Assembly (NCBI GenBank): GCA_049302075.1
Contig: JBAQLS010000046.1
Coordinates: 148,436 to 212,435 of the forward strand
Length of the DNA stretch: 64,000 nucleotides
Direction of reading: 5' to 3'
Origin: Carboxydocellales bacterium
Lineage (GTDB): Bacteria; Bacillota; GCA-003054495; Carboxydocellales; JAJZTU01
Shown piece after piece: positions 1 through 64,000 of this stretch. The notes below the pieces were generated by a model. The model was not told the DNA's origin and made no database searches. It saw nothing but the letters and a program-made list of their open reading frames with translations. The first letter of the stretch is position 1. Every line of letters begins with the position of its first letter. Both the position numbers and the translations under genes were made by a program.

Positions 1-269
1 TGCAGCGCCTCCTGCAGAGGCGGGATGGTCAGGGGTACTCCCGGACTGGTAACCACCAACCGGTATTTATTGCCCACCTCCTGGGGGTAACTGCCCAGAA
101 CCAGTTCAATGCCCAGCTCTTCCAGCTCCGCTGCGGCTGCTTCCTGCTGTTCCCTAGGTTTAGAGTCGGTTATGGTTACTTTAGCTTGCTTGCTGTGCAG
201 AAACCTGGCCGAGGCTATGCCACTACGGGCTAGGCCTATGATCAGGATGGGTAAACCTTTAACTTCCAT
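1..269 (-). CDS. murD: MurD, UDP-N-acetylmuramoylalanine--D-glutamate ligase (N-terminal part; gene continues past the window start)
   Basis: Reverse-strand translation from the ATG at 269..267 gives MEVKGLPILIIGLARSGIASARFLHSKQAKVTITD..., a typical MurD Rossmann N-terminus. A GGAGGA Shine-Dalgarno sits at 275-281 on the reverse strand. Position matches the dcw gene order after mraY. Confidence 0.75.
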   Translation of the reverse strand, partial: MEVKGLPILIIGLARSGIASARFLHSKQAKVTITDSKPREQQEAAAAELEELGIELVLGSYPQEVGNKYRLVVTSPGVPLTIPPLQEAL

Positions 270-314
270 AAGTCCTCCTTGTTATTCTGGTCTTTTTGTC
301 TGGGCTGTGCTCTC

Positions 315-538
315 CGGTCGGGAACCTATCCCGGTTCGGTACTCTTAGCTCCATGCCTTGTAACTGTAAGCTCGTTGGGCTAATCAAAGCACCCAGACCT
401 CGCCAATTCGTCGTCCGTGACTCAGTGGCGAGGCGTCCGCCGTCCATGGCGGCCGGGGTGCTTTGATTGCCCGCCTCGCTAACAGTTACTACGGCACTCC
501 GCCATGAGTACCTACACCGGAACAGGTTCCCGACCTGG
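315..538 (+). repeat. Structured interspersed repeat, family 1, copy 1 (~224 nt, nested stems)
   Basis: Shares ccggtcgg...cccgg..ggtgctcttagctccatgc...ctacggcactccaccatgagcacc..ccgg..ccgacctgg with 23646-23869 and 46046-46270. The outer stem (ggtcgggaacct / aggttcccgacc) pairs with a copy-specific sequence. Confidence 0.7.
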
Positions 539-809
539 GTCATGACCGGGGCGCAGACCTGAGCACAGACCAGGCCAGAAATACTGCGTCGTCCGGGATG
601 CTTGGGAGGGTTATTTATGCTTTACGCTAGTCTCAAATGCTTTTAAGAATCCTTTATTGCCCTTTATAATATCTAATATATATAAACCTATATTGGGTCG
701 AAAGCTTCTATACTCGTTGCTTTACTAGTAATCTAATCCCCAACTCTTTCACGCCCATCCCCACCTTCTTTGCCCTTCCCACTCCCCAGCTTAACCTTGC
801 GGGTCTGGC

Positions 810-1055
810 CCAGGGACGTGGGTAGGTGGGATAAGGCGCGCCTATGCGTAGGTCGGCATTGGGCATGCATGCGGTGGAAACAGGAGGACGCAGGATCCAC
901 GTTGGCTTACAGCCCAATGTAGTCAGCGTACTCTATATCCAGTTAAACACTATCCTGGCAGCGGAACACATATATCCGAAGTCCCCTGTTTCCACCGGCC
1001 GGAGGCCGGCCGGTGGCATCAAGTGCGCCGTTCCCACCTACCCATGTCCCGGCAA
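810..1055. repeat. Long nested inverted repeats in the mraY-murD intergenic insertion (function unknown)
   Basis: ggacgtgggtaggtgggataaggcgcgcc (813-845) is complementary to tgcgccgttcccacctacccatgtcccgg (~1020-1052). Inside, gcggtggaaacagg (~861-876) pairs with cctgtttccaccggc (~987-1001). Confidence 0.4.
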
Positions 1056-1069
1056 TTAGACAGTCAAGT

Positions 1070-2056
1070 TCAGCCTATATTATACATGCCCATGAGGCCG
1101 ATTAGGGAGCAGATTAGCGTGGCTAGCCAAAAGATGCGCACCACTTTTTGCTCTGACCAGCCCCCCAGCTCGAAATGGTGGTGGAGGGGGCTCATACGGA
1201 AAACCCTTTTGCCGGTGGATTGAAAGGAAATCACTTGTATAATTACCGAGAGCGTTTCGGCTACATAAACTCCGCCAATGATGGGTAGCAGTAATTCCGT
1301 TTTAGTTAGGATGGCCATTGTCGCCAGTCCCCCGCCTAGAGCCAGGGAGCCGGTGTCCCCCATGAATACCCGGGCTGGGTGGTTGTTATATCTTAAAAAC
1401 CCTAAACATCCTCCCGCCAGAGCGGCACCGAAGATAGCCACTTCTGGTTTATTGATCATTAAACTTATAATGGTAAAGGCTGAGGCGGTAATCACGGTAA
1501 TTCCTGCTGCCAGACCGTCTAGCCCGTCTGTCAGGTTAACTGCATTGGCAGCCCCTACTGTGACTACCCAAATAAATACAAAATATACCAAAAAGCCGTA
1601 GTCTAATACCGTTCCTGAAAATGGTATTACGATACCAGTCCCCAGCTTTAGGGGGTATGCTGCCACAAAAGCGAGAAATAAGGCCATTAGTGACTGGCCG
1701 AGGATTTTTTCCTTGGCTCTTAAACCAAGGGAGCGCTTTTTGATTACTTTAATGTAATCATCGGTAAAACCTAACAGGCCGTAAAACAGGGTAACCCCGA
1801 TTAACAGCCAGACTTCCGGGCCTCGTCGGCTTACTAATAGTGCTGCTGCCACCAGGCCAGCTAAAAACATCACTCCACCCATAGTAGGGGTGCCCGCTTT
1901 TTGCAAATGCCGCTGCGGACCGTCATTACGAATATTCTGGCCAAATTTTAAGCGATGTAAAAATGGAATGAAAAATGGCCCTGTGATTACCGTCAGTATC
2001 GCTGACAGCCCTAAAGCAATAATGACCCGTTCCATCTCTGCTCTGCCCCTCCCCAC
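1070..2056 (-). CDS. mraY: Phospho-N-acetylmuramoyl-pentapeptide transferase MraY
   Basis: 328-aa polytopic membrane protein whose family motifs (DDYIKV, NAVNLTDGLDGLA, MGDTGSLALGG, PLHHHFE) are diagnostic of MraY. Sits in dcw order. Confidence 0.92.
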   Translation of the reverse strand: MGRGRAEMERVIIALGLSAILTVITGPFFIPFLHRLKFGQNIRNDGPQRHLQKAGTPTMGGVMFLAGLVAAALLVSRRGPEVWLLIGVTLFYGLLGFTDDYIKVIKKRSLGLRAKEKILGQSLMALFLAFVAAYPLKLGTGIVIPFSGTVLDYGFLVYFVFIWVVTVGAANAVNLTDGLDGLAAGITVITASAFTIISLMINKPEVAIFGAALAGGCLGFLRYNNHPARVFMGDTGSLALGGGLATMAILTKTELLLPIIGGVYVAETLSVIIQVISFQSTGKRVFRMSPLHHHFELGGWSEQKVVRIFWLATLICSLIGLMGMYNIG

Positions 2057-2148
2057 AATCCAGCTTTAATTCTGCTTTATACTGCATTAATACCGCTTAT
2101 ACTGCTATAACTGCTTTATATGCTATTACTGCTTTAATACTTCTGGTT

Positions 2149-3612
2149 CTATTCTATTGACGCTGCTATTTCTTCCATTTTCATCCCCCGGGAACCCTTC
2201 ACCAGCACTACATCCCCCGGCTGCAGTATAGCTTGTAGCTGCCTGATGGCCTGCTCTTTTTCTGTACAGGCGAAAATTGACCTTTGCTTCATACCTCGGG
2301 TAGCTGCTTGTGCTGCTATCCATCCGGCTAATTCTCCTAGGGTAACTAAGCTGTCTAGGCCCAGGCTGGCTACAGTATCACCGATTGATCGGTGACCTTT
2401 TTCCGCCTGTTCCCCCAACTCCAGCATATTTCCTAAAACAGCTATCCGCTTACCCTGGCAAGGATATCCGGCCAGCACCTCCAGTGCTGCTCGCATCGAA
2501 GATGGGTTGGCATTATAGGCATCATTAATTACTGTCCAGGGCTTACCTGTCCTAATCTCCAGCCTCATTGCGGAAAGGGCTAACTCTGTTAACCCCTGGC
2601 CAATCTCCTCCTGGCTTAATCCTAACTCTAGCCCTACTCCAATTGCTGCTAAAGCATTTAAGACATTGTGCCGGCCGGGAACGGGTATCTGCACTGACAT
2701 TGGCTTATGTCCTGACACCTTCACCTTAAATTCACTATTGGTTGGCCCGGTCATTTGCCAGTCCGTGGCCTGTAAGTGATTGTTTTCCCCAAAGCCATAG
2801 TAAATGGCCTGACGGTCTAATCCTTCTCCCAGCTTACGCAGCCAGGGATCATCTCCATTTAAGATAGCTGCTCCTGTTGCCGGGAGTTCCGCCAAAAGTT
2901 CACCTTTAGCCTGAGCAATGTTTTCCATTGAACCCAACAGCTCTATATGGGCTTCCCCAATGTTGGAAATCACTCCAATGTCCGGCTGAGCAATCCGGGC
3001 TAGCTGCTGGATTTCCCCCCGGCCTCGCATCCCCATTTCCACAATTGCCGCTTGATGCTCCGGTCCTAGCTCTAATAAGGTTAAGGGCAGACCGATTTCA
3101 TTATTAAAATTGCCACCGGTCTTTAACACCCTGTACTTTTGTTCCAACACTGCGGCAATCATATCCTTGACACTAGTCTTCCCAGTACTGCCGGTAACCG
3201 CCACCACCGGGACTCCGGCTTTCCTGCGATTATACCCAGCTAAATGCTGTAATGCTTGGAGCGTATCTTCCACTAAAATAACCGGAATTGCAATATTTAG
3301 CTCCCTTGAGCTGCCAACCCCAAGCTTTGAGACGTCGGCCTGATGTAGCTCGCTTGTCTGGCTACTCTGAATACCATGTAATTTAGTCCAAGCCTCTGGT
3401 TGGCTGATGATTAGTGCCCCTGCTCCCCCAGCAATAGCCTGAGCCAAAAAATCATGGGCGTCAAACCGCTCTCCCTTTAAGGCTGCAAAAATGCTTCCCG
3501 GCCTTACTTTTCGCGTATCCGTGGAAACCAGATCAAACACCGCATCCGGGTCCCCCTGAATTATCCTTCCCCCTACCGAAGAGGCTATTTCTGTCCAGCT
3601 AAATTGGTACAT
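2149..3612 (-). CDS. murF: UDP-N-acetylmuramoyl-tripeptide--D-alanyl-D-alanine ligase MurF
   Basis: Mur ligase motifs (VTGSTGKTS, central and C-terminal Mur domains). The long ORF extends to 3636, but the ATG at 3612 (MYQFSWTEI...) has an AGGAGG SD and lies 2 nt after the murE stop. Confidence 0.9.
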   Translation of the reverse strand: MYQFSWTEIASSVGGRIIQGDPDAVFDLVSTDTRKVRPGSIFAALKGERFDAHDFLAQAIAGGAGALIISQPEAWTKLHGIQSSQTSELHQADVSKLGVGSSRELNIAIPVILVEDTLQALQHLAGYNRRKAGVPVVAVTGSTGKTSVKDMIAAVLEQKYRVLKTGGNFNNEIGLPLTLLELGPEHQAAIVEMGMRGRGEIQQLARIAQPDIGVISNIGEAHIELLGSMENIAQAKGELLAELPATGAAILNGDDPWLRKLGEGLDRQAIYYGFGENNHLQATDWQMTGPTNSEFKVKVSGHKPMSVQIPVPGRHNVLNALAAIGVGLELGLSQEEIGQGLTELALSAMRLEIRTGKPWTVINDAYNANPSSMRAALEVLAGYPCQGKRIAVLGNMLELGEQAEKGHRSIGDTVASLGLDSLVTLGELAGWIAAQAATRGMKQRSIFACTEKEQAIRQLQAILQPGDVVLVKGSRGMKMEEIAASIE

Positions 3613-3614
3613 GC

Positions 3615-5168
3615 TTAACCTCCTGTCTGCAAACACTGGCGAGCCACTGCCCGGTCATCAAAAGGCAGTGTTTTGTCCCCGATGATTTGATAGCTTTCGT
3701 GGCCTTTGCCAGCTATCAGCACCAGATCCTCCGGTCCGGCCATACTAATGGCATAAGCTATGGCCTCCCTGCGATCCAATACCTTAGCGTACTGCTCAGA
3801 CCCTACAAAATCTCTAATACCTGCTTCTATTTCCTCGATAATAACCACCGGGTCTTCACTCCGCGGGTTATCAGAGGTAATTATGGTATAATCACTCAGT
3901 CGGGCGGCAATGCTGCCCATAATCGGCCGCTTGGTCCGATCTCGGTCGCCGCCACAGCCAAACACTGTAATAATTCGCCCTAAGACAAATTGATTAGCGG
4001 TGTGCAACACATTTTCCAAGCTGTCCGGGGTATGGGCATAATCCACAATCACCCCGAAGCTTTGCCCTTCGTCAATTAGTTCAAAACGACCGGGCACTCC
4101 GGTAACCCCTTCCAACACCTGCTTAATTTCTCCTAAATCTATCTTTTCCAGCAAGCCCACACAAATCGCAGCCAAGGCGTTATAGACACTAAAGATACCC
4201 GTCATGCGTAATTTAAAGTCCGCTTTGCCCCAGGGGGTGGTCACCCCAAAGGATACCCCGCTGGCTTTGACCAAGACGTTGCTAGCCTTAACTGTTGCCT
4301 CACTTTTGATACCATAGGTAAGCACCTGTCCCCGGCTTTTTCCCTGGATAAAGCGTCCGGCCGGGTCATCGATATTAATAATACCATATTTCGGGTGTGC
4401 TTTCCCTCCTGTAGGGTTTAGACCGCTAAAGAGTTTAGTCTTGGCCGCCAGGTAGGCTTCCATATTTTCATGAAAATCCAGGTGATCCTGAGTTAAGTTG
4501 GTAAAAACCGCTATATCAAACTCAATGGCTTCAACCCGACCTAACTCCAGGGCGTGGGAGGATACCTCCATTACTCCATAATCCGCCCCTTTGTCCACCA
4601 TTTTGGCTAGCAGTTGTTGCAGCTCTAGTGGCAAAGGAGTGGTATTGTTAACTGGCAGCACTTCCTCGCCTATTTTGCTATGAATGGTGCCAATTAGTCC
4701 CACTCGATGTCCCCGGGCTTTTAACAGCGCTTCAATTAGATGAGTGCTGGTGGTCTTACCGTTAGTCCCCGTCACCCCAATCATGGTCATTTTCTGAGCC
4801 GGGAATTGGTAGAACCGGGCACTAACCCAGGCTAAAGCTGTTCTGGTGTTATCCACCTGTACCCAACATACCTTGTCCAGCACTTCTGGAGGAAGTCCCA
4901 AAGCTGTGGGGTCCTTTTCCACCAACAGCGCCGCTGCTCCTTGCTCCACCGCCTGGAGGATATAGTTATGCCCATCAACCTTATAGCCCACAATACAAGT
5001 AAACATAAACCCTGGTGCTACCTTCCGGGAATGATGAGCAAGCCCTAGGATTGGAGTTTGCAGCTCCCCTTGGCTTTGTTTTATTTGTAGGTCCTGTACC
5101 AAAGCTTGTAGTTTCATAATTTCCTGTCTTTGCACACCACCAGCCCCCTTGTTTCTAATTTTTGCCAT
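3615..5168 (-). CDS. murE: UDP-N-acetylmuramoyl-L-alanyl-D-glutamate--2,6-diaminopimelate ligase MurE
   Basis: Mur ligase with GVTGTNGKTT P-loop and the DNPR motif typical of DAP-adding MurE. An alternative start is possible at 5117 (MKLQALV...). Confidence 0.88.
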   Translation of the reverse strand: MAKIRNKGAGGVQRQEIMKLQALVQDLQIKQSQGELQTPILGLAHHSRKVAPGFMFTCIVGYKVDGHNYILQAVEQGAAALLVEKDPTALGLPPEVLDKVCWVQVDNTRTALAWVSARFYQFPAQKMTMIGVTGTNGKTTSTHLIEALLKARGHRVGLIGTIHSKIGEEVLPVNNTTPLPLELQQLLAKMVDKGADYGVMEVSSHALELGRVEAIEFDIAVFTNLTQDHLDFHENMEAYLAAKTKLFSGLNPTGGKAHPKYGIINIDDPAGRFIQGKSRGQVLTYGIKSEATVKASNVLVKASGVSFGVTTPWGKADFKLRMTGIFSVYNALAAICVGLLEKIDLGEIKQVLEGVTGVPGRFELIDEGQSFGVIVDYAHTPDSLENVLHTANQFVLGRIITVFGCGGDRDRTKRPIMGSIAARLSDYTIITSDNPRSEDPVVIIEEIEAGIRDFVGSEQYAKVLDRREAIAYAISMAGPEDLVLIAGKGHESYQIIGDKTLPFDDRAVARQCLQTGG

Positions 5169-5263
5169 TCATGGAAATTCTATACCTGAATCAAGAAAAG
5201 ACTCAGAACAAAGTGGAATAAGGGAATTCCAACTCCAACTCTGAGTCCTGCAAAAATTTTCAG

Positions 5264-7498
5264 TTATGGTGCTTCCTTGACCGCCCCTTCAGCGCCAGTA
5301 GGATACTGGGTTTGGTTTGAAGGCAAAGGTGCTAGAGTCGGTCCCCCTTGGGGCTGGTTGGGTGAGCCAAATTTGACTTTTACCACCGTACCCGCTCTAA
5401 CCTTGGTCCTGGGGGCAATACTTTGACTTTCGGCAACTCCGGAACCTTCCAGATCCATTTTTAAACCTGCTAACGCTAAGGTGGCTGCCGCCTCCCGGAG
5501 AGTTTTGCCAACTAGATTCGGTACTGAAACTATACTATCTCCCGGAACTCCTTGCGTAGATTTACCCAGGTACAGAGTAATCTTGGTGCCTTCCCCAATC
5601 TCAGCACCAGGCAGCGGAAACTGGCCTAACACTATTTTCCCTTCGCCTTCAGTGGTCCAGGAGAATTTCTCCTTATACAAAATATTCTGGGCCTCTCCCA
5701 AAGGCAGGTTGATCACTTGGGGAACTATTGCTACGGCCTTAGCCGGTTGTTCGAGTTTTGGCTTTAGCTTATCCGGGGTTAATTGAGGAGGAACCCCCAA
5801 GTATTTTAAGGTATCGCCTACTACCGCCTTAAATGCCGGGGCAGCTATCTGGCCTCCGTAATAGACCTGTCCTTGGGGCTCGTCTATAACCACCAGAGCT
5901 GCTATCCGGGGATTATCCGCCGGGGCAAAGCCGGCAAAAGAAGCAACATATTTACCCTGCTGGTATCCACCGGTAGGCATGGCTTTCTGGGCTGTACCCG
6001 TCTTGCCAGCTGCCCGGTAGCCTTCCAAATAGGCCTTTTCACCAGTTCCATTGGCTACCACACTTTCTAAAATCCCTGAGAGTTCCCGTGCTGTGGACTT
6101 GGAGATTACCTGTCTAACTTGTTTAGGCTGGATTTGCTGAACTTGACCGTTTACATCCCGAATTTCTTTAACAAGCTGAGGCTTCATTAGCACCCCGTCA
6201 TTAGCTACTGCAGCTACTGCGGTAATTAACTGGATGGCCGTAACTGCATTGGATTGGCCAATGGACATGGTAGCTAGGTCTAACTGGGTTGCTCTTTTGG
6301 GATTAACCAAAATACCTGTCGCTTCTCCGGGCAGGTCAATTTCCGTTTGTCGCCCAAAGCCAAAAGCCTGCAGATACTGGTTGAATTTCTCCACACCTAG
6401 AGCCAGGCCGATGGTGATAAAGCCAGGGTTACAGGAATTTTCTGCAACCTCAAGAAAGCTTAGGGCCCCATGTCCGCCTGCTTTCCAGCACTTGATTTTC
6501 TTACCTAAAACCTCTATATAACCAGGGTCATAAAACCGGTCATTGGGCTTAACCACCCCTTCTTCCAGAGCAGCGGCTGCCGTGATTACCTTAAAAGTTG
6601 AACCCGGTTCATAGGAATCAGAAACAGCGAAATTACGCCAAGTTTTTTGATCAAATTCCCAATATTTATTCGGGTTATAATCCGGGCGATTGGCCATGGC
6701 CAATATATCCCCGGTCTTGGGATCTATGATAATAATAGCGGCATTGAGGGGATTATAGGTTAACATAAGTGCATCTAATTCCCGCTCCACAAAATGCTGG
6801 ATGGTTTCGTCAATGGTCAGAACCAGACTTTTGCCTTCAATGGGAGGTATGTACTTAGACTCCCCATTGGGAATTTCCCGTCCGGTCGCATCCCGTTCCG
6901 AAACAATTTTTCCCGCTATGCCCTTTAATTCTTTATCCAAGGCCCCCTCTATCCCACCGGCGCCGTCAGCATCCGTCCTAGTGGCAAAGCCTAATACATG
7001 GGCCGCCAAATTGTCATTGGGATAGAAGCGGGAACTCTCCGGAATAAAGCGAATTCCTGTTAACTCTCCTTGTTTAGAGTTTTCCAGTTGTTTTAGCTGA
7101 TTAATTTTACTGTCTTCCACTTTCCGTTTGATCCAGACAAAACCCGTTTTCTTAGTTAATAATTTTTTAATAGCTTCCTTTTCCATCCCCAAAACTGTAG
7201 CCAGTTTGGCCGCAGTGGCCTCCGGGTCAATTATCCGTCTGGGTTCAGCAGCTACCGTTTCCGAGGTGATGCTCACCGCCAGTTCCTTGCCATTACGGTC
7301 ATAAATAGTTCCCCGTCGTGCTTCTACGGGGACTTCGCGCAAACGGTTATCAATTGCTTTATCGGTTAGCTCAGCGCCCTTGATAAACTGCAAATAAGCT
7401 AACCTGGACATTAGCAACAATAAAACCATTGATATTAGCGTCAACAGTATGGTAATTCTTTTTCGCATATCCACACTGGTGTTGTACAACTGCTCCAC
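5264..7498 (-). CDS. Class B penicillin-binding protein (FtsI/PBP2B/SpoVD family) with C-terminal PASTA domain
   Basis: N-terminal TM helix and dimerisation domain. Transpeptidase motifs STFK, SCN, KTGTA. The C-terminal ~60 aa is PASTA-like (VPNLVGKTLREAAATLALAGLK...). Sits in the dcw position of ftsI/spoVD. Confidence 0.88.
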   Translation of the reverse strand: MEQLYNTSVDMRKRITILLTLISMVLLLLMSRLAYLQFIKGAELTDKAIDNRLREVPVEARRGTIYDRNGKELAVSITSETVAAEPRRIIDPEATAAKLATVLGMEKEAIKKLLTKKTGFVWIKRKVEDSKINQLKQLENSKQGELTGIRFIPESSRFYPNDNLAAHVLGFATRTDADGAGGIEGALDKELKGIAGKIVSERDATGREIPNGESKYIPPIEGKSLVLTIDETIQHFVERELDALMLTYNPLNAAIIIIDPKTGDILAMANRPDYNPNKYWEFDQKTWRNFAVSDSYEPGSTFKVITAAAALEEGVVKPNDRFYDPGYIEVLGKKIKCWKAGGHGALSFLEVAENSCNPGFITIGLALGVEKFNQYLQAFGFGRQTEIDLPGEATGILVNPKRATQLDLATMSIGQSNAVTAIQLITAVAAVANDGVLMKPQLVKEIRDVNGQVQQIQPKQVRQVISKSTARELSGILESVVANGTGEKAYLEGYRAAGKTGTAQKAMPTGGYQQGKYVASFAGFAPADNPRIAALVVIDEPQGQVYYGGQIAAPAFKAVVGDTLKYLGVPPQLTPDKLKPKLEQPAKAVAIVPQVINLPLGEAQNILYKEKFSWTTEGEGKIVLGQFPLPGAEIGEGTKITLYLGKSTQGVPGDSIVSVPNLVGKTLREAAATLALAGLKMDLEGSGVAESQSIAPRTKVRAGTVVKVKFGSPNQPQGGPTLAPLPSNQTQYPTGAEGAVKEAP

Positions 7499-7537
7499 TC
7501 CTTTAAGGGAGGTTAATCGCCAGTGCTAAGCGCCAGG

Positions 7538-8059
7538 TCATTGGCCAGTATTGGCTTCCACCGGAGTAGAACCCTTATCCCATTGCTGGAATAGGGAGGT
7601 CATAACTCCCAGCACCCCTTGGCTCAGCCCAGGCTTAGCTCCCTGAACTCCGTTTAGTTGTCCGTTACCACCCTGATCCTGACTGTAGGCATTACCCGAA
7701 CCGTTTTTAATGGCGATAAATTGAACGTTCCGTGGAGCTACCATACCTAATCTGGTGGTAGCAATCTTCTCAATTCGGTCGAGAGATTTTAGTTGATTTA
7801 ATTCGACATTCAATCGCTGATTTTCCTTCTCTAAAACGCTCATGGCAGCATTTAATTTACTTAATTGATAGCCCATTACCGCCACGTGAGTATACCTGGA
7901 AGCAACCGTCAGCCCTAGAATAAAGGCCAGCATTACAAGCAGGAGGTAACCTTTTTGAGTCTTCTTATGCATCTTCGGTGCCTTGCGGACCATCTTCCGG
8001 GGAGCGGCTTTTTCTGTTTCCCAGCTTCGATAGTCATATTTTTCTTTTGCTAGTATCAA
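7538..8059 (-). CDS. ftsL: Cell division protein FtsL-like (single TM plus coiled coil, with extended tails)
   Basis: Placed between rsmH and the PBP. Has the TM segment YLLLVMLAFILGLTV followed by a heptad-rich segment. Longer than a typical FtsL, so the N-terminal start is uncertain. Confidence 0.6.
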   Translation of the reverse strand: MILAKEKYDYRSWETEKAAPRKMVRKAPKMHKKTQKGYLLLVMLAFILGLTVASRYTHVAVMGYQLSKLNAAMSVLEKENQRLNVELNQLKSLDRIEKIATTRLGMVAPRNVQFIAIKNGSGNAYSQDQGGNGQLNGVQGAKPGLSQGVLGVMTSLFQQWDKGSTPVEANTGQ

Positions 8060-8103
8060 CTTTATGCTACCTCCTTTCCTACTAGAACACTGACGCTGCT
8101 ATA

Positions 8104-9045
8104 CTACCTGTGTTCGGCAATCCGCAGCTTAGCACTGCGGGCCCTTGGGTTGGCGGTAATTTCCGCCTCAACCGGGAGAATTGGCTTATTAGTTATAACT
8201 TTCACTACTTGTTCTTTGTTGCATCTGCAAATGGGTAATTCCGGTGGGCAAATGCATTTTTTAGCTAGCTCGCTAAAAACCTGTTTGGCAATCCGGTCTT
8301 CCAGAGAATGAAAAGTAATTACACACACTCTCCCGCCCGGTTTCAGCCGATTAACTCCCTGGCGCAAGGCCTGTTCAAAACGGTTTAGTTCATCATTTAC
8401 CGCTATCCGCAGGGCTTGAAAAGTACGCTTGGCAGGGTGAGGACCCTCCCGCCTAGCCCCGGATGGAACCGCCTTTTTAATAACCTCTACCAAGTCACCG
8501 GTGGTCTCAATGGGCTTTTGCTGTCTTTCCTGAACAATAAACTGGGCTATGCGTTTGGCCCAGCGTTCCTCGCCATATTCCCAAATAATTTGGTTTAATT
8601 GTTCTGCGGACCAAGTGTTTACCAGGTCCCGAGCTGTGGGATCAGCCCCGGAAGTATTCATCCGCATATCTAACAAAGCATTATGCTGATAGCTAAACCC
8701 CCGCTCAGCTGTATCCAACTGATAGGAGGAAACTCCTAAGTCAAAGAGCACACCATCCACCAGGTCAATTTCCAACTCATCCAGGACGGCCTCTAGATTG
8801 TAAAAATTATTATGTACCAGGGTCACCCTGTCCCCGTAGTCCAGGAGGCGCTCCCTAGCAGCTTCCAGGGCTGTCCTGTCCTGGTCAATGCCAATAAGTC
8901 TGCCGGTAGGTCCGGTTCGCTCCAGGATAGCTCTGCTATGTCCTGCTCCCCCTAAGGTGCAGTCCACAAAAGTACCCTCATCAGCATGCAGCTTTAAGCC
9001 CTGCATACATTCTTCCAGGAGTACGGAAATGTGGTGAAATTCCAT
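8104..9045 (-). CDS. rsmH: 16S rRNA (cytosine1402-N4)-methyltransferase RsmH (MraW)
   Basis: [12 protein letters not shown]..., [20 protein letters not shown]: canonical RsmH motifs. Sits in dcw order. Confidence 0.93.
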
Positions 9046-9136
9046 GGGTAGGCACCTTCCTCGGTTTTTCTCCTGCCTTGGCCTGATAGCCTATATTAGC
9101 TTGGTAACCTGTGTCAGCTTATCAGCCTGTCTTGGA

Positions 9137-9574
9137 TTAGATACCAATATCCAGGTCCACAATCTTTTCGGCAACCTCAGTGTAGGTTTCTTCAGCCTGA
9201 TGGCTGTAGGTACCCCACAGGTCTTTGCTCCAGATTTCTACCCGGGAGGAAACCCCCAGCAGGACAACATCTTTATCCAGCTTAGCGTATTCCCGCAGAT
9301 TGGCAGGGATTAATATTCTACCCTGCTTGTCTACCTCACATTCGGTAGCCCCGGAAAAGAAGAAGCGCACAAAAGATCGAGCATCAGCACGGGTGAAAGG
9401 CAGGGATTTTAGCTTCTGCTCCATGAGCTTCCACTCGTCCATGGGGTAAACAAAGAGACAGTTATCTAAACCCTTGGTGGCTACAAACTTTTCCCCCAAC
9501 CCCTCTCGGAGCTTAGCAGGGACAATTAGCCGCCCCTTCGGGTCAATAGTATGTTGATACTCCCCCATGAACAT
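9137..9574 (-). CDS. mraZ: Transcriptional regulator MraZ
   Basis: 145 aa with the duplicated MraZ/SpoVT-AbrB fold, [14 protein letters not shown] and [14 protein letters not shown]. It is the first gene of the dcw operon. Confidence 0.93.
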
Positions 9575-9636
9575 CCACTTTCACCCCACTTTCCCTCCAC
9601 ATGTAACCACTTTAAACCACTTCACTCCACTATATT
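9575..9636 (-). promoter_or_regulatory. Array of six GTGG direct repeats at ~10.5-bp spacing, likely the MraZ operator/dcw promoter region
   Basis: CCAC on the + strand at 9575, 9586, 9597, 9607, 9617 and 9627 (GTGG on the gene strand), immediately upstream of the mraZ start. Confidence 0.6.
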
Positions 9637-9675
9637 CTATCTTATCGTTTGATTTCCTGCAATACTTTAGGGCGA

Positions 9676-9712
9676 AATAAAAAAACCTGCGAGGATTCGC
9701 AGGTTTTAATAG
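9676..9712. terminator. Bidirectional rho-independent terminator-like hairpin
   Basis: aaaaaaacctgcgaggattcgcaggtttt: a 9-bp GC-rich stem flanked by an A-run on one side and a T-run on the other. Confidence 0.6.
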
Positions 9713-9882
9713 GGAAACTTATTGAACCATACCCCAAACCGATACGGAAAAAGCAAGAGAGAGGCATTATCTCATCTAGGGATAGTGCCTCTTTTACGTA
9801 GAGCTAAAAAGGTTGTGAATATTCATTCGACAGAGGTTATCATAACAAGCATATAATATTAAGGGAGGCGGCGGATTGGATT

Positions 9883-10185
9883 ATGAAAGAGGGTGTCAAG
9901 ATGAGTAAAGCAGGAGTGAAATTTGAAGATATTAAAGCGAGGTTGATGAAGGACGAGGAATTTAAGGCAGAATACGAAAAATCAAAACCTCGTTATAAGT
10001 TGATCGCACAAATCATTGATGCTCGGAATCAGCTAAACATTACTCAGGAAGAGCTTGCCTTGCGTGTCGGGACACCATAATCCAACATATCCCGTTTTGA
10101 AAGCGGTGCCTACAACCCTTCGTTGGATTTTGTCACTAAAATCGCCCGCAGCCTTGGTAAGGAAATCCATATTACGATTAACTGA
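9883..10185 (+). pseudogene. XRE-family HTH (HigA/antitoxin-like) gene interrupted by an in-frame TAA
   Basis: ...ITQEELALRVGTP*SNISRFESGAYNPSLDFVTKIARSLGKEIHITIN. The helix-turn-helix is split by TAA at 10078-10080 and the same frame continues to the TGA at 10183-10185. Confidence 0.6.
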
Positions 10186-10447
10186 AAAATCTCTGCCTAA
10201 TGGCTTTTAACGCAAACAATGAAAGCAGACATCTATTCACTATTATGTGGGTTGATATCTGCTTTTTTGATGAAATATGAATTTTGCACGCTCTCGGAGG
10301 GGTAGGTTTTGCGTCCGAAGAAAACACGGCGGGCATATGGATTGTTGCGGGATGCATGGTATCGGTGACCAAGACGATGTTTCTCTGCTAAATAACCGTC
10401 GAATATGATATACTGACGACAAGAAACGATGCCATGAACGGAGGAAA

Positions 10448-10880
10448 TCCAATGGACAATAATTCAGACTGATGAGACACAAAGTAAGGAGTTTAACTTC
10501 AAGAAGTATTGGGATCCGGATGATTATCGTCCACGCATCGTATTTGACAGAAGCTCAACCATGCAATGTGTATATAGCGGAGATGTAGCGACTCGCGGGA
10601 ACACTGTCCGTCAAAATTTTTTTTGACAAAACCATTTCCGCCGGATTTGCCAGTCGTTCCAGTATGCAAAAAATGCAACAACAGCTTTGCCCAGGATGAA
10701 TTATATTTGAAAGCGTTTCTTCAGTTCTTTGAGGTTCGGGATGCCAAGGAACGGATGGAGAGTGTCATAAGGCTCCAGCAAATTGCTCGCGATCCTCGAA
10801 TCGAGAGGATTCTTACCAAGTTAGCTATATGCCATTCTGAATATGAGCTGACAGCAAACTCCATACTGTTAGCTTGTTAG
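10448..10880 (+). pseudogene. Hypothetical CxxC protein, probably frameshifted at a T8 homopolymer
   Basis: Frame 1 (...DPDDYRPRIVFDRSSTMQCVYSGDVATRGNTVRQNFF*) and frame 3 (LTKPFPPDLPVVPVCKKCNNSF..., TTG start at 10623) abut at the T8 run 10617-10624. One extra T would fuse them. Confidence 0.3.
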
Positions 10881-10883
10881 TCC

Positions 10884-12170
10884 TTAACTTAAATAAACAA
10901 AATAAATATAGATATTAGCCATCACAATAGATAGCAGCATTAAGGGAAAACCCACTTTCATGAAACCCCAAAAGGAAATTAATACTCCGTTCTTTTCGGC
11001 GATTCCAGCCACAATTACATTGGCGGAAGCACCTATTAGTGTCCCGTTACCTCCAAAACAGGCCCCCAAGGCCAAGGACCACCACAGCGGTTCCAGATTA
11101 GTTATCCCGCCTAGTTGACCCATCGTCTTAATCATAGGAATCATAGTGGCCACGAAAGGAATATTATCTATTAGAGCGGAGGCTAGCGCCGATAACCATA
11201 ACACTAACACCGATGTAACAACTGGTTCCCCGCCGGTCAAATTTAATGCACCCTGGGCAATTGCGTGAATAATACCCACCTTTTCAATACCACCAACCAG
11301 GATAAATAACCCGGCAAAAAAGAAAATTGTCGGCCATTCCACCGTTAATAGTATATCTTCCGGTTCCTCCCTGGCTATTATCATCAACAAGATCGCTCCC
11401 GATAAGGCAACTACCGAGGAATCCCAATGGAGCATTTGATGTAACCCAAAGCCAATAATTGTCAAGCCTAAAACAAACAGACTTTGCTTCATCAAAGCAT
11501 AATCTTTTATTTCTCCCAATGGGTCTATCGACATAAGTTTAGCGGCAAGCTCCGGATTATACACCATTTCTTTGCGATACATCCAATAAAGGATACCCAT
11601 TGTAACAATCATCACTAGAACGGCGATAGGTGCCAAATTAATGACAAAATCCATAAAGCTAAGTTCCGGTACAGCGCTCCCTATCATGATGTTGGGCGGG
11701 TCACCGATTAAGGTGGCTGTTCCGCCTATATTGGAGGCTAATATTTCGGTCACGAGAAATGGCATGGGGTTAAGTCTTAAGGTATTTACTATGGAAAAGG
11801 TCACCGGAACTACCAGCAAAACAGTGGTAACATTATCCAAGAGAGCTGACAAAACCGCAGTTATGACTGCCATTGAAACTAATATTTTCAGGGGTTTTCC
11901 TTCCGCCCAAATTGCAGCTTTGATGGCCAAATATTCGAAAACACCTGACCTGCGGGTAATCCCCACAATTATCATCATCCCGATTAATAAGCCAATAGTA
12001 TTTAATTCCAGGGCTTTTTTTGCTTCTTCAAAGTTGATAATTGTGAGCAGGAGCATTAATAGCCCTCCAGCCAGGGCAGCGGTACTCCGGTGAATTTTTT
12101 CAGAAATAATTAAGGCATACGTGGTTATAAAAATTATGGTGGCAAACACAAGTGGGGTATTCAATTCCAT
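10884..12170 (-). CDS. ArsB/NhaD-superfamily permease (anion/Na+ transporter-like)
   Basis: 428-aa polytopic membrane protein with about 12 TM segments and internal repeat architecture, typical of the ArsB/NhaD/CitMHS ion transporter superfamily. Confidence 0.7.
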   Translation of the reverse strand: MELNTPLVFATIIFITTYALIISEKIHRSTAALAGGLLMLLLTIINFEEAKKALELNTIGLLIGMMIIVGITRRSGVFEYLAIKAAIWAEGKPLKILVSMAVITAVLSALLDNVTTVLLVVPVTFSIVNTLRLNPMPFLVTEILASNIGGTATLIGDPPNIMIGSAVPELSFMDFVINLAPIAVLVMIVTMGILYWMYRKEMVYNPELAAKLMSIDPLGEIKDYALMKQSLFVLGLTIIGFGLHQMLHWDSSVVALSGAILLMIIAREEPEDILLTVEWPTIFFFAGLFILVGGIEKVGIIHAIAQGALNLTGGEPVVTSVLVLWLSALASALIDNIPFVATMIPMIKTMGQLGGITNLEPLWWSLALGACFGGNGTLIGASANVIVAGIAEKNGVLISFWGFMKVGFPLMLLSIVMANIYIYFVYLS

Positions 12171-12372
12171 AAAGCCCTCCTCATAAAATGTAAGTAATTT
12201 ACTTTTGGCATTTTGCCTCCTCCCAATTATAGCCGCAAGTGGTGCTGAAAATCAAATTATAAATATTTCTTCCAGTTCCTATCTAGATACCCTTCCTGTT
12301 CATTTAATAGTTAACTGTTCAACAAACTAATGTCCTAATTTCTTTTCCTGCATATCTTATAGTATAAATTTC

Positions 12373-12726
12373 TTAAGTATCTTCTATACGAGGGGGAATA
12401 ACTATGTCATCCCATAAAAAAGGCCATGAAAAAATATGGTTGTGCGTAAGTACAGCCAACAAAACAAACTCCCTAGGAACGGTTCCCACCGTTTTTCCCT
12501 TCTTTTTCACCCGAAGCACACCTGGGTCAACAACTTTAAGAATTGTTCCCGTTGGACAAACGGCACACCAAGCTTTAGGACTATATATACCAAAGAGTAA
12601 TGCCCCAATAGTAGGTACAATACATAAGAGGAACCCTGCAGCTAAAGCACCTATAGTAAATCCGACATAGGTTACTTGGGAAATAAGCACTATGAAAATC
12701 AAGGCGCTCACCCACCCTAAGTGCAT
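12373..12726 (-). CDS. 4Fe-4S-binding membrane protein, C-terminal part (CAVCP motif); probably the same gene after a frameshift
   Basis: TM helix plus WCAVCPTGT as a second cysteine motif. Both reading frames are open across 12727-12790. An A5/T5 run at 12763-12767 is a candidate slip site. Confidence 0.5.
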   Translation of the reverse strand: MHLGWVSALIFIVLISQVTYVGFTIGALAAGFLLCIVPTIGALLFGIYSPKAWCAVCPTGTILKVVDPGVLRVKKKGKTVGTVPREFVLLAVLTHNHIFSWPFLWDDIVIPPRIEDT

Positions 12727-12989
12727 CCATTTTGGTACTGGTTTATTGAAGCTGAAGGGTTTAAAAACCTTTCCATAAAAGCCGCCCTAGGACAAGCCCA
12801 ACCGCAGAATCCCCGGGACCAGAAAAAGGCGGAAATAATCATCAGCGGGATTAGCATTAGCGGAAGATAGGCAACTTTCGGCCAGACAAAAAAGAGAATA
12901 ATGTTAAGTAGCACAAAACCTAAGGCAAGAAAGATTTGTAGAGTAGCACGCTTCTTTAACAAACTACTAACTTGTTCTTTGCTGTTCAT
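12717..12989 (-). CDS. 4Fe-4S-binding membrane protein, N-terminal part (CGWACP motif)
   Basis: TM helices followed by GFCGWACPRAAF, a NapH/MauN-like cysteine motif. Overlaps the next ORF by 10 nt in another frame. Confidence 0.5.
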   Translation of the reverse strand: MNSKEQVSSLLKKRATLQIFLALGFVLLNIILFFVWPKVAYLPLMLIPLMIISAFFWSRGFCGWACPRAAFMERFLNPSASINQYQNGCT

Positions 12990-13027
12990 TTGATTTTCCT
13001 CCCCTTTAATTGTTTTTTCACGTTAAT

Positions 13028-13933
13028 TTATTGTGGTTGTTTTTGTTCTAGCCCGGTATTACGAGTTTTGGTTCGTATGCGGTAAACTATCAAAAGTAGG
13101 CAAACTGTTGCAAAGCTTACCCCACTGACCCACATTGTGCTTTTTCCGTAGTGCTCCAACTGGGACAAACCCATCCGCAAAGCCGTTCCGGCGATTAACA
13201 CCGCCAAAATTCCGCGTAAAGTAGCAGTTTGTACCCATTTGCTGAGCTTAGCTCCTACTTGGGCTCCTATTACCGCTCCTGAGGCTACAACTATAGCCAT
13301 CAGCAAGGGTATCTGTTCGGTGCCCCATTTGCCGATAAATCCGGCCAAGGCTGAAAGAAAGGCTATAGCCACAGAACTGCCTAAAGCAATCCTGGTTGGG
13401 ATACGCAGGATATAAAGCATCAAAGGAATCAGTAGAAAAGCTCCGCCCTGACCAATGATTCCCCCTAGCAGCCCCACCACCAAGCCGATTGCAGCGGCTA
13501 GTGCTTTATTAAAATGAACCTGGGCAAGCTCCTTTTCCTCATTTTCATTTTTGAGGGGCAGAAAGAGCAAAGCACTTCCTAAAAGAGCTAAGACGGCAAA
13601 AATACTCAACATAGTATTACCGGAAAGGTGGTTTGACCAGACAGATCCAATAAAGGCGCCCACTAAACTGCTTGTGCCCATAAACAGGACAAGGGAAGGG
13701 TGGATAAAGTGGTTCCGCCGGTGGCTGAGCAAAGCGGAAAGGGAGCCGCCCAAACTTTGCACCATGGTTATACCAGCTGCCATTTTCATGTTGATAGCAG
13801 TAAGCCCCAGCAAAGGTGGGGTATATAGTAGCAGGGGAACCATAATAATTCCCCCGCCTATACCCAGCAGTCCGGAAAAAAATCCACCAATTAGTCCCAG
13901 TATCAGTAAGGTTATCAGAAAGACAGGAGTCAT
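13028..13933 (-). CDS. Sulfite exporter TauE/SafE family membrane protein
   Basis: 301 aa with duplicated 4-TM halves, each carrying GxGGG-like motifs (GLLGIGGGIIMVPLL and GLLGGIIGQGGAFLLIPL). Confidence 0.8.
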   Translation of the reverse strand: MTPVFLITLLILGLIGGFFSGLLGIGGGIIMVPLLLYTPPLLGLTAINMKMAAGITMVQSLGGSLSALLSHRRNHFIHPSLVLFMGTSSLVGAFIGSVWSNHLSGNTMLSIFAVLALLGSALLFLPLKNENEEKELAQVHFNKALAAAIGLVVGLLGGIIGQGGAFLLIPLMLYILRIPTRIALGSSVAIAFLSALAGFIGKWGTEQIPLLMAIVVASGAVIGAQVGAKLSKWVQTATLRGILAVLIAGTALRMGLSQLEHYGKSTMWVSGVSFATVCLLLIVYRIRTKTRNTGLEQKQPQ

Positions 13934-13969
13934 CGGGTTCCACTCCTCACTTAAGCTCCAGGGATTACT

Positions 13970-14155
13970 CTAAGGGATTACTTGTATACGGCAAGCCGCG
14001 TCTGCTACTATCTCCCCGACAATAGCCACTACCGGCACTTTGCCCAAGCTGATTTTCGCCCCTACACCACTACCCTTAACCATTTCGTGCAGGTGGCCAA
14101 GAAAGCCGAAGCCGGTTATGTCGGTGCAGGCATTAACTCCCACCTCAACCATCAC
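13970..14155 (-). pseudogene. selD: Internal fragment of selenide, water dikinase SelD (gene remnant)
   Basis: [28 protein letters not shown] matches the conserved SelD block (...[24 protein letters not shown]...). Neither the N-terminal glycine-rich region nor the C-terminus is present. Confidence 0.5.
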
Positions 14156-14308
14156 TAAATTAAGATTTTCTTGCTAATACTCGCTCCTTACAAAAATTTC
14201 TCATTAAAAGAAATCCCCCTGATTGTTGTAACAAAACAAAGGATAAGATAGAATGTATCGCTAATATCTGTTATTATGAAAAAGATATTGGTTGAGGAGT
14301 GATAAATT

Positions 14309-14917
14309 TTGTTAGACCAATTAAGCAATTGGGTTATGAACGAGGTTACCCAGTACGGATATTGGGCGGTTTTTATTGGAATGTTTCTCGAAAGCGCTTG
14401 TATTCCCATACCCAGTGAAATAATCATGCCCTTTGGGGGACTTCTAGCGTCTCGAGGGGAACTAAATCTCTGGTTGGTAGGTTTACTAGGCGCAATTGCT
14501 AACGTAATAGGTTCCTGGTTTGCCTATGCCGTAGGACGCTACGGGGGCAGAGACTTTATTGAAAAATACGGTAGGTACCTGCTGCTTTCCAAGCGGCATT
14601 TAGCTTTAGCTGACCGCTGGTTCATCGAAAAGGGAGAAATTACTGTTTTTATAACCCGGCTGCTTCCCGGAATTCGGACTTTTATTTCACTGCCGGCCGG
14701 AATTTTCCAGATGAATTTTGTCCGGTTTACTCTATTCTCTTTCCTGGGAGTACTGCCCTGGTCTTACTTATTAACTTATTTAGGGTATGCTTTAGGTAAA
14801 AACTGGGATGCTTTAACTGGATATTTACATTCGGCTAACTTTGTCCTTTGGGGTATACTGGCCTTGGCCTTACCACTGCTCTATTGGTGGCAGCAAAAAA
14901 GGTCAAGTAGAAAATAG
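14309..14917 (+). CDS. DedA/SNARE-associated family membrane protein
   Basis: 202 aa. YGYWAVFIGMFLESACIPIPSEIIMPFGG is the DedA signature. Confidence 0.85.
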   Translation: MLDQLSNWVMNEVTQYGYWAVFIGMFLESACIPIPSEIIMPFGGLLASRGELNLWLVGLLGAIANVIGSWFAYAVGRYGGRDFIEKYGRYLLLSKRHLALADRWFIEKGEITVFITRLLPGIRTFISLPAGIFQMNFVRFTLFSFLGVLPWSYLLTYLGYALGKNWDALTGYLHSANFVLWGILALALPLLYWWQQKRSSRK

Positions 14918-14926
14918 GCCTTTGAT

Positions 14927-14966
14927 AAACGCCGTAGTTCAATCAGCTTGTGGCGTTTTTTATTTT
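14927..14966 (+). terminator. Rho-independent terminator after dedA-like gene
   Basis: aacgcc...ggcgtt stem followed by ttttttattttt. Confidence 0.5.
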
Positions 14967-15113
14967 TAGTTTTTATTTTTTGGTTTTTATTTAGTTATCC
15001 AACCGGGTTAATTTATGTTAGTATACCATTATAAGCTAATTAATAAAAATATATTGTTTTAATGCTAACTATTGATTTTATAAATAATCGGCATATGGAG
15101 TGGAGGCGCAACT

Positions 15114-16007
15114 TTGAATTTTAATCATTTGAAGGTATTCTGGGCAGTGGCCAAAAATTTAAGTTACTCCCGTGCCGCTGAAGAGCTTTACCTCAGTCAA
15201 CCCACAGTTTCGATTCAATTAAAAAAACTGGAAGAAGCGCTTGGACTAGATCTTTTGGAACAATTGGGCAAGAAAATCTATTTAACCCAAGCAGGAGAAC
15301 TACTTTATCCCTATGTAAACAGGATTTTTTCCTTAGCAACTGAAGCAGAGTCAGCTATTCAGGAATTAAAAGGACTCCGGGCTGGTCGAATAATTATTGG
15401 GGCTAGTACGACACCGGGTATTTATCTTTTACCAGCCATTATCAGCTCTTTTCAGCAGAATTACCCCCGATTAGAAATCTCTCTGGAAATTTCTAACACC
15501 CATCAAGTGCAAGAACACTTGTTGCTTAATCAACTGGACTTGGGAGTGGTGGGGGAAGAACTAACCATAGATCCTCAGCTGATTATCCAACCTTTACTGG
15601 CAGATAAATTACTGATTATCGCTGCTAAAGAACATCCTTTGGCCTTAAGGAAGTCAGTTTCCTTTGCGGAGTTCCTAACCCAACGTTTGATCTTACGAGA
15701 GCGTGGTTCCAGTACCCGAGAGATTTTGGAGCAATCTGTCCACAGTCGTGGCCTGCAGCTAAAGGTTGCTATGCAATTGAACAGCATAGAAGCTATTAAA
15801 CAGGCGGTAATCGCCAATTTAGGTGTGTCCGTTATTTCTAAATTAACAGTAGGCATGGAAGTGAAAGCCGGATTGTTAAGAGCCATCCCCTTTAGTGACC
15901 TGTCCCTATCCAGGCATATTAATCTAGCTTATCACAAGGAGAAAAAACTCTCCCCGGTTATGCAGGCATTTGTCCAGGATATAAAAAAACAGCTGCTAGG
16001 TAAGTAA
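15114..16007 (+). CDS. LysR-family transcriptional regulator
   Basis: N-terminal LysR HTH (NLSYSRAAEELYLSQPTVSIQLKKLEEALG) plus a substrate-binding domain. TTG start. Confidence 0.9.
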   Translation: MNFNHLKVFWAVAKNLSYSRAAEELYLSQPTVSIQLKKLEEALGLDLLEQLGKKIYLTQAGELLYPYVNRIFSLATEAESAIQELKGLRAGRIIIGASTTPGIYLLPAIISSFQQNYPRLEISLEISNTHQVQEHLLLNQLDLGVVGEELTIDPQLIIQPLLADKLLIIAAKEHPLALRKSVSFAEFLTQRLILRERGSSTREILEQSVHSRGLQLKVAMQLNSIEAIKQAVIANLGVSVISKLTVGMEVKAGLLRAIPFSDLSLSRHINLAYHKEKKLSPVMQAFVQDIKKQLLGK

Positions 16008-16130
16008 ATAGCAACCCGGCAAGAAAACTTGCAGAGTTGCTGATAACGTGAAACCTGGGTTATAGGCTAATTGCCTATCGGGAAGCATATCCGGCAGGAA
16101 GAAAGTTAGCTCTGTCAAATTATCATAGAA

Positions 16131-16180
16131 TGTCAATAATCAGTGGTATGTCAATAATCAGTGGTATGTCAGCATTCAGG
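16131..16180 (+). promoter_or_regulatory. Tandem 18-bp direct repeats (2.7 copies) just upstream of the methyltransferase RBS
   Basis: tgtcaataatcagtggta twice, then tgtcagcattcagg. AGGAGG SD at 16177-82 and ATG at 16192. Confidence 0.5.
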
Positions 16181-16191
16181 AGGAAGCAGCT

Positions 16192-17193
16192 ATGCCTGTT
16201 AACAAGGATCGGGCCGGTCGTAATCGAACCTTAACCCTCACCCCGGAAGAACGTCTTCATTATACTTCCATGCTTAAAAAAGTTACCACGCCCCTAACCA
16301 AGCCGGAGGAGGTTGTCGATAGCATTATTTATGGGGATACCTTTCTAACCCTAGCGTTATTACCTTGTCAATCGGTGGATTTACTGGTAGTCGACCCACC
16401 ATATAACCTAACCAAAGCTTTTAACTCCAACACCTTTGCCAGTAGAAGTTCCACAGCTTATGCCGAGTGGCTGGAGGGCTGGTTCACCCTGGTTTTACCT
16501 TTACTAAAACCTACAGCTTCCCTGTACATTTGTGGGGATTGGCGCTCTTCCACCCCCATTCATCAGGTGCTGGACAAGTATGTCCTGGTCCGGAACCGGA
16601 TTACCTGGGAACGGGAAAAAGGCCGAGGCGCCTTAAATAACTGGAAAAACGCTTCCGAGGATATTTGGTTTGCTACTGTCGGCAAGGAGTTTACCTTTAA
16701 TGTGGAGGCTGTAAAGCTCAAGCGCAAGGTTATTGCCCCCTACCGGGATCAAGCAGGCTCCCCCAAAGACTGGGAGGAGGGTGCGGAGGGTAACTATCGA
16801 CTAACTCATCCTTCCAACCTCTGGTCTGACTTAACCGTACCCTTTTGGTCCATGCCAGAAAACACCGACCACCCCGCCCAAAAACCGGAAAAGTTGGTGG
16901 CAAAAATAATCCTGGCTAGTTCCCAGCCAGGACAAGTAATTCTTGATCCCTTTTTAGGTTCAGGTACCACGGCAGTTGTAGCCAAAAAATTAGGCCGCAG
17001 GTTTATCGGCATTGAATTGGATCAGGACTATTGTTGTCTAGCCGCCAAGCGCTTAGCTTTAGCTGAAAAGAACCCGGACATTCAAGGCTACAGCGGCGGT
17101 TACTTCTGGGAAAGAAACAGTATGAGTGAACAGAAACAACAGGGAGCAACCTCGAAAACCACACCCAATTTAACCATCGATACTTTATTTTAG
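16192..17193 (+). CDS. Beta-class amino DNA methyltransferase (N6-adenine or N4-cytosine), apparently orphan
   Basis: Motif IV (VVDPPYNL) precedes motif I (DPFLGSGTT), i.e. beta-class order. No endonuclease candidate next to it. Confidence 0.85.
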   Translation: MPVNKDRAGRNRTLTLTPEERLHYTSMLKKVTTPLTKPEEVVDSIIYGDTFLTLALLPCQSVDLLVVDPPYNLTKAFNSNTFASRSSTAYAEWLEGWFTLVLPLLKPTASLYICGDWRSSTPIHQVLDKYVLVRNRITWEREKGRGALNNWKNASEDIWFATVGKEFTFNVEAVKLKRKVIAPYRDQAGSPKDWEEGAEGNYRLTHPSNLWSDLTVPFWSMPENTDHPAQKPEKLVAKIILASSQPGQVILDPFLGSGTTAVVAKKLGRRFIGIELDQDYCCLAAKRLALAEKNPDIQGYSGGYFWERNSMSEQKQQGATSKTTPNLTIDTLF

Positions 17194-17212
17194 CCTGCTT
17201 CAGTCCATTTCT

Positions 17213-17644
17213 CTATCCCAAGCTAATTTCCTGACTAGCTACCAGGAATTTTTCGCCGGCGTCCCGAGTATTCCCACCATCTCGAGTATTCCCACCATCT
17301 CGAGTATTCCCACCTTCCGGCTGTTTACCCTCTCCCAGAAAATAAGCTTTAACCACATATCTTCCCGGTTTTAGCGGATTTCCTAAGCTATCCTGTTTAG
17401 GCCAGGCCACCTCATAAGGGGTTACAGTCTGGCCTTTAGTTATTTTTTTATCATGAACGGCCATAGTAAAGGCTCGGTCTTCCGACCAGCGCCAAACCGG
17501 TTTGCCCTGGTATTCAATGACAAAATCCACTTCCTGACTACTGCGAAAAGTAAAACTCCGGTCTGCACTTCCCTGATTACTAATCAGCAGCCGGAGGGTA
17601 ATTTGCTTGGACCCTTGCTTAACCTCCAGGTTACATTCCAGCAT
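17213..17644 (-). CDS. BsuPI-like (intracellular proteinase inhibitor domain) protein with C-terminal GGNTRD x3 repeat
   Basis: ITLRLLISNQG...FTFRSSQEVDFVIEYQGKPVWRWSEDRAFTMAV...GQTVTPYEVAW matches BsuPI family consensus. Three tandem 18-bp repeats at 17265-17318 encode GGNTRD. Confidence 0.65.
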   Translation of the reverse strand: MLECNLEVKQGSKQITLRLLISNQGSADRSFTFRSSQEVDFVIEYQGKPVWRWSEDRAFTMAVHDKKITKGQTVTPYEVAWPKQDSLGNPLKPGRYVVKAYFLGEGKQPEGGNTRDGGNTRDGGNTRDAGEKFLVASQEISLG

Positions 17645-17656
17645 TTCTCACTCCCC

Positions 17657-18463
17657 CTAAAAGTCCAAAGGGATTAGTTTTAGCTTGCGCTGCCGAAAGG
17701 TGGCTATTTGTTTAAACCCGATGTCTTTCAGTAGATCCACAGCCTCCCTAAACCCTGCAGCTACCAGGTTCGGGTGGTGGGCGTCCGAGCCCAAGGTTAC
17801 CGGCACCCGGTAATGACAGCATCTTTCCAAAAATTCCGGGTGTGGGTAAATTTCTTTAACCTTAACTCGCCAGCCGGCAGTATTCACCTCAACGCATACC
17901 CCCGCATCCCGAAACACCCTAGCCGTTTCTTCGTAAATCTGGTCTAAGGGTTCAGGGCAACGAAAGCCCAGCTTCTTAATTAAGTCTGTGTGCGCCATAA
18001 TTTGGAAATACCCGGTTTTAGCCGCAGCCTGAACCAGGCCAAAATAATGCCGGTATAGTTCCGCTAGGTCCCACTTGGCATACTCCGCAATTTGGCGTTC
18101 ATCATCAAAACCCCAGTTGCCAATCCAGTGGATGGAGCCCAAAACATAGTCAAAATCATAACTTTTCAGCAAACTAACTAGCTTGTTCTCTTGCCCCTGG
18201 GCATAATCCGCTTCCAAACCCAGCAACAGATTGATATCCGGAAAGGCCTGGCGCAGCCGATAAACCTCACCTACGTATTGCTCCAGTTCCTCCTCGCTCA
18301 TGGCGAAGCCGGGAACCACTTCCTGAAAATACATGGGAATGTGGTCAGAGAAACCCATTTCCCGCAGTCCTGCTTTCAGAGCGGCCAAAACATACTCCTC
18401 CATCTCGCCGCCGGCATGACCACATAATTTGGTGTGGATATGATAGTCCAGTGCTCCCTGCAT
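17657..18463 (-). CDS. Histidinol-phosphatase, PHP family (HisJ/HisK type)
   Basis: YHIHTKLCGHAGG, SDH, HTD: PHP-domain metal ligands in HisJ order. 268 aa. Confidence 0.8.
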   Translation of the reverse strand: MQGALDYHIHTKLCGHAGGEMEEYVLAALKAGLREMGFSDHIPMYFQEVVPGFAMSEEELEQYVGEVYRLRQAFPDINLLLGLEADYAQGQENKLVSLLKSYDFDYVLGSIHWIGNWGFDDERQIAEYAKWDLAELYRHYFGLVQAAAKTGYFQIMAHTDLIKKLGFRCPEPLDQIYEETARVFRDAGVCVEVNTAGWRVKVKEIYPHPEFLERCCHYRVPVTLGSDAHHPNLVAAGFREAVDLLKDIGFKQIATFRQRKLKLIPLDF

Positions 18464-18483
18464 TCCCTTCCCACCTCCCTCGC

Positions 18484-19578
18484 TTATAGCTTATTCCACT
18501 TTTCCGCTATCCCCGCAGTATAGACATAGATTTTTTGAGCAGTATCTAGAGATAACAAACCAGTCCCACAGCTAGGGGTAATTAGCGCCTGATTAATTAA
18601 CCGCTCCACCGGCAAGCCCCGCTTAACCAAAATTTCCAACTGCCCCTGCAGTTTATTAAACAGATTATCCACACTTTCCCCGTGGACTTTATCCGAGGTA
18701 GGGACAATACCCCAGCCCACAACTCCGCCTCTGTCCAAGAATTTCCCTAACACTTCAGTATATGGTGCTAGGCTTTCAAAGTACTCATAGGTGTCCAAAA
18801 ACAGCACATCCACCTCAGTCTCCAAAACGATTGACCAGTCCGCACCAGCGCAAACATGCACCCCGGTTAGGCCGCCACCTTGGTGAATGGTATCGATAAT
18901 CGCCCTTAAATCCTGCTGAATCATCTCTTTAGTTAGGGTAATATGAGTAGAAAGGCCACAGGCATAAATACCTGGCTCGTCAATGGAAATCAGCACGGGA
19001 AGCCCCAGCGCTTTTAGCTGCTGTAACTGCCATTTGGCCTGTAATTCCACAGTTTTCACTATTACATCCCGCAAATCACTATGGTAATAAGCCGCCCGCC
19101 GCTCATGGTCGGTCATGACGAAACCCACAGTAATTGGCCCGCTAACCTGACCCTTAAGCAGCTGAGCTCGCACCCCGGCTTCCTCTTTAGGGTGTTGCAG
19201 GTTTTCCAGAAAGGCATAAAAGCCCTGCACTCCATCCCGAGGAAAGGCAAATTTGTCTAGAGCAGCTACATCTCCCTCTACCGCCGCCAGATACTGGCTG
19301 TAAAACTCCGTCAGGTTTTCCGTCCACGACCGTTGATCCATCAAAAACGCCAACCGCTCATTCTCCCCAGGCTTAGACATAACTTTGGCTAAACCAAAAG
19401 CTATTAGCGGATAGGCTGATTGCTCCACAAAGCCTTCCCGAACCTCCCCTTGAGGCAACTGGGGCCAGTGAGGAAACCGGGTAAAATATTTATTAATCAT
19501 TGCTAGCGCCTGATCAGCAGTGCTGTGAGGAAGGCTGCCAATACCAGTAGCCAGACCTTTGGGTTTCCACTCGTTCAT
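18484..19578 (-). CDS. MetE-like / UroD-MetE superfamily methyltransferase (cobalamin-independent methionine synthase C-terminal-domain-like)
   Basis: 364 aa. GIGSLPHSTADQAL resembles the MetE C-terminal-domain motif (IGSFPRT). Exact function unclear. Confidence 0.45.
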   Translation of the reverse strand: MNEWKPKGLATGIGSLPHSTADQALAMINKYFTRFPHWPQLPQGEVREGFVEQSAYPLIAFGLAKVMSKPGENERLAFLMDQRSWTENLTEFYSQYLAAVEGDVAALDKFAFPRDGVQGFYAFLENLQHPKEEAGVRAQLLKGQVSGPITVGFVMTDHERRAAYYHSDLRDVIVKTVELQAKWQLQQLKALGLPVLISIDEPGIYACGLSTHITLTKEMIQQDLRAIIDTIHQGGGLTGVHVCAGADWSIVLETEVDVLFLDTYEYFESLAPYTEVLGKFLDRGGVVGWGIVPTSDKVHGESVDNLFNKLQGQLEILVKRGLPVERLINQALITPSCGTGLLSLDTAQKIYVYTAGIAEKWNKL

Positions 19579-19669
19579 TAACTTTTACCCCCAAATATAG
19601 TAGATTAGTTAAATGTAAAATGTTAGCAAGAACAATGTTAGCTTATGACTAATTTTGCTTAATAATTCT

Positions 19670-20596
19670 TTAGTTTAGTTTTAGAATTTCTGGAGTAAAC
19701 TCTAGCTCTCTAAACATATCTTGGGTTTGCCCAGAGGCTTGCGCCAACGGCTGCCCAAGCTCTAACTGTTCTGAGGCTGCTCCGTAAATAACCCGCAGCA
19801 CCCCTTCCCAAACATTAGCTGCCAGCGCCCGACCGGCTAGCATGGGAGCGGTGGTTATTAACAGGCTGACACCCCGTTGTTTTAGTAATCGCACATCTTC
19901 CGGGCGTACTGTACTGGTGATGATTATTTTATCATGCAAATTAGCCGGTAGGTGGCGGTAAATAAAGTGAAAATCCCCGGCAATGACCTGAGCCCAGTGA
20001 TAATACTTTTGGAAGCGAGGGACAATGGTATTTTGCTTTTCCCCCAAAGGGTATAAATAAGCTAAAGGTAGTAGGCGCAACACCGGTAAAGTAAGCTTCG
20101 CCATAAAATTAAACAGAGCCAGACTGTGAAAAGCCACCGGCAATCCTAGCCCAAACATAGCATCTCCCACCACAAGGGGACATCCCAACTGGGTAAAGAT
20201 TTTGGCCATGGTTGGTCTGTCCAGAGCCGACACCAGTAACACCCGTTTACCCTTAAGCTGCACTTCCCCAGCTGTAGCCAATTCAGCGATTACCTGGGGC
20301 TCCCAATAATTTTTAACCCAACTACCATCCATCAAAGGAGTGTGCTTAACAGCTGCCGCCAGCCTTTGCCCCATGGGCATGGGGAAAGCCTTGTGCCCAG
20401 CATAGTAAAAGCGATTTACACCCCCCAGGCATAACACATCTACTTTTCCGTCCAACTTCCGGAGCAGTTCCACCGCTGCAGCCACATTTCCGTCAGTCCC
20501 CACCCGTTCAATTTGGATTTCCCTACCCCTTAATGTTAAGGTATGTTGAAAATCCCCCCGGGGTGAACCGAGACTAACACTGACCACTCTTGGCAA
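19670..20596 (-). CDS. Conserved hypothetical protein (possible Rossmann-like, unknown function)
   Basis: 308-aa ORF with good coding character and 4-nt overlap with the downstream gene. I recognise no family. Confidence 0.4.
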   Translation of the reverse strand: MPRVVSVSLGSPRGDFQHTLTLRGREIQIERVGTDGNVAAAVELLRKLDGKVDVLCLGGVNRFYYAGHKAFPMPMGQRLAAAVKHTPLMDGSWVKNYWEPQVIAELATAGEVQLKGKRVLLVSALDRPTMAKIFTQLGCPLVVGDAMFGLGLPVAFHSLALFNFMAKLTLPVLRLLPLAYLYPLGEKQNTIVPRFQKYYHWAQVIAGDFHFIYRHLPANLHDKIIITSTVRPEDVRLLKQRGVSLLITTAPMLAGRALAANVWEGVLRVIYGAASEQLELGQPLAQASGQTQDMFRELEFTPEILKLN

Positions 20597-20599
20597 CCC

Positions 20600-21115
20600 T
20601 TACCCCTCCCTAGTGACCGGCCATTTATTTAAATGCTGTTCCAATACCAGCTGTAAGGTTAGGGAAGGCTGGATAAACACTGCTTTGTACTCCGCTGCTA
20701 TGTGCCCCGCAGCATTGTTTCCAACCCTTCCGAAAATTATTACCGTCACTTCCTTGGACCCCCCAAGTTTAGGAACAGCTTGAATTCTTTGATGCTGAAT
20801 TTCCCTTAAGGCTGTGCTCTTAACCAGTTCCCGAAAAGTACCTCGGTAAACTCCCTTTATTCCGGCTAAGGGAATATGAATCAGCACAGTTTCCCTTTGT
20901 TTAAGCAATAATTGGTCAATAGTTAACACATAACTAGTCTGGAGCCTATTCACTAGATTCCTCACTTCAAACAAAAGATTAGCCCCAATTAGGGCTAACC
21001 AGTACCAAGCCCCTCCCAGAGCAGCAAATAGTATTAGCATACCGGCCCAAAGGGCTATACCAACCAACTGGCGCCTGGTTGCGGTTAATTTTTCCTCATG
21101 GACAAATGTATCCAT
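20600..21115 (-). CDS. Hypothetical membrane protein (2 TM plus a possible bacterial PH-like domain)
   Basis: 171 aa. N-terminal hydrophobic hairpin (LVGIALWAGMLILFAALGGAWYWLALIGANLL) then a soluble domain. Confidence 0.4.
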   Translation of the reverse strand: MDTFVHEEKLTATRRQLVGIALWAGMLILFAALGGAWYWLALIGANLLFEVRNLVNRLQTSYVLTIDQLLLKQRETVLIHIPLAGIKGVYRGTFRELVKSTALREIQHQRIQAVPKLGGSKEVTVIIFGRVGNNAAGHIAAEYKAVFIQPSLTLQLVLEQHLNKWPVTREG

Positions 21116-21164
21116 TAATCCACCCCTAAGTTACCTAAGTAAAGAAAAAGAGGCTTACGCCTCT

Positions 21165-21362
21165 TTACCCGTTAATTGCATCATTTAAATCCTGCATAAG
21201 TTTGTCAATATCAATTCCGTGGGCTAGGCCACCCTGTTCAATATTTTCAAATCTTGCTGCTGCACAGCCAAAGCATCCCATTCCGTGGGCTTGAAAAACC
21301 GGGATAGTTTGGGGATATTTGGCCACCACTTCGCCTATTCCCATTTCTTTGGAGATTTTCAC
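21165..21362 (-). CDS. DUF1858-domain protein (hybrid-cluster-protein-associated redox disulfide family)
   Basis: 65 aa. TIGEVVAKYPQTIPVFQAHGMGCFGC resembles the conserved DUF1858 core. Confidence 0.6.
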   Translation of the reverse strand: MKISKEMGIGEVVAKYPQTIPVFQAHGMGCFGCAAARFENIEQGGLAHGIDIDKLMQDLNDAING

Positions 21363-21430
21363 GGCTATTTCCCCCTTTCTTTATCAAAATTGTAGCATAG
21401 GCATTGCAAGAAATCAAACATAGAATTTTA

Positions 21431-21553
21431 CAGGCTGTTGAAATTCCCCGTCCAGCGTTGTCAGCAGAATCGCCAAGATCCTCAACGTACAGCCAGTACG
21501 CCTGCGGCCTTGGCGATTCTGCTTCCTAGCTGGACGAGTTTTTCAACAGCCTG
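21431..21553 (-). repeat. Near-palindromic structured repeat, family 2, copy A (~123 nt, inverted relative to the other copies)
   Basis: caggctgttgaaattccccgtccagc...ccaaggccgcaggcgtactggctgtacgttgagg...gctggacgagtttttcaacagcctg. Shares core and ends with copies at 32684, 47316, 51871 and 57943. Flanked by a 16-bp direct repeat aaacatagaattttac (21414-21429 and 21594-21609). Confidence 0.7.
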
Positions 21554-21607
21554 CCTGGGGTCATAGCTTTCCGCCTAGCTCCGCTAGACGCATTGAAACA
21601 TAGAATT

Positions 21608-23572
21608 TTACTTTTCCTTGGCACGCTCCATAACTGCCTTCCAGATTCTCGCTGGATAGGACCCACCCACAACTCCCTGTAGATAATGCTTCCGGTCAGT
21701 CCGGTCATAACCCACCCAGACTGCAGCAACTAACTCCGGGGTATAGCCAACAAACCAGGCATCCTTATTACCCTTAATGCCCCGAAACTCCGGGGTGTTC
21801 GGTAGTTGGGTAGTTCCTGTCTTGCCGGCCGCCGAAAAATTATACCTAGCTGTTATAATAGCGTCTTGCCCAGCACCTCGCCCAATGGCTTGCCCATATA
21901 CTGCTGCCTCCACCGTCAATCTGGCCTCACGTCCGGTGCCGGAGTTTACTGCTTCCGCTAATAAACCGGTCATCTTTTGGGCGGTATCCTCAGTTATCAC
22001 CTGTTCCACCCTCAGTTTTTTCCCTTTAATCTCCAGTCCATTACTACCCACCAACCGTATAATTGTAGTTGGTTCTCGGTATATTCCCTCAGCCCCAAAA
22101 GTACCAAAGGCAGCCGCCATTTGATAAGGAGAAACTCCCCCTGTTAAACCCCCCAGAGCCAAAGACAGGTTGCGGTCCCCTTCCACTAAGGGCAAGCCTA
22201 GTCCAACTCCCATCCGAAAACCGGAGTTTACCCCAATCTCCTTCAACAGCTTAACTGCATATACATTGACCGAATTACGCAAAGCAAAGGTCATATCCAT
22301 GGAGCCATAACTATGACCCCCATAATTCTGAGGTCTGTAACCCCCTAAAGCGGTAATGCTATCATCCAGACGGTAACTGACCGGGTAGCCTTTTTCTAAG
22401 GCTGGAGCATAGACTACCAATGGTTTAATGGTCGAACCCGGTTGACGTTTTAACTGAGTTGCCCGGTTAAAAGCCCGGACTGTAGGATAATCCCGCCCTC
22501 CCACTAAAGCCCGTACTTCCCCTAGATGATAGTCCACCACTGCAATCGCCCCCTGAACCTGGACTCCATTCACACCGGCTGGAAACTGGCTGCCATCTGC
22601 CAGCACTGCCTCTGCCGCTCCTTGCACTTTGGGATCCAGGGAGGAATAAATGCTGTAACCTCCGGTATATAGCTGTTCCTCTTCAATCCCATATCTATCC
22701 CGGGCTTCCCGGATAACCTGATCCACAAAATAGGGAAACCGGTAACCCGCCAAATTCCTCAGCCCCACCACCTGAACGGCCGCGGCCCTGGCCTTATCTG
22801 CATCCATTGGAGGAATCAGCCCATAACCCTCCATTAAGGTGAGCACCAAATTCCTTCTGATTGCAGCAGCCTGCATATTGCGGTAGGGTGAATAAAGTCC
22901 CGGATTTTTGGCAATCCCGGCCAACAAAGCTGCCTCTTCCGGTTTTAGCTTGTCTACATCTTTGCCATAATAAAGCCGGGAAGCTGCTTGCACTCCATAA
23001 ACCCCGTGACCAAAATAAATCCGGTTTAAATACAGCCCTAGAATTTCGTCCTTAGAATATCTTAACTCTAGCTCTCTAGCCATCACTAACTCTTTGAGCT
23101 TTCGTTGCCAGGTCTTCTCCTTTGAAAGAAAAGCATTGCGGGCTAACTGCTGCGTGATGGTGCTCCCGCCTTGGGACAGTTCTTCCTCCCGAATATTTAC
23201 TAGTGCAGCCCTGGCAATCCCAATTACATCTAAGCCGGGATGGTCATAAAAGCGAACATCTTCCACCGCAAGAAAGGCATCTTTTAACTGTTGAGGAATA
23301 TGGTCATACTTAACAACCACCCTATTTTCCGGGCCATGAAGCTGGGCGATTAACATCCCCGTCCGGTCATAAACCATGGTGTTACTAGCCGCCACCAAGT
23401 CCCCATTAACCCATTGGTGTTTGTACTGCTCATAAAAAGCCATCCCCAGCCCTGTAACCATGGCCCCAACTGCCAACAGGCTAAAGATAATCAACAGTAT
23501 CAAGCCTAGGACCAGCTGCTTAAAGGATACTTTACTCCGCTGTGACTTGTGCCCCATCTGTCGTTGCCCCAT
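21608..23572 (-). CDS. Class A penicillin-binding protein (PBP1A-type, bifunctional glycosyltransferase/transpeptidase)
   Basis: GT51 motifs (EDVRFYDHPGLD, RQGGSTITQQL), then transpeptidase STIK...KTGTT. The ORF runs to 23728 through the family-1 repeat. The ATG at 23572 (MGQRQMGHKSQRS... then TM) is the likelier start. Confidence 0.85.
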   Translation of the reverse strand: MGQRQMGHKSQRSKVSFKQLVLGLILLIIFSLLAVGAMVTGLGMAFYEQYKHQWVNGDLVAASNTMVYDRTGMLIAQLHGPENRVVVKYDHIPQQLKDAFLAVEDVRFYDHPGLDVIGIARAALVNIREEELSQGGSTITQQLARNAFLSKEKTWQRKLKELVMARELELRYSKDEILGLYLNRIYFGHGVYGVQAASRLYYGKDVDKLKPEEAALLAGIAKNPGLYSPYRNMQAAAIRRNLVLTLMEGYGLIPPMDADKARAAAVQVVGLRNLAGYRFPYFVDQVIREARDRYGIEEEQLYTGGYSIYSSLDPKVQGAAEAVLADGSQFPAGVNGVQVQGAIAVVDYHLGEVRALVGGRDYPTVRAFNRATQLKRQPGSTIKPLVVYAPALEKGYPVSYRLDDSITALGGYRPQNYGGHSYGSMDMTFALRNSVNVYAVKLLKEIGVNSGFRMGVGLGLPLVEGDRNLSLALGGLTGGVSPYQMAAAFGTFGAEGIYREPTTIIRLVGSNGLEIKGKKLRVEQVITEDTAQKMTGLLAEAVNSGTGREARLTVEAAVYGQAIGRGAGQDAIITARYNFSAAGKTGTTQLPNTPEFRGIKGNKDAWFVGYTPELVAAVWVGYDRTDRKHYLQGVVGGSYPARIWKAVMERAKEK

Positions 23573-23645
23573 TTCCCATGTATGTTCAAGCTTGATTTTA
23601 TCATAAAAAAACAACCAAGACATGTTCTGAGTTGAAAAACATTGA

Positions 23646-23869
23646 CCGGTCGGATACAGGTCCCGGCTGGGTGCTCTTAGTTCCATGCTTAGCGGCTCTA
23701 AGCTGGTTTGGATAATAAAATTGACCAACCTCGACGATACGGCATCCTTGCCTAGGCGTTGAGGTTTCCGACGTCCTTGTCGGAAAGGTCGATTTTATTA
23801 CCCAACTGCGCTAAGAGCCGCTACGGCACTCCACCATGAGCACCCCACCGGAACCGGTATCCGACCTGG
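23646..23869 (+). repeat. Structured interspersed repeat, family 1, copy 2
   Basis: Same architecture as 315-538. Outer stem ggtcggatac / gtatccgacc. Inner hairpin stems carry two G-U pairs when read on the + strand. Confidence 0.7.
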
Positions 23870-23920
23870 CGGGTTTTTGGGGAGATGGCGGGGTGGGGTA
23901 TTTAGATAAAGCCGGGGTTG

Positions 23921-26413
23921 CTATGGCCGCCCATGACGGCGTCCTTTGTCCTTATCTCTATCATTAGGAAGATTGCCATCTGTGCTGCCTGAGAGGGGTG
24001 GTGTAGTATCGCTAGTAATGCCGCCAGGCGACCCCAAAGGATCTGTAACTCCTGTAGGGTCGGTGGAACCTGAGTCATTGGGAACTTTTCCTCCTGTTGG
24101 ACCTCCGGCCCCACTACCGTGGCTGACTATATCCCCAGCATTACCAGTACCTCCATCGGTTCCCGAATTACCTGGACTTCCTGGGCTACCAGGACTCCCT
24201 ATTGTTCCCGTATTGCCTGAATTACCTGTATTACCTGTATTACCTGAATTAACCGTATTGCCGGTACTGCCATTTGCCCCGGTAGTGTTTTGCTCCCCGG
24301 TGGGTTTTCCTCCCCCTGGGGTCTGCTGACCTTTGCTCCCAGGCGAAACGCCCTCCCCCTGGCCAGAGTGCCTAGCCAGTTCTTCCGGTGATAGTGAATC
24401 CCAGACCCGAACATCCTTACGGTAGATGAATTTCCCTTGATACTTGGGGAAACTCTTTTTAGGTACGCCGGCTAAGGCTTGTTCCATCACCTTTTTCCAT
24501 AGCACTGCCGGATATGAACCGCCAACTACGCCCCGCAGGTAATGGGCTGTATCGGTGCGGTCATAGCCAATCCATACCGCTGCAACCAGTTCGGGTGTAT
24601 AACCGACAAACCAAGCATCCTTATTACCGCTGATTTTTTTAAATTCCGGGCTGTCGGGAAGCTGGGTGGTACCCGTCTTTCCGGCCACGGGTCGATCCAA
24701 CCTGGCCCTGGTCCCTGTTCCTCCTCGGACTACCTCTTGGAGCATTTCCGTCATTACTGCAGCGGTATGGGAATGCATTACTTTATTTACTTTGGGCAGG
24801 TCGTCAAAAACCACCGCCCCGGAGTAATCAGTAATCTTCACTATGGCGTGAGGCTCCACTTGAATTCCCTGGTTGGCAAAAGCCCCATAGGCTGAGGCCA
24901 TTTGCAGCGGTGAAACCCCGTGGGTCAGTCCGCCTAGAGCCAAGGGCAGTACTTTGTCCGAGGGTACCAGTTCAAAGCCTAACTTGCAGGCAAAATTATA
25001 GCCTGTTTCCAGCCCAATTTTAGCTAATAATTTTACCGCACAAATATTAACTGAATACTTCAGCGCTGAAGCCATGGTCATATACCCTCGAGAACCACCG
25101 CTATAGTTTTCCGGCGCATATTTCCCAAAACGAACGGGAAAATCATCCAGCAGCATATAAGGAGGGTACTTGGCCTCCAAAGCTGGTCCGTACACTGCTA
25201 TCGGCTTAAAGGTTGACCCAGGCTGACGCCGGGAGTCTACCGCCCGGTTAAAGCCCCGCTTGACATCATAGCCTCTGCCCCCTACTAAAGCTTTGATTTC
25301 TCCATTATTATAATCCAACACAGCAACCGCGCCCTGTACTGGCAGCTTATCTGGGCCTGTGGATGGAAAATTATAATTGTACGACCACACCGTCTGAGCA
25401 GCCTGCTGAACTTTGCTATCCAGAGCGGTGTAAATCCTCAACCCCCCGCCGTAAACCTCTTTTTCACTGATTCCCAGGCGCTTCCCGGCCTCATCTACCA
25501 CAGCATCCACATAATAAGGATACTCATAGGGATTGTTCAGCGGGGTGGAAGCTAATTTGCAGCCATCCAGTTTAGCCTGCTCTTCCTGCTTCTTAGTAAT
25601 AAACTCGTTTTCCTCCATTAGACTGAGGACAGTCTCCATCCTTTGCCTGGCCTCCTCCGGCTCCCGAAAGGGGGAATACCGATTAGGCGCTTTTAGTAAA
25701 CCAGCTAAAACAGCAGCCTCCGGCAGGTTTAAGTCCTTGGCAGTTTTGCCAAAATAAGTCCGGGCGGCAGCCTCCAAGCCATAAGCCCCATGGCCAAAAT
25801 AAATGCGGGTCAGGTACATATTTAAAATCTCTTCCTTGGAATACTTCTTCTCTAGTTCCAGAGCCAAAAGAACTTCTTTGATTTTGCGATTATAGGTTTT
25901 CTCCGGGGTTAGCAGGGAGTTTTTCACCAACTGCTGGGTAATAGTACTGGCCCCTTCGACAATCCGCCCCTCCCGGAAGTTAGCTACCATGGCTCTAACC
26001 ACAGCTTCCAGATCAACCCCCATATGATGATAAAAGCGCACATCCTCAGTAGCTACAAAAGCATCCTTCACCACCTGGGGCAGCTCCCCAGGCAATGGCA
26101 GGCGGTCCTCCACCCCTTTAAGTATGGCAATGACCCTGCCATCCCGATCATAGATGATGGTATTAAAAGCTGTAGCCAAGTCCGCCGCAGTCCAAGCCGG
26201 AGTGGCCGGAAGGGCCATGGCTACTACTATGTATCCTAAGAAAAAAGCAAGCAGCAGAGTAAAGAAAAAAACGCCCGTCCCCCCCGATAGCATAAACCTT
26301 TTACCCTTTTTGTCCTTTGACTTATCCGTTTGCTTAACCGTTGACGTATCTGTCGACTTACCTGTTGGCTTATCTGTTGGCTTATCTGTTGGCTTATCTG
26401 TTGGTTCAACCAT
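23921..26413 (-). CDS. Class A penicillin-binding protein (second PBP1A paralog) with Lys/Thr/Asp-rich N-terminal tail and Gly/Ser/Thr/Asn-rich C-terminal tail
   Basis: GT51 (EDVRFYHHMGVD, GASTITQQL) plus transpeptidase (STFK, KTGTT). ATG at 26413 follows an AAGGGGTGAG SD. 12-bp tandem repeats at ~26344-26403 encode (PTDK)n. The ~190-aa C-terminal tail is low complexity. Confidence 0.85.
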   Translation of the reverse strand: MVEPTDKPTDKPTDKPTGKSTDTSTVKQTDKSKDKKGKRFMLSGGTGVFFFTLLLAFFLGYIVVAMALPATPAWTAADLATAFNTIIYDRDGRVIAILKGVEDRLPLPGELPQVVKDAFVATEDVRFYHHMGVDLEAVVRAMVANFREGRIVEGASTITQQLVKNSLLTPEKTYNRKIKEVLLALELEKKYSKEEILNMYLTRIYFGHGAYGLEAAARTYFGKTAKDLNLPEAAVLAGLLKAPNRYSPFREPEEARQRMETVLSLMEENEFITKKQEEQAKLDGCKLASTPLNNPYEYPYYVDAVVDEAGKRLGISEKEVYGGGLRIYTALDSKVQQAAQTVWSYNYNFPSTGPDKLPVQGAVAVLDYNNGEIKALVGGRGYDVKRGFNRAVDSRRQPGSTFKPIAVYGPALEAKYPPYMLLDDFPVRFGKYAPENYSGGSRGYMTMASALKYSVNICAVKLLAKIGLETGYNFACKLGFELVPSDKVLPLALGGLTHGVSPLQMASAYGAFANQGIQVEPHAIVKITDYSGAVVFDDLPKVNKVMHSHTAAVMTEMLQEVVRGGTGTRARLDRPVAGKTGTTQLPDSPEFKKISGNKDAWFVGYTPELVAAVWIGYDRTDTAHYLRGVVGGSYPAVLWKKVMEQALAGVPKKSFPKYQGKFIYRKDVRVWDSLSPEELARHSGQGEGVSPGSKGQQTPGGGKPTGEQNTTGANGSTGNTVNSGNTGNTGNSGNTGTIGSPGSPGSPGNSGTDGGTGNAGDIVSHGSGAGGPTGGKVPNDSGSTDPTGVTDPLGSPGGITSDTTPPLSGSTDGNLPNDRDKDKGRRHGRP

Positions 26414-26810
26414 TAGCTCACCCCTTATCCCGGTGCACAAAAAAAACCGGACAATAATGAGCATAACAGTAAATATCTGTAAAATCAAACATAATTATCC
26501 TGCAAAAAACACAAAAAAAAGCAACCCTCACCAGTTCCCCCTTTTTTCCAAGCCATAGCCTTCCCTTTCAAAAATCGCTTATGAAAAAGCATATCCCAAA
26601 TTTAGATAAAAACGCAACCCCTCTAGCCTATTGTTATAGTCATCAAAATGCCAGCTCAAAACTAATGATAAAACTGTCTCTTAAGGTAGTTATTAAAAAT
26701 TTCTCCAGAAGTTTTCTCACAACCCGTAAAGGTTGTGTTTGCGCTTTTCAACCCTTATGGGTTGTCCTATTATAATTAAATAGTCATGTTCGAACAGTCC
26801 GTCCCCCTCC

Positions 26811-27902
26811 CTAGCCAACTATAACTTTCCTGGCCAGCATATCCACAAAGGCCTCAACTCTAGTTTTCATGCCCACATCAGAGGAATTCTCATCCACCAC
26901 CAGATTTAGCACCGGTATCCCGCAAGTGGCGCTAACTTTAGGCAAAATACCTTTGGCCACAATCTCCGGCATACAGGTCAGGGGCAAAATCTGAATCACC
27001 CCGTCATAACCCTGCGCAGCATAGTTTACCGTATTGCCCACAGAATCCAGTCCGTGTCCCCCCACCGTTGAGCCTAAAAAAGGCCGAGCCGCCCGAAGCA
27101 GACCCTTCCCGTAGCTGGTGCGTTCTAAGCCAATCAGATTAGTGCTTACCCAGTGGGATAGGTAAATTGACCGGGTCACTTCCACCCCCAGCTCACCTAA
27201 AAACTCTTCAATATGGGCATTACATACCGGTTCCAACAGCATATAAATATCCCCTACCAGACCAATCTTGAGGGGCCTGGCTTTATTTTTAGATTGGCCT
27301 TTTTCCGCCTTCAGCAGGTGGTTCAAAGCTCCCAAAGCCTCTGCCCGGCATTGCTCTACATCCCCGCTGGATTTGGCTTCCGCTAAGCTCTCCAGAAACT
27401 CTTGATAAATCCGGCTAGTTGCCCCACGCTCTTGCTCCCATGGCCTAACCAGGTGAGTTTCCCCTTCCACCCCATCCATAGCCTTTAGCATGGACCAGCC
27501 TAAGCGAATAGCCTGTCCCACCTCCGGCCAAGACTTGCCTCCAGCCTGTTGACGCAGGTGGTCAATATTAGCCTTAAAATTGCCCTTTTCCAAAATGAGC
27601 ATCGGGAAATTATAGCCCAAGTCTTGGAGAATAGCCTGATGCAGCCTGCCAAAATAGCCGAACCGGCAAGGCCCGGAGCCTCCCAGCATGACAATGGTAT
27701 CTGCTCCTAGCTCAAAGGCCTGGAGATAGTTGCCTAAATTAATCTTAAAAGGCAGACAAGCTCCCTCCCGGGCATACTTGCTGCCTAAGGCGATAGTTTG
27801 CTGATTAGTCTTGGGGGGGAGAATAACCTCCAACTCAAGTGCTTCAAACATAGCTTTTAAGGCAATGGCCAGATTGCCCATGTGGGGAAAGGTGATTTTC
27901 AT
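26811..27902 (-). CDS. DUF2229 'CoA-substrate-specific enzyme activase' domain protein (solitary paralog of 33746-34843)
   Basis: MKITFPHMGNLAIALKAMFEALELEVILPP...GGSGPCRFGYFGRL is a clear paralog of MKVTFPYMGTSHIAFKHLVNNLGHQALVPP...GGNGPCRAGIYGML. Confidence 0.6.
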   Translation of the reverse strand: MKITFPHMGNLAIALKAMFEALELEVILPPKTNQQTIALGSKYAREGACLPFKINLGNYLQAFELGADTIVMLGGSGPCRFGYFGRLHQAILQDLGYNFPMLILEKGNFKANIDHLRQQAGGKSWPEVGQAIRLGWSMLKAMDGVEGETHLVRPWEQERGATSRIYQEFLESLAEAKSSGDVEQCRAEALGALNHLLKAEKGQSKNKARPLKIGLVGDIYMLLEPVCNAHIEEFLGELGVEVTRSIYLSHWVSTNLIGLERTSYGKGLLRAARPFLGSTVGGHGLDSVGNTVNYAAQGYDGVIQILPLTCMPEIVAKGILPKVSATCGIPVLNLVVDENSSDVGMKTRVEAFVDMLARKVIVG

Positions 27903-27977
27903 GGTATTCCTCCGGTTATAAGGGGTCTACCATGTAATATTACCCAAGGGGGTGGGGGGTTAAACTTGGTAAATAAA

Positions 27978-28020
27978 AATCCAGAAAAAAGAAAACGCCA
28001 AACACTTTTCGTTTGGCGTT
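27978..28020 (-). terminator. Rho-independent terminator at the left edge of the AT-rich island
   Basis: aacgccaaac / gtttggcgtt stem with a T-run on the minus strand (A-run 27981-27990 on +). Confidence 0.6.
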
Positions 28021-28102
28021 CATGATGAATCAGCTACGTTAGTTGCTACCCTGCAGCATTTTCCTGCTGATCTTTTTGCTCATCTTCATCTTATGTAATT
28101 TC

Positions 28103-28492
28103 CTAGGTAAGCTGAAGTTTTTGATGTACAAAATTCATCACATGGTCAGCATCAACAACAGCTTTTTGCATATCGCTTTCTAAAATTTCAATCTCAAAAG
28201 GATATCTTGGCTGTACACCATATGGCGTAAGATTTACACAAGATTGACTTATCTCATCAAAGGTTTCATCAATATCGGCACACATTTTACATATTAATCT
28301 TAAGTCGTGAGTCCTAGGTGGCTCTACATCTTGATGTATAAGATAGCCTTTTAGCACTTTCTCTGCTGCTTGCTCACAGTGATAGCAAATGATTTCTATG
28401 GGAACCGGGCGCATATCTAAGAGATACTTTGCACAGCTGATATCTTTGTTTGCAAAATCAAGCCATTCTTTGACTATGTTGATTTTGTCCAT
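28103..28492 (-). CDS. HEPN-domain protein (toxin component of HEPN/MNT pair)
   Basis: 129 aa, all-helical. AEKVLKGYLIHQDVEPPRTHDLRLI fits the HEPN R-x(4-6)-H region. Overlaps the upstream MNT gene by 35 nt. Confidence 0.8.
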   Translation of the reverse strand: MDKINIVKEWLDFANKDISCAKYLLDMRPVPIEIICYHCEQAAEKVLKGYLIHQDVEPPRTHDLRLICKMCADIDETFDEISQSCVNLTPYGVQPRYPFEIEILESDMQKAVVDADHVMNFVHQKLQLT

Positions 28493-28805
28493 GCAGCATC
28501 ACCCCATCTCTGGCAACTGTTCTTTCGATAGTAGGCAACAGCTTGCGCTGATGAAAATTACTGGCTCTGCTTACGAGGATATCAATTGGCTTCTTTTGTT
28601 CTTTGTAGATGGCACTGCCAATGAGCTGCATGGCTTCAATTGGACGAATGCCGCCATCAGGAATCACTATATAAAGGTCGAAATCACTATCTTCTGAGGG
28701 CGTACCATAAGCATAGGAGCCAAAGAGGTATATCGCATCGGCTTCAACTGTATTCAGAATCGTTTGCTTAATATTTTCCAACTCATTGCTCGTTTGGATA
28801 TTCAT
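28458..28805 (-). CDS. Minimal nucleotidyltransferase (MNT; antitoxin component of HEPN/MNT pair)
   Basis: IYLFGSYAYGTPSEDSDFDLYIVIP is the GS...DxD polymerase-beta-type nucleotidyltransferase motif. Confidence 0.85.
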   Translation of the reverse strand: MNIQTSNELENIKQTILNTVEADAIYLFGSYAYGTPSEDSDFDLYIVIPDGGIRPIEAMQLIGSAIYKEQKKPIDILVSRASNFHQRKLLPTIERTVARDGVMLHGQNQHSQRMA

Positions 28806-29227
28806 ATCATCACCTACTTTATATGCTAATTATATCCATTTCCAAACTTTCGTCAAGCCAAGACGGTTAAGCATTTTGGTTTTTATACTCACGCAATACA
28901 GCCTCATTAGCCCGGAACAGATGGGCAGCAAGTTCTGTGCTGCCCATCTGTTCAAGTATTTTTTTCTTTTTCTCTAAGCCTTTTCGTTTATGTAGTATTG
29001 GAGCCTATCTCAACCATTTTCATGACGTCACGAAAATGGTCTACCATATTGATATTGCTGTTTTCACAGGCTTCCTTGGCTTTTTCTATAACATTATAGA
29101 AATTTTCCCAGCGGGCATATTCAAGAACAGGAGCCAATTCCCTTGCCAGCCAATATTCCTCTCCATATTCATTAAGGTGCTTAATTTCCTCAAAGGTTTT
29201 ATCGCTATACCTCTGAATATTACTCAT
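28806..29227 (-). pseudogene. DinD-like (DNA-damage-inducible protein D) gene, truncated/frameshifted
   Basis: 28988-29227 encodes the DinD N-terminus (FEEIKHLNEYGEEYWLARELAPVLEYARWENFYNVIEKAKEACENS...) and then stops. A DinD-like continuation (LEQMGSTELAAHLFRANEAVLREY) sits in another frame. A 13-bp perfect palindrome lies at 28918-28950. Confidence 0.5.
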
Positions 29228-29329
29228 GATCCCAACTCCTTGAGATACTTGGCCATTTGTGCTTCGACCAAACCTTACTATTTTTTGGTAAATTTTACAT
29301 ACAAAGATTTTAAAAGGTACTGTAGTGAT

Positions 29330-29599
29330 TTACTGCGGTCGGTAACCTATTTGCACTTCCCTAGTCAACTGCTTCCATGTTTTGCTCAGAAGGGTGTTGC
29401 CTTCTCCGCCCAGCAAATGCTTGAATGGATCAGGAAAGCCAGGGTCCCGAGGTTCCTCCAAGATGATTGTCCATCTCAGCCTCCGGAATTTGCTATAGGG
29501 AAAAATATCCCTCAGCTGGTTGGACACATCGTCCATGGTCTTACATCCCTTGGCCAACTCTCGAATCGTCTTGTTTGAATATCTTGCATAAATGATCAC
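29330..29599 (-). CDS. Hypothetical protein, possibly a mobile-element gene fragment
   Basis: 89-aa ORF in the AT-rich island. No confident family assignment. Confidence 0.25.
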   Translation of the reverse strand: MIIYARYSNKTIRELAKGCKTMDDVSNQLRDIFPYSKFRRLRWTIILEEPRDPGFPDPFKHLLGGEGNTLLSKTWKQLTREVQIGYRPQ

Positions 29600-29695
29600 T
29601 CTCCTTAAAGGAAATTATAACCACCTGCACAAAACTCAAAACGTTCTCCAAAATTATTGGCACACCCCTTACCCGTTGTTGCATTAAGCTTCACA

Positions 29696-31456
29696 TTATA
29701 CTTTAAGTAAAAACGATATAACCTTTTTTGCGTTTCGCGCATATATGGCGGTCATTTTTTCTTCAACAATCGTTAGATTTTTGTTTGCATGAAGATAGTA
29801 TTGAACAATTGGCAGTCGATAAGTATTATTATCAAGCACACGTTCCTTATCACTTTTACTGAGATTCATGAATTCCCGTCCGAGCAAAGATAACGACACT
29901 GTTCCCAACTTATTATCTTTATTCAAAACAATGAGATCTAGAAGTGCCATTATTCTTAATTCGTCGATAAGTGATTTTCTTTCTTTTTGATTGGAAATAC
30001 CAACACAGTCTTCAATATGTTTTATGCTAAAAGTTGCGCTTGAACTATCGGCAAAGATTTTTACCAACAAATCGATATAGTGTCCTGTACTATGGTCAGG
30101 AACGATACAAATACTTCTATCAAGTTCCACCATATCTGTATCATTTTGAATTATATTAACAATCTCATCCCTGGTTAAGTTAATGATAAGCTTAGCCAGA
30201 TATTTACCTACTATGCTATCCCTGGTTTCACACTCAGCATTTTTATATTTTAGGCAGTTACAATCAATCTCCTTTTCATAATACATCTTAATTACTTTTT
30301 CCCTGCTCAAATAACCATTAATAATAGCATCCCAAGTCTCCTTTTTTTCCTTGCATTGCGCACATTCCTGCTTGTTGCAGAATCTTCTACCATACCCCAA
30401 ATTAATAGTATATAAATTCTCATTCATCATCTTCAAATCGAAATATTTTTGAGCTATTTCAGGGTGCTCCGCTTCAAAGTCAACCATAGCACGATAAGCC
30501 GAACAAAACGTATCCGGATTAGGATGATAATATTGATTCCTTTCGCAGAATTCTCGGAAGGACATTTTCTTATAAAATTGGGGCTGGTTACACCATCTCG
30601 CAATTTGGATATATATGCCTTTATACCTACTCACTTTGTAAGCCTCATACCGCATTATATATGGCATACATCCAAATTTCATAAGGATGTGAATTCTCTC
30701 AAATACATCAATGATATCTTTCTCGTCTTGAGAATTATATGCACTTAAAATGTACATTTTGGGGTACTTGTTTGAATATCTCTTCCACAACTGCACTTTG
30801 CTAATGATTACATCTTTGTCGCTTAAATAGTCAAACGCAAAGATAACATCACCATAATATTTCACTTGATTAAGGCGGTGCGCTTTGTGCTCAGTGATTA
30901 ACCTTAAATCAATACCCTGTCTAAATTGAAATGGTTTTCCCGTTTCAACTAATTCATCAATAACTTCTTCCCAGTCGGGATAGCCAAGAATATTATCATC
31001 CCAAAGGTAAATTTTGGGGCGTTTTTCATCTAAAAACTCACGAACATATGCATGCCTCTGTACACGGTCGTATTTTTTATTGACACAAAAAACACACTTC
31101 CTAAAACATCCTCTTGTTGTGAAGCCAATTGAGAAATTCAAATAATCCGAATACCGTTGCATATCTTTACCATTTGCAACTTGATCCTCCCTTATCCCCG
31201 ATAAAACAGCCAAACGGCTAAAGGAGGTCTTACTATAGAAAGCCTTGATTTCCAGATGGTAATACTCCAAAAACCTTGATAGCGTTGGCCTCTCATCGGT
31301 ATCCTCCTGGAAGGAGGCCAGCTTGGTTACTAGCCCGGTCAGTCGTCCAAAGGCACTGCGAATGTTTTCCAGGACATACTCAGACGCCTTTTTCTCCAGC
31401 TGGATAAAACAGCCCTTGGGTAGATTTCCAAAGCCCTCTTTCAAGTCTCGACCCAT
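29696..31456 (-). CDS. Large radical SAM protein with uncharacterised ~250-aa Cys-rich C-terminal domain
   Basis: CxxxCxxC (GCFRKCVFC) preceded by TTR, with a DDN motif shortly after. The ORF is open to 31561, but its first 16 codons cross a perfect 14-bp palindrome/terminator. I place the start at the ATG at 31456; starting instead at the ATG at 31162 would put the Cys motif ~18 aa in. Confidence 0.7.
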   Translation of the reverse strand: MGRDLKEGFGNLPKGCFIQLEKKASEYVLENIRSAFGRLTGLVTKLASFQEDTDERPTLSRFLEYYHLEIKAFYSKTSFSRLAVLSGIREDQVANGKDMQRYSDYLNFSIGFTTRGCFRKCVFCVNKKYDRVQRHAYVREFLDEKRPKIYLWDDNILGYPDWEEVIDELVETGKPFQFRQGIDLRLITEHKAHRLNQVKYYGDVIFAFDYLSDKDVIISKVQLWKRYSNKYPKMYILSAYNSQDEKDIIDVFERIHILMKFGCMPYIMRYEAYKVSRYKGIYIQIARWCNQPQFYKKMSFREFCERNQYYHPNPDTFCSAYRAMVDFEAEHPEIAQKYFDLKMMNENLYTINLGYGRRFCNKQECAQCKEKKETWDAIINGYLSREKVIKMYYEKEIDCNCLKYKNAECETRDSIVGKYLAKLIINLTRDEIVNIIQNDTDMVELDRSICIVPDHSTGHYIDLLVKIFADSSSATFSIKHIEDCVGISNQKERKSLIDELRIMALLDLIVLNKDNKLGTVSLSLLGREFMNLSKSDKERVLDNNTYRLPIVQYYLHANKNLTIVEEKMTAIYARNAKKVISFLLKV

Positions 31457-31499
31457 GCTTCGGGTGGTATTAACCAGTACGATGAGATTTTTTGAGAGT

Positions 31500-31545
31500 G
31501 CAACCCCCAAAACACAAGAAATACTCCTTAGGAGCATGCTCCTAA
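31500..31545 (-). terminator. Perfect palindrome plus T-run: terminator of the SPFH gene
   Basis: tactccttaggagc atg gctcctaaggagta (14-bp arms), followed on the minus strand by tttcttgtgtttt. Confidence 0.6.
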
Positions 31546-31579
31546 GGAGTACATCAAACACTGTTTAATTTAAGAAGGT

Positions 31580-32422
31580 CTATCTTGTTTGATTGATATC
31601 AACGAAAGGAGTCGCTCCACCAGTTACAGTTGGGAGTTTACCGTCCCATTTCTCAATGGCTTTCATTTGAGCTTCAATTTGTCTCAAATCAATTAACTCT
31701 TGAGTAACTTCTTGTTTTTGAAGACGCAGAGATTCGGCTTCAGCTTTAGCCTGCTCAATTTTTTGCTGTGCCTCAACTGTGATCCGTTGCAGGTCAAGCT
31801 TTGCTTTTAAGGCGTTTTGTTCAGCGATTTGTTTTTGCTCAATGGCGTTATTGTATTCTTTACTGAACCTAAATTCAGTAATGTTAATTTCATCTAGAGA
31901 CATAAAGTAAGTTGAAAGTTTAGCGGCAAGGGTTTCCTTAACCTTGGAACTGACTTCTGACCGTTTGGAAATCAGTTCTTCAGCGGTGTATTGTGCAGTA
32001 ACTGCTTTAACTGCTTCACCAATTGCAGGAGCCACAATTCGGTCATCATAGGCTAAACCAACATTTTGATAAAGCTTATTGACTTCGTCCGGAACTAGGT
32101 GAAAGTTTACAGCGACCGTTGTGGTAACAATTTGTAAATCCTTGGAAGCAGCAGTTTGATCTGACTGGGATTTTCCAACTCGCACATCAATGGGGATAAC
32201 TTGTTGAATGAACGGAATTTTAAAATGAAATCCTGGACTCATGACAAGGGGTTTCACTGCGCCTAGTTGAAGTACAACTCCTCGTGTCCCTGCTTGAACA
32301 ACAACGACAGAGTTGAAAGCAATAAAGAGTAGAATAAGCCCTACTATGGCAAGGGGAATTAGTATTCTAGCAGCTTTTTCGCTTGGTTTTGGAATCATGT
32401 TAATCACTTTATCTGGATCCAT
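31580..32422 (-). CDS. SPFH/band-7 (prohibitin/stomatin-like) membrane protein
   Basis: N-terminal TM helix and SPFH core (VVVVQAGTRGVVLQLG...), then a C-terminal coiled coil (EQAKAEAESLRLQKQE...). Confidence 0.85.
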   Translation of the reverse strand: MDPDKVINMIPKPSEKAARILIPLAIVGLILLFIAFNSVVVVQAGTRGVVLQLGAVKPLVMSPGFHFKIPFIQQVIPIDVRVGKSQSDQTAASKDLQIVTTTVAVNFHLVPDEVNKLYQNVGLAYDDRIVAPAIGEAVKAVTAQYTAEELISKRSEVSSKVKETLAAKLSTYFMSLDEINITEFRFSKEYNNAIEQKQIAEQNALKAKLDLQRITVEAQQKIEQAKAEAESLRLQKQEVTQELIDLRQIEAQMKAIEKWDGKLPTVTGGATPFVDINQTR

Positions 32423-32683
32423 TACTCATCCTCCTTAATAAATTCGCTAATTATTTATTTAATTTGACTTCACAACTTATAGCATACCTTATGTGTCACT
32501 ATTTAGCTAGCAAACACTGAATAATTTTTCAAATCGGAATTTTTCAAATCATTTTTTGACATCTGGCAGTACCAGTCCTTCCACATTTTTCAAGCGATCC
32601 ACAACACCACACACTCCACATGTGCTGTATGTGTGAACGTGAACGTGAACATATCCACCGACCAAACCACTATTAGACCCGTG

Positions 32684-32806
32684 TAGGCTGTTGAAAAACC
32701 CGTCCAGCTAGGAAAAATCATTGCCAAGGCCGCAGGTGTACTGGCCGTACATCGAGGACCTTGGCAATGATTTTGACAACGCTGGATGGGGAATTTCAAC
32801 AGCCGT
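32684..32806 (+). repeat. Near-palindromic structured repeat, family 2, copy B
   Basis: taggctgttgaaaaacccgtccagc...ccaaggccgcaggtgtactggccgtacatcgagg...gctggatggggaatttcaacagcc. The middle stem keeps pairing with a different sequence (aaatcattgccaagg / ccttggcaatgattt). Preceded by a (gtgaac)x3 microrepeat. Confidence 0.7.
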
Positions 32807-32807
32807 A

Positions 32808-33761
32808 CTAGATGGTCTCCCATTTTCCGCATCTATCCCCCCACCGGGCCAGCAGCTGTTTATCCACCGAAATATTAATTACCTCGCACAGGTTGGAGCA
32901 CCCCTGGCACTCAAAGCTGCTAGCCCGGTAATCCATATCACTTACCGCAAAGCCCTTAAAGGCCGTCTCCTCCTTATGCTTAACCTCTTCTCTGGCTAAC
33001 AAAGCTACTCCGATGGCCCCCATTACATTAAAATGCTCCGGGATGATGATCTCCTTGCCCAACGCCTTCTCAAAAGCCGCCCTAATCCCCTGGTTGGCAG
33101 CCACCCCACCCTGGAACACTACCGGGGCCAAAACCTCCTTGCCTTTCCCCACATTGTTTAAGTAATTCCGCACCAAGGCTTCACACAGCCCGGCAATAAT
33201 ATCTTCCGTATTATGACCCATCTGTTGTTTATGGATCATATCCGACTCGGCAAATACCGAACACCGCCCGGCAATCCGCACCGGGGTTTTGGACTGTAAC
33301 GCCATATCCCCGAATTCCTCAATAGGAATATTCAGCCGGGAGGCCACTTGATCCAGGAATGACCCTGTTCCTGCCGCACATACCGTATTCATGGCAAAAT
33401 CCGTTACCACCCCGTGGCGCAGCAGAATAATCTTGGAATCCTGTCCCCCGATTTCTAGAATAGTCTGGGCCTGGGGCACCAGATGGGTAGCAGCCACCGC
33501 ATGAGCGGTAATTTCATTTTTGACTACATCCGCTCCCACCATTACGCCGGTAAGGTGGCGGGCGCTGCCGGTAGTCCCTACCCCACAAATCTGAAAATCC
33601 GCAGGCAAAAGGTTAGCCATTTCCCCCAGACCCTGTTTCACAGCCATAATGGGCTGGCCTTTAGTGCGGATATAAATACCTTGCAGTACCTTCCCCTGAG
33701 CATCTATCACCACCACATTGGTACTAACTGAGCCTACATCAATTCCTAAATAGCCGTCCAT
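32808..33761 (-). CDS. BadF/BadG/BcrA/BcrD-type ATPase (acyl-CoA dehydratase-activase family)
   Basis: LGIDVGSVSTNVVVID is the ASKHA phosphate-1 motif, GVGTTGS the phosphate-2 motif, plus conserved Cys pairs. 317 aa. Confidence 0.8.
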   Translation of the reverse strand: MDGYLGIDVGSVSTNVVVIDAQGKVLQGIYIRTKGQPIMAVKQGLGEMANLLPADFQICGVGTTGSARHLTGVMVGADVVKNEITAHAVAATHLVPQAQTILEIGGQDSKIILLRHGVVTDFAMNTVCAAGTGSFLDQVASRLNIPIEEFGDMALQSKTPVRIAGRCSVFAESDMIHKQQMGHNTEDIIAGLCEALVRNYLNNVGKGKEVLAPVVFQGGVAANQGIRAAFEKALGKEIIIPEHFNVMGAIGVALLAREEVKHKEETAFKGFAVSDMDYRASSFECQGCSNLCEVINISVDKQLLARWGDRCGKWETI

Positions 33762-34843
33762 CCTGTCCCCTCCTCCTTCCAGCGCCGTTTCTGCTCTAAC
33801 AGGTCCACAAACGCCTCCAAGCGAGTCTGCAGCCCTGCTTTGCCCGTTTGCTCATCCAGGAACACCGTCAGCACCGGTATCCCCAATTCCCGGCTAATTT
33901 TAGGCATCAGGCTTTTGACCACAATTTCCGGAATGCAGGTGAAGGGAGCTAGTTGAATTACCCCATCGTAGCCCTCCTGGGCGTATAATACAGTTTCCCC
34001 TACGCTGTTAATGCCATGACCCCCGATTAGTTGCGCTAAATAGGGTTGGGCCGCAGTTTTAGCATCGATTTTTTTACTGGTGGTATTCTCCCTGGTCCAA
34101 TCCGTCAGGTAAATGGAACGATTAGCGTAGACTCCCATTTCCCCTAAAGTCCTTTCCACATCCAAGTTTATAAAGGGCTCCAACAGCACATAGATTTCAC
34201 CGATAATGCCAATTTTCAACGGCTTCCTGGACTGATCCTGAGGCAACCCCTTCATAAGCTGAATGGTGCTGCTTTTAGCCTTGGCAATCTCTGCCCTGGT
34301 CTGAGCCAAATCAATCATTTCCACACATTGCTTAAATACCTTGGTAGTCTCTCCTCTGTTTTGCTCATAGGGCCTAACCTTATTGGCTAAAATTTCAATT
34401 TCGTCTAGGGCGCAAAGCTTAGCCCAGCTTTCTCGATACACCTTCACAAAGTTCAGCCAGGAAGTCCCCCCCGTCTTTAGCATTCGTCTAACCTTTTTTA
34501 GAAAGCTAAAGGGTTCCTGGAAGATGGATTCAAAAACTATCATTTCGAATTTATAGCCCAGACTTTTTAAAATTCGTTCATGGAGCATCCCATAAATACC
34601 GGCGCGACAGGGTCCATTGCCTCCGGAGGTAATAATTAATTCTGCCCCTAGCTCCAAAGCTTCAATATAACTCCCTAGAATCACCTTAAAAGGAATACAG
34701 GCAAACTCCGGAGCATGTTGGGTTCCATAAGTAAGGGTCCGTTTGCTGGGAGGTGGCGGCACCAAAGCCTGGTGACCCAAGTTGTTAACTAAATGTTTAA
34801 AGGCAATATGGGAGGTCCCCATATATGGAAAGGTTACTTTCAT
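33746..34843 (-). CDS. DUF2229 'CoA-enzyme activase' domain protein (subunit b)
   Basis: Paralog of 26811-27902. Overlaps both neighbouring genes, consistent with translational coupling in an operon. Confidence 0.65.
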   Translation of the reverse strand: MKVTFPYMGTSHIAFKHLVNNLGHQALVPPPPSKRTLTYGTQHAPEFACIPFKVILGSYIEALELGAELIITSGGNGPCRAGIYGMLHERILKSLGYKFEMIVFESIFQEPFSFLKKVRRMLKTGGTSWLNFVKVYRESWAKLCALDEIEILANKVRPYEQNRGETTKVFKQCVEMIDLAQTRAEIAKAKSSTIQLMKGLPQDQSRKPLKIGIIGEIYVLLEPFINLDVERTLGEMGVYANRSIYLTDWTRENTTSKKIDAKTAAQPYLAQLIGGHGINSVGETVLYAQEGYDGVIQLAPFTCIPEIVVKSLMPKISRELGIPVLTVFLDEQTGKAGLQTRLEAFVDLLEQKRRWKEEGTGWTAI

Positions 34844-35826
34844 CGGGCTTCCCTCCTCATCCGTACCATATCTACAAAGGCCTCTATCCGGGTTTGCATC
34901 CCCGCCTCTCCCGAGTGCTCATCTATGGTTATAGTCATAAAGGGGGTTGGTCCCTTTTCCCGGGCTTCCAGCTCGATTAACTTATCCACCATGGCATCCG
35001 GCCCACAGCCAAAAGCGGAAAGGTGAATTATCCCGTCAATATGGGGCTGCTCTATATAGTAGAATGCCGCCCTGATCACCAAATTGCTATAGTGCCAAAA
35101 TAGCGTCTTGGGTAGTTTTTTAGCCTGGCGGCGCAGCTCTCGGGCGGATACCATTTCTGCCGTCCACACCTTTACCCCCATTTTCTCCAAGTATTTTAAC
35201 ATGTTGACACTTACATAGGAATCATAAACCTCATAAGGATAACCAACTACTGCTAGGTTAACCAATCTAGCCTTGGCAATCAGAGGCATTTTCCCAGGGT
35301 TTTGCTCAACCCCGCTTAAGTAATCCAGGGCCTCCTGAGGGCGAAGCTTCCCCAGCAAAAGCTGTTGGTATTTCTTCTGGGCCTTCACCGCTTTATAATA
35401 GGCACCCATCACCAACCACAAGCCTTTACCCAGCTTTCCCCCGATTTCCCGGCACACCCGGAAAAGTTCAAACTTACCCCGTTTTAAGTCTATCCTGGTA
35501 TCAATAATTCCCGGCAGACCTTCTATGGAGTGTTTAATCATATCCGGCAACCCTAAAAATTTAGGGCAAAAGGTAGCCTCCCTAGTCACACTCACCATGC
35601 GCGGGATAAATAAATAGTCTACCTTGTCCTTTAAGGCTAATACATGACCATGAAAAAGCTTTACCGGTACACAGGCATCATTGACCGCTTCAGCTACACC
35701 ACAATCCATAATTTCTTTAGAAGTTGTGGGCGAAGCTACCACTTCAAAACCCAATTCTTCAAAGAAAGTTTTCCATAAGGGGAAATAACTGAAGTAAATC
35801 AGCGTTGTCGGAATTCCGATTCTCAT
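34840..35826 (-). CDS. DUF2229-related 'CoA-enzyme activase' domain protein (subunit a)
   Basis: MRIGIPTTLIYFSYFPLWKTFFEELGFEVV... is a distant relative of the same family. It is the first gene of the three-gene operon. Confidence 0.55.
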   Translation of the reverse strand: MRIGIPTTLIYFSYFPLWKTFFEELGFEVVASPTTSKEIMDCGVAEAVNDACVPVKLFHGHVLALKDKVDYLFIPRMVSVTREATFCPKFLGLPDMIKHSIEGLPGIIDTRIDLKRGKFELFRVCREIGGKLGKGLWLVMGAYYKAVKAQKKYQQLLLGKLRPQEALDYLSGVEQNPGKMPLIAKARLVNLAVVGYPYEVYDSYVSVNMLKYLEKMGVKVWTAEMVSARELRRQAKKLPKTLFWHYSNLVIRAAFYYIEQPHIDGIIHLSAFGCGPDAMVDKLIELEAREKGPTPFMTITIDEHSGEAGMQTRIEAFVDMVRMRREAR

Positions 35827-36029
35827 CCAGCCACTGCTCCTTTTGGGCCTTTATCCCCCAATTTAATCTTACGTACCGCTTAATGTATATTTACGGATTT
35901 AGCTATATTTTATTATTAAATAAAAATAGGTGTCAACCATACATTGCAATACACTAACGTTGCATTAAAATAATTTTGAACAGAGTTAAATTTTTTATCT
36001 CTAATTTGCTCTCATTCACAAATCGTCTA

Positions 36030-37172
36030 TTATTCCTTTACTTCCACACCATCGGCTAATCGATCTGCCCCTTGAACAACAATCAGCTCACCCGCATGCA
36101 AACCCTGGACAATAACTGTTGATTCTTCACTTCTAAGACCTGTATGAACAGCGGTTTTCACTGCTTTACCTTCTTTCACGACCATGACATAATCCTTGTC
36201 GTCCCGTCTCAGAAGCGCAAAATTGGGAATGACTAAAACCGATGGATTTTTCACAGTAATTTTAGCCGTAGCCGTCATCCCTGCTTTTAACACACCCTCC
36301 GGATTATCTACGGCTACTTTTACCGGGAAAAACTGTCCCGTTGGAATGGATATTGGACTGACATAAGAAATTTTTCCCGTAAAGGTTCGGTTTGGAATAG
36401 AATCTACGGTGACTTCTACAGGATTTTCTACCTTAACATAGTTTATATAGCTCTCTGAGAGATTTCCAGTTAAAGCCAGTTGATTTGTTGCTATAATCGT
36501 TGCTACAGGGATGCCGGGGCCAACCGTATCTCCAACAGAAACATTACATGTTACTAAAATTCCATTGATCGGACTCTTGATATCCATTTTTGCTAAATTT
36601 ATGTTGATTGCATTGATTGTTGCTTGAGTTGCATTAAGACCCGCCCCTTTAGCAGCTTCATATTGGAATTTGGCAATATCCCTTTTTAAGGAAATTTGTT
36701 CCATTTGTTGTTGGGAAGTCGCTCCTGACTTATAGAGTTCCTGATATCGAGTATAATCCTTTTCCGAGTTTTCATAATTGATATGGGCCTGTTCTGCCAA
36801 TGCCTGACTATTGGCAAGCCCTGCTTTGGCCTGTTCTAGTTGGTTTAACAGGTCTGTTTTGTCTAAGGAAATAATATTATCTCCCTTTTTAACAAAGGTT
36901 CCTTCCTTAGCTCTTACTGCAATGACTTTTCCCGGAAGTTGGGCACTTAGATTGGACTTTTCCTGAACATCAATGACCCCGGTTAATGCTAAATCTCCGC
37001 CAAAATCCTGTAATTTGACTTCATCCGTTTTTACGAGTACTGGGGCTCCGACAGGGTCAGCGGCAGGTTTCGCTGGAATAGCGCATCCTATAAGAGCCAT
37101 AAATCCTGCTAAGGCTAAAAGGATCAGACTTATTTTTTTTTTATTTAGAACATTTGTGTTCATTTTCAACAT
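36030..37172 (-). CDS. Efflux membrane-fusion (periplasmic adaptor) lipoprotein, HlyD/RND-adaptor family
   Basis: Lipobox (ALIGC), then a coiled-coil hairpin, lipoyl-like and beta-barrel domains. The ORF is open to 37223, but starting at MLKMN avoids overlap. Confidence 0.75.
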   Translation of the reverse strand: MLKMNTNVLNKKKISLILLALAGFMALIGCAIPAKPAADPVGAPVLVKTDEVKLQDFGGDLALTGVIDVQEKSNLSAQLPGKVIAVRAKEGTFVKKGDNIISLDKTDLLNQLEQAKAGLANSQALAEQAHINYENSEKDYTRYQELYKSGATSQQQMEQISLKRDIAKFQYEAAKGAGLNATQATINAININLAKMDIKSPINGILVTCNVSVGDTVGPGIPVATIIATNQLALTGNLSESYINYVKVENPVEVTVDSIPNRTFTGKISYVSPISIPTGQFFPVKVAVDNPEGVLKAGMTATAKITVKNPSVLVIPNFALLRRDDKDYVMVVKEGKAVKTAVHTGLRSEESTVIVQGLHAGELIVVQGADRLADGVEVKE

Positions 37173-37191
37173 AATCCTTATCCTCTTTTCG

Positions 37192-37893
37192 TTATTCTGT
37201 GATATGGATTTTGGCCGTAACACTCGTCCCGGGTAAAAGCCCCAGTTTATTTATTTCCGGAAAGCGTATTTTTAGCGGAATCCGTTGCGTAACTTTGGTA
37301 AAGTTACCATTGGCAGATTGCATCGGTAAAATAGCAAAAGTTGAAAGTGCTGCTTTCCCAAGCTCATCTACCCTTCCCTGAAAGGTTTTTCCGGGTAAGG
37401 CATCAATCTTCAGTTCAACAAGTTGACCGACTTTTACTTTCCCTATTTCAGTTTCATCAATATTCACATCAACAAAGAGATCGCTTGTATCGGCTATCAC
37501 CGCGAGAGGTTGCCCAGTTCCGGCTAATTGCCCTACACGTACGGAAGTCTTAATCACTTGGCCGGAAATTGGTGCGGTAATCTCCGCTTTACTAACCACG
37601 ATGCTTCCTACGGGATTAATCGCACTGGGGTTTACACTCGCTGTACTGGCAATAGCATTTGTATCCTGCCACCCAATCGTTGCTCCGGCTTTAACATATT
37701 CCCCTTCAGAAACATTCCATGATGTTATTTTACCCGAGATGATCGGGCTTACATTTACTGTATAAGCATTAATACGTGCGTCATCCGTAGTAATATAACG
37801 AGACATTTGATACCAATAATAACCTCCAATTCCCCCGCCAATTATTAAGAGTACAATAAGTACCACTGAAATTACGATCTTTTGATTTTTCAT
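37192..37893 (-). CDS. HlyD-family membrane-fusion protein (EmrA-like, short)
   Basis: N-terminal TM anchor (IVISVVLIVLLIIGGGIGG), biotinyl/lipoyl-like half-motifs and a beta-barrel. Confidence 0.7.
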   Translation of the reverse strand: MKNQKIVISVVLIVLLIIGGGIGGYYWYQMSRYITTDDARINAYTVNVSPIISGKITSWNVSEGEYVKAGATIGWQDTNAIASTASVNPSAINPVGSIVVSKAEITAPISGQVIKTSVRVGQLAGTGQPLAVIADTSDLFVDVNIDETEIGKVKVGQLVELKIDALPGKTFQGRVDELGKAALSTFAILPMQSANGNFTKVTQRIPLKIRFPEINKLGLLPGTSVTAKIHITE

Positions 37894-37912
37894 GATTCTT
37901 CTTCCTCATTTC

Positions 37913-39457
37913 TTAACTTTGTTTTTCCCCACGAATCAAAACCATGATAGGCTTTTGAACTAAGAAAAGGGCAGGTAATATACCGATTAAGCCTAAGATC
38001 ATATTGGCGTAGAACGCATCTTGAAACGCTAAAACAGCCGCTTTTTCCTGGGCTATCCTATACAGAGTCAATAAATTAAGCACTTGGGCCTCAGGAGACT
38101 GAAGTCCCAAACCTTGAAATAAGGGAGTTAACGGTTCAAAGGACTGCACAGTATATGACCACGGGGTGGCGGTTGTAGCTAAATTAGCATAATGCCAAGG
38201 AGTCCGCTGCTGAATCAAGCTGGTAAGAATTGCTACGCCTACGGCACTTCCAATTTGACGTACCATATTAAAAAATGCTGACCCCTGATTAACTAATTCA
38301 TTTGGTAGCGAACTATAGGCTAACGTAACAGAAGGCATGATACCGAGACCAAGCCCCACTCCTATAATGAATAAGTACTGTCTAATTGCGCTTATACTTG
38401 TATTGATATCAAGATTAACGAAAAATAATGAGCCGAGCGTCATAATTACAATCCCAACAATGGTTAATATTGATCCTCCAATCCGGGGGAGAAGAACAGC
38501 ACTGACTGGAATGAAGAGAATAATACCCAAAACTTCCGGCAACAGCATCATGCCAGTTTCCATAGCACCTAATCCACTAAGTTGTTGCAAGAATAAAGGC
38601 AGGAGAAAGAGGCTGCCAAATAAACTCATGATAATAAAAAATGTAACGACTAGGGAACTTGAATAAATTCGGTTTTTAAATATTCTTAAGTCCAATATAG
38701 GATCAGTCGAATAGGCTTCCACAAGAAAAAACAAAATTAAACTACCTATCGCAATAAAAAAGAGAAAAACAATATTAAAAGACGTCCAACCTTCGTCGGT
38801 TCCGTTACTTAGAGCTAAGAGCAACGTAGAGAAACCTAATGCCGATAGTACAAAACCCCAAAAATCAAATTTTTTAGCAATCGTTTCAAATTCGTGTAAT
38901 AAAAAATATGATGCGTAGATCGCCAACAAACCGATGGGGAGGTTGATCCAAAAAATCATCCTCCAATTATAAGTCTCGACCAAATATCCACCGATCGTTG
39001 GTCCAATGGCAGGAGCAATCAGTAAAGGAATACCCATCAATCCCATAGCCAATGGGAGTTCTTTTTTAGTAAAGGTTTTCTCAACGATGGACAAAGCCAG
39101 AGGCATAATCATACCTCCACCAACCGCTTGGATAATCCGAAAGAAAATAAGGGTATTAATATTCCAAGCCAATGCAGATAAGATAGAACCGCCCATAAAA
39201 ATAAAGAGACTCAAAAGATATATCTTTTTCATTCCTCTTGTATCCGCCCAATAAGCCGTAATCGGTTCAAAAACACCGATGGTTACCATGTAAGCGGTAA
39301 CAATATACTGAGAAAGACGTATATCTGTCCCAAGTTCCAACATAATATCTGGGATGGCAACGTTAACAATCGTCATATCCATGATATCCATAGATAACCC
39401 TAGAACAACAGCAATTAGGCAAAGCCATTTCCCCCATTTTCCAAACATAATCCTCAC
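37913..39457 (-). CDS. MFS drug:H+ antiporter, DHA2 (EmrB/QacA) family, 14 TMS
   Basis: 514 aa, 14 predicted TM segments, MFS motif A-like loops. Operon with two membrane-fusion proteins. Confidence 0.85.
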   Translation of the reverse strand: MRIMFGKWGKWLCLIAVVLGLSMDIMDMTIVNVAIPDIMLELGTDIRLSQYIVTAYMVTIGVFEPITAYWADTRGMKKIYLLSLFIFMGGSILSALAWNINTLIFFRIIQAVGGGMIMPLALSIVEKTFTKKELPLAMGLMGIPLLIAPAIGPTIGGYLVETYNWRMIFWINLPIGLLAIYASYFLLHEFETIAKKFDFWGFVLSALGFSTLLLALSNGTDEGWTSFNIVFLFFIAIGSLILFFLVEAYSTDPILDLRIFKNRIYSSSLVVTFFIIMSLFGSLFLLPLFLQQLSGLGAMETGMMLLPEVLGIILFIPVSAVLLPRIGGSILTIVGIVIMTLGSLFFVNLDINTSISAIRQYLFIIGVGLGLGIMPSVTLAYSSLPNELVNQGSAFFNMVRQIGSAVGVAILTSLIQQRTPWHYANLATTATPWSYTVQSFEPLTPLFQGLGLQSPEAQVLNLLTLYRIAQEKAAVLAFQDAFYANMILGLIGILPALFLVQKPIMVLIRGEKQS

Positions 39458-39522
39458 CTCCTGGGGAGTATTTGCTTTAAATACCTAAAAGGCCCAAAAA
39501 ATATATAAATCAATTTCTTTAA

Positions 39523-40506
39523 TCATATATTGGATCGTATTAGGGTTGCCCCCCACGTTAATCCTGCTCCGAATCCTAACAATAAAAAAAGATCTCCTTT
39601 CTGTATCTTATGGTTTTCATAGGCTTCCGCTAAAGCGACGGGTATAGAGGCTGAAGACATATTTCCGTATTTTTCAATATTACAGTAAATTTTTTCGGGT
39701 GCTATCTCTAAGCGTTGTGAAACTGATTGTAAAATTCGTTTATTGGCCTGATGAGGGATAATCAAGCTGATTTTGTCGAGATTTACCGAAGACTTATAGA
39801 GAAGTTCCTGTACAGTTTTTTCAAAGATTTTTACGGCGAACTGAAATACAGCACTGCCATTCATAACTATTGTATTGGAATGGGCATTTAATAGCTCATG
39901 GGTAAGAGGCAGCCTGGAGCCTCCGGCCGGTACTTGCAGTAATTCCCATCCTGAACCGTCAGCCCCTAGTGTAGAGTTCAGGATTCCATACCCCTGGGGA
40001 ACTTCTCCGAGGATAAGTGCTCCTGCTCCATCTCCAAACAAGATACTTGTATGGAGATCTTCATCGTTGGTAATTTTTGAATAGATATCGGCACCAATCA
40101 GTAAGATTTTTTTGTAGCGTCCCGAAAGAAGGTAATTTGCAGCAATATCTAATCCATAGATAAAACCACTGCAGGCAGCGGAGACGTCAAAGGCTGCTGC
40201 TTTATAAGCTCCGATCGTGTTCTGAACCAGACAGGCAGTTGAAGGAAAGAGCATATCGGGTGTAGTTGTTGAGACTATAATTAAGTCAATGTCTGAAGGA
40301 GTAAGATTCGCATTATGCAAGGCAGATAATGCGGCTTTTGCAGCTAGGTCTGACGTACTTGCATCACTCCTAGCCTTTCTCCGTTCCTTGATGCCTGTTC
40401 TTTCTTCAATCCAGCTATCAGCTTTATTAAACCGCTGGGCAATTTCTAAATTAGTGATTACTAATTCAGGCAAGTAGTATCCATAACCTAAAATTCCTAT
40501 ACTCAT
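39523..40506 (-). CDS. 3-oxoacyl-ACP synthase III (FabH/KAS III)-like condensing enzyme
   Basis: Cys-His-Asn triad contexts: AACSGF, PHQAN, GNMSSAS. 327 aa. Confidence 0.85.
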   Translation of the reverse strand: MSIGILGYGYYLPELVITNLEIAQRFNKADSWIEERTGIKERRKARSDASTSDLAAKAALSALHNANLTPSDIDLIIVSTTTPDMLFPSTACLVQNTIGAYKAAAFDVSAACSGFIYGLDIAANYLLSGRYKKILLIGADIYSKITNDEDLHTSILFGDGAGALILGEVPQGYGILNSTLGADGSGWELLQVPAGGSRLPLTHELLNAHSNTIVMNGSAVFQFAVKIFEKTVQELLYKSSVNLDKISLIIPHQANKRILQSVSQRLEIAPEKIYCNIEKYGNMSSASIPVALAEAYENHKIQKGDLFLLLGFGAGLTWGATLIRSNI

Positions 40507-40571
40507 TATTGATTAAACAACTCCTTAAAAATAAAGTTTTAAATAATGCACTTAAATTTAGAATTAGAACA

Positions 40572-41042
40572 TCAATTCAAGAATTTTACTCTAAACAAAT
40601 ATCTAATTCTTACAAAAAACTCCTGCATTGTTACTGCTTTATCGGCAAACGAAACTAAAAAGGCTTCATAGCTAGAGGGCCAAAAAATAGTAAGCGGCCA
40701 CATGTGGCTAATAATAATGCCTTTTTCTTTAGAGTTAAGCTCAAAGCAACGCTCGGCATTTTGGCACGCAATCCGGGGATGTCGAAGACCGTGCCAGCGT
40801 GAACCATCGGGACGGGGTAAATGCCAGTCATAAAGGTAAAAATCATGGAGGAGTGCACCACGTGTCGCTGAGCGGACATCAAGTTTTATAATACTATTTA
40901 ATCTACCTGACCAAGAATAAGTTAAATGAGCAACATTAAGTGAGTGTTCCAAAATACTGAATGGATGGTGATGAGTAAAGTTTGCCAGTTGTTGAAATTC
41001 AGGATGCTCAAGAATGTCCTTGATTAAGTCATTAAAATTCAA
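40572..41042 (-). CDS. HD-domain phosphohydrolase
   Basis: H...HD metal motif (LEHSLNVAHL...LLHDFYLYDWH). 156 aa. Confidence 0.65.
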   Translation of the reverse strand: MNFNDLIKDILEHPEFQQLANFTHHHPFSILEHSLNVAHLTYSWSGRLNSIIKLDVRSATRGALLHDFYLYDWHLPRPDGSRWHGLRHPRIACQNAERCFELNSKEKGIIISHMWPLTIFWPSSYEAFLVSFADKAVTMQEFFVRIRYLFRVKFLN

Positions 41043-41060
41043 TGGAATCGTCCTTTCTGG

Positions 41061-41837
41061 TCATTTATCGCTTTTCATATGACGTATTTTCTCAAGAGAA
41101 TCTCTCTTAAGGTGTTCAAGCGCAGCCTGTTTTTCTTGAATAAAAGATACCGATTCTGAAAGTGTGTGGCGTATTTTTGGATAGGTTGAAATTAGCCGCC
41201 TAAAATAAACACGGGCCGAATGAAGATTGGGAGTCTCTAAATGTCCACTAATTTTATTTATAAAGCTAAGTGAGATATCAAATTGGTGTAAAAGAATAGT
41301 GGAAAGTACCAGGTCAATAACGAAATATATTGCAAAAATTGTGGCCAAGATTAATTTCAAACTGGGCGGGATTTGGATAAATAATGATTCAATGAAAGGT
41401 TGTAGATAATATTCAAAGACAAGTCCTAATCCCCCCCATAAAAGAGAAAAAGGTAGAGCAACCCGCCCTTTATAGTTTAGAGGAGTATCTTTATAACTCC
41501 ATAATTGCAAGTGAAAAAAACGTTCTAACAATATGCCGGACAAATACTCTATGATGGTACTTAGGAAAACGAAAAACACAAAAGCTTTTTCCCAAGAAGT
41601 AAGCAGCCAGTTCCCATCCGTTAGGACAACAATCAAAGCAAACGAACCATAAATCGGGAGCAAAGGCCCTTTCAACAAACCGGGATTTACAAAATGGCGC
41701 TGTTTCATTGAACGATAAGTCGTTTCTAATATCCAGCCTGCTAACGAATAAAACGCAAAGATTAATATTAAAAAGGCAATGTCATTAACCGGATGTGCTG
41801 TTACCATAGCCATTCGCTCCCCTGTTCCATTAAACAT
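41061..41837 (-). CDS. Polytopic membrane protein of unknown function
   Basis: 258 aa with about 6 TM segments. Divergent from the regulator gene. Confidence 0.5.
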   Translation of the reverse strand: MFNGTGERMAMVTAHPVNDIAFLILIFAFYSLAGWILETTYRSMKQRHFVNPGLLKGPLLPIYGSFALIVVLTDGNWLLTSWEKAFVFFVFLSTIIEYLSGILLERFFHLQLWSYKDTPLNYKGRVALPFSLLWGGLGLVFEYYLQPFIESLFIQIPPSLKLILATIFAIYFVIDLVLSTILLHQFDISLSFINKISGHLETPNLHSARVYFRRLISTYPKIRHTLSESVSFIQEKQAALEHLKRDSLEKIRHMKSDK

Positions 41838-41925
41838 ACAAGATAAAAAGTCAGTTGCTTTTTACTTTTTATTAGATTAAACTATACCCAAAAGACCCAA
41901 AAAGTATCTATTAAAAAGATATATC

Positions 41926-42660
41926 ATGCAATGGATAATTGTCAAGAAGGAAAAAAGGAAGAAGAATATGAATATGAATATGAATTTAACAGAGCGCCGT
42001 AAACAATTTCTTCAGCAGATAATGCGTCTATATGAAAAGTCGGGACTGCCGGTTCATTATGTGACTCTGGCTAATTTACTAGGTGTCAGCAAATGGACAG
42101 CTTATGATATGTTAAAAGAATTAGAAAAAAGCGGTTTATTAAAAAGAGACTATATGGTTAATCCCAATGAGTTAGGGCGTTCAGTTATTGTTTTTTCGCC
42201 TACAACTAAAGCAGATGAATTGTTTGGACAAATCAGAGAAGTAACATTTGATGCTGACCAACTGAAGGGGGTAAAGAAAAAGGTACTAAAAATGGTCTTT
42301 CAACTCCAGTCAACTAAGAATTTACAACAGTCCTTAGAATTTATTTTAAACGAAATTCCAAAAGTAAACGTCCGCACAGAATTTTGTATATATATCTTGG
42401 CAATATTAATTTTATATCTTCAGGTATTGGGAAAAGTTCAAAAAGATATGGTAAAAAATATTATTGAGGTTGCTGATCGTCATGATATAAAAATTACAGT
42501 CTTCGTAGGCATGGTCGTGGGCACGGCGATTCAGTCTGTTGCCCAGGAACTCGATCCGAGGATCAGTAATTTAATGGGTTCATTTTTAAAGCATCTTGAC
42601 CAATTGAATCTGAACGAAATGCAGATCCTTATTGAATTTCTTCAGGAAGCAATGAATTAG
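41926..42660 (+). CDS. Winged-HTH transcriptional regulator (DtxR/MarR-like N-terminus) with uncharacterised C-terminal domain
   Basis: ERRKQFLQQIMRLYEKSGLPVHYVTLANLLGVSKWTAYDMLKELEKSGLL fits a DtxR-type wHTH. The start region contains (AATATG)x3 encoding MNMNMN, so the real start may be at 41983. Confidence 0.55.
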   Translation: MQWIIVKKEKRKKNMNMNMNLTERRKQFLQQIMRLYEKSGLPVHYVTLANLLGVSKWTAYDMLKELEKSGLLKRDYMVNPNELGRSVIVFSPTTKADELFGQIREVTFDADQLKGVKKKVLKMVFQLQSTKNLQQSLEFILNEIPKVNVRTEFCIYILAILILYLQVLGKVQKDMVKNIIEVADRHDIKITVFVGMVVGTAIQSVAQELDPRISNLMGSFLKHLDQLNLNEMQILIEFLQEAMN

Positions 42661-42738
42661 TGTAATACAATGCAATCAGGAATAAAGGATAAGGAGCCTG
42701 AATAATTCGGGCTCCTTATCCCTAGGAAGGGAATTTGT

Positions 42739-44412
42739 ATGATTAGAAAGAGGATACGTCATATCGGTCGTTATAAAGAAGTTGCTGCAGTTCTAGCACG
42801 AAACGGTTTCGGTTTTATCTTAGTTGAAACTGGTTTATCTGATCTCCTGCCTTTTTCCAGGAGATTCATTCCTAAATTGGACACAGGTGAAATAATGTCT
42901 GTTGGGCAACGTATTAGGCAAGTGATTGAAGAATTAGGTCCGACTTTCATTAAAATGGGACAAATTGCAAGTACACGTCCAGATCTTGTTCCTGCAGCAA
43001 TAATTACTGAACTGGAAAAATTACAAGATAATGTACCGTCATTTCCTTTTAGCGAGATTCGCCAAATTATTCAAGAAGAACTCGGAATCCAAATCGAAAA
43101 GCTTTTTGTTGACTTTGAGGAGGTGCCATTAGCCGCAGCATCGATTGGGCAGGTTCATCGTGCGGTATTATTTAGCGGGGAAACTGTAGCAGTTAAAGTT
43201 CAACGTCCACATATTTCTACAATAATTGAAACTGATCTGGAAATTCTTATGGATATTGCGGGCCTTGCCGAGCAACGATTAGATTGGGCAAAAAGGTATC
43301 AAATTACGGAAATTATAGACGAATTCGCCAAATCCCTACGTGCTGAACTTGATTATACGATGGAAGGACGAAATGCGGAAAAAATGGCACTTCAATTTTC
43401 GGATAATTCCAAGATCAGCATTCCAAAAATCTATGAGGATTACTCTGCAAAAAAAGTACTGACCATGGAATATATTCAAGGTACGAAGCTAAGTCAAACC
43501 GAACGATTAATTGAATTAGGATATGACACTTCCGAGATTGCTAAACAGATTGTCGAAGCAATTTTTCATCAAATTCTAATTGAAGGCTTTTTTCATGGTG
43601 ATCCACATCCCGGAAATATTCTTGTTTTACCTGACCAGGTAATCACTTTTCTAGATTTTGGAATGGTTGGACGGCTGGCACCTCAAATGAAACATCATTT
43701 TGCATCGTTAGTTATTAGCATGCTCCGGAAAAATACGGATGATATGATTCGAGTGATCTTAGATATGGGAATTGTCCCCAGCGATATAAATATCTCTAGA
43801 TTACGCAGTGATATCGATGCTTTAAGAGACAAATATCTGGATATTCCATTTAAACAAGTTAGTTTAGGTCGGGCGGTTAATGAACTATTTACTGTTGCTT
43901 TCAATCATCGGATTAGGATATCGCCAGATTTAACTCTTTTGGGAAAAACACTTCTCACGCTCGAAGGGAGCGTAGAGAAACTTGCACCTGACTTAAGTGT
44001 AATGGATATAGCTCGACCTTTCGGATATAAGTTGCTAAAAGAGCGTTATAATATCAATACAATTACCAAAAAAACTTTCAAAAAAATTAATGAATATGTA
44101 GATATTCTTTTAGATTTACCAAAGCTCATCAAGGAAATGACACATAATTTAAAAGACGGTAAAATTAGGGTTGAAGTGAGGATTTCAGAAATTGGTTTAG
44201 TTTTGAAAAAATTAGATCGAATCAGTAATCAATTGTCTTTTAGCATAGTTTTGTTGTCTTTTAGTATTTTAATGATGGGTATAATTATCGCGTCGGCTTT
44301 AGGAGATCGGCTGTTTATTTGGCATTTTTCGGCGGTTGATTTAGGATTTATGATAGCATCTTTAATGTTCGTTTGGCTGCTATTTTCCATTCTAAGGTCC
44401 GGAAGGTTCTAG
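42739..44412 (+). CDS. ABC1/UbiB-family atypical protein kinase with C-terminal TM helices
   Basis: 557 aa with the characteristic UbiB N-terminal region (YKEVAAVLARNGFGF), kinase-like core (AAASIGQVHRA, HGDPHPGNIL, DFG) and C-terminal hydrophobic segments. Confidence 0.85.
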   Translation: MIRKRIRHIGRYKEVAAVLARNGFGFILVETGLSDLLPFSRRFIPKLDTGEIMSVGQRIRQVIEELGPTFIKMGQIASTRPDLVPAAIITELEKLQDNVPSFPFSEIRQIIQEELGIQIEKLFVDFEEVPLAAASIGQVHRAVLFSGETVAVKVQRPHISTIIETDLEILMDIAGLAEQRLDWAKRYQITEIIDEFAKSLRAELDYTMEGRNAEKMALQFSDNSKISIPKIYEDYSAKKVLTMEYIQGTKLSQTERLIELGYDTSEIAKQIVEAIFHQILIEGFFHGDPHPGNILVLPDQVITFLDFGMVGRLAPQMKHHFASLVISMLRKNTDDMIRVILDMGIVPSDINISRLRSDIDALRDKYLDIPFKQVSLGRAVNELFTVAFNHRIRISPDLTLLGKTLLTLEGSVEKLAPDLSVMDIARPFGYKLLKERYNINTITKKTFKKINEYVDILLDLPKLIKEMTHNLKDGKIRVEVRISEIGLVLKKLDRISNQLSFSIVLLSFSILMMGIIIASALGDRLFIWHFSAVDLGFMIASLMFVWLLFSILRSGRF

Positions 44413-44470
44413 ATAACAGTATAAATTTCATACTTAGTATTTATTTTAACAATACCTAAGGATTTTTCCT

Positions 44471-45178
44471 CTACGATGCTTTTCTACCGTATTTGAATAC
44501 CAGGCCACCTTTATAGGCAGGTATTTCCACTAGGTCCACCTTGGAAATTTTAATTATTACTCCAGCCCCCTCTAGGTCAGCAATTAGACCATAGGTCACT
44601 TTCAGCATGTTTTCCATATTCTCTGGGTCCCCAATTGCCGAAATCTCAAAGGGTATACCCTGAGTGCGGTTTATAGGTAATTTGTTCACCAACAGGTTAC
44701 GTCCTGCTTCATGGACCGAGGTGTTAGCCACCACCCGTTGGCCATTGACAGCTATAGCTTCCGCCCCTGCATAACGTAGAATGTTAATAATATCCTTAAT
44801 ATCCCCGGAAAAAACCTGAGTAGCCGTAGTCTTCCGATCATCCATAGTTACGTACAGTCCAGGACCTCGTAGTGGTACCTCCCCAGTTAGCATTTGTATT
44901 TGGGTTATCTCCTTAGAAACCTCCGCCGACCTACCCGTCACCACAACTCCACTTTTATTACGTTCCAGCTCCTGACGCAGCTTGGTAACCCGGCCAGTAA
45001 GCTGGGTCTGCTTTAACTTGGCCTGGTTTAAAACCGCAATCATGGATTGATAACGCTGGGTGGAATTATTAACTTGTTTGCGGATTTCCATTGTCGCCTT
45101 TGCCTGGGTCGATAGCAGTAAGCCCAACACAATACTAACCGCAAAAAGCGAAAGATAAAAGTGCCAATAACGAGACAA
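44471..45178 (-). CDS. DUF881 (YlxW/YlxX-like, division-cluster associated) protein
   Basis: N-terminal TM segment, coiled coil and DUF881 core. Tandem with a paralog. Confidence 0.75.
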   Translation of the reverse strand: MSRYWHFYLSLFAVSIVLGLLLSTQAKATMEIRKQVNNSTQRYQSMIAVLNQAKLKQTQLTGRVTKLRQELERNKSGVVVTGRSAEVSKEITQIQMLTGEVPLRGPGLYVTMDDRKTTATQVFSGDIKDIINILRYAGAEAIAVNGQRVVANTSVHEAGRNLLVNKLPINRTQGIPFEISAIGDPENMENMLKVTYGLIADLEGAGVIIKISKVDLVEIPAYKGGLVFKYGRKAS

Positions 45179-45213
45179 TCCAGTTCACCTCTTGATATGT
45201 GTTTATATATACC

Positions 45214-45927
45214 TTAGATCAATGGGTTGGAAAAATGAAACTGGGGTTTCTCCCTGTAGGGCGGTAAGCTTAGCACCCGTACCTCCTGAACATCCACCTT
45301 TATACCATAGCGTTGCTCTAAGCTGCTTAGTAATGGCATTACATCCATATTAATTGAGGTACTCAACGCTCTAGCTTCACCAACAGCCATTATTTTATAA
45401 GGTGGTGCAACCAGTACCTTATTAATAAAAATGGTGGTGCCTCCACAAAATATTTCAGAATTAGCAATCAGCCTCAGGTCATTAACCGCCACCCCCTCCG
45501 CACCGCCTGTCCAGAAAGCATTGACAATTTCCCGGAGAAAGGATTCATGGATAAAATAATTATTAGGGTCTGTACCCTGTTCGTGTGTTTTTTCACTGTC
45601 ACTCAGCGTTACAATCAAGCCCGGACCTTTCAGTCCCTCCAAGCCGGCCCGCATTTTAGTGGCCGCTAGCTCATCCTCCAGACTTTTAGACAGGTTGTTC
45701 GATTGCTGATATTCCCTAATGCGCTTTTCCAAGCTATCTGCTTCTTTTCGCATATTCTCCGAATCCTGCTCTACTTGGATGAGGGTTCCGATAATATCCT
45801 CACTGCGCAAGTTGGACACACTATTGCGGACGATACTTTGCTCAGCCTTATACTGGGTCATGGCCAGAATGCCAAAAATAAAAAACGCAATAGCCACCAA
45901 AACCTGCCAGGACATTTTCTTCATCAC
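45214..45927 (-). CDS. DUF881 (YlxW/YlxX-like) protein, paralog
   Basis: Same architecture as 44471-45178. Confidence 0.75.
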   Translation of the reverse strand: MMKKMSWQVLVAIAFFIFGILAMTQYKAEQSIVRNSVSNLRSEDIIGTLIQVEQDSENMRKEADSLEKRIREYQQSNNLSKSLEDELAATKMRAGLEGLKGPGLIVTLSDSEKTHEQGTDPNNYFIHESFLREIVNAFWTGGAEGVAVNDLRLIANSEIFCGGTTIFINKVLVAPPYKIMAVGEARALSTSINMDVMPLLSSLEQRYGIKVDVQEVRVLSLPPYREKPQFHFSNPLI

Positions 45928-46045
45928 TATACCTCCTGAAGTTAACTAAGGAATAACCCTCCCTGCTAGGTTACCCGTAAAAAACTTACATAATTCAGGT
46001 TAGTGTGGAGTTTACCATTTGCAGTTTGCGTTTGGGGTCTAGTCT

Positions 46046-46270
46046 CCGGTCGGTTGCCTAACCCGGCGGGGTGCTCTTAGCTCCATACCGTGCGGCTCTA
46101 AGCACAGATGGCCTAATAAAATTGACCGACCTGGACAATACGGCATCCTTGCCTAGGTGTCCAGGTTGCCGCCTTCCGTGGCGGCAAGGTCAATTTTATT
46201 GGCCATCTGCGCTTAGAGCCGCTACGGTACTCCACCAGGAGCACCCCACCGGGCCAGGCAACCGACCTGG
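46046..46270 (+). repeat. Structured interspersed repeat, family 1, copy 3
   Basis: Same architecture as copies 1 and 2. Outer stem ggtcggttgcc / ggcaaccgacc differs in sequence from the other copies but still pairs. Middle stem gcggctctaagc / gcttagagccgc. Inner hairpin loop atacggcatccttgcctagg is shared with copy 2. Confidence 0.7.
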
Positions 46271-46529
46271 GCTGTTTCATATGACCTGGGCTGTATCTTT
46301 GGCCCGGGCTAAACCTTCTGCACTATCCAAGCCGTATAACCTGCTTCTGTAAGTTGTTTTGATGGGTGTGGGGGTGTTGCTTAGTGAAAAACACCAGAGC
46401 ACCTGACTTACATGAGGCTATCAATATAGAGCTTAATACCTCTTGGAATTTCTTATATGCCTGAGTAACTTGCGCTTCCGGTCCCAAATAAGGTTGATAC
46501 CATCCTTTTTTTACTGTCAAAGCAGTAAA

Positions 46530-47180
46530 TTAAAAGGAGTCCAAACAAATATCATCCAAGTTCACCAGACCGGCCTGAACTGCAAAAAGAACTACCTGGG
46601 TCCGGGTTTTAACCCGGAGCTTTTGCCGCACATTGCGAATATGGTTGCGGACTGTTTTTTCACTAATCACCAGAATTGAAGCAATCTTGCGGTCTCCAAA
46701 GCCCTTAGCCAAAAGTGAAACCACTTCTAATTCCCTTTTAGTAAGGGGAAGGGCCGTTTTAGTCCCTGATTGTACCGGAACACTCACTTGACCCGCAGCC
46801 ATCCGATTAAATTCCTCCATAATTTTGGCCGAGAGTTCAGGATACTGCTGATCTTTGGCAGCTAACAGCCCCCCCAAATCCTGATAGGGTATGGCTCTAG
46901 GAAGGTAATAAACCTGCTCTAGGGGCTTAAATAAAATATACAGATAAGACACTGTAGGCAGAATTTCCGTTAGGATGCGCACGGAGTTTAAAAACCGGAG
47001 ACCCGGTAAGTCTAAACTGACCAGTAAAGAATCCGGTCTAAGTTCTGAAATTTGAGTAGTAAGTTGGTGCAAGTCACCGACCTTGGCCACTATTTCCATG
47101 TTTTTATTCAGAGTTAATAGTCTCTTTAAATCAATGCCTTTGCCGAAAAAGTCCCCAACAATTAATGTTTGTCTGACCAT
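46530..47180 (-). CDS. NarL/FixJ-family response regulator (receiver plus LuxR-type HTH)
   Basis: LuxR HTH (TKRELEVVSLLAKGFGDRKIASILVISEKTVRNHIRNV). Receiver with the SLDLPG aspartate. ATG at 47180 has a GGAGGG SD. The ORF tool's start at 47282 is probably an artefact. Confidence 0.8.
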   Translation of the reverse strand: MVRQTLIVGDFFGKGIDLKRLLTLNKNMEIVAKVGDLHQLTTQISELRPDSLLVSLDLPGLRFLNSVRILTEILPTVSYLYILFKPLEQVYYLPRAIPYQDLGGLLAAKDQQYPELSAKIMEEFNRMAAGQVSVPVQSGTKTALPLTKRELEVVSLLAKGFGDRKIASILVISEKTVRNHIRNVRQKLRVKTRTQVVLFAVQAGLVNLDDICLDSF

Positions 47181-47315
47181 TACCCGTCCCTCCTCTCTAG
47201 AAAGTCTGGTCAATGGTATAGTATGAAGGACTAGAGCAAAGGGTGTGTATAAACAGTAGTATAAACATAGGATATCCCGCATAAAGTTGCCATGGCGGGG
47301 AATTTTCCGACCCTA

Positions 47316-47441
47316 GGCAGGCTGTTGAAATACCCGTCTGACTGGAAGCAGAATCACCCCTATGCCCATGGCGTACTGCTGTACGTCGAAGACATGAGGG
47401 TGATTTTGGTGACAACGCTAGACGGGGATTCAGCAGCCTGC
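47316..47441 (+). repeat. Near-palindromic structured repeat, family 2, copy C (most diverged)
   Basis: aggcaggctgttgaaatacccgtctgac...gcgtactgctgtacgtcgaag...gacggggattcagcagcctgc. Immediately 3' of the bshA stop. Confidence 0.6.
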
Positions 47442-48554
47442 TCCGCATACCCGCCGATAGAAGTCCTCATACTGGGCAACAACCTTATCTACATGAAACT
47501 CGTTAATTGCTCGCTCCCGGGCAGCTAAGCCCATTTTGTTATGAAGATCCCGGTCCTGCAGTAAGTTAACCGCCAAACTAGTCATCCCTTCAATATCACC
47601 GATGGCGGCTAGGTATCCTGTAACCCCGTTCACCACAACCTCTGGGACACCACCAGTTTTGGTGGCAATGACCGGAACCTCACAGGCCATGGCCTCCAAA
47701 GCCGACAAGCCAAAGCTTTCCTTCTCTGAGGGTAGTAGAAACAAATCCGCTTGGGACAGAATTTGCACCACAGCTTCCTGCTTGCCCAGAAAATGCACCC
47801 TGTGGGCTATCCCTAGTTCTTGAGCCAGATGTTGGGCCGCCAGACGGTCTGGCCCATCACCAACCAGCAGTAATTGGCTGGACAACTGGCGGTTAATTCC
47901 GGCGAAAATCCTTACTACATCCAGTACCCGCTTTAACGGGCGAAAATTGGAGGTGTGCACAATTATCTTGTCCTCCTGTTTGCTAAATACACCTCGGCAA
48001 CAAGGCTGGTAATTCCGATTATATACCGCAGGATCAATGAAGTTATAGATTGTTTCCACTTCCTTAATCCCAAAAAGCTCTCTTGTTTCCCTACTAAGGT
48101 TTTCTGAAACTGCGGTAACTCCATCACTTTCTTCCAGACAAAACTTAGTAATATCATAAAACTGCCGGTCATTACTTAGAATGGTGATATCTGTACCGTG
48201 CAAGGTGGTCACAACGGGTATGCCTTGTTCCCGGAGCATCTGCTTGGCTAGGTATCCACTCACCGCATGGGGAATAGCATAATGGGCATGCAGGATATCC
48301 AGGTTATGGGTCCGTACCACATCAGCAATTGTACTAGCCAGAGCAATCGAATAGGGCGGGAATTTAAACAAAGGATAGTCAAAAACCTCAACCTCGTGGA
48401 GAAAAAGGTTCCCGTGAAACCCCCGCAACCGAAAAGGCCGTTCATAACTAATAAAGTGTACCTCATGTCCACGGTCAGCCAGGTGCTCCCCCAGTTCGGT
48501 GGCTACCACCCCGCTGCCTCCGTAGGAAGGATAACATATCATGCCTATTTTCAT
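47430..48554 (-). CDS. bshA: GT4 glycosyltransferase BshA (N-acetyl-alpha-D-glucosaminyl L-malate synthase)
   Basis: MKIGMICYPSYGGSGVVATELGEHLADRGHEVHFIS is a BshA-type GT4 N-terminus. Operon with bshB1 and bshC. Confidence 0.75.
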   Translation of the reverse strand: MKIGMICYPSYGGSGVVATELGEHLADRGHEVHFISYERPFRLRGFHGNLFLHEVEVFDYPLFKFPPYSIALASTIADVVRTHNLDILHAHYAIPHAVSGYLAKQMLREQGIPVVTTLHGTDITILSNDRQFYDITKFCLEESDGVTAVSENLSRETRELFGIKEVETIYNFIDPAVYNRNYQPCCRGVFSKQEDKIIVHTSNFRPLKRVLDVVRIFAGINRQLSSQLLLVGDGPDRLAAQHLAQELGIAHRVHFLGKQEAVVQILSQADLFLLPSEKESFGLSALEAMACEVPVIATKTGGVPEVVVNGVTGYLAAIGDIEGMTSLAVNLLQDRDLHNKMGLAARERAINEFHVDKVVAQYEDFYRRVCGAGC

Positions 48555-48635
48555 CCATACCCCTCCTGCTATGCTTTAACTCCAATGATTTTGCCATGTA
48601 TCCAATGGTTTTGCCTTATCTCCAATGGTTAGCCC

Positions 48636-49388
48636 TTATTTCCAAAACTCCAGGGGATCTTTAATCGCTAACATATTCCTCACCACAAAACCTTCGCCAA
48701 ATTCCGCATTAATTTTGGCCCCCTGGTGACGATCCCGGCTATCCAGGCGGTAGGGAAAGCGAGTGTTAAGCACCGTGGGTATCATGGGGTTCTTCCGCCC
48801 AAACTGGGACTCATGAGCTTTAATTGCCTGGCGCTTTTGCTCGTAATAATCGGTTACGTTCACCACAAAGCTAGGTTCCTGTTCGTAATTTAAGAAGTAG
48901 TACAACATTTCCTTGGGACGGTAGGGCTTTAGTTCCGGTAAAAATTTAATCAATCCAGAAGTGAAATGCGCCTCGGTAACTAAATTACTTGCCGCCACAT
49001 GATCCGGGTGACGGTCATTCCAGTAGGGGATAATTATTAGGGTTGGCCTATATTCCCGAAGAACTTGAACCACTTTAATCAAATTCTCCTCAGTTCGTTG
49101 AATATTTCGATCGGGAATATCCAGGTTTTTTCGCCACACCGCTCCCAAAATTTTGGCCGCAGCTTCCCCCTCGGCTTGTCTTTCCTCAATAGTTCCATTG
49201 GTCCCCATTTCCCCCCTGGTTAAATCCACAATTCCCACCCGGTAACCCAGGGCTGCTTCTTTAGCCACCAGTCCGCCACAGCCGATTTCTACATCATCAG
49301 GATGGGCCCCAAAGGCTATTATATCTACCAGATTTAAATCTTCACTCAAACTATTCACCCTTTCCATCCTCATATGCTTCCTGCTCAC
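48636..49388 (-). CDS. bshB1: LmbE/PIG-L family deacetylase BshB1
   Basis: IIAFGAHPDDVEIGCGG is the LmbE zinc-site motif. Start may be at an internal Met (49367), which reduces the overlap with bshC. Confidence 0.75.
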   Translation of the reverse strand: MSRKHMRMERVNSLSEDLNLVDIIAFGAHPDDVEIGCGGLVAKEAALGYRVGIVDLTRGEMGTNGTIEERQAEGEAAAKILGAVWRKNLDIPDRNIQRTEENLIKVVQVLREYRPTLIIIPYWNDRHPDHVAASNLVTEAHFTSGLIKFLPELKPYRPKEMLYYFLNYEQEPSFVVNVTDYYEQKRQAIKAHESQFGRKNPMIPTVLNTRFPYRLDSRDRHQGAKINAEFGEGFVVRNMLAIKDPLEFWK

Positions 49389-51051
49389 CTAGAAACACCA
49401 CTCGGTGGCGAAAAGAAAAGTCCAGTTCCTCTACCAATAATCGTTCCAACAAACTGTTCCCATAATGTGCGTAGAACTGAACTATATTATAAGTTCTTTC
49501 CTGAAGTTTACCTTTAGGAAATAACGCCTGTGCGATAAAATGCAGTTCGTTAACCAAGGCTCGGTGTATTTTTCGCAAATGCTGGTATGCCTTCTTTTCC
49601 AAATATTCCAGTTGGTACATAATTCTGCTCTGATTTACCGGCCCCATTAGCTGCAGCCCAGGGTTACTGGAAGTAAGCTGTTCCATTAGTCCCTGGTGAG
49701 TCTTCGTTATACCTTCCCTGGCCTGAGCAAATATCCCGTCTAAATCCTGTTCCTCCTGAGCTTTCAGAACCTTATTCAACACCTGGGGCAGTTTCTGGTA
49801 AACCTCCCCTAATTCTACGCCTAGTCTCTCCATAATCTCCCCTACCTTTGGTTCGATTAGGGTAAAGCCCTGACGTGGAAAAACTACCGGCATTTGCTGG
49901 TTAAATAACGGATAAATATCTTTTAGCTGAGCAAAATAAGCAACTTCTCCCGGACCCCCTACATAGGCCACTGTTGGCAACAGGCAATCCTGGGCTATCG
50001 GCCTTAAATAAGCACTACAGCTCAACTGCTCAGGTGTTTTTGCTGCTAGCTGGATTAACTCCTGCTCCTCCCACTGTAACTCCTCCCGGATAGTAAATTT
50101 TCCTTCCCGGTAAATCAGCGGCAAGCGCTGCCCCTTTAGGATGGTAAACAGCCCGGTAATCCCGTCCTCAGTACCAAAAGGTACTGGATAACCCATCGCC
50201 TGTAATTCTTTCCCCTTTTTATTCAGGGCCTGCTTAATGGCCCTTCTCTGCCCAATAGCCCTCTGAAAAAAGGGGCTCAAAAGTTGTCGTAAGCCAGGAA
50301 GCAGTGGATCGACGATAATCAGCCCATAGCTGCCTAAAAAAGCAGTCATCAGCCGGGCAAACCACTCTCCTAAATTAGTCGAAGCTCTTGCGGTATCTCC
50401 CAATAGCTGCAGCATTGCGGCCTTATGTACAGTAGCCGGCAGGTAATTCTCCATCTGCGTAATAAAATCAAAAACCTGTTTCCCTACCGTAATCTCGCCT
50501 ATTGGTGGACTACCTTGCGGATATCCCGCCAGCGACAATCGCTCTGGCAAAGGTTCCCCTTTTCCCCAAAGCTCTGCTATTTTGGAGAAACTGCCAATTC
50601 CCTTCATGGCAAATATATGATTGATTTCCTGATAATCATGGTCCTCGCTGGCTACCCAAAATACCGGGACCACTGGAACCCCTAACTTTACTCTAAGTTT
50701 TTCGGCCAATTGAATAGTGGTAATAGCTTTATAAATGGTATATAGCGGGCCAGTTGCCACCCCAGCCTGCTGACCGGTAACCACCGCCAAAGTACCCTCT
50801 AAACCCAACAGGGCTATATTTTCTGCTGTGTCCCCACTACAACCCAACTGGTGATTATACTCCAGGAGCTGCTGGACTAAAACCTTCCGGCTTTGCCGGT
50901 ACCCTCGTTCCAGCCAAGCCTTACGACCCTGGAAGGAGGAAAGATCCCCCGGATTATACTCATAAAACTTGTTCACCTGGGTAAAATCGCGAGTATATGC
51001 TGAATAAAATGGGGAATTAGTGATTATTCCTTCCATGCTTTGCCTGCGCAC
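49351..51051 (-). CDS. bshC: Bacillithiol biosynthesis cysteine-adding enzyme BshC (YllA family)
   Basis: VTGQQAGVATGPLYTIYKAITTIQLAEKL...VPVVPVFWVASEDHDYQEINHI matches the conserved BshC block. 566 aa. GTG start with an AGGGGGA SD; an ATG at 51036 is the alternative. Confidence 0.8.
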   Translation of the reverse strand: MRRQSMEGIITNSPFYSAYTRDFTQVNKFYEYNPGDLSSFQGRKAWLERGYRQSRKVLVQQLLEYNHQLGCSGDTAENIALLGLEGTLAVVTGQQAGVATGPLYTIYKAITTIQLAEKLRVKLGVPVVPVFWVASEDHDYQEINHIFAMKGIGSFSKIAELWGKGEPLPERLSLAGYPQGSPPIGEITVGKQVFDFITQMENYLPATVHKAAMLQLLGDTARASTNLGEWFARLMTAFLGSYGLIIVDPLLPGLRQLLSPFFQRAIGQRRAIKQALNKKGKELQAMGYPVPFGTEDGITGLFTILKGQRLPLIYREGKFTIREELQWEEQELIQLAAKTPEQLSCSAYLRPIAQDCLLPTVAYVGGPGEVAYFAQLKDIYPLFNQQMPVVFPRQGFTLIEPKVGEIMERLGVELGEVYQKLPQVLNKVLKAQEEQDLDGIFAQAREGITKTHQGLMEQLTSSNPGLQLMGPVNQSRIMYQLEYLEKKAYQHLRKIHRALVNELHFIAQALFPKGKLQERTYNIVQFYAHYGNSLLERLLVEELDFSFRHRVVFLGEQEAYEDGKGE

Positions 51052-51211
51052 AAACCCGGTCCCCCTTTGTCTACAGCTCTGCTTGCTTATTTTGTGTATT
51101 TATAGCGAAGATAACTTTATTTTAGCATTATGCCTAGGCAAAAACAAACTACTAGTCACTAAGAAAAGACTTGTCGACTCAAGCTTAATCTATCTAGGTT
51201 TCAGCTAATTA

Positions 51212-51247
51212 TAAATTATAAAGAGGAGCGGCTCAACCCCTCCTCTT
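51212..51247 (-). terminator. Terminator hairpin downstream of hsp20
   Basis: aagaggagcggctcaacccctcctctt, followed by a T-rich run on the minus strand. Confidence 0.55.
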
Positions 51248-51272
51248 GCTATGGTATTTTACTTACCAGAGC

Positions 51273-51725
51273 CTAGTCAATATGAATTTTTACACCCCGG
51301 CTGCTTTTCCCCCCCGATTTAGGTAGTTTGATTTCCAAAAGACCGTCCTTAAATTTGGCTTGGGATTTTTCGGGGTTAACCGGCTCATTTAGTGGCACAC
51401 TTCGGATAAAAGCACCGGCTCGTTGTTCCTGGAGCAAGTATTCCTGGCTTTCCTGCCTGGTTTCTTCCGCGAAGGAACCTATAATCGTGACCAAATTTTC
51501 CTCAACATGAATATCTAGATTTTTGATGTCAATGCCTGGCAAATGCGCTTTAACTATAATCTCCCTACCCGGATCCTCTACTTCGATACTGAAATTACTG
51601 TTTAATCCGAACAAACTGCTTTCAGAAAAATCACCAAAGGTAAAGAGTTCCTCAAAAAGGGCATCCATTTTTTTGCGGATCACAGACATGTGCTTAGCAG
51701 AATCAAAAGGAATCAATTCTCCCAT
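51273..51725 (-). CDS. Hsp20/alpha-crystallin family small heat-shock protein
   Basis: Alpha-crystallin domain (DIHVEENLVTIIG...FKDGLLEIKLPK). 150 aa. Confidence 0.9.
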   Translation of the reverse strand: MGELIPFDSAKHMSVIRKKMDALFEELFTFGDFSESSLFGLNSNFSIEVEDPGREIIVKAHLPGIDIKNLDIHVEENLVTIIGSFAEETRQESQEYLLQEQRAGAFIRSVPLNEPVNPEKSQAKFKDGLLEIKLPKSGGKSSRGVKIHID

Positions 51726-51870
51726 AATATCACCTCATCAAGTACAAACACCTGCGACTACTATTATCTTCCCTCTTCTATATAATATTCAGCTGCCACC
51801 AATTTGCTCTCCACAAAAACAGAACACCCTGATAGGTGTTTCCAGTTTGTTAATAAACACTCTTCTTCTC

Positions 51871-52004
51871 CTGACCCGAGTAGGCTGATTAAAAAACCCG
51901 CATGGCAGGTCGCCATCTGCGACAAGGCCGCAGGCGTACTCTTTGTGCATCGAGGACCTTGTCACAACTGGCGACAAAGCTAGGTGGGGAATTTTAACAG
52001 CCTA
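51871..52004 (+). repeat. Near-palindromic structured repeat, family 2, copy D
   Basis: taggctgattaaaaaacccg...ccgcaggcgtactctttgtgcatcgaggacc...ggggaattttaacagcc. Immediately 3' of the ABC ATPase stop. Confidence 0.7.
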
Positions 52005-52007
52005 AAC

Positions 52008-52790
52008 CTATATTTGAAATTCTAACTCCTGCCGATGCACCAACTCAAACTCCTGAAAAACCTTGTCCCTAATCGTCGTAAAGTCATATCCCGTCCGTAC
52101 CCTAGGCCGTCCAATAGGTACCTCCAACACCCGCTTAACCCGCCCGGGATGTGGAGACATGAGGACAATTCGGTCAGCCAGGTAGACCGCCTCATCAATA
52201 TCATGGGTAACAAAAACAATGGTCTTATGCTTTTCCTGCCAGATTCGGGAAATCTCCTCCTGCATCTTATATCTGGTCATGGCATCTAAGGCCCCAAAGG
52301 GTTCATCCATAAAAATAATTTCCGGATCTACTGCCAGTGCCCTGGCAATGGCCACTCGCTGCTGCATTCCTCCCGAGAGTTCATTAGGATGATGGCTCTC
52401 GAACTTCTCTAAACCAACCAGGCTAATATACTCCCGGGCAATCTCCTGGCGTTTCCGCCGGGGAACCCCCTGAACCTCCAGCCCGTATTCCACATTACCC
52501 AGAACTGTCCGCCAGGGAAATAAGCCATAGCTTTGAAACAAGGTTAAATGTTTGGGGTCCGGGCCGGTAACCTGCTCTCCGTCTATTAGGATATTACCCC
52601 CGCTGGGCTGGTCAAAACCGGCGGCCATATTGAGCAAGGTTGTTTTTCCACAACCGCTGGGACCCAAAAGACAGACAAATTCACCTTCGCGAATTTCTAG
52701 GTCTACGCTAGATAACACTTCCTGCCAGGTCCCATCTTTATTTTGAAAAGATTTTTCCACCCCTTGAATAACTATCTTGGCATTGCCCAT
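52008..52790 (-). CDS. ABC transporter ATP-binding protein (NitT/TauT, SsuB-like)
   Basis: Walker A (GPSGCGKTT), signature (LSGGMQQR), Walker B (IIFMDEP). Confidence 0.9.
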   Translation of the reverse strand: MGNAKIVIQGVEKSFQNKDGTWQEVLSSVDLEIREGEFVCLLGPSGCGKTTLLNMAAGFDQPSGGNILIDGEQVTGPDPKHLTLFQSYGLFPWRTVLGNVEYGLEVQGVPRRKRQEIAREYISLVGLEKFESHHPNELSGGMQQRVAIARALAVDPEIIFMDEPFGALDAMTRYKMQEEISRIWQEKHKTIVFVTHDIDEAVYLADRIVLMSPHPGRVKRVLEVPIGRPRVRTGYDFTTIRDKVFQEFELVHRQELEFQI

Positions 52791-52811
52791 GGTTTGACTC
52801 CCTCACTCTCA

Positions 52812-53594
52812 CTAATGGTTTTTGGCCACAAAACCCCAGTTTCTTTTTACCCATTTTTCAGCTAACCCCATTAATCTGTCCAGAGCCAGGCCTAGCAACC
52901 CAATCAGAATCATCCCCAGGATTATCCAGTCTGTGCGCAGGAAATTGCGCGAATCCACAATTAAATATCCCAGTCCGGACTGAGCTCCCAGCATTTCTCC
53001 GGCTACCAGGTGGATCCACCCCGTACCCAAAGCGATATGTAAGCCTACCATGATCTGGGGAAAAGCTGCTGGGACCACCACTTTCAGGAGAATATCCCTT
53101 TCCCTCGTCCGAAAGTTCCTAGCTACCTTAATATAGACGGCGTCCACATTCCGCACCGCACTCACTGTAGCTAATAAGCAAGGAAAAAAGACAGAAAGAA
53201 AGATGATAAATATTGCCGGCATATCACCTATGCCAAACCACAACACCGCAAGGGGAAACCAGGCAATAGGCGAGATGGGCCGCAAAATTTGGATAAAGGG
53301 ATCCACCGCTGTTAGTACTCTAGTATACCAGCCAAAAATTAGTCCCAGGGTAACACCACAAGTAACAGCTAGCAAATAGGCAACTCCAAAGCGGTACAAA
53401 CTTATCCCGATATGCTCCAGTAAAATACCCTTTTCCCAGAGTTCCCATCCACCTTTGGCTACCTGCACCGGACCTGGTAGATCTTCCGGGGTATAGATAC
53501 CTAACACTGCAACCATATGCCAAAGGCCTATCAACACCCCCAAAGTCAACAGCGGAGTGATATACTTTTCTCCCTTAAATCCCTGACCCCGCAA
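52812..53594 (-). CDS. ABC transporter permease (NitT/TauT, SsuC-like)
   Basis: 6-TM BPD-type permease. Confidence 0.85.
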   Translation of the reverse strand: MRGQGFKGEKYITPLLTLGVLIGLWHMVAVLGIYTPEDLPGPVQVAKGGWELWEKGILLEHIGISLYRFGVAYLLAVTCGVTLGLIFGWYTRVLTAVDPFIQILRPISPIAWFPLAVLWFGIGDMPAIFIIFLSVFFPCLLATVSAVRNVDAVYIKVARNFRTRERDILLKVVVPAAFPQIMVGLHIALGTGWIHLVAGEMLGAQSGLGYLIVDSRNFLRTDWIILGMILIGLLGLALDRLMGLAEKWVKRNWGFVAKNH

Positions 53595-53609
53595 GTTAAG
53601 CCCCCCTTC

Positions 53610-54623
53610 CTAGATTTTGTATGCTTTCCGGGCAAAGCTGTCATCCAGATAGGCGGACAGTTCCACAGGCTGCTGGGCAATGCCGAATTTGAGCATATAG
53701 TCTTGAGTTGCTTTCAGGTCCTCCATGGTGGGCAGCAGGTTATCAAAGGTTACCCGATCCTTAGGATTATTCAGCACATGTAAGATAACCTCAGACTTTT
53801 GTCCTAGATATTTAGTAGAGAGGTCGGCCGCTTGGGCACGATTGCCCTCGATAAACTGGCCTGCAGCAGCTAAACTGTCTACCAGTTCCTGAACCGCCTC
53901 AGCATTTTTAGCTATTATATCCTCCCGCACATTCAGCATGCAGCAAATGTGGTTAGGCCAAATATCCTTGGACAGCATCAGTACCTTGCCAACCTTTTGT
54001 AATTCAGCCTGACCCCCAAAGGGTTCCGCTACTATAAAGCCGCCAATTTGCTTGCTGGCAATGGCCTGCACCATTTCCGGCGGGGCCATATCAATTATCT
54101 TCAGGTCTTTATTGGCATCAATCCCTTTTTCCGAGAGGATTTTGCGCAGGAGAATATTATGGGTAGAGAATTTGCTGGGAATAGCAATTGTTTTGCCCTT
54201 CAGATCAGCGATTGCATTAATTTCATTGCCAACTCCGACGGTGATGGCACTCCCATTGCGATGTCCTAAGAGCACTCCTTTAATGGGCACACCTTTCTGC
54301 CTCAAAGTTAAGCTAATCGGAGTAAGGGCAAAGGCTGCTTCAATCTTCCCTGCTTTCAAGGCTTCCGCCAATTCCGGCCAACTGGAAAACTTAACCGGCT
54401 CTAAATTTAACTTTTGAAATTTAGTTTGGGCATGGCTGATCACAGTAAGGTGATCAGTTATTGGTAAATACCCTAGCTTGAGGGTAGGAACTCCGCTTGC
54501 TTGTCCAGCGGTCTTACTGGCATCACCTGAACCGCAGCCAACCAACCCTGTGGTCAAGGCACTTCCTAGCAGCAGGCCTCCTCCGGTAAGTTTGATAAAA
54601 TCTCTTCTGCTGATGTTTTTCAT
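53610..54623 (-). CDS. ABC substrate-binding lipoprotein (NMT1/THI5-like, SsuA/TauA family)
   Basis: Lipobox (LVGCGSG) and periplasmic-binding fold. First gene of the transporter operon. Confidence 0.8.
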   Translation of the reverse strand: MKNISRRDFIKLTGGGLLLGSALTTGLVGCGSGDASKTAGQASGVPTLKLGYLPITDHLTVISHAQTKFQKLNLEPVKFSSWPELAEALKAGKIEAAFALTPISLTLRQKGVPIKGVLLGHRNGSAITVGVGNEINAIADLKGKTIAIPSKFSTHNILLRKILSEKGIDANKDLKIIDMAPPEMVQAIASKQIGGFIVAEPFGGQAELQKVGKVLMLSKDIWPNHICCMLNVREDIIAKNAEAVQELVDSLAAAGQFIEGNRAQAADLSTKYLGQKSEVILHVLNNPKDRVTFDNLLPTMEDLKATQDYMLKFGIAQQPVELSAYLDDSFARKAYKI

Positions 54624-54761
54624 TCAATCTCCCCCACATTATCCAATTCTTGGTTTTTACACTGTGTTAATAAATTCACCCGATGTATTAACTCCCCACT
54701 TGCTATTAACTTTAGACTGTTCATTAACTCCATATTTGCTATTATCTTTATTACTGAGTAA

Positions 54762-56729
54762 TTAACTCCACCCCAGGCCTTTCCGCTTGCGTTGGATATG
54801 CATTTTAATGGTCTGGGCAGCCAATTTGGGATAAGGCTCGGTATAGATTTTGCCTCCCAAGAGTTTTAACACCCCATCATCACCGGCCAGGAAGTCTACA
54901 ATATCATTACTTCCCCGATCCATTTCCTCCGGGTTATCCTCCTTGGGCCTAGGAACCGGTACCGGCACTGGAGCTGGGAATCCCACCAGATTGCTTACCC
55001 CATGAGTCAGAAAGCTTAAGCCTTGACCCACAGTTTTTTCATTGCCCGGCTCAGGTCCTACAAACATAAAGGGCATATCCTTGATTGAAACTCCTGCCTC
55101 TTCAGCCAACTCAATAAACAATCTTAGGCTTCTGGTGTTGTCCACACAACCCCCTACTGCTAGCACGGGAGGAATTGCTAAGCTTTGGCAAACCGCTCCC
55201 AGTCCTTCTCCGGCCCAGTCAGCAGCCTCAGGCGAACACAACCCGGCATTGAATAAGGCGTGGGAGCAGCAGCCGGTGGTGGTGACCAGGATGTCTGCCT
55301 CAATGAGCTTGCGGACAATGGTCACATGATTATATTCATAAGGCACCTTCGGATTGTTGCAGCCAACCACGGTAGCAATACCTTTTATTTTGCCTTTTTT
55401 CAGCAGTTCCAAAAGCTTTGCCCGTCCCTCAAAGGTCTCCAGCAGAGCTTCTAAACTCCACCCCCCCATAGCTTTAGTTACTTCCTGGGGTATATGCATT
55501 TTGGAACGGTCCCGCTTGGCAAAGGCTTCCACCGCCTTTTTAGCCACCAGTAGTGCATCCTCATCCAGCGTCTCCGGATGCTCAGCATCAAAGGGGATGT
55601 GCAGAGCCCCGGCAATCCGGTTGGAATTACAGGTTGTAATAACCTCTGTCCCAAAGCAGTCTGCCACGGCTTTCAGCCCCGGAATAACGCATTGCATATC
55701 GACAATTACAGCATCCACCGCACCAGTACCTATAGCCAACTCCTGTCCAAGAATATTGGTGACTGTAGGGACACCATATCTGGCCATAAGCTCATCCCCA
55801 GTACAACACATTCCTGCCACCACAATACCTTTAGCACCGGCATCCCTAGCTAATTTTTGTATTTCCGGGGTTTTAATTTTCTCCAGAATTACTTCGGCCA
55901 TTACCGGGGAGTGCCCATGGACCAAAATATTCACTTGATCCGCCTTCATTACCCCATAGTTTACCGTGGTCAGGATAGGTCGGGGCAATCCAAACAGAAT
56001 TTCCGTAGCCATGGATGAACCAAACAGGGTACTGTAGCAATAGGCTAGGGCAGACCGCAATTCTTGGGCAGCTAAGGCTGTCCAGTCGGAGCAGCTTCCC
56101 AAGGTTGTCATGTGCAGGGACTCCATTATTTCATAAGCCGCCGACCGGGGCAGCACCCCAAGATTAGCCCACACCTGCCTGCGTTCCAAGGGGGCGTACG
56201 CCTCTAACATTTTGATCGGCTGGTCAAACATCCGGTTTAAGTCCTCTAACAGCACCAGGGCCACTTCTTTAGCTACTGTCAAGAATTCCTTACCGGCAGT
56301 GTCCAAGTGGAACTTTTCAGCCAGTTCCCAAACCCTGCTTTCCCCTTTGAGCGGAATATTAATCTTGCCATCGGCAACAGCGATAATACTCATAATACAT
56401 TCATGGGCATGCCGGGCATGTCCGGCCATACCTGCTACCAGGGCCCGGAGAATATTGCCTAGTACCATGGAATTCAGATCCTTGCCGCAAATCCCCCTAG
56501 GACTCTTGGGGCCTATCCGGCAGGGCCCCCACTGGCACATCCTGCAACAAAGTCCCCGCAGCCCAAAACCGCACTGGGGTTGCTGAGCTTCAAACCTATC
56601 CAGAAAGGTTTCCACTCCCAGTTTATCTAAACGGCTGATTATATCTTTAGTGGCCCGGTTGGGGGTAAGTGCTAAAACATCCTCTTTTCCGGGCATCTCC
56701 GCATTTAAGAATGGATATTGATATTTCAA
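54762..56729 (-). CDS. cooS: Anaerobic carbon-monoxide dehydrogenase catalytic subunit CooS
   Basis: N-terminal CGFGLRGLCCRMCQWGPCRI...GICG cluster-binding motifs characteristic of Ni-CODH. 655 aa. Confidence 0.85.
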   Translation of the reverse strand: MKYQYPFLNAEMPGKEDVLALTPNRATKDIISRLDKLGVETFLDRFEAQQPQCGFGLRGLCCRMCQWGPCRIGPKSPRGICGKDLNSMVLGNILRALVAGMAGHARHAHECIMSIIAVADGKINIPLKGESRVWELAEKFHLDTAGKEFLTVAKEVALVLLEDLNRMFDQPIKMLEAYAPLERRQVWANLGVLPRSAAYEIMESLHMTTLGSCSDWTALAAQELRSALAYCYSTLFGSSMATEILFGLPRPILTTVNYGVMKADQVNILVHGHSPVMAEVILEKIKTPEIQKLARDAGAKGIVVAGMCCTGDELMARYGVPTVTNILGQELAIGTGAVDAVIVDMQCVIPGLKAVADCFGTEVITTCNSNRIAGALHIPFDAEHPETLDEDALLVAKKAVEAFAKRDRSKMHIPQEVTKAMGGWSLEALLETFEGRAKLLELLKKGKIKGIATVVGCNNPKVPYEYNHVTIVRKLIEADILVTTTGCCSHALFNAGLCSPEAADWAGEGLGAVCQSLAIPPVLAVGGCVDNTRSLRLFIELAEEAGVSIKDMPFMFVGPEPGNEKTVGQGLSFLTHGVSNLVGFPAPVPVPVPRPKEDNPEEMDRGSNDIVDFLAGDDGVLKLLGGKIYTEPYPKLAAQTIKMHIQRKRKGLGWS

Positions 56730-56795
56730 GCCTGTCTCCTCCTTTGGTTGTCCTTTAATTGTCCTATGGTTGTCCGGTGCATATCCGGCGCTTGT

Positions 56796-57710
56796 CTATT
56801 CAAATAAACCGGTGGACAGGTAGCGTTCCCCCGTATCGGGCAGAATGACCACAATCTTTTTCCCCTTATTTTCAGGCCGTTTAGCTATCTCTAGGGCTGC
56901 ATAAGCAGCTGCGCCCGCAGAAATTCCCACTAGTAATCCTTCGGTTCGAGCTAATTGTCTTGCCGTAGCAAAAGCCTGTTCACTCTTCACCTGAAAAATC
57001 TCGTCTATCACTTCCACGTTGACAATCTCGGGTACAAACCCAGCCCCAATTCCCTGAATCTTATGAGGCCCGGCCAAACCACCCGACAATACCGGTGAAT
57101 CAACAGGCTCTACAGCCACAATTTTTACCCCCGATTTCTTTGCCTTTAGCACTTCACCCACCCCGGTCAAAGTTCCCCCGGTACCTACACCGGCTACGAA
57201 TATATCCACCTGACCGTCTGTATCCTCCCAGATTTCCAGAGCAGTAGTTTTTCTATGTATCTCCGGATTAGCCAAGTTGGCAAACTGCTGGGGAATGAAA
57301 GAGTCAGTTATCTCCTGGCCCAGTGCCTCAGCCTTCCGAATAGCCCCTTTCATTCCCTCTGCTCCAGGAGTCAACACCAGTTCCGCCCCATAAGCCTTTA
57401 ACAAGTTGCGCCGCTCCATACTCATACTATCCGGCATGGTGAGAATTAACTTATAACCCCGGGCTGCCGCTACCATCGCTAGGGCGATACCGGTATTACC
57501 GCTAGTGGGCTCAATAATCACTGCACTAGGTTTTAACAGTCCTTGTTCTTCAGCTGCCGCAATCATGTTTAAACCAATGCGATCCTTCACACTCCCACCA
57601 GGATTAAAAGCTTCCAATTTAGCCAACACCTCAGCCTCACTACCGTTGACTTTTGTTAACCGGAGCAGCGGTGTCCTACCAATTAGCTCAGTAATGTTAC
57701 TATAAATCAT
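56796..57710 (-). CDS. cysK: Cysteine synthase (O-acetylserine sulfhydrylase) CysK/CysM
   Basis: PLP-lysine region (GGSVKDR), SGNTG and GTGGT motifs. ATG at 57710 follows a GGTGAGGAGGAG SD. The ORF is open to 57752. Confidence 0.9.
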
Positions 57711-57942
57711 AATTTTCTCCTCCTCACCTATTGTTATATTTTGAGGTAACACCTCGCTTATGGTTGTTTAAGGACAATTCCAGTAAAGCCCGCAGGGCAT
57801 ACTCCCCTTTTGCCGATATTTTCAATCCCTGCACCATCCCCATTAAGTCTATCAACTTAGTATGGTTTCGGTTTTATTTTAATTCAGTCCCTCTAATTCG
57901 TCAAGCATTATTTTTATAATTCCACACGGAATACTCGGATTT

Positions 57943-58067
57943 GCAGACTGTTAAAAAACCCGTCTAGCACGAAGACAGCTGTCCCAAGGTCGCAGGCGTA
58001 CTCTTTGTACGTCGAGGACCTTGGCGATTCTGGCGACAAAGCTAGGCGGGGAATTTCAACAGCCTGC
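57943..58067 (+). repeat. Near-palindromic structured repeat, family 2, copy E
   Basis: gcagactgttaaaaaacccgtctagc...ccaaggtcgcaggcgtactctttgtacgtcgaggaccttgg...gctaggcggggaatttcaacagcctgc. Abuts the ylbF-like stop. Confidence 0.7.
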
Positions 58068-58068
58068 T

Positions 58069-58422
58069 TTATTTTTTTGCTTCTGGGAAATCATACTCAA
58101 ACCCCACAGACTGACCGATAATTTTCTGAACATCCATCATCATTTTAGAAAAGCGCATTTCTACCTGGAGAAACTCATTAATTTCCGGCTTAAGACAAAG
58201 TACCTGATACATTTGTTCTAACTGTTTTAACTTGGCCTCTGGATTTTCGCCCATTACCTGAGCTTGCTGAAGCTCCAGTTGTTTCATCCGGAAATCCTGT
58301 AGCATTTTAAGGTTTTCCTTATTTGATTCTAGTTTTTTTTGGGCCTCTACATACTGAAGGTATTCCACGCTTGTTGACAAAGCCCGGGCTAATTCATGAG
58401 CCCGATCATAAATATTGGACAT
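58069..58422 (-). CDS. YlbF/YmcA-family regulatory protein (UPF0342)
   Basis: MSNIYDRAHELARALSTSVEYLQYVEAQKKL... is an all-helical ~117-aa protein with the typical YlbF N-terminus. Confidence 0.7.
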   Translation of the reverse strand: MSNIYDRAHELARALSTSVEYLQYVEAQKKLESNKENLKMLQDFRMKQLELQQAQVMGENPEAKLKQLEQMYQVLCLKPEINEFLQVEMRFSKMMMDVQKIIGQSVGFEYDFPEAKK

Positions 58423-58646
58423 TCTACCATTCCTCCAAATAAATTATCTTATTTATCATATCATATTAATTTCTTGCTAAAAAGGAGGCCTGTCTGTAAA
58501 TATAGACTACTAAAGCCTTGTCATTCCAGGGTTTTAGTTGAATTTTGTCAAACTATATATCTTCAGACCATTGTTGACATCTCTGCACGAAAAAGATAAT
58601 ATAATGTTAGGAAAGCGATTAGTAAAATTTTTACATTTTTCGCGAG

Positions 58647-58853
58647 GTGTGTACTGTGCATATAAAAGACCTGCAGATTACCATTGACCCAAGTAATACC
58701 CGAGCCATCCTAACAATCAAAACTCGTGATGGTTCAACAATTGAATTAATCGCCGACCCAGATCAGGTTAAAAACCTGCAAAAAGTTGTTCAATATACCG
58801 CAAATCACATTGCAGCTACCAATAGCTCTAGTTTGAACTTTGTTGTGAACTAA
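58647..58853 (+). CDS. Small hypothetical protein behind a near-consensus sigma-A promoter
   Basis: TTGACA (58574-79), a 17-nt spacer and TAATAT (58597-602). GAGGTG SD. 66-68 aa with no family call. Confidence 0.45.
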   Translation: MCTVHIKDLQITIDPSNTRAILTIKTRDGSTIELIADPDQVKNLQKVVQYTANHIAATNSSSLNFVVN

Positions 58854-58866
58854 AACCTAGTCATTA

Positions 58867-59658
58867 CTAATTAACACCACTACTATCGCCATTTTTAACT
58901 GGCTTTTCTGCTATAATTAGCAATTGCTTACTTGCAAGGGAAACTGGACGCAGATTAAAACCACCATACACCTTAATTACCATTAAACCAGCCTTTTCCA
59001 GGACCATTTGGAGCTCTTGCAAGGTGTAAATGCGACAGGAATGGGTAAACTTCCGAATCTCACCTTTAACAATATATTTAGTCTTGATAACATCACGACC
59101 GGTCGCTGAATCAAACTGATAATTATTTATCTCCACAATTCCACCAAACTCCCGTTGCTCTTCACCGGATTGGAAATTATGTACCACCCAGTCTCTGTTC
59201 AGTACATCCAACAACAACTTTCCACCAGGTTTTAGCACTCGGGTAATTGACTTCATGGCTTTAAGGTGTTCCTCCTCATTTTCTAGATAACCAAAGCTAC
59301 TCCAGAGATTTAACACAACGTTAAACTTATCCTGAAAAGGTAGTTCCCGCATATCTCCCTGAATAAACTCTACTTTTAGACCTTCTTCTTGAGCCTTGCG
59401 GTTGGCTGCCTGCAAAAGCCTTGGGCTGGCATCAAGACCTATCACCTGGAAGCCTGACTTGACCAGAGGAATAGTGTGCCTGCCAATTCCACAACACAAA
59501 TCCAAAATTTCGTGCTCTGGCTGTAATGCCAGGGCATTCTTTATTATTTCTACCTCTTTTTTCGCCTTTCTTAATATGTCCTTGTTTAACACAGTAAAAT
59601 ATTCTTCACCTACATAGTCAAATAAATCATAATACCAAGGCATATCCACCCTCCTCAA
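58867..59658 (-). CDS. Class I SAM-dependent methyltransferase
   Basis: Motif I (ILDLCCGIGRH) and post I (VIGLDAS). 263 aa. Confidence 0.85.
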   Translation of the reverse strand: MRRVDMPWYYDLFDYVGEEYFTVLNKDILRKAKKEVEIIKNALALQPEHEILDLCCGIGRHTIPLVKSGFQVIGLDASPRLLQAANRKAQEEGLKVEFIQGDMRELPFQDKFNVVLNLWSSFGYLENEEEHLKAMKSITRVLKPGGKLLLDVLNRDWVVHNFQSGEEQREFGGIVEINNYQFDSATGRDVIKTKYIVKGEIRKFTHSCRIYTLQELQMVLEKAGLMVIKVYGGFNLRPVSLASKQLLIIAEKPVKNGDSSGVN

Positions 59659-59735
59659 TTAAAAAAACCAGCTGGATTTACCCAATCTGGCTTTAGATTC
59701 TCAACTTATATCCCTTAAATAAATTCCCTTAGCTG

Positions 59736-59954
59736 CTATGTAATATGCAACCTACCCTCATTTAGAAATTGCAGTATTATTGTACTGGAAAGGCCGGTGC
59801 CTGCACTAACCTCAAAGACGCTAGACCCCTGATTATTTTCGATAAATTCTTTGATAATCCGGAATTGCTCATCCTTTACCTTAATACAGGCTTTACAATG
59901 GCTGCCTTCTGAAGTTTTAACAATTTTTCCGCAAATTGGACAGTTAGTAATCAT
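59736..59954 (-). CDS. YvyF-like zinc-ribbon protein (flagellar-operon protein family), short form
   Basis: NCPICGK...CKAC...FLNEGRL parallels B. subtilis YvyF (NCPKCN...CDNC...FLKEGRL). Adjacent to an MCP gene. Confidence 0.5.
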   Translation of the reverse strand: MITNCPICGKIVKTSEGSHCKACIKVKDEQFRIIKEFIENNQGSSVFEVSAGTGLSSTIILQFLNEGRLHIT

Positions 59955-60071
59955 GTTTCGGTCTCCTTCGTAACAAGCTTTCCAAAGTTATTTCTACAAT
60001 TATATTCCTTTTCCTGCCTATACCAAAAAATACCTTAAAACTAACCAGGAGTACAAATAATCGTAGACTAA

Positions 60072-61760
60072 CTAAACGGTAAATTTAGATGCCAAAACTT
60101 TTAACTCGTCGGCCAGTTGGGCTAGTAATTCAACCGAAGCAGCTACCTCCTGTATGGACGCTGTCTGTTCCTCAGAAGCTACTGCCACTTGCTGAGCACT
60201 GGCCGCTGTTTCCTCTGAAACGGCAGCAATATTTTCAATTGCATTAACAATTTCTTGTGCCCCTGCTGCCATCTCCTCTGTAGCTGAGGATACTTCGGAA
60301 ATTTTACTGTTCACCTCACCAATAGAACGAACAATTTCCTGAAAAGCTTCTCCCGCTTTGGTAACAACCTCAGCTCCTTCGGCAACCTCCTGTGTCTTTT
60401 CATTCATTACCAACACCGCATTATCCGTTTCCTTGCGAGTTTCTTTAATTAAGGCAGAAATTTGGGTTGCCGCCTCACCGGATTGTTCCGCTAGCTTCCG
60501 CACTTCGTCAGCTACCACGGCAAAGCCTCGACCGTGTTCACCAGCCCTAGCTGCTTCTATAGCCGCATTTAGGGCTAGTAAATTAGTTTGTTTGGCTATT
60601 CCAGTAATTACACCGACAATATTACCAATTTCCTGAGACCTAGTCCCTAGTGTCTTGATTTGTTTAGCAAAACTCGCCACCGATTCGTTAATAGTATGCA
60701 TACGCTTCACAGTTTCCTCGATAGCCAATCCGCCCATACTTGCAAGTTCAGCTGCACTGTCCGCCGCTAATAACATTTCATGGGCGTTTTCAGCTATCTG
60801 CATAGAACCCTTAGACATTTGGTTAATAATATGGGCAGTTTGCTCTACGCTTTTGGACTGGCTGCCCGTACCTTGCGCTACTTGATTAATAGTATAAGAA
60901 ATCTGCTCAATTGCTCGGCTTGACTGCTCCGTACCCGCACTTAATTGCTGGGACGAACTGGCTATTTGAACAGCAGCACTAAACACCTGATTAATTAAAA
61001 CGGACAGATTTTTCATCATGTTATTAAATGCCACAGCTAATTGTCCTAGCTCATCTTTAGTCTTAACCTTCACAGTACAGGTAAAGTCTCCTTGCTCTGC
61101 CTTACTCATACCCTGTTGTAATTCTCTAATCGGCTTATCCAGTTGTCGAGCTACCACAAAAGCAAACACATTGGCAACAAGTTGCCCAATTAGCATGGTT
61201 ATTAATAGTTTAAACCCTAAATCATTAATCTCCGAACTTAAATGGGTATAAGGAATACCAATATTCCATATACCGATTGTCTGGCCCTCGGCATTTTTAA
61301 GGGGTTCATAAGCAGCAAAATAATTTTGGCCGATATCTGTAACCTCACTAACAAAACCCGTCCCATCTTTAAGTACACTTTGAACTTCAAGGGAAGTGTT
61401 TACAGTATTATTAGCCCTGCTACTATCCTGGTTAAGTATAGTAGTAGCTACCCTTTTATTATTCAAATACAAGGTAACCGAAGCATTAGTAATTTTACTG
61501 ATTTTGTCTACCAAAAAATAATTTTCACTCATGGTTGCTTGTCCTTTGTACAAAATACCGTTTTCCTCTCGCCAGCTTCCCGGATATTGGACATCAATGT
61601 AGGCCAAACTCAAAGCCAATTCCGAATGTAGTTTATCGTGAAAAGAATTGGCTAACACAGACTTGGTATTTCCTATTGCATAAAGCCCGGTGGCTACAGC
61701 AGTTATAAAAACAGTCAGCATTAAAATGAGTGCTAACTTGTTTCTAAAATTTAATTTCAT
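60072..61760 (-). CDS. Methyl-accepting chemotaxis protein (N-terminal periplasmic sensor, HAMP, MA signalling domain)
   Basis: Two TM segments flanking a ~150-aa sensor domain. Highly conserved MA domain ([34 protein letters not shown]). Confidence 0.92.
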
Positions 61761-61965
61761 CTTCTCGACCTCCCCCGAATAATCTATCTAGGAAAAATTC
61801 GACTAAAACATCCAAATTCCTTCCTTAGAGGAAAAGATAAGTACTTAAGTTATAATATTTCCTCAAAAAAATACCTAGGTTATTAACTAACCTAGGGTAT
61901 CAATAAAAATTAATTGCAATCAAATTGTCAAACTAGCTATTAAATAGCTTCGTTAACTGCAACCT

Positions 61966-62133
61966 CTACTCATTTTCCTGCTTAGTTCGCATATATCGTA
62001 CAATAAGTTCATCAATTTCACAACTCTTAGTATAAACCATACCGTCCTGCAAAGGGTTAAGGGATTCGGCAGCAAGTTTAAGCATAAGATTTTGCTGTTT
62101 TCTAATTTCCCTAAGCATATGCTCTCTATCCAT
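61966..62133 (-). CDS. Spo0E-like sporulation regulatory protein (aspartyl-phosphate phosphatase family), not in the supplied ORF track
   Basis: ATG at 62133 follows a perfect AGGAGG SD. Encodes MDREHMLREIRKQQNLMLKLAAESLNPLQDGMVYTKSCEIDELIVRYMRTKQENE (55 aa), the Spo0E helical-hairpin pattern. Confidence 0.6.
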   Translation of the reverse strand: MDREHMLREIRKQQNLMLKLAAESLNPLQDGMVYTKSCEIDELIVRYMRTKQENE

Positions 62134-62406
62134 AGCACTGCCTCCTATATTAGTACACAGTGATCATAACAAAAAACCTACTTCCGCAGTAGACAAAATC
62201 TAAACGTCTACTTCAGTAACTCGACCATCTTAGCATTTTCATACCGTAGATACGTAGTTTTACGCCCCTATTTTTCAATAAGTTTGCATTTTCGATAATA
62301 ATTACCTTATGTTCCTAAAATATCGTTACTCTGTACATAATATAACATATTTTTTTTGTAACTCATGTAAAAATTTGTCGACAACTAAAATTTTTTATAA
62401 ATTTTT

Positions 62407-63681
62407 TTAATATAAATTTTTGTCACTAATTCCGTAAAGCCTTGTGCGGCGTTCTTTCCGACGTTCCTTGCGCAAAGCAGCCTTTCTAATTAACAAAAAT
62501 AAATAGACTAATCCTAAGGCCCATCCGCCTATCCAGATTACTTTTTTTACTGGAAATTTCTTAGGTTCCACATTATTGGCCGCCAATAATTCCACCTGCC
62601 CTAGTTCTTGCCCCCCAGAAGTATAAATTAGTTTTCCGACTACTGTTCCTTTGGGCACGGGTGCTCGCAGGTTTTTGGTCAATTCCACACTAGGCTGGGG
62701 ATTAAGCACACCCCCCCGGTTAACTGTATAAGCTAGACTTCTGGCAGTTAGAGCTTGGACAGGTATTTCAGCATTTTGTACCGTCACTGTCTTTACCAAC
62801 TTATTCCCCTCGATTAATTTAACCGTTTGGAAGTTAGCAAATCCAAAGTCTAAGAGCTTGGTGACATCACCCCAGATGCTTCCTCCCGTACTACCTAAAA
62901 CCACAGCTATAAACTCCTGGTCATCCTTTTTCGCAGAACCAACTAAACATTGCTGAGCCTGAACAGTATAACCGGTCTTAATTCCATTAGCTCCTTCGTA
63001 GCGCCAGAGTAACTTGTTATGGTTGATTAACCTAGTTAGAGCATCAGCAGGAACGCGGTTAATATCCTTGACCTTACTTCCCACAATCTTCCTAAATTCG
63101 GGGTTACCCATCGCTGCTTTAGCTATCAGGGCCAAATCATGGGTTGTTGTATAATGGTCGGGACTAGGAAGTCCATTTGGATTCACAAAATTGGATTCTA
63201 CCGCACCTAATTGCTTGGCCTTATCATTCATTATTTTTGTAAAACCCTGAACTGAACCACCAATATGCTTGGCTATTGCCACTGCAGCATCATTAGCCGA
63301 ATTAAGTAGAAGGGACCAGATTAGTTCCTCTAGAGTAACCTCTTCCCCTTCCTTCAACCAAATGGAAGAGCCTCCAGCTTCAGTGGGTTCCTTATCTATA
63401 ATAACTTTGTCCCCCAGCTTTCCCTGCTCCAGAGCAACTAAGGCTGTTAAAATTTTGGTGGTGCTAGCAGGGTACAATCTGCCATGCTCATTTTTAGCAA
63501 ACAGAATTTGACCGGTGTTAGTATCAATTAAAACGGCACCATTCCCTACTACAGGAGGTGGAGTTGGAGTTGGAATAACAAGCTCAGGTTTATCCATTGT
63601 TGGAACTATTGGGTTGGCCACAGCCCTACTAACTGGAGTTAGCAATATTACAAGGGCTAAAAAAATTCTTATCAGCTTCAT
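62407..63681 (-). CDS. D-alanyl-D-alanine carboxypeptidase (PBP5/DacB/DacF family)
   Basis: Signal peptide, ASTTKILTA (SxxK), SLN and KTG motifs, and a C-terminal membrane anchor. Confidence 0.9.
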   Translation of the reverse strand: MKLIRIFLALVILLTPVSRAVANPIVPTMDKPELVIPTPTPPPVVGNGAVLIDTNTGQILFAKNEHGRLYPASTTKILTALVALEQGKLGDKVIIDKEPTEAGGSSIWLKEGEEVTLEELIWSLLLNSANDAAVAIAKHIGGSVQGFTKIMNDKAKQLGAVESNFVNPNGLPSPDHYTTTHDLALIAKAAMGNPEFRKIVGSKVKDINRVPADALTRLINHNKLLWRYEGANGIKTGYTVQAQQCLVGSAKKDDQEFIAVVLGSTGGSIWGDVTKLLDFGFANFQTVKLIEGNKLVKTVTVQNAEIPVQALTARSLAYTVNRGGVLNPQPSVELTKNLRAPVPKGTVVGKLIYTSGGQELGQVELLAANNVEPKKFPVKKVIWIGGWALGLVYLFLLIRKAALRKERRKERRTRLYGISDKNLY

Positions 63682-63725
63682 CTCATCACCCTTAGTTTGT
63701 AGTTATAATTATAAATAGTACTAAT

Positions 63726-64000
63726 TTAATAGGTTAAGGCGTCAAAATCAAAGTAAAGCTGGACATTGTTTTTATTGCGAGATTTTACATAATACAAGGC
63801 TTTATCGGCCTTTTCAATTAGTTCTTCTTTTGTGGTAGCATCAGTGGGATAGTTGGAAATTCCAATGGAGACGGTAATTCTTCCATCAGGTTGGCTGGAG
63901 CACCCGGTAAAAGGGTGACTCTCTACTGCTTCCAGAATTCGACGGGCGGCAATTAACGCTCCTTCATTGCAGGTATCAGCCAAAATTATGGCAAACTCTT
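63726..64000 (-). CDS. GGDEF-domain protein (diguanylate cyclase), C-terminal part; gene continues past the window end
   Basis: ...RITVSIGISNYPTDATTKEELIEKADKALYYVKSRNKNNVQ is the GGDEF C-terminal half. The frame stays open to position 64000. Confidence 0.7.
   Translation of the reverse strand, partial: EFAIILADTCNEGALIAARRILEAVESHPFTGCSSQPDGRITVSIGISNYPTDATTKEELIEKADKALYYVKSRNKNNVQLYFDFDALTY

Follow-up and report, generated by a model that had tools for sequence, protein, structure and literature searches.

DISARM systems combine DrmA and DrmB with a methyltransferase, Dnd systems combine DndABCDE with DndFGH, and Dpd systems include the ParB-like DpdB and the SNF2-like DpdE. DndFGH and DrmAB normally need a cognate modification module. 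Among radical SAM enzymes, AprD4, MiaB, and RimO share a Rossmann-like N-domain fold without cobalamin, and MiaB and RimO are recognized by an N-terminal domain whose three conserved cysteines hold an auxiliary cluster and by a TRAM domain at the C terminus. As of PMC8989533, radical SAM enzymes had been linked to DNA in two cases only, spore photoproduct lyase and gp53 of phage M6, a radical SAM isomerase that takes part in thymidine hypermodification.

Here, we analyzed a 64-kb stretch of DNA (the window) in which a region at 28.0 to 32.7 kb carries a radical SAM gene beside an SPFH gene. An initial annotation had singled out this region as the window's best candidate for an undescribed system. 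Our results point elsewhere: the locus is an ordinary, decaying defense island. The explanation that accounts best for the data, and in which we have good confidence, is a decayed accessory defense island whose large open reading frame is a truncated relic of a radical SAM gene and forms no system with the SPFH gene. The more useful result is the view it opens outward, to a large and unstudied family, rather than the window locus itself.

The intact relatives of the radical SAM gene are predicted to share a B12-like N-domain fold with class B radical SAM enzymes and their relatives (MgmA, 9ccb; TsrM, 6wte; CysS, 9n1b; TokK, 7kdx; AprD4, 6fd2). They differ from these enzymes in sequence (11 to 16% identity, with no Pfam or NCBIfam membership), in a conserved cysteine triad to which the long forms add a four-cysteine module and a winged helix, and in a genomic context of nucleases and helicases instead of biosynthesis genes. 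Nothing of the N-domain remains in the window copy. The family also differs from the methylthiotransferases MiaB and RimO, because it carries a winged helix where they have a TRAM domain and because its N-domain has no conserved cysteine, which means that the auxiliary-cluster site is missing; indeed, no cysteine before the CxxxCxxC motif is conserved among family members. Compared with DISARM, Dnd, Dpd, and restriction-modification systems, the partners are bona fide DrmA/DrmB, DndF/DndG/DndH, SNF2 helicases, ParB-like proteins, and PD-(D/E)XK nucleases, and the radical SAM gene stands in the slot usually taken by the methyltransferase, DndABCDE, or DpdA. PHROG 9298 ("radical SAM domain protein"), to which no function is assigned, spans only the N-domain and the core, about 300 aa. 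Intact members match the whole of it (1.2e-53; positions 1 to 296 for protein P0003), whereas the window copy matches only positions 91 to 296 (8.5e-35).

An AT-rich accessory region and its borders

Between 28.0 and 32.7 kb lies an AT-rich accessory region that is specific to the lineage. The AT-rich island that had been proposed at 28050 to 32600 is borne out by quantification: positions 28022 to 32677 have a GC content of 0.387, against 0.453 in the rest of the window and 0.47 to 0.52 in the flanking genes. This is among the lowest 6.7% of 4.66-kb segments, and the segment at 39.8 to 44.5 kb is lower still (0.369). GC content is a mosaic inside the island and shifts at the junctions of its large open reading frame, with 0.345 in the radical SAM piece, 0.493 in a helicase fragment, 0.478 in an 89-codon open reading frame, and 0.403 in the SPFH gene. 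The proposed borders, a terminator and a repeat, are both present. The left edge is an intrinsic-terminator-like hairpin on the reverse strand (27993 to 28021; 12-bp stem and T-run) that follows the HEPN gene, and the right edge is a structured repeat of about 125 nt (32678 to 32805), directly 3' of an activase gene, which folds as a long hairpin. This repeat has four copies in the window and 48 predicted pairs, 13 of them with compensatory changes, and the Rfam scan returned no family matching it.

The activase operon, whose last gene stops at 32808, borders the island on one side, and a paralogous HGD-D-like gene, which starts at 27902, borders it on the other. The operon, at the right and upstream of the island, is a conserved three-gene unit of the BadF/HgdC type. 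Dozens of related metagenome loci keep this unit, and the SPFH, HEPN, MNT, and radical SAM genes are never found downstream of it. In loci L153 and L159 the HGD-D-like gene follows the activase gene after 73 to 92 nt, in an empty-site comparison that uses relatives just 65 to 74% identical. No tRNA was found in the window, and profile searches (Pfam, NCBIfam, PADLOC) detected no integrase or transposase domain among the island open reading frames scanned.

A graveyard of defense-island genes

The island is a graveyard of defense-island genes, in which the MNT-HEPN pair and the SPFH gene look intact. The overlapping MNT-HEPN pair described previously at 28103 to 28805 was recovered by profile searches. 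The HEPN gene (28103 to 28492, reverse strand) encodes an apparently intact protein of 129 aa, the toxin-like half of the pair, which matches the Pfam HEPN model at 4.3e-21 over positions 1 to 115 of 117. It overlaps by 35 nt the gene of the minimal nucleotidyltransferase, MNT (28458 to 28805, reverse strand; 115 aa; Polbeta 2.5e-10, NTP_transf_2 3.5e-8), which is also matched by PADLOC PDC-S09 at 1.6e-9. Judged from its sequence, the pair looks intact, with its own terminator and its own promoter-like site (11/12 matches in a promoter scan) at 28829 to 28856, by the MNT gene. It resembles type VII (MNT-HEPN) toxin-antitoxin systems, in which AMPylation neutralizes the RNase activity of HEPN, in domains and in overlapping gene order but differs from them in that MNT scores under the cutoff of the MntA equivalog model (5e-9; 35.9 versus 60 bits).

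Other genes are in worse condition. The dinD gene, already regarded as degraded, is represented by two fragments in different frames, both on the reverse strand. The first (28988 to 29227) is a 79-aa open reading frame with a Bro-N-type N terminus (Bro-N 1.1e-6) that matches positions 4 to 79 of the 288 of the DinD model (NF008573; 2.7e-29, 102 bits versus a cutoff of 242), and the second (about 28900 to 28995) matches positions 187 to 218 (E value of 3e-7, 30 bits). A match over the full 288 positions at 242 bits was not obtained, and dinD is a pseudogene from which both the middle and the end are missing. The 89-codon open reading frame at 29330 to 29599 (reverse strand), of host-like GC content, had been considered a possible fragment of a mobile gene. 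We reject this identity, for it has no real homologue: searches of Pfam, NCBIfam, PADLOC, and PHROGs were negative, tblastn against the plasmid collection likewise gave nothing, and an exhaustive phmmer search of 1.84 billion representative proteins returned tandem-repeat junk translations only. It is probably non-coding or unrecognizable debris.

The SPFH/band-7 gene (31580 to 32422, reverse strand) was correctly recognized at the outset. It encodes a prohibitin/HflKC-like membrane protein of 280 aa with a strong Band_7 match (1.6e-38; 132.9 bits versus a gathering cutoff of 23.6) and weak matches to HflK/HflC. While akin to SPFH/HflKC proteins by domain, it differs from them in having no NfeD or FtsH partner nearby. 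The gene looks intact and would form an independent transcription unit, with its own terminator, a hairpin with a 14-bp stem on the reverse strand (31521 to 31552). This hairpin lies 28 nt past the SPFH stop and falls within codons 4 to 14 of the large open reading frame that follows.

This arrangement bears directly on the proposal of the initial annotation that the radical SAM and SPFH proteins make up an undescribed two-gene defense or stress module. The two genes are adjacent, co-directional, and 18 nt apart by the coordinates of the open reading frames, in an AT-rich island beside a toxin-antitoxin pair. Nevertheless, we regard such a module as very improbable. Among 88 related loci surveyed from the radical SAM side, not one has an SPFH, HEPN, or MNT gene next to the radical SAM gene. 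The SPFH unit ends at a terminator that lies inside the first codons of its supposed partner, and the GC contents of the two genes are unlike (0.403 and 0.345). Finally, the 5' part of the large open reading frame is a helicase fragment, and hence it was a deletion or a recombination event that brought the two genes side by side.

The large open reading frame is a chimera

The large open reading frame has 621 codons, and NCBI annotates a protein of 604 aa. Two unrelated pieces meet in frame within it, at about 31185. In the first, codons 32 to 126 (approximately) are an internal piece of a type-IV-restriction-like DEAD/DEAH helicase (31184 to 31468, reverse strand; tblastn, 41.8% identity, E value of 1e-17). 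The 98 residues correspond to positions 691 to 788 of a 1,050-aa Peptoclostridium protein and match positions 592 to 682 of the 945 of the PADLOC mREase_IV model (E value of 3e-5), with a host-like GC content. No other piece of this helicase was found in the window, nor was the C-terminal part of the PLD-DEAD-DUF3427 enzyme known from locus L004.

The second piece is the 3' four-fifths of a radical SAM gene (29696 to 31186, reverse strand; family residues ~108 to 605), with 89% nucleotide identity to positions 4866 to 6392 of locus L005. The DNA homology between the two loci spans 29661 to 31186 of the window; the L005 gene starts at 4545, and the homology begins 321 nt inside it. Past the truncation, the window copy is 83 to 84% identical to the intact protein P0002. 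Family residues 1 to ~107 are missing, and the conserved N terminus of the family alignment A1 (MKIGIIDADLMDNGTRHPNLALMK...) is replaced by the helicase-derived sequence. All 80 tblastn matches in species-representative genomes begin at query residue 76 or later, most of them at 125 to 135, and the protein cluster with this N terminus has a single member, on one contig, unique among the family's clusters. The radical SAM piece is a horizontally acquired gene without its first ~107 codons, which specify a highly conserved Rossmann-like domain in every relative.

What remains belongs to the radical SAM superfamily. The partial TIM-barrel core fold is present, as is the reported CxxxCxxC motif (GCFRKCVFC; C152, C156, and C159), which in this superfamily binds the [4Fe-4S] cluster and which 99% of 79 family members share, and the remnant also carries the second conserved cysteine triad, the four-cysteine module, and the winged helix. 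The earlier description of a radical SAM enzyme of about 585 aa therefore holds for the superfamily but not for the integrity of the protein, whose first ~125 codons bear no relation to the family. The cysteine-rich C terminus, said to match nothing recognizable, is indeed without a match to sequence models; it is not noise, because the long-form subfamily conserves it as four cysteines followed by a winged helix. Searches of Pfam and NCBIfam with the large open reading frame gave nothing at an E value below 0.01, the PDB sequence search gave nothing, and the Pfam model PF04055 reached 14.9 bits, under its cutoff of 29.5, over residues 148 to 179 only. A match of the enzyme to a well-known family and a lack of conserved SPFH adjacency had been named as the outcomes that would speak against a new system; the adjacency is indeed not conserved, while the enzyme matches no characterized family by sequence.

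Is the chimeric gene still functional? We consider that it is most likely a non-functional relic, since it has lost its first ~107 codons, is fused to a helicase fragment, and has none of the partner genes of its intact relatives, homologues of which are absent from the entire window. The alternative is a functional, N-terminally remodeled orphan enzyme, e.g., a DNA modifier kept after the loss of its partners. The radical SAM part is an uninterrupted reading frame of 497 codons that keeps all four of the C-terminal and core features mentioned above, the fusion is in frame and annotated by NCBI as a protein, and dN/dS relative to the closest intact relative is 0.26 (0.17 in the core); the truncation may be younger than most of this divergence. 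A ratio below 1 implies that the decay, if any, is recent or that some constraint persists. Moreover, seven related loci with adequate flanks have no recognized partner, and orphan copies of the family can thus exist. Yet, across all other members about 28 positions of the missing domain reach at least 90% conservation, the domain packs against the radical SAM core in structural relatives, and it has been replaced by an internal fragment of a helicase, which is not a domain. The only signal upstream is a terminator, there is no visible Shine-Dalgarno sequence, and no other cluster of the family has such an N terminus. We therefore find a functional orphan unlikely.

The junction is known from one metagenome-assembled contig, which raises the question of whether it exists in any cell. 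Misassembly of reads from different organisms would explain the sharp switches of GC content at ~31185 and ~29661 and the occurrence of the exact protein on a single contig of one assembly. On the other hand, the reading frames of both parents are kept at the junction, which has unique flanks with no repeat detected there that would mislead an assembler, and dinD shows independent internal deletions typical of real decay. An artefact seems slightly less likely still than a functional orphan, and we retain the relic as the reading of this gene.

A large family beside nuclease and helicase modules

The intact relatives form about 3,700 clusters at 90% identity and occur in at least 200 species-representative genomes of Bacillota, Bacteroidota, Actinomycetota, Chloroflexota, and Lentisphaerota, as well as in an archaeon and in phages. 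The members studied here (P0002 to P0120) have about 600 aa, with an intact Rossmann-like N-domain. In an AlphaFold model of the family (pLDDT of 91.3), the predicted N-domain superposes on those of MgmA, TsrM, and CysS. The family is covered by neither Pfam nor NCBIfam, PADLOC v2 has no gene model or system definition for it, and we found no description of it or of its cassettes in the openly accessible full-text literature.

A nuclease/helicase module is present in the same locus in 70 of 82 non-redundant related loci, mostly co-directional with the radical SAM gene and mostly directly adjacent to it. These modules are of several types: two ParB-like genes with an SNF2 helicase, a PLD-like helicase with an SMC-like ATPase, DndFGH (type C; DndF 1e-144, DndG 1e-116, DndH 0), DrmA-DrmB (type D; DrmA 1e-173, DrmB 8e-56), a GmrSD-like protein, or a small PD-(D/E)XK nuclease. 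The SNF2 helicases hit the DpdE and ZorD models, and the GmrSD_N and PDDEXK_11 domains were matched in partner genes. Partner genes fill the downstream flanks of the scanned loci. Upstream, the larger open reading frames that were scanned included neither a methyltransferase nor any of DndA-E, over ~6.9 kb in the DndFGH locus L017 (five open reading frames, no DndA-E) and ~6.5 kb in the DrmAB locus L084 (five open reading frames, no methyltransferase). The flank of the latter ends 1.2 kb past DrmB, and a 786-aa neighbor is without a match.

Possible function of the intact enzymes

The family's repeated place, including beside DndFGH and DrmAB, is the slot of the modification enzyme in restriction-type systems. 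On this basis we lean, at the level of the family, towards the view that intact members are radical SAM enzymes that mark the DNA of their own host. With its C-terminal winged helix, the enzyme would bind the DNA of the host itself and mark it covalently, and the neighboring nuclease/helicase module would attack unmarked foreign DNA. This would follow the logic of restriction-modification, with a radical SAM enzyme in place of the methyltransferase or DndABCDE. Given the fold resemblance to B12-type methylases, C-methylation may be the simplest guess for the mark.

A fuller version of this proposal is more tentative, and we judge it somewhat less probable than not. The truncated gene of the window could be what is left of a kind of restriction-modification-like immunity that has not been described before. 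Its two-domain radical SAM enzyme with a winged helix would be able to stand in for methyltransferases or DndABCDE and supply the "self" function to modules of the DISARM-like, DndFGH, ParB/SNF2, PLD-helicase/SMC-ATPase, and type-II-like kinds. The mark, made by radical chemistry, would be a C-methyl or another non-canonical adduct, and short orphan copies in phages would counter this immunity. If true, this would reveal a new and widespread epigenetic DNA modification in anaerobes, including those lineages of Bacillota and Bacteroidota that are common in gut metagenomes. A cellular self-marking radical SAM enzyme would bring new chemistry to epigenetic self/non-self discrimination and could account for the apparent lack of a cognate modifier in some DndFGH and DISARM-like modules.

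The enzyme may, however, mark no DNA at all. It could make an antiviral small molecule or nucleotide, like viperins and OpnA of Ophion, or modify RNA or a partner protein, and its neighbors would then be independent effectors. Known defense radical SAM enzymes act on nucleotides (10.1101/2025.09.30.679545), the structural neighbors of the family act on proteins, RNA, and small molecules, and GmrSD-like neighbors need no self mark. Against a non-DNA substrate stand the C-terminal winged helix, the slot that the gene fills beside DndFGH and DrmAB with neither methyltransferase nor DndA-E in the upstream open reading frames scanned, its pairing with a small PD-(D/E)XK nuclease as in type II restriction-modification, and the phage copies that adjoin DNA methyltransferase and ParB-like genes. 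We consider this alternative rather unlikely, and less likely than the self-marking of DNA. Identity with Ophion itself was rejected, because Ophion has another architecture, a set of three genes in which PHP and PRTase proteins accompany a viperin-like radical SAM enzyme.

GmrSD-like enzymes typically restrict modified DNA, and the adjacency of GmrSD-like genes to members of the family does not fit a simple self-marking model.

If intact members do mark DNA, the short phage versions may act as orphan protective modifiers. Here phage M6 gp53 offers an analogy, since it installs a protective DNA modification, as is proposed for the family. The analogy is limited by several differences: gp53 is spore photoproduct lyase-like and acts on a 5-hmdU-derived intermediate in a multi-enzyme phage pathway, whereas the family has another architecture, is mostly cellular, and lies beside restriction-type modules. 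Its phage homologues are themselves found next to helicases, in addition to the DNA methyltransferase and ParB-like genes.

The large radical SAM ORF is a chimera

The initial annotation had taken the 621-codon ORF at 29696-31561 on the minus strand for a large radical SAM protein, and had proposed that it could form an undescribed defence or stress system with the neighbouring SPFH gene (31580-32422, minus strand). The radical SAM piece with its CxxxCxxC motif is indeed present at 29696-31186, but the gene is not intact: the ORF is a chimera. Pfam and NCBIfam models gave nothing below an E value of 0.01, with Radical_SAM at a mere 14.9 bits, and none of the roughly 3,700 homologous clusters retrieved with the ORF, whose proteins are 600-630 aa long, has a precomputed Pfam domain. 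These relatives cover only about 75-80% of the query, the sole exception being an identical protein from a Carboxydocellales MAG, because the conserved N-terminus is replaced in the window copy. Every relative opens with a conserved region of about 125 residues (MKIGIIDADLMDNGTRHPNLALMK...), aligned with unrelated sequence in the window. At the DNA level, window positions 31186-29661 are 89% identical to positions 4866-6392 of the related locus L005, where the gene starts at 4545, and the first 321 nt are therefore absent from the window copy. An intact member of the family covers positions 1-296 of PHROG 9298, compared with only 91-296 for the chimeric ORF. Across the 78 other members compared, conservation reaches 90% or more at about 28 positions of the lost domain.

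In place of this domain lies an internal fragment of a helicase (31468-31184, minus strand). It matches positions 592-682 of 945 in the PADLOC model mREase_IV (3e-5) and corresponds to residues 691-788 of a 1050-aa DEAD/DEAH helicase from Peptoclostridium acidaminophilum (41.8% identity, E 1e-17); no further pieces of a helicase of this type were found in the window. Where helicase sequence gives way to radical SAM sequence, GC content drops from 0.49 to 0.35. For its first 14 codons the ORF reads the terminator hairpin of the SPFH gene (31521-31552) as protein. That the chimera arose in assembly is improbable; dinD, in the same island, has an independent internal deletion of its own that suggests real decay.

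The pairing with SPFH is refuted. Among 88 related radical SAM loci (80 in species-representative genomes and 8 retrieved by exact protein match), not one has an SPFH, HEPN or MNT homologue in its flanks, and the SPFH gene of the window is closed off by a terminator of its own. Deletion or recombination brought the two genes side by side. The window copy of the radical SAM gene lies behind that terminator with no evident ribosome-binding site, lacks the N-domain, and has no partner gene anywhere in the window. Its remaining 497 codons are open, and its dN/dS against L005 is 0.26 (0.17 in the core, 0.35 in the tail), compared with 0.05-0.17 between intact pairs, whose dS values are saturated; the open frame and these ratios speak against complete decay and suggest a recent event or residual constraint. 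We consider it probable that this copy is a non-functional relic unrelated to SPFH. The locus is ordinary genomic debris next to an intact MNT-HEPN pair.

Composition and insertion site of the island

The AT-rich island itself and most of the contents first listed for it are real. Between 28022 and 32677 the GC content is 0.387, against 0.47-0.52 for the flanking genes, which places the island within the lowest 6.7% of equal-sized windows, with 39.8-44.5 kb lower still. This signal is a mosaic: GC is 0.369 in the HEPN gene, 0.425 in MNT, 0.375 in the N-terminal dinD fragment, 0.478 in the ORF at 29330-29599, 0.345 in the radical SAM piece, 0.493 in the 280 nt upstream of that piece, and 0.403 in the SPFH gene. 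Every ORF of interest is encoded on the minus strand. The domain scan recovered HEPN (28103-28492; 4.3e-21), the minimal nucleotidyltransferase (28458-28805; Polbeta, 2.5e-10), which overlaps the HEPN gene by 35 nt, and SPFH/Band_7 (1.6e-38). The MNT-HEPN unit has a promoter-like site upstream of MNT (11 of 12 matches) and ends at a terminator hairpin of good quality (27993-28021). What remains of dinD is two pieces in different frames, covering positions 4-79 and 187-218 of the 288 in the DinD model; a strong hairpin with a 16-bp stem and a T-run (28915-28953) lies among these remains on the plus strand, opposite to the genes. The island ORFs scanned have no integrase or transposase domains, and no tRNA was found in the window. 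Other AT-rich stretches (GC 0.35-0.41) occur at 36000-45000 and 58000-63000, one of them below the island in GC, and may be further accessory regions.

The island splits paralogous BadF/BcrA/HgdC activase and DUF2229/HGD-D-like genes (26811-27902 and 32808-35826), the second HGD-D-like paralogue (26811-27902) lying on its far side. We compared 80 metagenome loci, each carrying a homologue, at 65-74% identity, of the activase gene whose end lies at 32808. A three-gene unit upstream of the activase is conserved in them, and no SPFH, HEPN, MNT or radical SAM gene lies downstream. Conservation of the p328-hgd365-activase trio is widespread across metagenomes. In two of the 80, an HGD-D-like gene follows 73-92 nt past the activase. 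This is the order expected of an island-free window; the loci are distant relatives and so provide no strict empty site, and the comparison is supportive of an insertion.

A radical SAM family beside restriction-type modules

What deserves more attention is found beyond the window: a radical SAM family that apparently has no previous description. An AlphaFold2 model of P0002, the closest intact relative (84% identity over the shared part), built on a 70-sequence alignment, is confident (pLDDT 91.3, pTM 0.86). The unlabelled values tabulated beside it are 17.8 for MgmA, 17.4 for AprD4, 15.9 for MiaB, 15.8 for RimO, 14.1 for CysS and TsrM, and 11.3 for TokK. The Cys-rich C-terminal region of the window copy, which the initial annotation could not place, is a conserved four-cysteine module followed by a predicted winged helix. 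Across 79 members, CxxxCxxC occurs in 99%, and a second cysteine set comprises C324 (100%), C339 (91%) and C353 (84%). The remaining set (C400, C403, C436 and C444) is confined to long forms and found in almost all of them; the four-cysteine/winged-helix tail is missing from the short forms, which have 350-450 aa.

Six recurring partner sets, mostly co-directional with the radical SAM gene and in most loci directly adjacent to it, were counted across 82 non-redundant loci. Type A (24 loci) consists of a ParB_N-like protein of 335 aa, a 137-aa protein, an SNF2 helicase matching the ZorD and DpdE models (5e-44 and 1e-39), and a second ParB-like protein of 329 aa. Type B (31 loci) has a helicase with a weak PLD-like N-terminus and an ERCC3-type C-terminus, a 63-aa protein, an SMC_N/AAA_23 ATPase and a 143-aa protein. 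DndF, DndG and DndH (1e-144, 1e-116 and 0) make up type C (4 loci), and a 786-aa protein of no assigned function with DrmA (1e-173) and DrmB (8e-56) makes up type D (4 loci). The remaining sets are a GmrSD_N/DUF262 protein (type E, 3 loci) and a small PD-(D/E)XK nuclease, PDDEXK_11 (type F, 4 loci). Intact cassettes lie in Clostridium paridis (type A, L004 6057-11854), in C. cavendishii (type C, L017 9683-20090) and in a Bacteroidales genome (type D, L084 9566-19414), and a radical SAM + PD-(D/E)XK pair occupies L051 9683-11269. In twelve loci no partner was recognised, including five on contigs too short to judge. Neither a methyltransferase nor DndA-E was present among the five larger upstream ORFs scanned in each of the loci representing types C and D (out to about 6.9 kb in L017 and about 6.5 kb in L084). 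Short homologues in phages adjoin a DNA methyltransferase, a ParB-like gene and helicases. In several kinds of restriction-type defence module the family holds the modification slot. The radical SAM gene is not modelled in PADLOC v2, and full-text searches of the open literature turned up no account of the family or its cassettes; Ophion, a radical SAM defence, is a separate three-gene system that differs from them.

Predicted fold, cysteine motifs, winged helix and gene neighbourhoods are directly supported for the family. We lean slightly toward a model of DNA self-marking, in which the intact enzyme would bind DNA and mark that of the host by SAM-derived radical chemistry, while the adjoining nuclease/helicase module would leave marked DNA alone and attack unmarked invaders; the phage copies would then be orphan protective modifiers. 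The main rival, less likely but plausible, is that the substrate is a nucleotide, a small molecule or a protein; neither the winged helix nor the pairings with DndFGH, DrmAB and type-II-like modules sit well with this. Simple self-marking, for its part, leaves the GmrSD-like pairing of type E unexplained.

The surroundings of intact type-A cassettes (L004 1-988 and the flanks of L001 and L004) resemble defence islands. Among the neighbours are an SLFN-like helicase with NUDIX, a MazG-like protein and a type-IV-restriction-like enzyme of PLD-DEAD-DUF3427 architecture, the kind of protein to which the helicase fragment in the chimeric ORF also belongs. In the Lentisphaerota locus L006 (5116-6966), just upstream of a type-B cassette, a reverse-transcriptase (RVT_1) gene, probably a group II intron, splits the DUF3150 gene of a CbbQ/CobT/VWA cluster.

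Repeats and RNA elements in the window

A repeat of about 125 nt marks the right edge of the island (32678-32805), with three further intergenic copies at 21431-21559 (inverted), 51889-52003 and 57943-58066. It scored below the gathering score of every Rfam family. Its ends are conserved (GGCTG-TTGAAAAACCCG ... GGGGAATTTCAACAGCC), and it folds as one long imperfect hairpin with 48 predicted pairs, 13 of which have compensatory double changes among the four copies. A REP/MITE-like element and a structured RNA are both possible identities for it. A TwoAYGGAY RNA (RF01731, 47.8 bits) lies at 346-504 on the minus strand; repeats at 23646-23876 and 46046-46277 share its sequence with no Rfam call at gathering score. 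A c-di-GMP-I riboswitch aptamer (RF01051, 67 bits) is found at 62212-62298, also on the minus strand.

Follow-up and report, generated by a model that had tools for sequence, protein, structure and literature searches.

A candidate fully split member of the PlsA-PlsR/Ger family of ether lipid enzymes in a Carboxydocellales bacterium

We analyzed a 64,000-nucleotide stretch of a Carboxydocellales bacterium contig, referred to here as the window, and found an operon that probably (we would put it at about two chances in three) specifies a PlsA-PlsR/Ger family enzyme divided completely into separate subunits. Enzymes of this family are oxygen sensitive and ATP dependent, and they act on membrane glycerophospholipids, where they reduce the acyl ester at sn-1 to a vinyl ether, giving a plasmalogen, to a saturated alkyl ether, or to both. 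The genes for bacterial plasmalogen and alkyl ether synthesis were assigned only in 2021-2022, and the enzyme has so far been studied as one or two large fused proteins, for which there has been no biochemical reconstitution. The four genes of interest in the window and the signals near them are as follows.

34840-35826, minus strand: Red1, 328 amino acids (aa), first gene of the operon and candidate first catalytic subunit
33746-34843, minus strand: Red2, 365 aa, candidate second catalytic subunit; overlaps Red1 by 4 nt
32808-33761, minus strand: Act, 317 aa, candidate ATP-dependent electron-injecting activase; overlaps Red2 by 16 nt
26811-27902, minus strand: Red2', 363 aa, candidate alternative second catalytic subunit with its own ribosome-binding site
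35907-35936, minus strand: candidate sigma-70-type promoter, TTGACA-18-TAAAAT, 11 of 12 positions matched, consensus match only
27993-28021, minus strand: terminator-like hairpin of 12 pairs plus a T-run, between a HEPN gene and Red2', pattern match only

Organization and distribution of the cassette

The initial annotation described a translationally coupled three-gene operon made up of a BadF-type activating ATPase and two DUF2229 proteins. The open reading frames lie exactly where it placed them, all on the minus strand, with overlaps of 4 nt (an ATGA stop/start between Red1 and Red2) and 16 nt. Red2 and Act each have a GGAGG-type ribosome-binding site ahead of the start codon, and Pfam and NCBIfam matches bear out the composition. 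The candidate promoter precedes the Red1 start by about 80 nt, inside a 203-nt intergenic gap; promoter-like sites in the region did not exceed the shuffled expectation in total in the consensus scan. The terminator-like hairpin lies 5' of Red2', suggesting that Red2' forms a separate transcription unit. Ratios of dN/dS against the closest relative (L012) were 0.05 to 0.10 over all four genes (Act, 0.07; Red2', 0.10), and because the cassette also recurs in all 80 of the best-matching loci, we consider all four genes to be real. No further relatives of these proteins were found within the 64-kb window, and there were no Rfam matches at 20 to 42 kb.

At least 513 species-level matches encode a relative, and we inspected the best 80. 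All 80 of these loci, mostly from anaerobic Bacillota, are split, and each carries only one Act gene, as does the window; the split architecture had been considered unusual, a view that does not survive this comparison, as it is the norm in many anaerobic Bacillota. When flanking open reading frames within 6 kb of the 80 loci were clustered, no neighbor family was present at more than 16 of them. The recurrent neighbors (MinC, NUDIX, FUR, DUF3786, DUF1256, and SelA/SelB) reflect lineage synteny and give no functional hint. The cassette, recurring at 80 of 80 loci against at most 16 for any neighbor family, is therefore a self-contained module. No lipid synthesis gene was consistently adjacent among the 80 loci, and the FabH gene of the window (39523-40506) sits in a variable island. 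At least seven relatives have a gene for a TetR-family regulator immediately 5' of Red1, and TetR-type regulators also adjoin plsA of Collinsella and pls of E. faecalis, which we count as shared regulation in support of kinship with PlsA/Ger. Neither the TetR gene before Red1 seen in L008 nor the YtrH-like gene after Act seen in L006 has a counterpart in the window.

Domain architecture, folds, and conserved residues

Red1 gave a full-model match to DUF2229 (PF09989) at 178 bits, and Red2 and Red2' share a pattern of weak N-terminal DUF2229 matches (32.1 bits for Red2 and 39.5 bits for Red2'; cut-off, 29.4). All three end in an HGD-D tail, where the PF06050 matches cover only model positions ~272 to 342 of 342 at 21 to 30 bits. 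A DUF2229 reduction domain followed by an HGD-D-like tail is the D/H pattern described for Ger and PlsA. In fold searches, Red1 and Red2 matched the catalytic subunits of benzoyl-CoA reductase, 2-hydroxyacyl-CoA dehydratase, and the double-cubane-cluster protein (DCCP), which places them in the HgdA/HgdB (BcrB/C, DCCP) fold of the superfamily. The initial annotation had set its reading of these proteins against one in which they were HgdB-like subunits with a known substrate; for the fold, the HgdB-like alternative is correct, and for the substrate it applies by homology only. Act matched BcrAD_BadFG (PF01869) at 160 bits and TIGR00241, the acyl-CoA dehydratase activase family, at 186.5 bits (cut-off, 125.4), and it is an ASKHA-fold ATPase of the BcrAD_BadFG type with the two conserved cluster cysteines. 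Matches of a fused relative in the PDB sequence search include HadI (4eht), HgdC (1hux), and DCCP-R (7yyl_E).

Each Red subunit carries three invariant cysteines (C52, C87, and C274 in Red1; C49, C79, and C303 in Red2), the third of which aligns with a cysteine of the C-terminal motif in DCCP. Act has the HgdC-type cluster cysteines C128 and C167, which are invariant across split Acts, the Act1 and Act2 modules of fused proteins, YjiL, and an Azoarcus activase. Act additionally has the C-terminal motif C285-x2-C288-x3-C292...C311, termed Cys4; the corresponding Act2-specific signature, C-x2-C-x-N-x-C...R-C, was defined in this analysis rather than taken from the literature. Cys4 was found in 22 of 22 aligned split Acts, in the Act2 modules of all 10 Thermodesulfobacteriota/Scalindua-type proteins, and in those of all five PlsA-type proteins (Listeria, Collinsella, Fusobacterium, Haliovirga, and Acetoanaerobium), and the more divergent split cassettes L101 and L103 keep it. 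No Act1 module had it, and neither did E. coli YjiL or the Azoarcus enzyme, the two outside activases in the comparison.

The catalytic-core residues conserved in Red1 and in Red2/PlsR of the family are retained as well. At an overall identity of only 18 to 24%, split, fused, and PlsA-type sequences still have in common W18, C52, P54, K56, H59-G60-H61, C87, Y198, D202, C274, D302-E303, and R313 of Red1 and C49, P51, C79, R80, D147, N226, C303, P305, D330, and R341 of Red2. In all, ~18 positions of Red1 and ~15 of Red2 are identical among split proteins, fused Thermodesulfobacteriota-type proteins, and five PlsA-type genera. At approximately 30 positions where all split Red1 sequences agree, the fused clade consistently has another residue (K89->Y, R76->S, and A271->N, among others), and the substrate or product could therefore differ.

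Relationship to fused PlsA-PlsR and Ger

As the initial annotation had stated, fused forms of more than 1,000 aa exist: the window proteins matched "CoA-substrate-specific enzyme activases" of ~1,400 aa with the domain map Act1, Act2, Red1, and Red2. An artificial Act-Act-Red1-Red2 fusion of the window proteins aligned collinearly with these at 98 to 100% coverage and 35 to 37% identity (804 to 838 bits), and the same architecture has been described for PlsA and Ger. [quoted passage not shown] By homology, this ester would also be the substrate of the split cassette.

Act resembles the Act2 module of the fused proteins most closely (322 to 347 bits, versus 259 to 272 for Act1). The nearest fused relatives belong to Thermodesulfobacteriota, Syntrophaceae, Zixibacteria, and "Ca. 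Scalindua," with identities of 44 to 50% for Act, 29 to 33% for Red1, and 25 to 28% for Red2. Judged by taxonomy alone, this clade would be Ger-like, as Ger-type enzymes and alkyl ether lipids have been reported for these taxa. Against PlsA-type proteins, identities were 22 to 24% for Red1 and 18 to 20% for Red2, and Act scored 160 to 193 bits with Act2, in a comparison set in which Listeria, Collinsella, and Fusobacterium loci present in PLSDB stood in for the verified PlsA/PlsR of C. perfringens, PlsA of E. faecalis, and Ger of T. maritima and D. alkenivorans. A 1,282-aa protein from a Paraclostridium plasmid (L093) was dropped as a PlsA marker because it has neither the Cys4 motif nor a Red2 module. 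In a neighbor-joining (NJ) tree of Act, Act1, and Act2 sequences rooted with YjiL and the Azoarcus activase as outgroups, split Acts were monophyletic (bootstrap, 90) and grouped with Thermodesulfobacteriota-type fused proteins, not with the PlsA type. Bootstrap values for the Act1/Act2 relationships were only 9 to 53, and we therefore make no claim as to whether the split or the fused form is ancestral.

The window cassette and the PlsA-PlsR plasmalogen synthase (CPE1194/1195 in C. perfringens) consist of the same module types: an activase, Red1 (DUF2229), and Red2 (PlsR). With PlsA-type proteins the cassette has in common the Cys4 motif of Act2, the cluster cysteines of the HgdC type, the cysteine triads, and many core residues, and each system is found in anaerobes whose lipids include plasmalogens. 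Red1 of the window is the counterpart of the C-terminal Red1 module of C. perfringens-type PlsA, and Red2 is the counterpart of PlsR and of the Red2 module in fused proteins, including the single-gene PlsA of Enterococcus, Listeria, Lactococcus, and Bifidobacterium. The two systems differ in that all window modules are separate genes, with one activase gene in place of tandem Act1-Act2 and with an extra Red2' subunit; gene order in the window is Red1-Red2-Act, compared to Act-Act-Red1-Red2 in fused proteins. Three genes with one Act do not correspond to Act1-Act2-Red1-Red2 on a single polypeptide or to PlsA plus PlsR, and the cassette is thus an architectural variant of PlsA-PlsR/Ger and not a described form. 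Ger ("modified PlsA"; Tmari_0479 of T. maritima and SHJ90043 of D. alkenivorans) is a single BB-D-H polypeptide producing saturated alkyl ethers, whereas the window modules are split, and organisms with the split cassette, Moorella among them, have mainly vinyl ether signatures (dimethyl acetals [DMAs]), unlike the product of Ger.

A link to lipids comes from Moorella (Neomoorella) carbonis ACPs, which carries a split cassette (L042) and whose published fatty acids include 23.1% iso-C15:0 DMA and 8.9% iso-C17:0 DMA (~32% together), which are plasmalogen derived; this link joins the cassette locus to a published fatty acid profile, which a separate fused plsA elsewhere in the genome might also explain. 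M. thermoacetica yields DMAs as well. No usable literature on DMAs or plasmalogens was found for Desulfofundulus, Thermincola/Carboxydocella, or Capillibacterium. A 2026 AEM study reported, for Bacillota that produce plasmalogens, PlsA-like homologs containing just one activation domain, alongside activation-less PlsA homologs of "unclear role," and noted that homologs with one B domain correlate with plasmalogens and those with two B domains with alkyl ethers. Separate Act, Red1, and Red2 genes fit the single-activation-domain and activation-less homologs of that survey. According to the same study, PlsA and Ger are indistinguishable by sequence, so the product of the split cassette could be either a vinyl ether or an alkyl ether.

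Proposed mechanism

With only one activase gene, Act is presumed to form a homodimer like HgdC, and the activator would then contain two Cys4 modules. In this dimer, C128 and C167 would bridge a [4Fe-4S] cluster. An electron taken up from a low-potential donor would then be injected into the catalytic component at the expense of ATP hydrolysis. Red1 and Red2 are predicted to form an HgdA/HgdB-like heterodimer, with the invariant cysteine triad of each subunit holding a cluster. There, two one-electron reductions of the ester carbonyl of the lipid, together with dehydration, might yield the vinyl ether, and Red2' could serve as an alternative partner of Red1 to give a second isoform.

Alternative substrates and related systems

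The split cassette resembles the classical three-gene organization of the HgdABC/BcrABCD superfamily: HgdABC, HadBC-HadI, and BcrABCD/BzdNOPQ also pair a stand-alone activator ATPase of the ASKHA fold, bridged by a [4Fe-4S] cluster, with a heterodimer of two paralogous Fe-S subunits, a plan that the window proteins are predicted to follow. The window system could be another member of this superfamily of ATP-dependent radical/low-potential reductases, with the same subunit logic, that acts on something other than a membrane lipid, its likeness to PlsA/Ger reflecting shared ancestry. Superfamily substrates are diverse (acyl-CoA, aromatic CoA esters, and small molecules in the case of DCCP), the Red proteins are only 18 to 24% identical to the PlsA type with many clade-specific substitutions at otherwise invariant positions, no lipid metabolism neighbor is conserved, and the divergent cassettes L101 and L103 adjoin sporulation genes (spoIIA, sigF, and spoVA). 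We nevertheless regard this as unlikely, if worth keeping in view, given that the split clade has the Act2 Cys4 motif and the invariant Red1/Red2 cores in common with both fused PlsA-type and Thermodesulfobacteriota-type proteins, that cassette carriers make plasmalogens, and that a correlation between one activation domain and plasmalogens has been published.

Two further readings place the genes in other systems of the superfamily. A classical 2-hydroxyacyl-CoA dehydratase of the HgdAB/HadBC/FldBC type with its activator, serving amino acid fermentation, would account for the name "2-hydroxyglutaryl-CoA dehydratase" that NCBI gives some homologs, for the partial HGD-D match, and for HadB and HadC among the top fold matches, but this already disfavored reading is hardly credible. 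The HGD-D match is confined to the last 60 to 70 residues of the 342-position model, the PDB sequence search reaches HadC only at an E value of 0.22, and the Red subunits, defined instead by DUF2229, are shorter (328 and 365 aa versus 373 to 438 aa). CoA-transferase, 2-hydroxyacid dehydrogenase, and acyl-CoA dehydrogenase genes were neither present in the window nor recurrent at the 80 loci; the cassette thus has no CoA metabolism neighbors, unlike dehydratase and benzoyl-CoA reductase systems and in contrast to the Azoarcus HAD-like cluster, which has CaiB and ACAD neighbors. The Cys4 extension of the PlsA family, a C-terminal module that sets Act apart from HgdC-type activators, is missing from YjiL and the Azoarcus activase.

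A DCCP (YjiM type) with its own reductase partner, reducing a small molecule, is very improbable. DCCP/DCCP-R of C. hydrogenoformans and YjiM/YjiL of E. coli gave the best or near-best structural match to the Red proteins, DCCP was their only significant PDB sequence-profile match, and it too is a stoichiometric ATP-coupled reductase and not a redox-neutral dehydratase. However, that sequence match is restricted to ~65 C-terminal residues, and DCCP lacks a DUF2229 domain, and its reductase lacks a Cys4 tail. DCCP is a homodimer from one gene (the yjiM-yjiL pair), whereas the cassette has two distinct, conserved Red genes. The Red subunits have only three invariant cysteines each, fewer than the cluster cysteines of DCCP, whose [8Fe-9S] double cubane reportedly needs about six.

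A paralogous Red2-type subunit

The fourth gene is the Red2-like paralog that had been noted at 26811-27902, and it is a paralog of Red2 only: Red2' is 43% identical to Red2 over its full length, compared to ~27% to Red1 over only ~170 residues. It was described as unlinked, but in the closest relatives (L006, L008, and L012) its position downstream of the operon is conserved, at a distance of 3.5 to 5 kb, and at four other loci (L013, L014, L025, and L073) a gene of the Red2' clade directly adjoins the other three as the fourth of the operon. In the window, Red2' is 4.9 kb from the operon across a variable island, directly upstream of two PBP1A genes. The Red2' clade has 30 members (NJ bootstrap, 99), and Red2' keeps 59 of 62 Red2-invariant positions, including the cysteine triad. 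A Red2'-clade gene is the sole Red2-type gene in the Red1-Act-Red2' cassettes of L034 and L068, and in Thermincola (L102) one stands alone beside a ferredoxin gene. A 335-aa gene after the Calderihabitans cassette proved unrelated to Red2', and a deeper subdivision of Red2 into "A" and "B" cassette types had no bootstrap support.

Red2' might be an interchangeable subunit that replaces Red2 on Red1 and so switches the ether lipid product or its regiochemistry, an idea that draws support from the robust clade, purifying selection, the 59 of 62 retained positions, the cassettes with Red2' as sole Red2-type gene, and the solitary Thermincola gene but that we still consider quite doubtful. The switch would be between vinyl ether and saturated alkyl ether or between sn-1 and sn-2, the latter leading to diethers.

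Implications

If the cassette is indeed a split PlsA-PlsR/Ger enzyme, it would explain the DMAs and ether lipids of Moorella, Desulfotomaculum-type organisms, Syntrophomonas, Thermincola, Natranaerobius, and other anaerobic Bacillota, which chemotaxonomic studies record and which serve as environmental biomarkers. It would also correct genome screens that accept only matches with long query coverage or that tally "activation domains" protein by protein, because such screens miss or misread split systems. The split form would be convenient experimentally, with an activator and a reductase heterodimer that could be purified separately, as in 2-hydroxyacyl-CoA dehydratase and benzoyl-CoA reductase systems, and it would aid mechanistic studies, among them studies of what the Cys4 module, a feature of the activase not remarked on before, contributes. 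Whether a system yields vinyl ethers, alkyl ethers, or diethers is, according to the current literature, not answerable from sequence, and the Red2' lineage offers a concrete candidate determinant of this output. Were the exchange of Red2 for Red2' to hold, it would explain the activation-less PlsA homologs of the literature and would mean that anaerobic Bacillota tune their membrane ether lipids by swapping a subunit.

Operon genes and sequence relationships

Three overlapping open reading frames on the minus strand, found exactly where the initial annotation had placed them, encode two DUF2229 catalytic-subunit proteins (Red1 and Red2) and a BadF-type activase (Act). A Red2 paralog, Red2', is encoded in the same window.

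34840-35826, minus strand: Red1, 328 aa; full DUF2229 domain and an HGD-D C-terminal tail in Pfam
33746-34843, minus strand: Red2, 365 aa; weak N-terminal DUF2229 match and an HGD-D C-terminal tail in Pfam
32808-33761, minus strand: Act, 317 aa; BcrAD_BadFG and TIGR00241 "acyl-CoA dehydratase activase"
26811-27902: Red2', 363 aa

Red1 overlaps Red2 by 4 nt (ATGA), and Red2 overlaps Act by 16 nt; each downstream start has a GGAGG-type ribosome-binding site in front of it. Red2' aligns with Red2 over its full length at 43% identity, and its relationship to Red1 is only remote. Compared with the closest relative, all four genes have dN/dS values of 0.05 to 0.10, which are approximate because dS is near saturation and indicate strong purifying selection. 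Among the matches listed, the closest relatives are uncultured Bacillota, including the MAG SKS3.bin89, whose Red1 is 82% identical in the scan and approximately 86% identical by global alignment; the Red2' of a "Carboxydocellales bacterium" MAG is 93% identical.

Catalytic subunits and activase

AlphaFold2 models of the Red proteins, built with 61 to 62 homologs as input, are confident (pLDDT of 91.4 and 91.9; pTM of 0.90). Sequence comparison by itself picks up no more than the last ~65 residues of these proteins, and for this reason Pfam reports just an HGD-D tail. The operon had been described as lacking any dehydratase or reductase partner for its activase; that partner is Red1 together with Red2. 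Exactly three cysteines are invariant in each Red protein: C52, C87, and C274 in Red1 (121 split and 60 fused sequences) and C49, C79, and C303 in Red2 (116 split, 6 paralog-type, and 60 fused sequences), the third being C310 in Red2'.

Act carries two cysteines, C128 and C167, that are invariant across all activases aligned, YjiL of Escherichia coli and an Azoarcus protein among them. Its C terminus (residues 285 to 311) holds a further four-cysteine module, C-x2-C-x-N-x-C...R-C (C285, C288, C292, and C311), with the fuller form C-x2-C-x-N-x-C...G-x-R-C. This Cys4 motif is present in 22/22 split Act proteins aligned and in the second activase module (Act2) of every fused protein examined, of both the Thermodesulfobacteriota type and the plasmalogen synthase (PlsA) type; no first activase module (Act1) has it, and neither do E. 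coli YjiL and the Azoarcus enzyme, the two activases from outside used for comparison. The motif serves as a family signature and identifies the single split Act as Act2-like. The four cysteines may be ligands of a second Fe-S cluster or of zinc. We found no mention of the motif in the part of the PlsA/Ger-related literature that was covered.

Similarity to fused ether-lipid enzymes

A synthetic Act-Act-Red1-Red2 concatenation is collinear with ~1,400-aa "CoA-substrate-specific enzyme activases" of Thermodesulfobacteriota, Syntrophaceae, Zixibacteria, and "Ca. Scalindua" (98 to 100% coverage, 35 to 37% identity, 804 to 838 bits), in which Act1 spans residues 1 to 310, Act2 ~319 to 636, Red1 ~670 to 986, and Red2 ~1000 to 1400. 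A function is now known for this fused architecture. [quoted passage not shown] The published work describes the modules as paired domains, two for activation and two for reduction/dehydration.

As PlsA-type markers we used PLSDB loci from Listeria monocytogenes (single-gene PlsA, 1,475 aa), Collinsella aerofaciens (single-gene PlsA, 1,479 aa, followed by a TetR gene), and Fusobacterium animalis (a two-gene form with a 975-aa PlsA and a 404-aa PlsR). Their identity to the window proteins is low (22 to 24% for Red1 and 18 to 20% for Red2), whereas Thermodesulfobacteriota-type fused proteins are closer (29 to 33% for Red1, 25 to 28% for Red2, and 44 to 50% for Act2). A core of residues is identical across the split, Thermodesulfobacteriota-type fused, and PlsA-type groups, comprising W18, G43, C52, P54, K56, H59-G60-H61, P75, C87, Y198, D202, F272, C274, G275, D302-E303, and R313 in Red1 and G40, C49, P51, G57, C79, R80, D147, G215, N226, G275, P300, C303, P305, D330, and R341 in Red2/PlsR.

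PLSDB also holds one more split cassette, in Monoglobus pectinilyticus. On the Paraclostridium bifermentans plasmid pHD0315_2-2 (locus L093, 2992-6840), a 1,282-aa protein has Act1-Act2-Red1-like modules without the Cys4 motif or a recognizable Red2 module, and its gene adjoins those of an ABC transporter and a Crp/Fnr regulator. The protein may represent a different branch of the family.

Distribution and gene order

A scan of GTDB species representatives returned at least 513 loci with a relative, of which the best 80 were inspected. All 80 carry the split cassette and stand-alone Red1 proteins are abundant, so the split architecture, originally thought unusual, is common.

Gene order in the best 80 loci (L-numbers are loci in other genomes or plasmids)
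Red1-Red2-Act: 59
With an additional Red2': 5
Red1-Act-Red2: 4 (L063, L074, L077, L079)
Red1-Act-Red2': 2 (L034, L068), both lacking an ordinary Red2 within 10 kb
Remainder: interrupted by contig ends; one frameshifted

Hosts are mostly strictly anaerobic Bacillota, including Moorella/Neomoorella, Desulfofundulus, Desulfotomaculum, Pelotomaculum, Syntrophomonas, Thermacetogenium, Halanaerobiales, Limnochordia, Dethiobacter, Calderihabitans, and Natranaerobius. Flanking genes depend on the lineage, with no neighbor family occurring in more than 16 of the 80 loci, which marks the cassette as a self-contained unit. A TetR-family gene lies directly 5' of Red1 in at least seven loci, echoing the TetR genes that adjoin Enterococcus faecalis pls and Collinsella plsA; the window has no TetR gene at this position.

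More divergent cassettes in Carboxydothermus ferrireducens-like and Desulfoscipio genomes (L101, 6049-9074, and L103, 5977-9074) are 39 to 44% identical in Red1 and 61 to 67% in Act and retain the Cys4 motif. Both immediately follow sporulation genes (spoIIAA, spoIIAB, sigF, and spoVA or gerA), a placement that hints at a possible tie to sporulation-stage membrane remodeling.

The Red2' lineage

In a neighbor-joining tree of 214 Red2-type sequences, Red2' falls within a 30-member clade with a bootstrap value of 99. It is neither a recent nor a stray duplicate, and it retains 59 of the 62 Red2-invariant positions, including the cysteine triad. Its description as an unlinked paralog does not hold: members of the clade form the fourth gene of the operon in four loci.

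Arrangements of Red2'
Fourth in the operon, immediately following Act: L013, L014, L025, L073
Sole Red2-type gene in Red1-Act-Red2': L034, L068
3.5 to 5 kb downstream of the operon: L006, L008, L012 (the closest relatives of the window)
Solitary, with a 57-aa 2x[4Fe-4S] ferredoxin gene immediately before it: Thermincola ferriacetica (L102, 5962-7364), with no Red1 or Act in the 6- to 7-kb flank on either side

The window and its relatives share a backbone of GT4, GerE, two DUF881 genes, the operon, Red2', two PBP1A genes, and, further on, PHP and BsuPI, and variable islands flank the operon on both sides. Most simply, Red2' would once have been the fourth operon gene, later parted from the operon by insertions. 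At present a separate ribosome-binding site serves Red2', and a terminator-like hairpin lies just upstream of the gene.

The downstream island, between the operon and Red2' (~28000-32422; GC content of 0.38 to 0.39), contains an MNT/HEPN toxin-antitoxin-like pair (nucleotidyltransferase, 28458-28805, matching the PADLOC candidate PDC-S09; HEPN, 28103-28492), an SPFH/Band-7 protein (31580-32422), and 213-aa and 621-aa open reading frames without Pfam matches, the latter weakly matching a type IV methyl-directed restriction enzyme in PADLOC (E = 3e-5). Other genes take its place in L006 and L008. The upstream island (36030-44412; GC content of 0.37 to 0.41) encodes EmrAB-type efflux (two HlyD-type adaptors and an EmrB-type MFS pump), FabH, an HD-domain protein, a CmpB-like protein, a MarR/iron-repressor-like regulator, and an ABC1 atypical kinase. 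L008 has a comparable efflux set on the opposite side of the operon.

Host and wider window

The window contains the start of a dcw cell-division/cell-wall cluster (1070-9574; MraZ, MraW, FtsL/DivIC, a PASTA-containing PBP, two Mur ligases, and MraY), and the putative ether-lipid cassette therefore has many cell-envelope genes around it. A PBP1A-family protein (23921-26488) has a C-terminal extension (residues ~702 to 823) weakly matching collagen-like Gly-rich adhesin models (NF038329) and is followed by a second class A PBP (21608-23728). Consecutive genes for a GT4 glycosyltransferase, a PIG-L deacetylase, and a BshC-family protein (47430-51051) look like a bacillithiol (bshA-bshB-bshC) biosynthesis cluster. 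A 655-aa Ni-CODH/prismane-family protein (54762-56729), together with best matches to "Carboxydocellales" MAGs, suggests an anaerobic carboxydotroph; with the bacillithiol-synthesis-like genes and the dcw start, it fits an anaerobic carboxydotrophic Firmicute.

Proposed function

The best-supported reading, combining homology with a phenotypic link, is that the cassette is a split equivalent of PlsA-PlsR/Ger. An Act homodimer would feed low-potential electrons, driven by ATP, into a Red1/Red2 heterodimer, which would reduce and dehydrate the sn-1 ester of membrane glycerophospholipids, following the two-electron reduction and dehydration proposed for PlsAR. The phenotypic link is that the cassette is present in the complete genome of Moorella (Neomoorella) carbonis ACPs (L042), a strain whose fatty acids include 23.1% iso-C15:0 dimethyl acetal (DMA) and 8.9% iso-C17:0 DMA. 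DMAs are methanolysis products of plasmalogens and are also found in M. thermoacetica. A 2026 Bacillota study reports that plasmalogen producers have PlsA-like homologs with one activation domain, alongside activation-less homologs whose role it calls unclear, and that PlsA and Ger are indistinguishable by sequence. We infer that these hits correspond to Act, Red1, Red2, and Red2', each a subunit of a single enzyme.

The main rival is that the same enzyme logic acts on a different substrate. The low identity, together with the many clade-specific replacements at sites that are invariant elsewhere, gives this explanation some weight, but we regard it as unlikely. The features tested speak against a classical 2-hydroxyacyl-CoA dehydratase and also against a reductase of the double-cubane cluster protein type, and both are disfavored. 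The earlier interpretation is partly superseded by the 2021 to 2026 literature and partly wrong, in the missing partner and the supposed rarity.

What remains new is the activase's Cys4 signature, Red2' as a subunit lineage of its own, and the recognition that the Red1-Red2-Act cassette, fully split and translationally coupled and with only one activase, of the Act2 type, is probably a widespread form of the ether-lipid reductase family.
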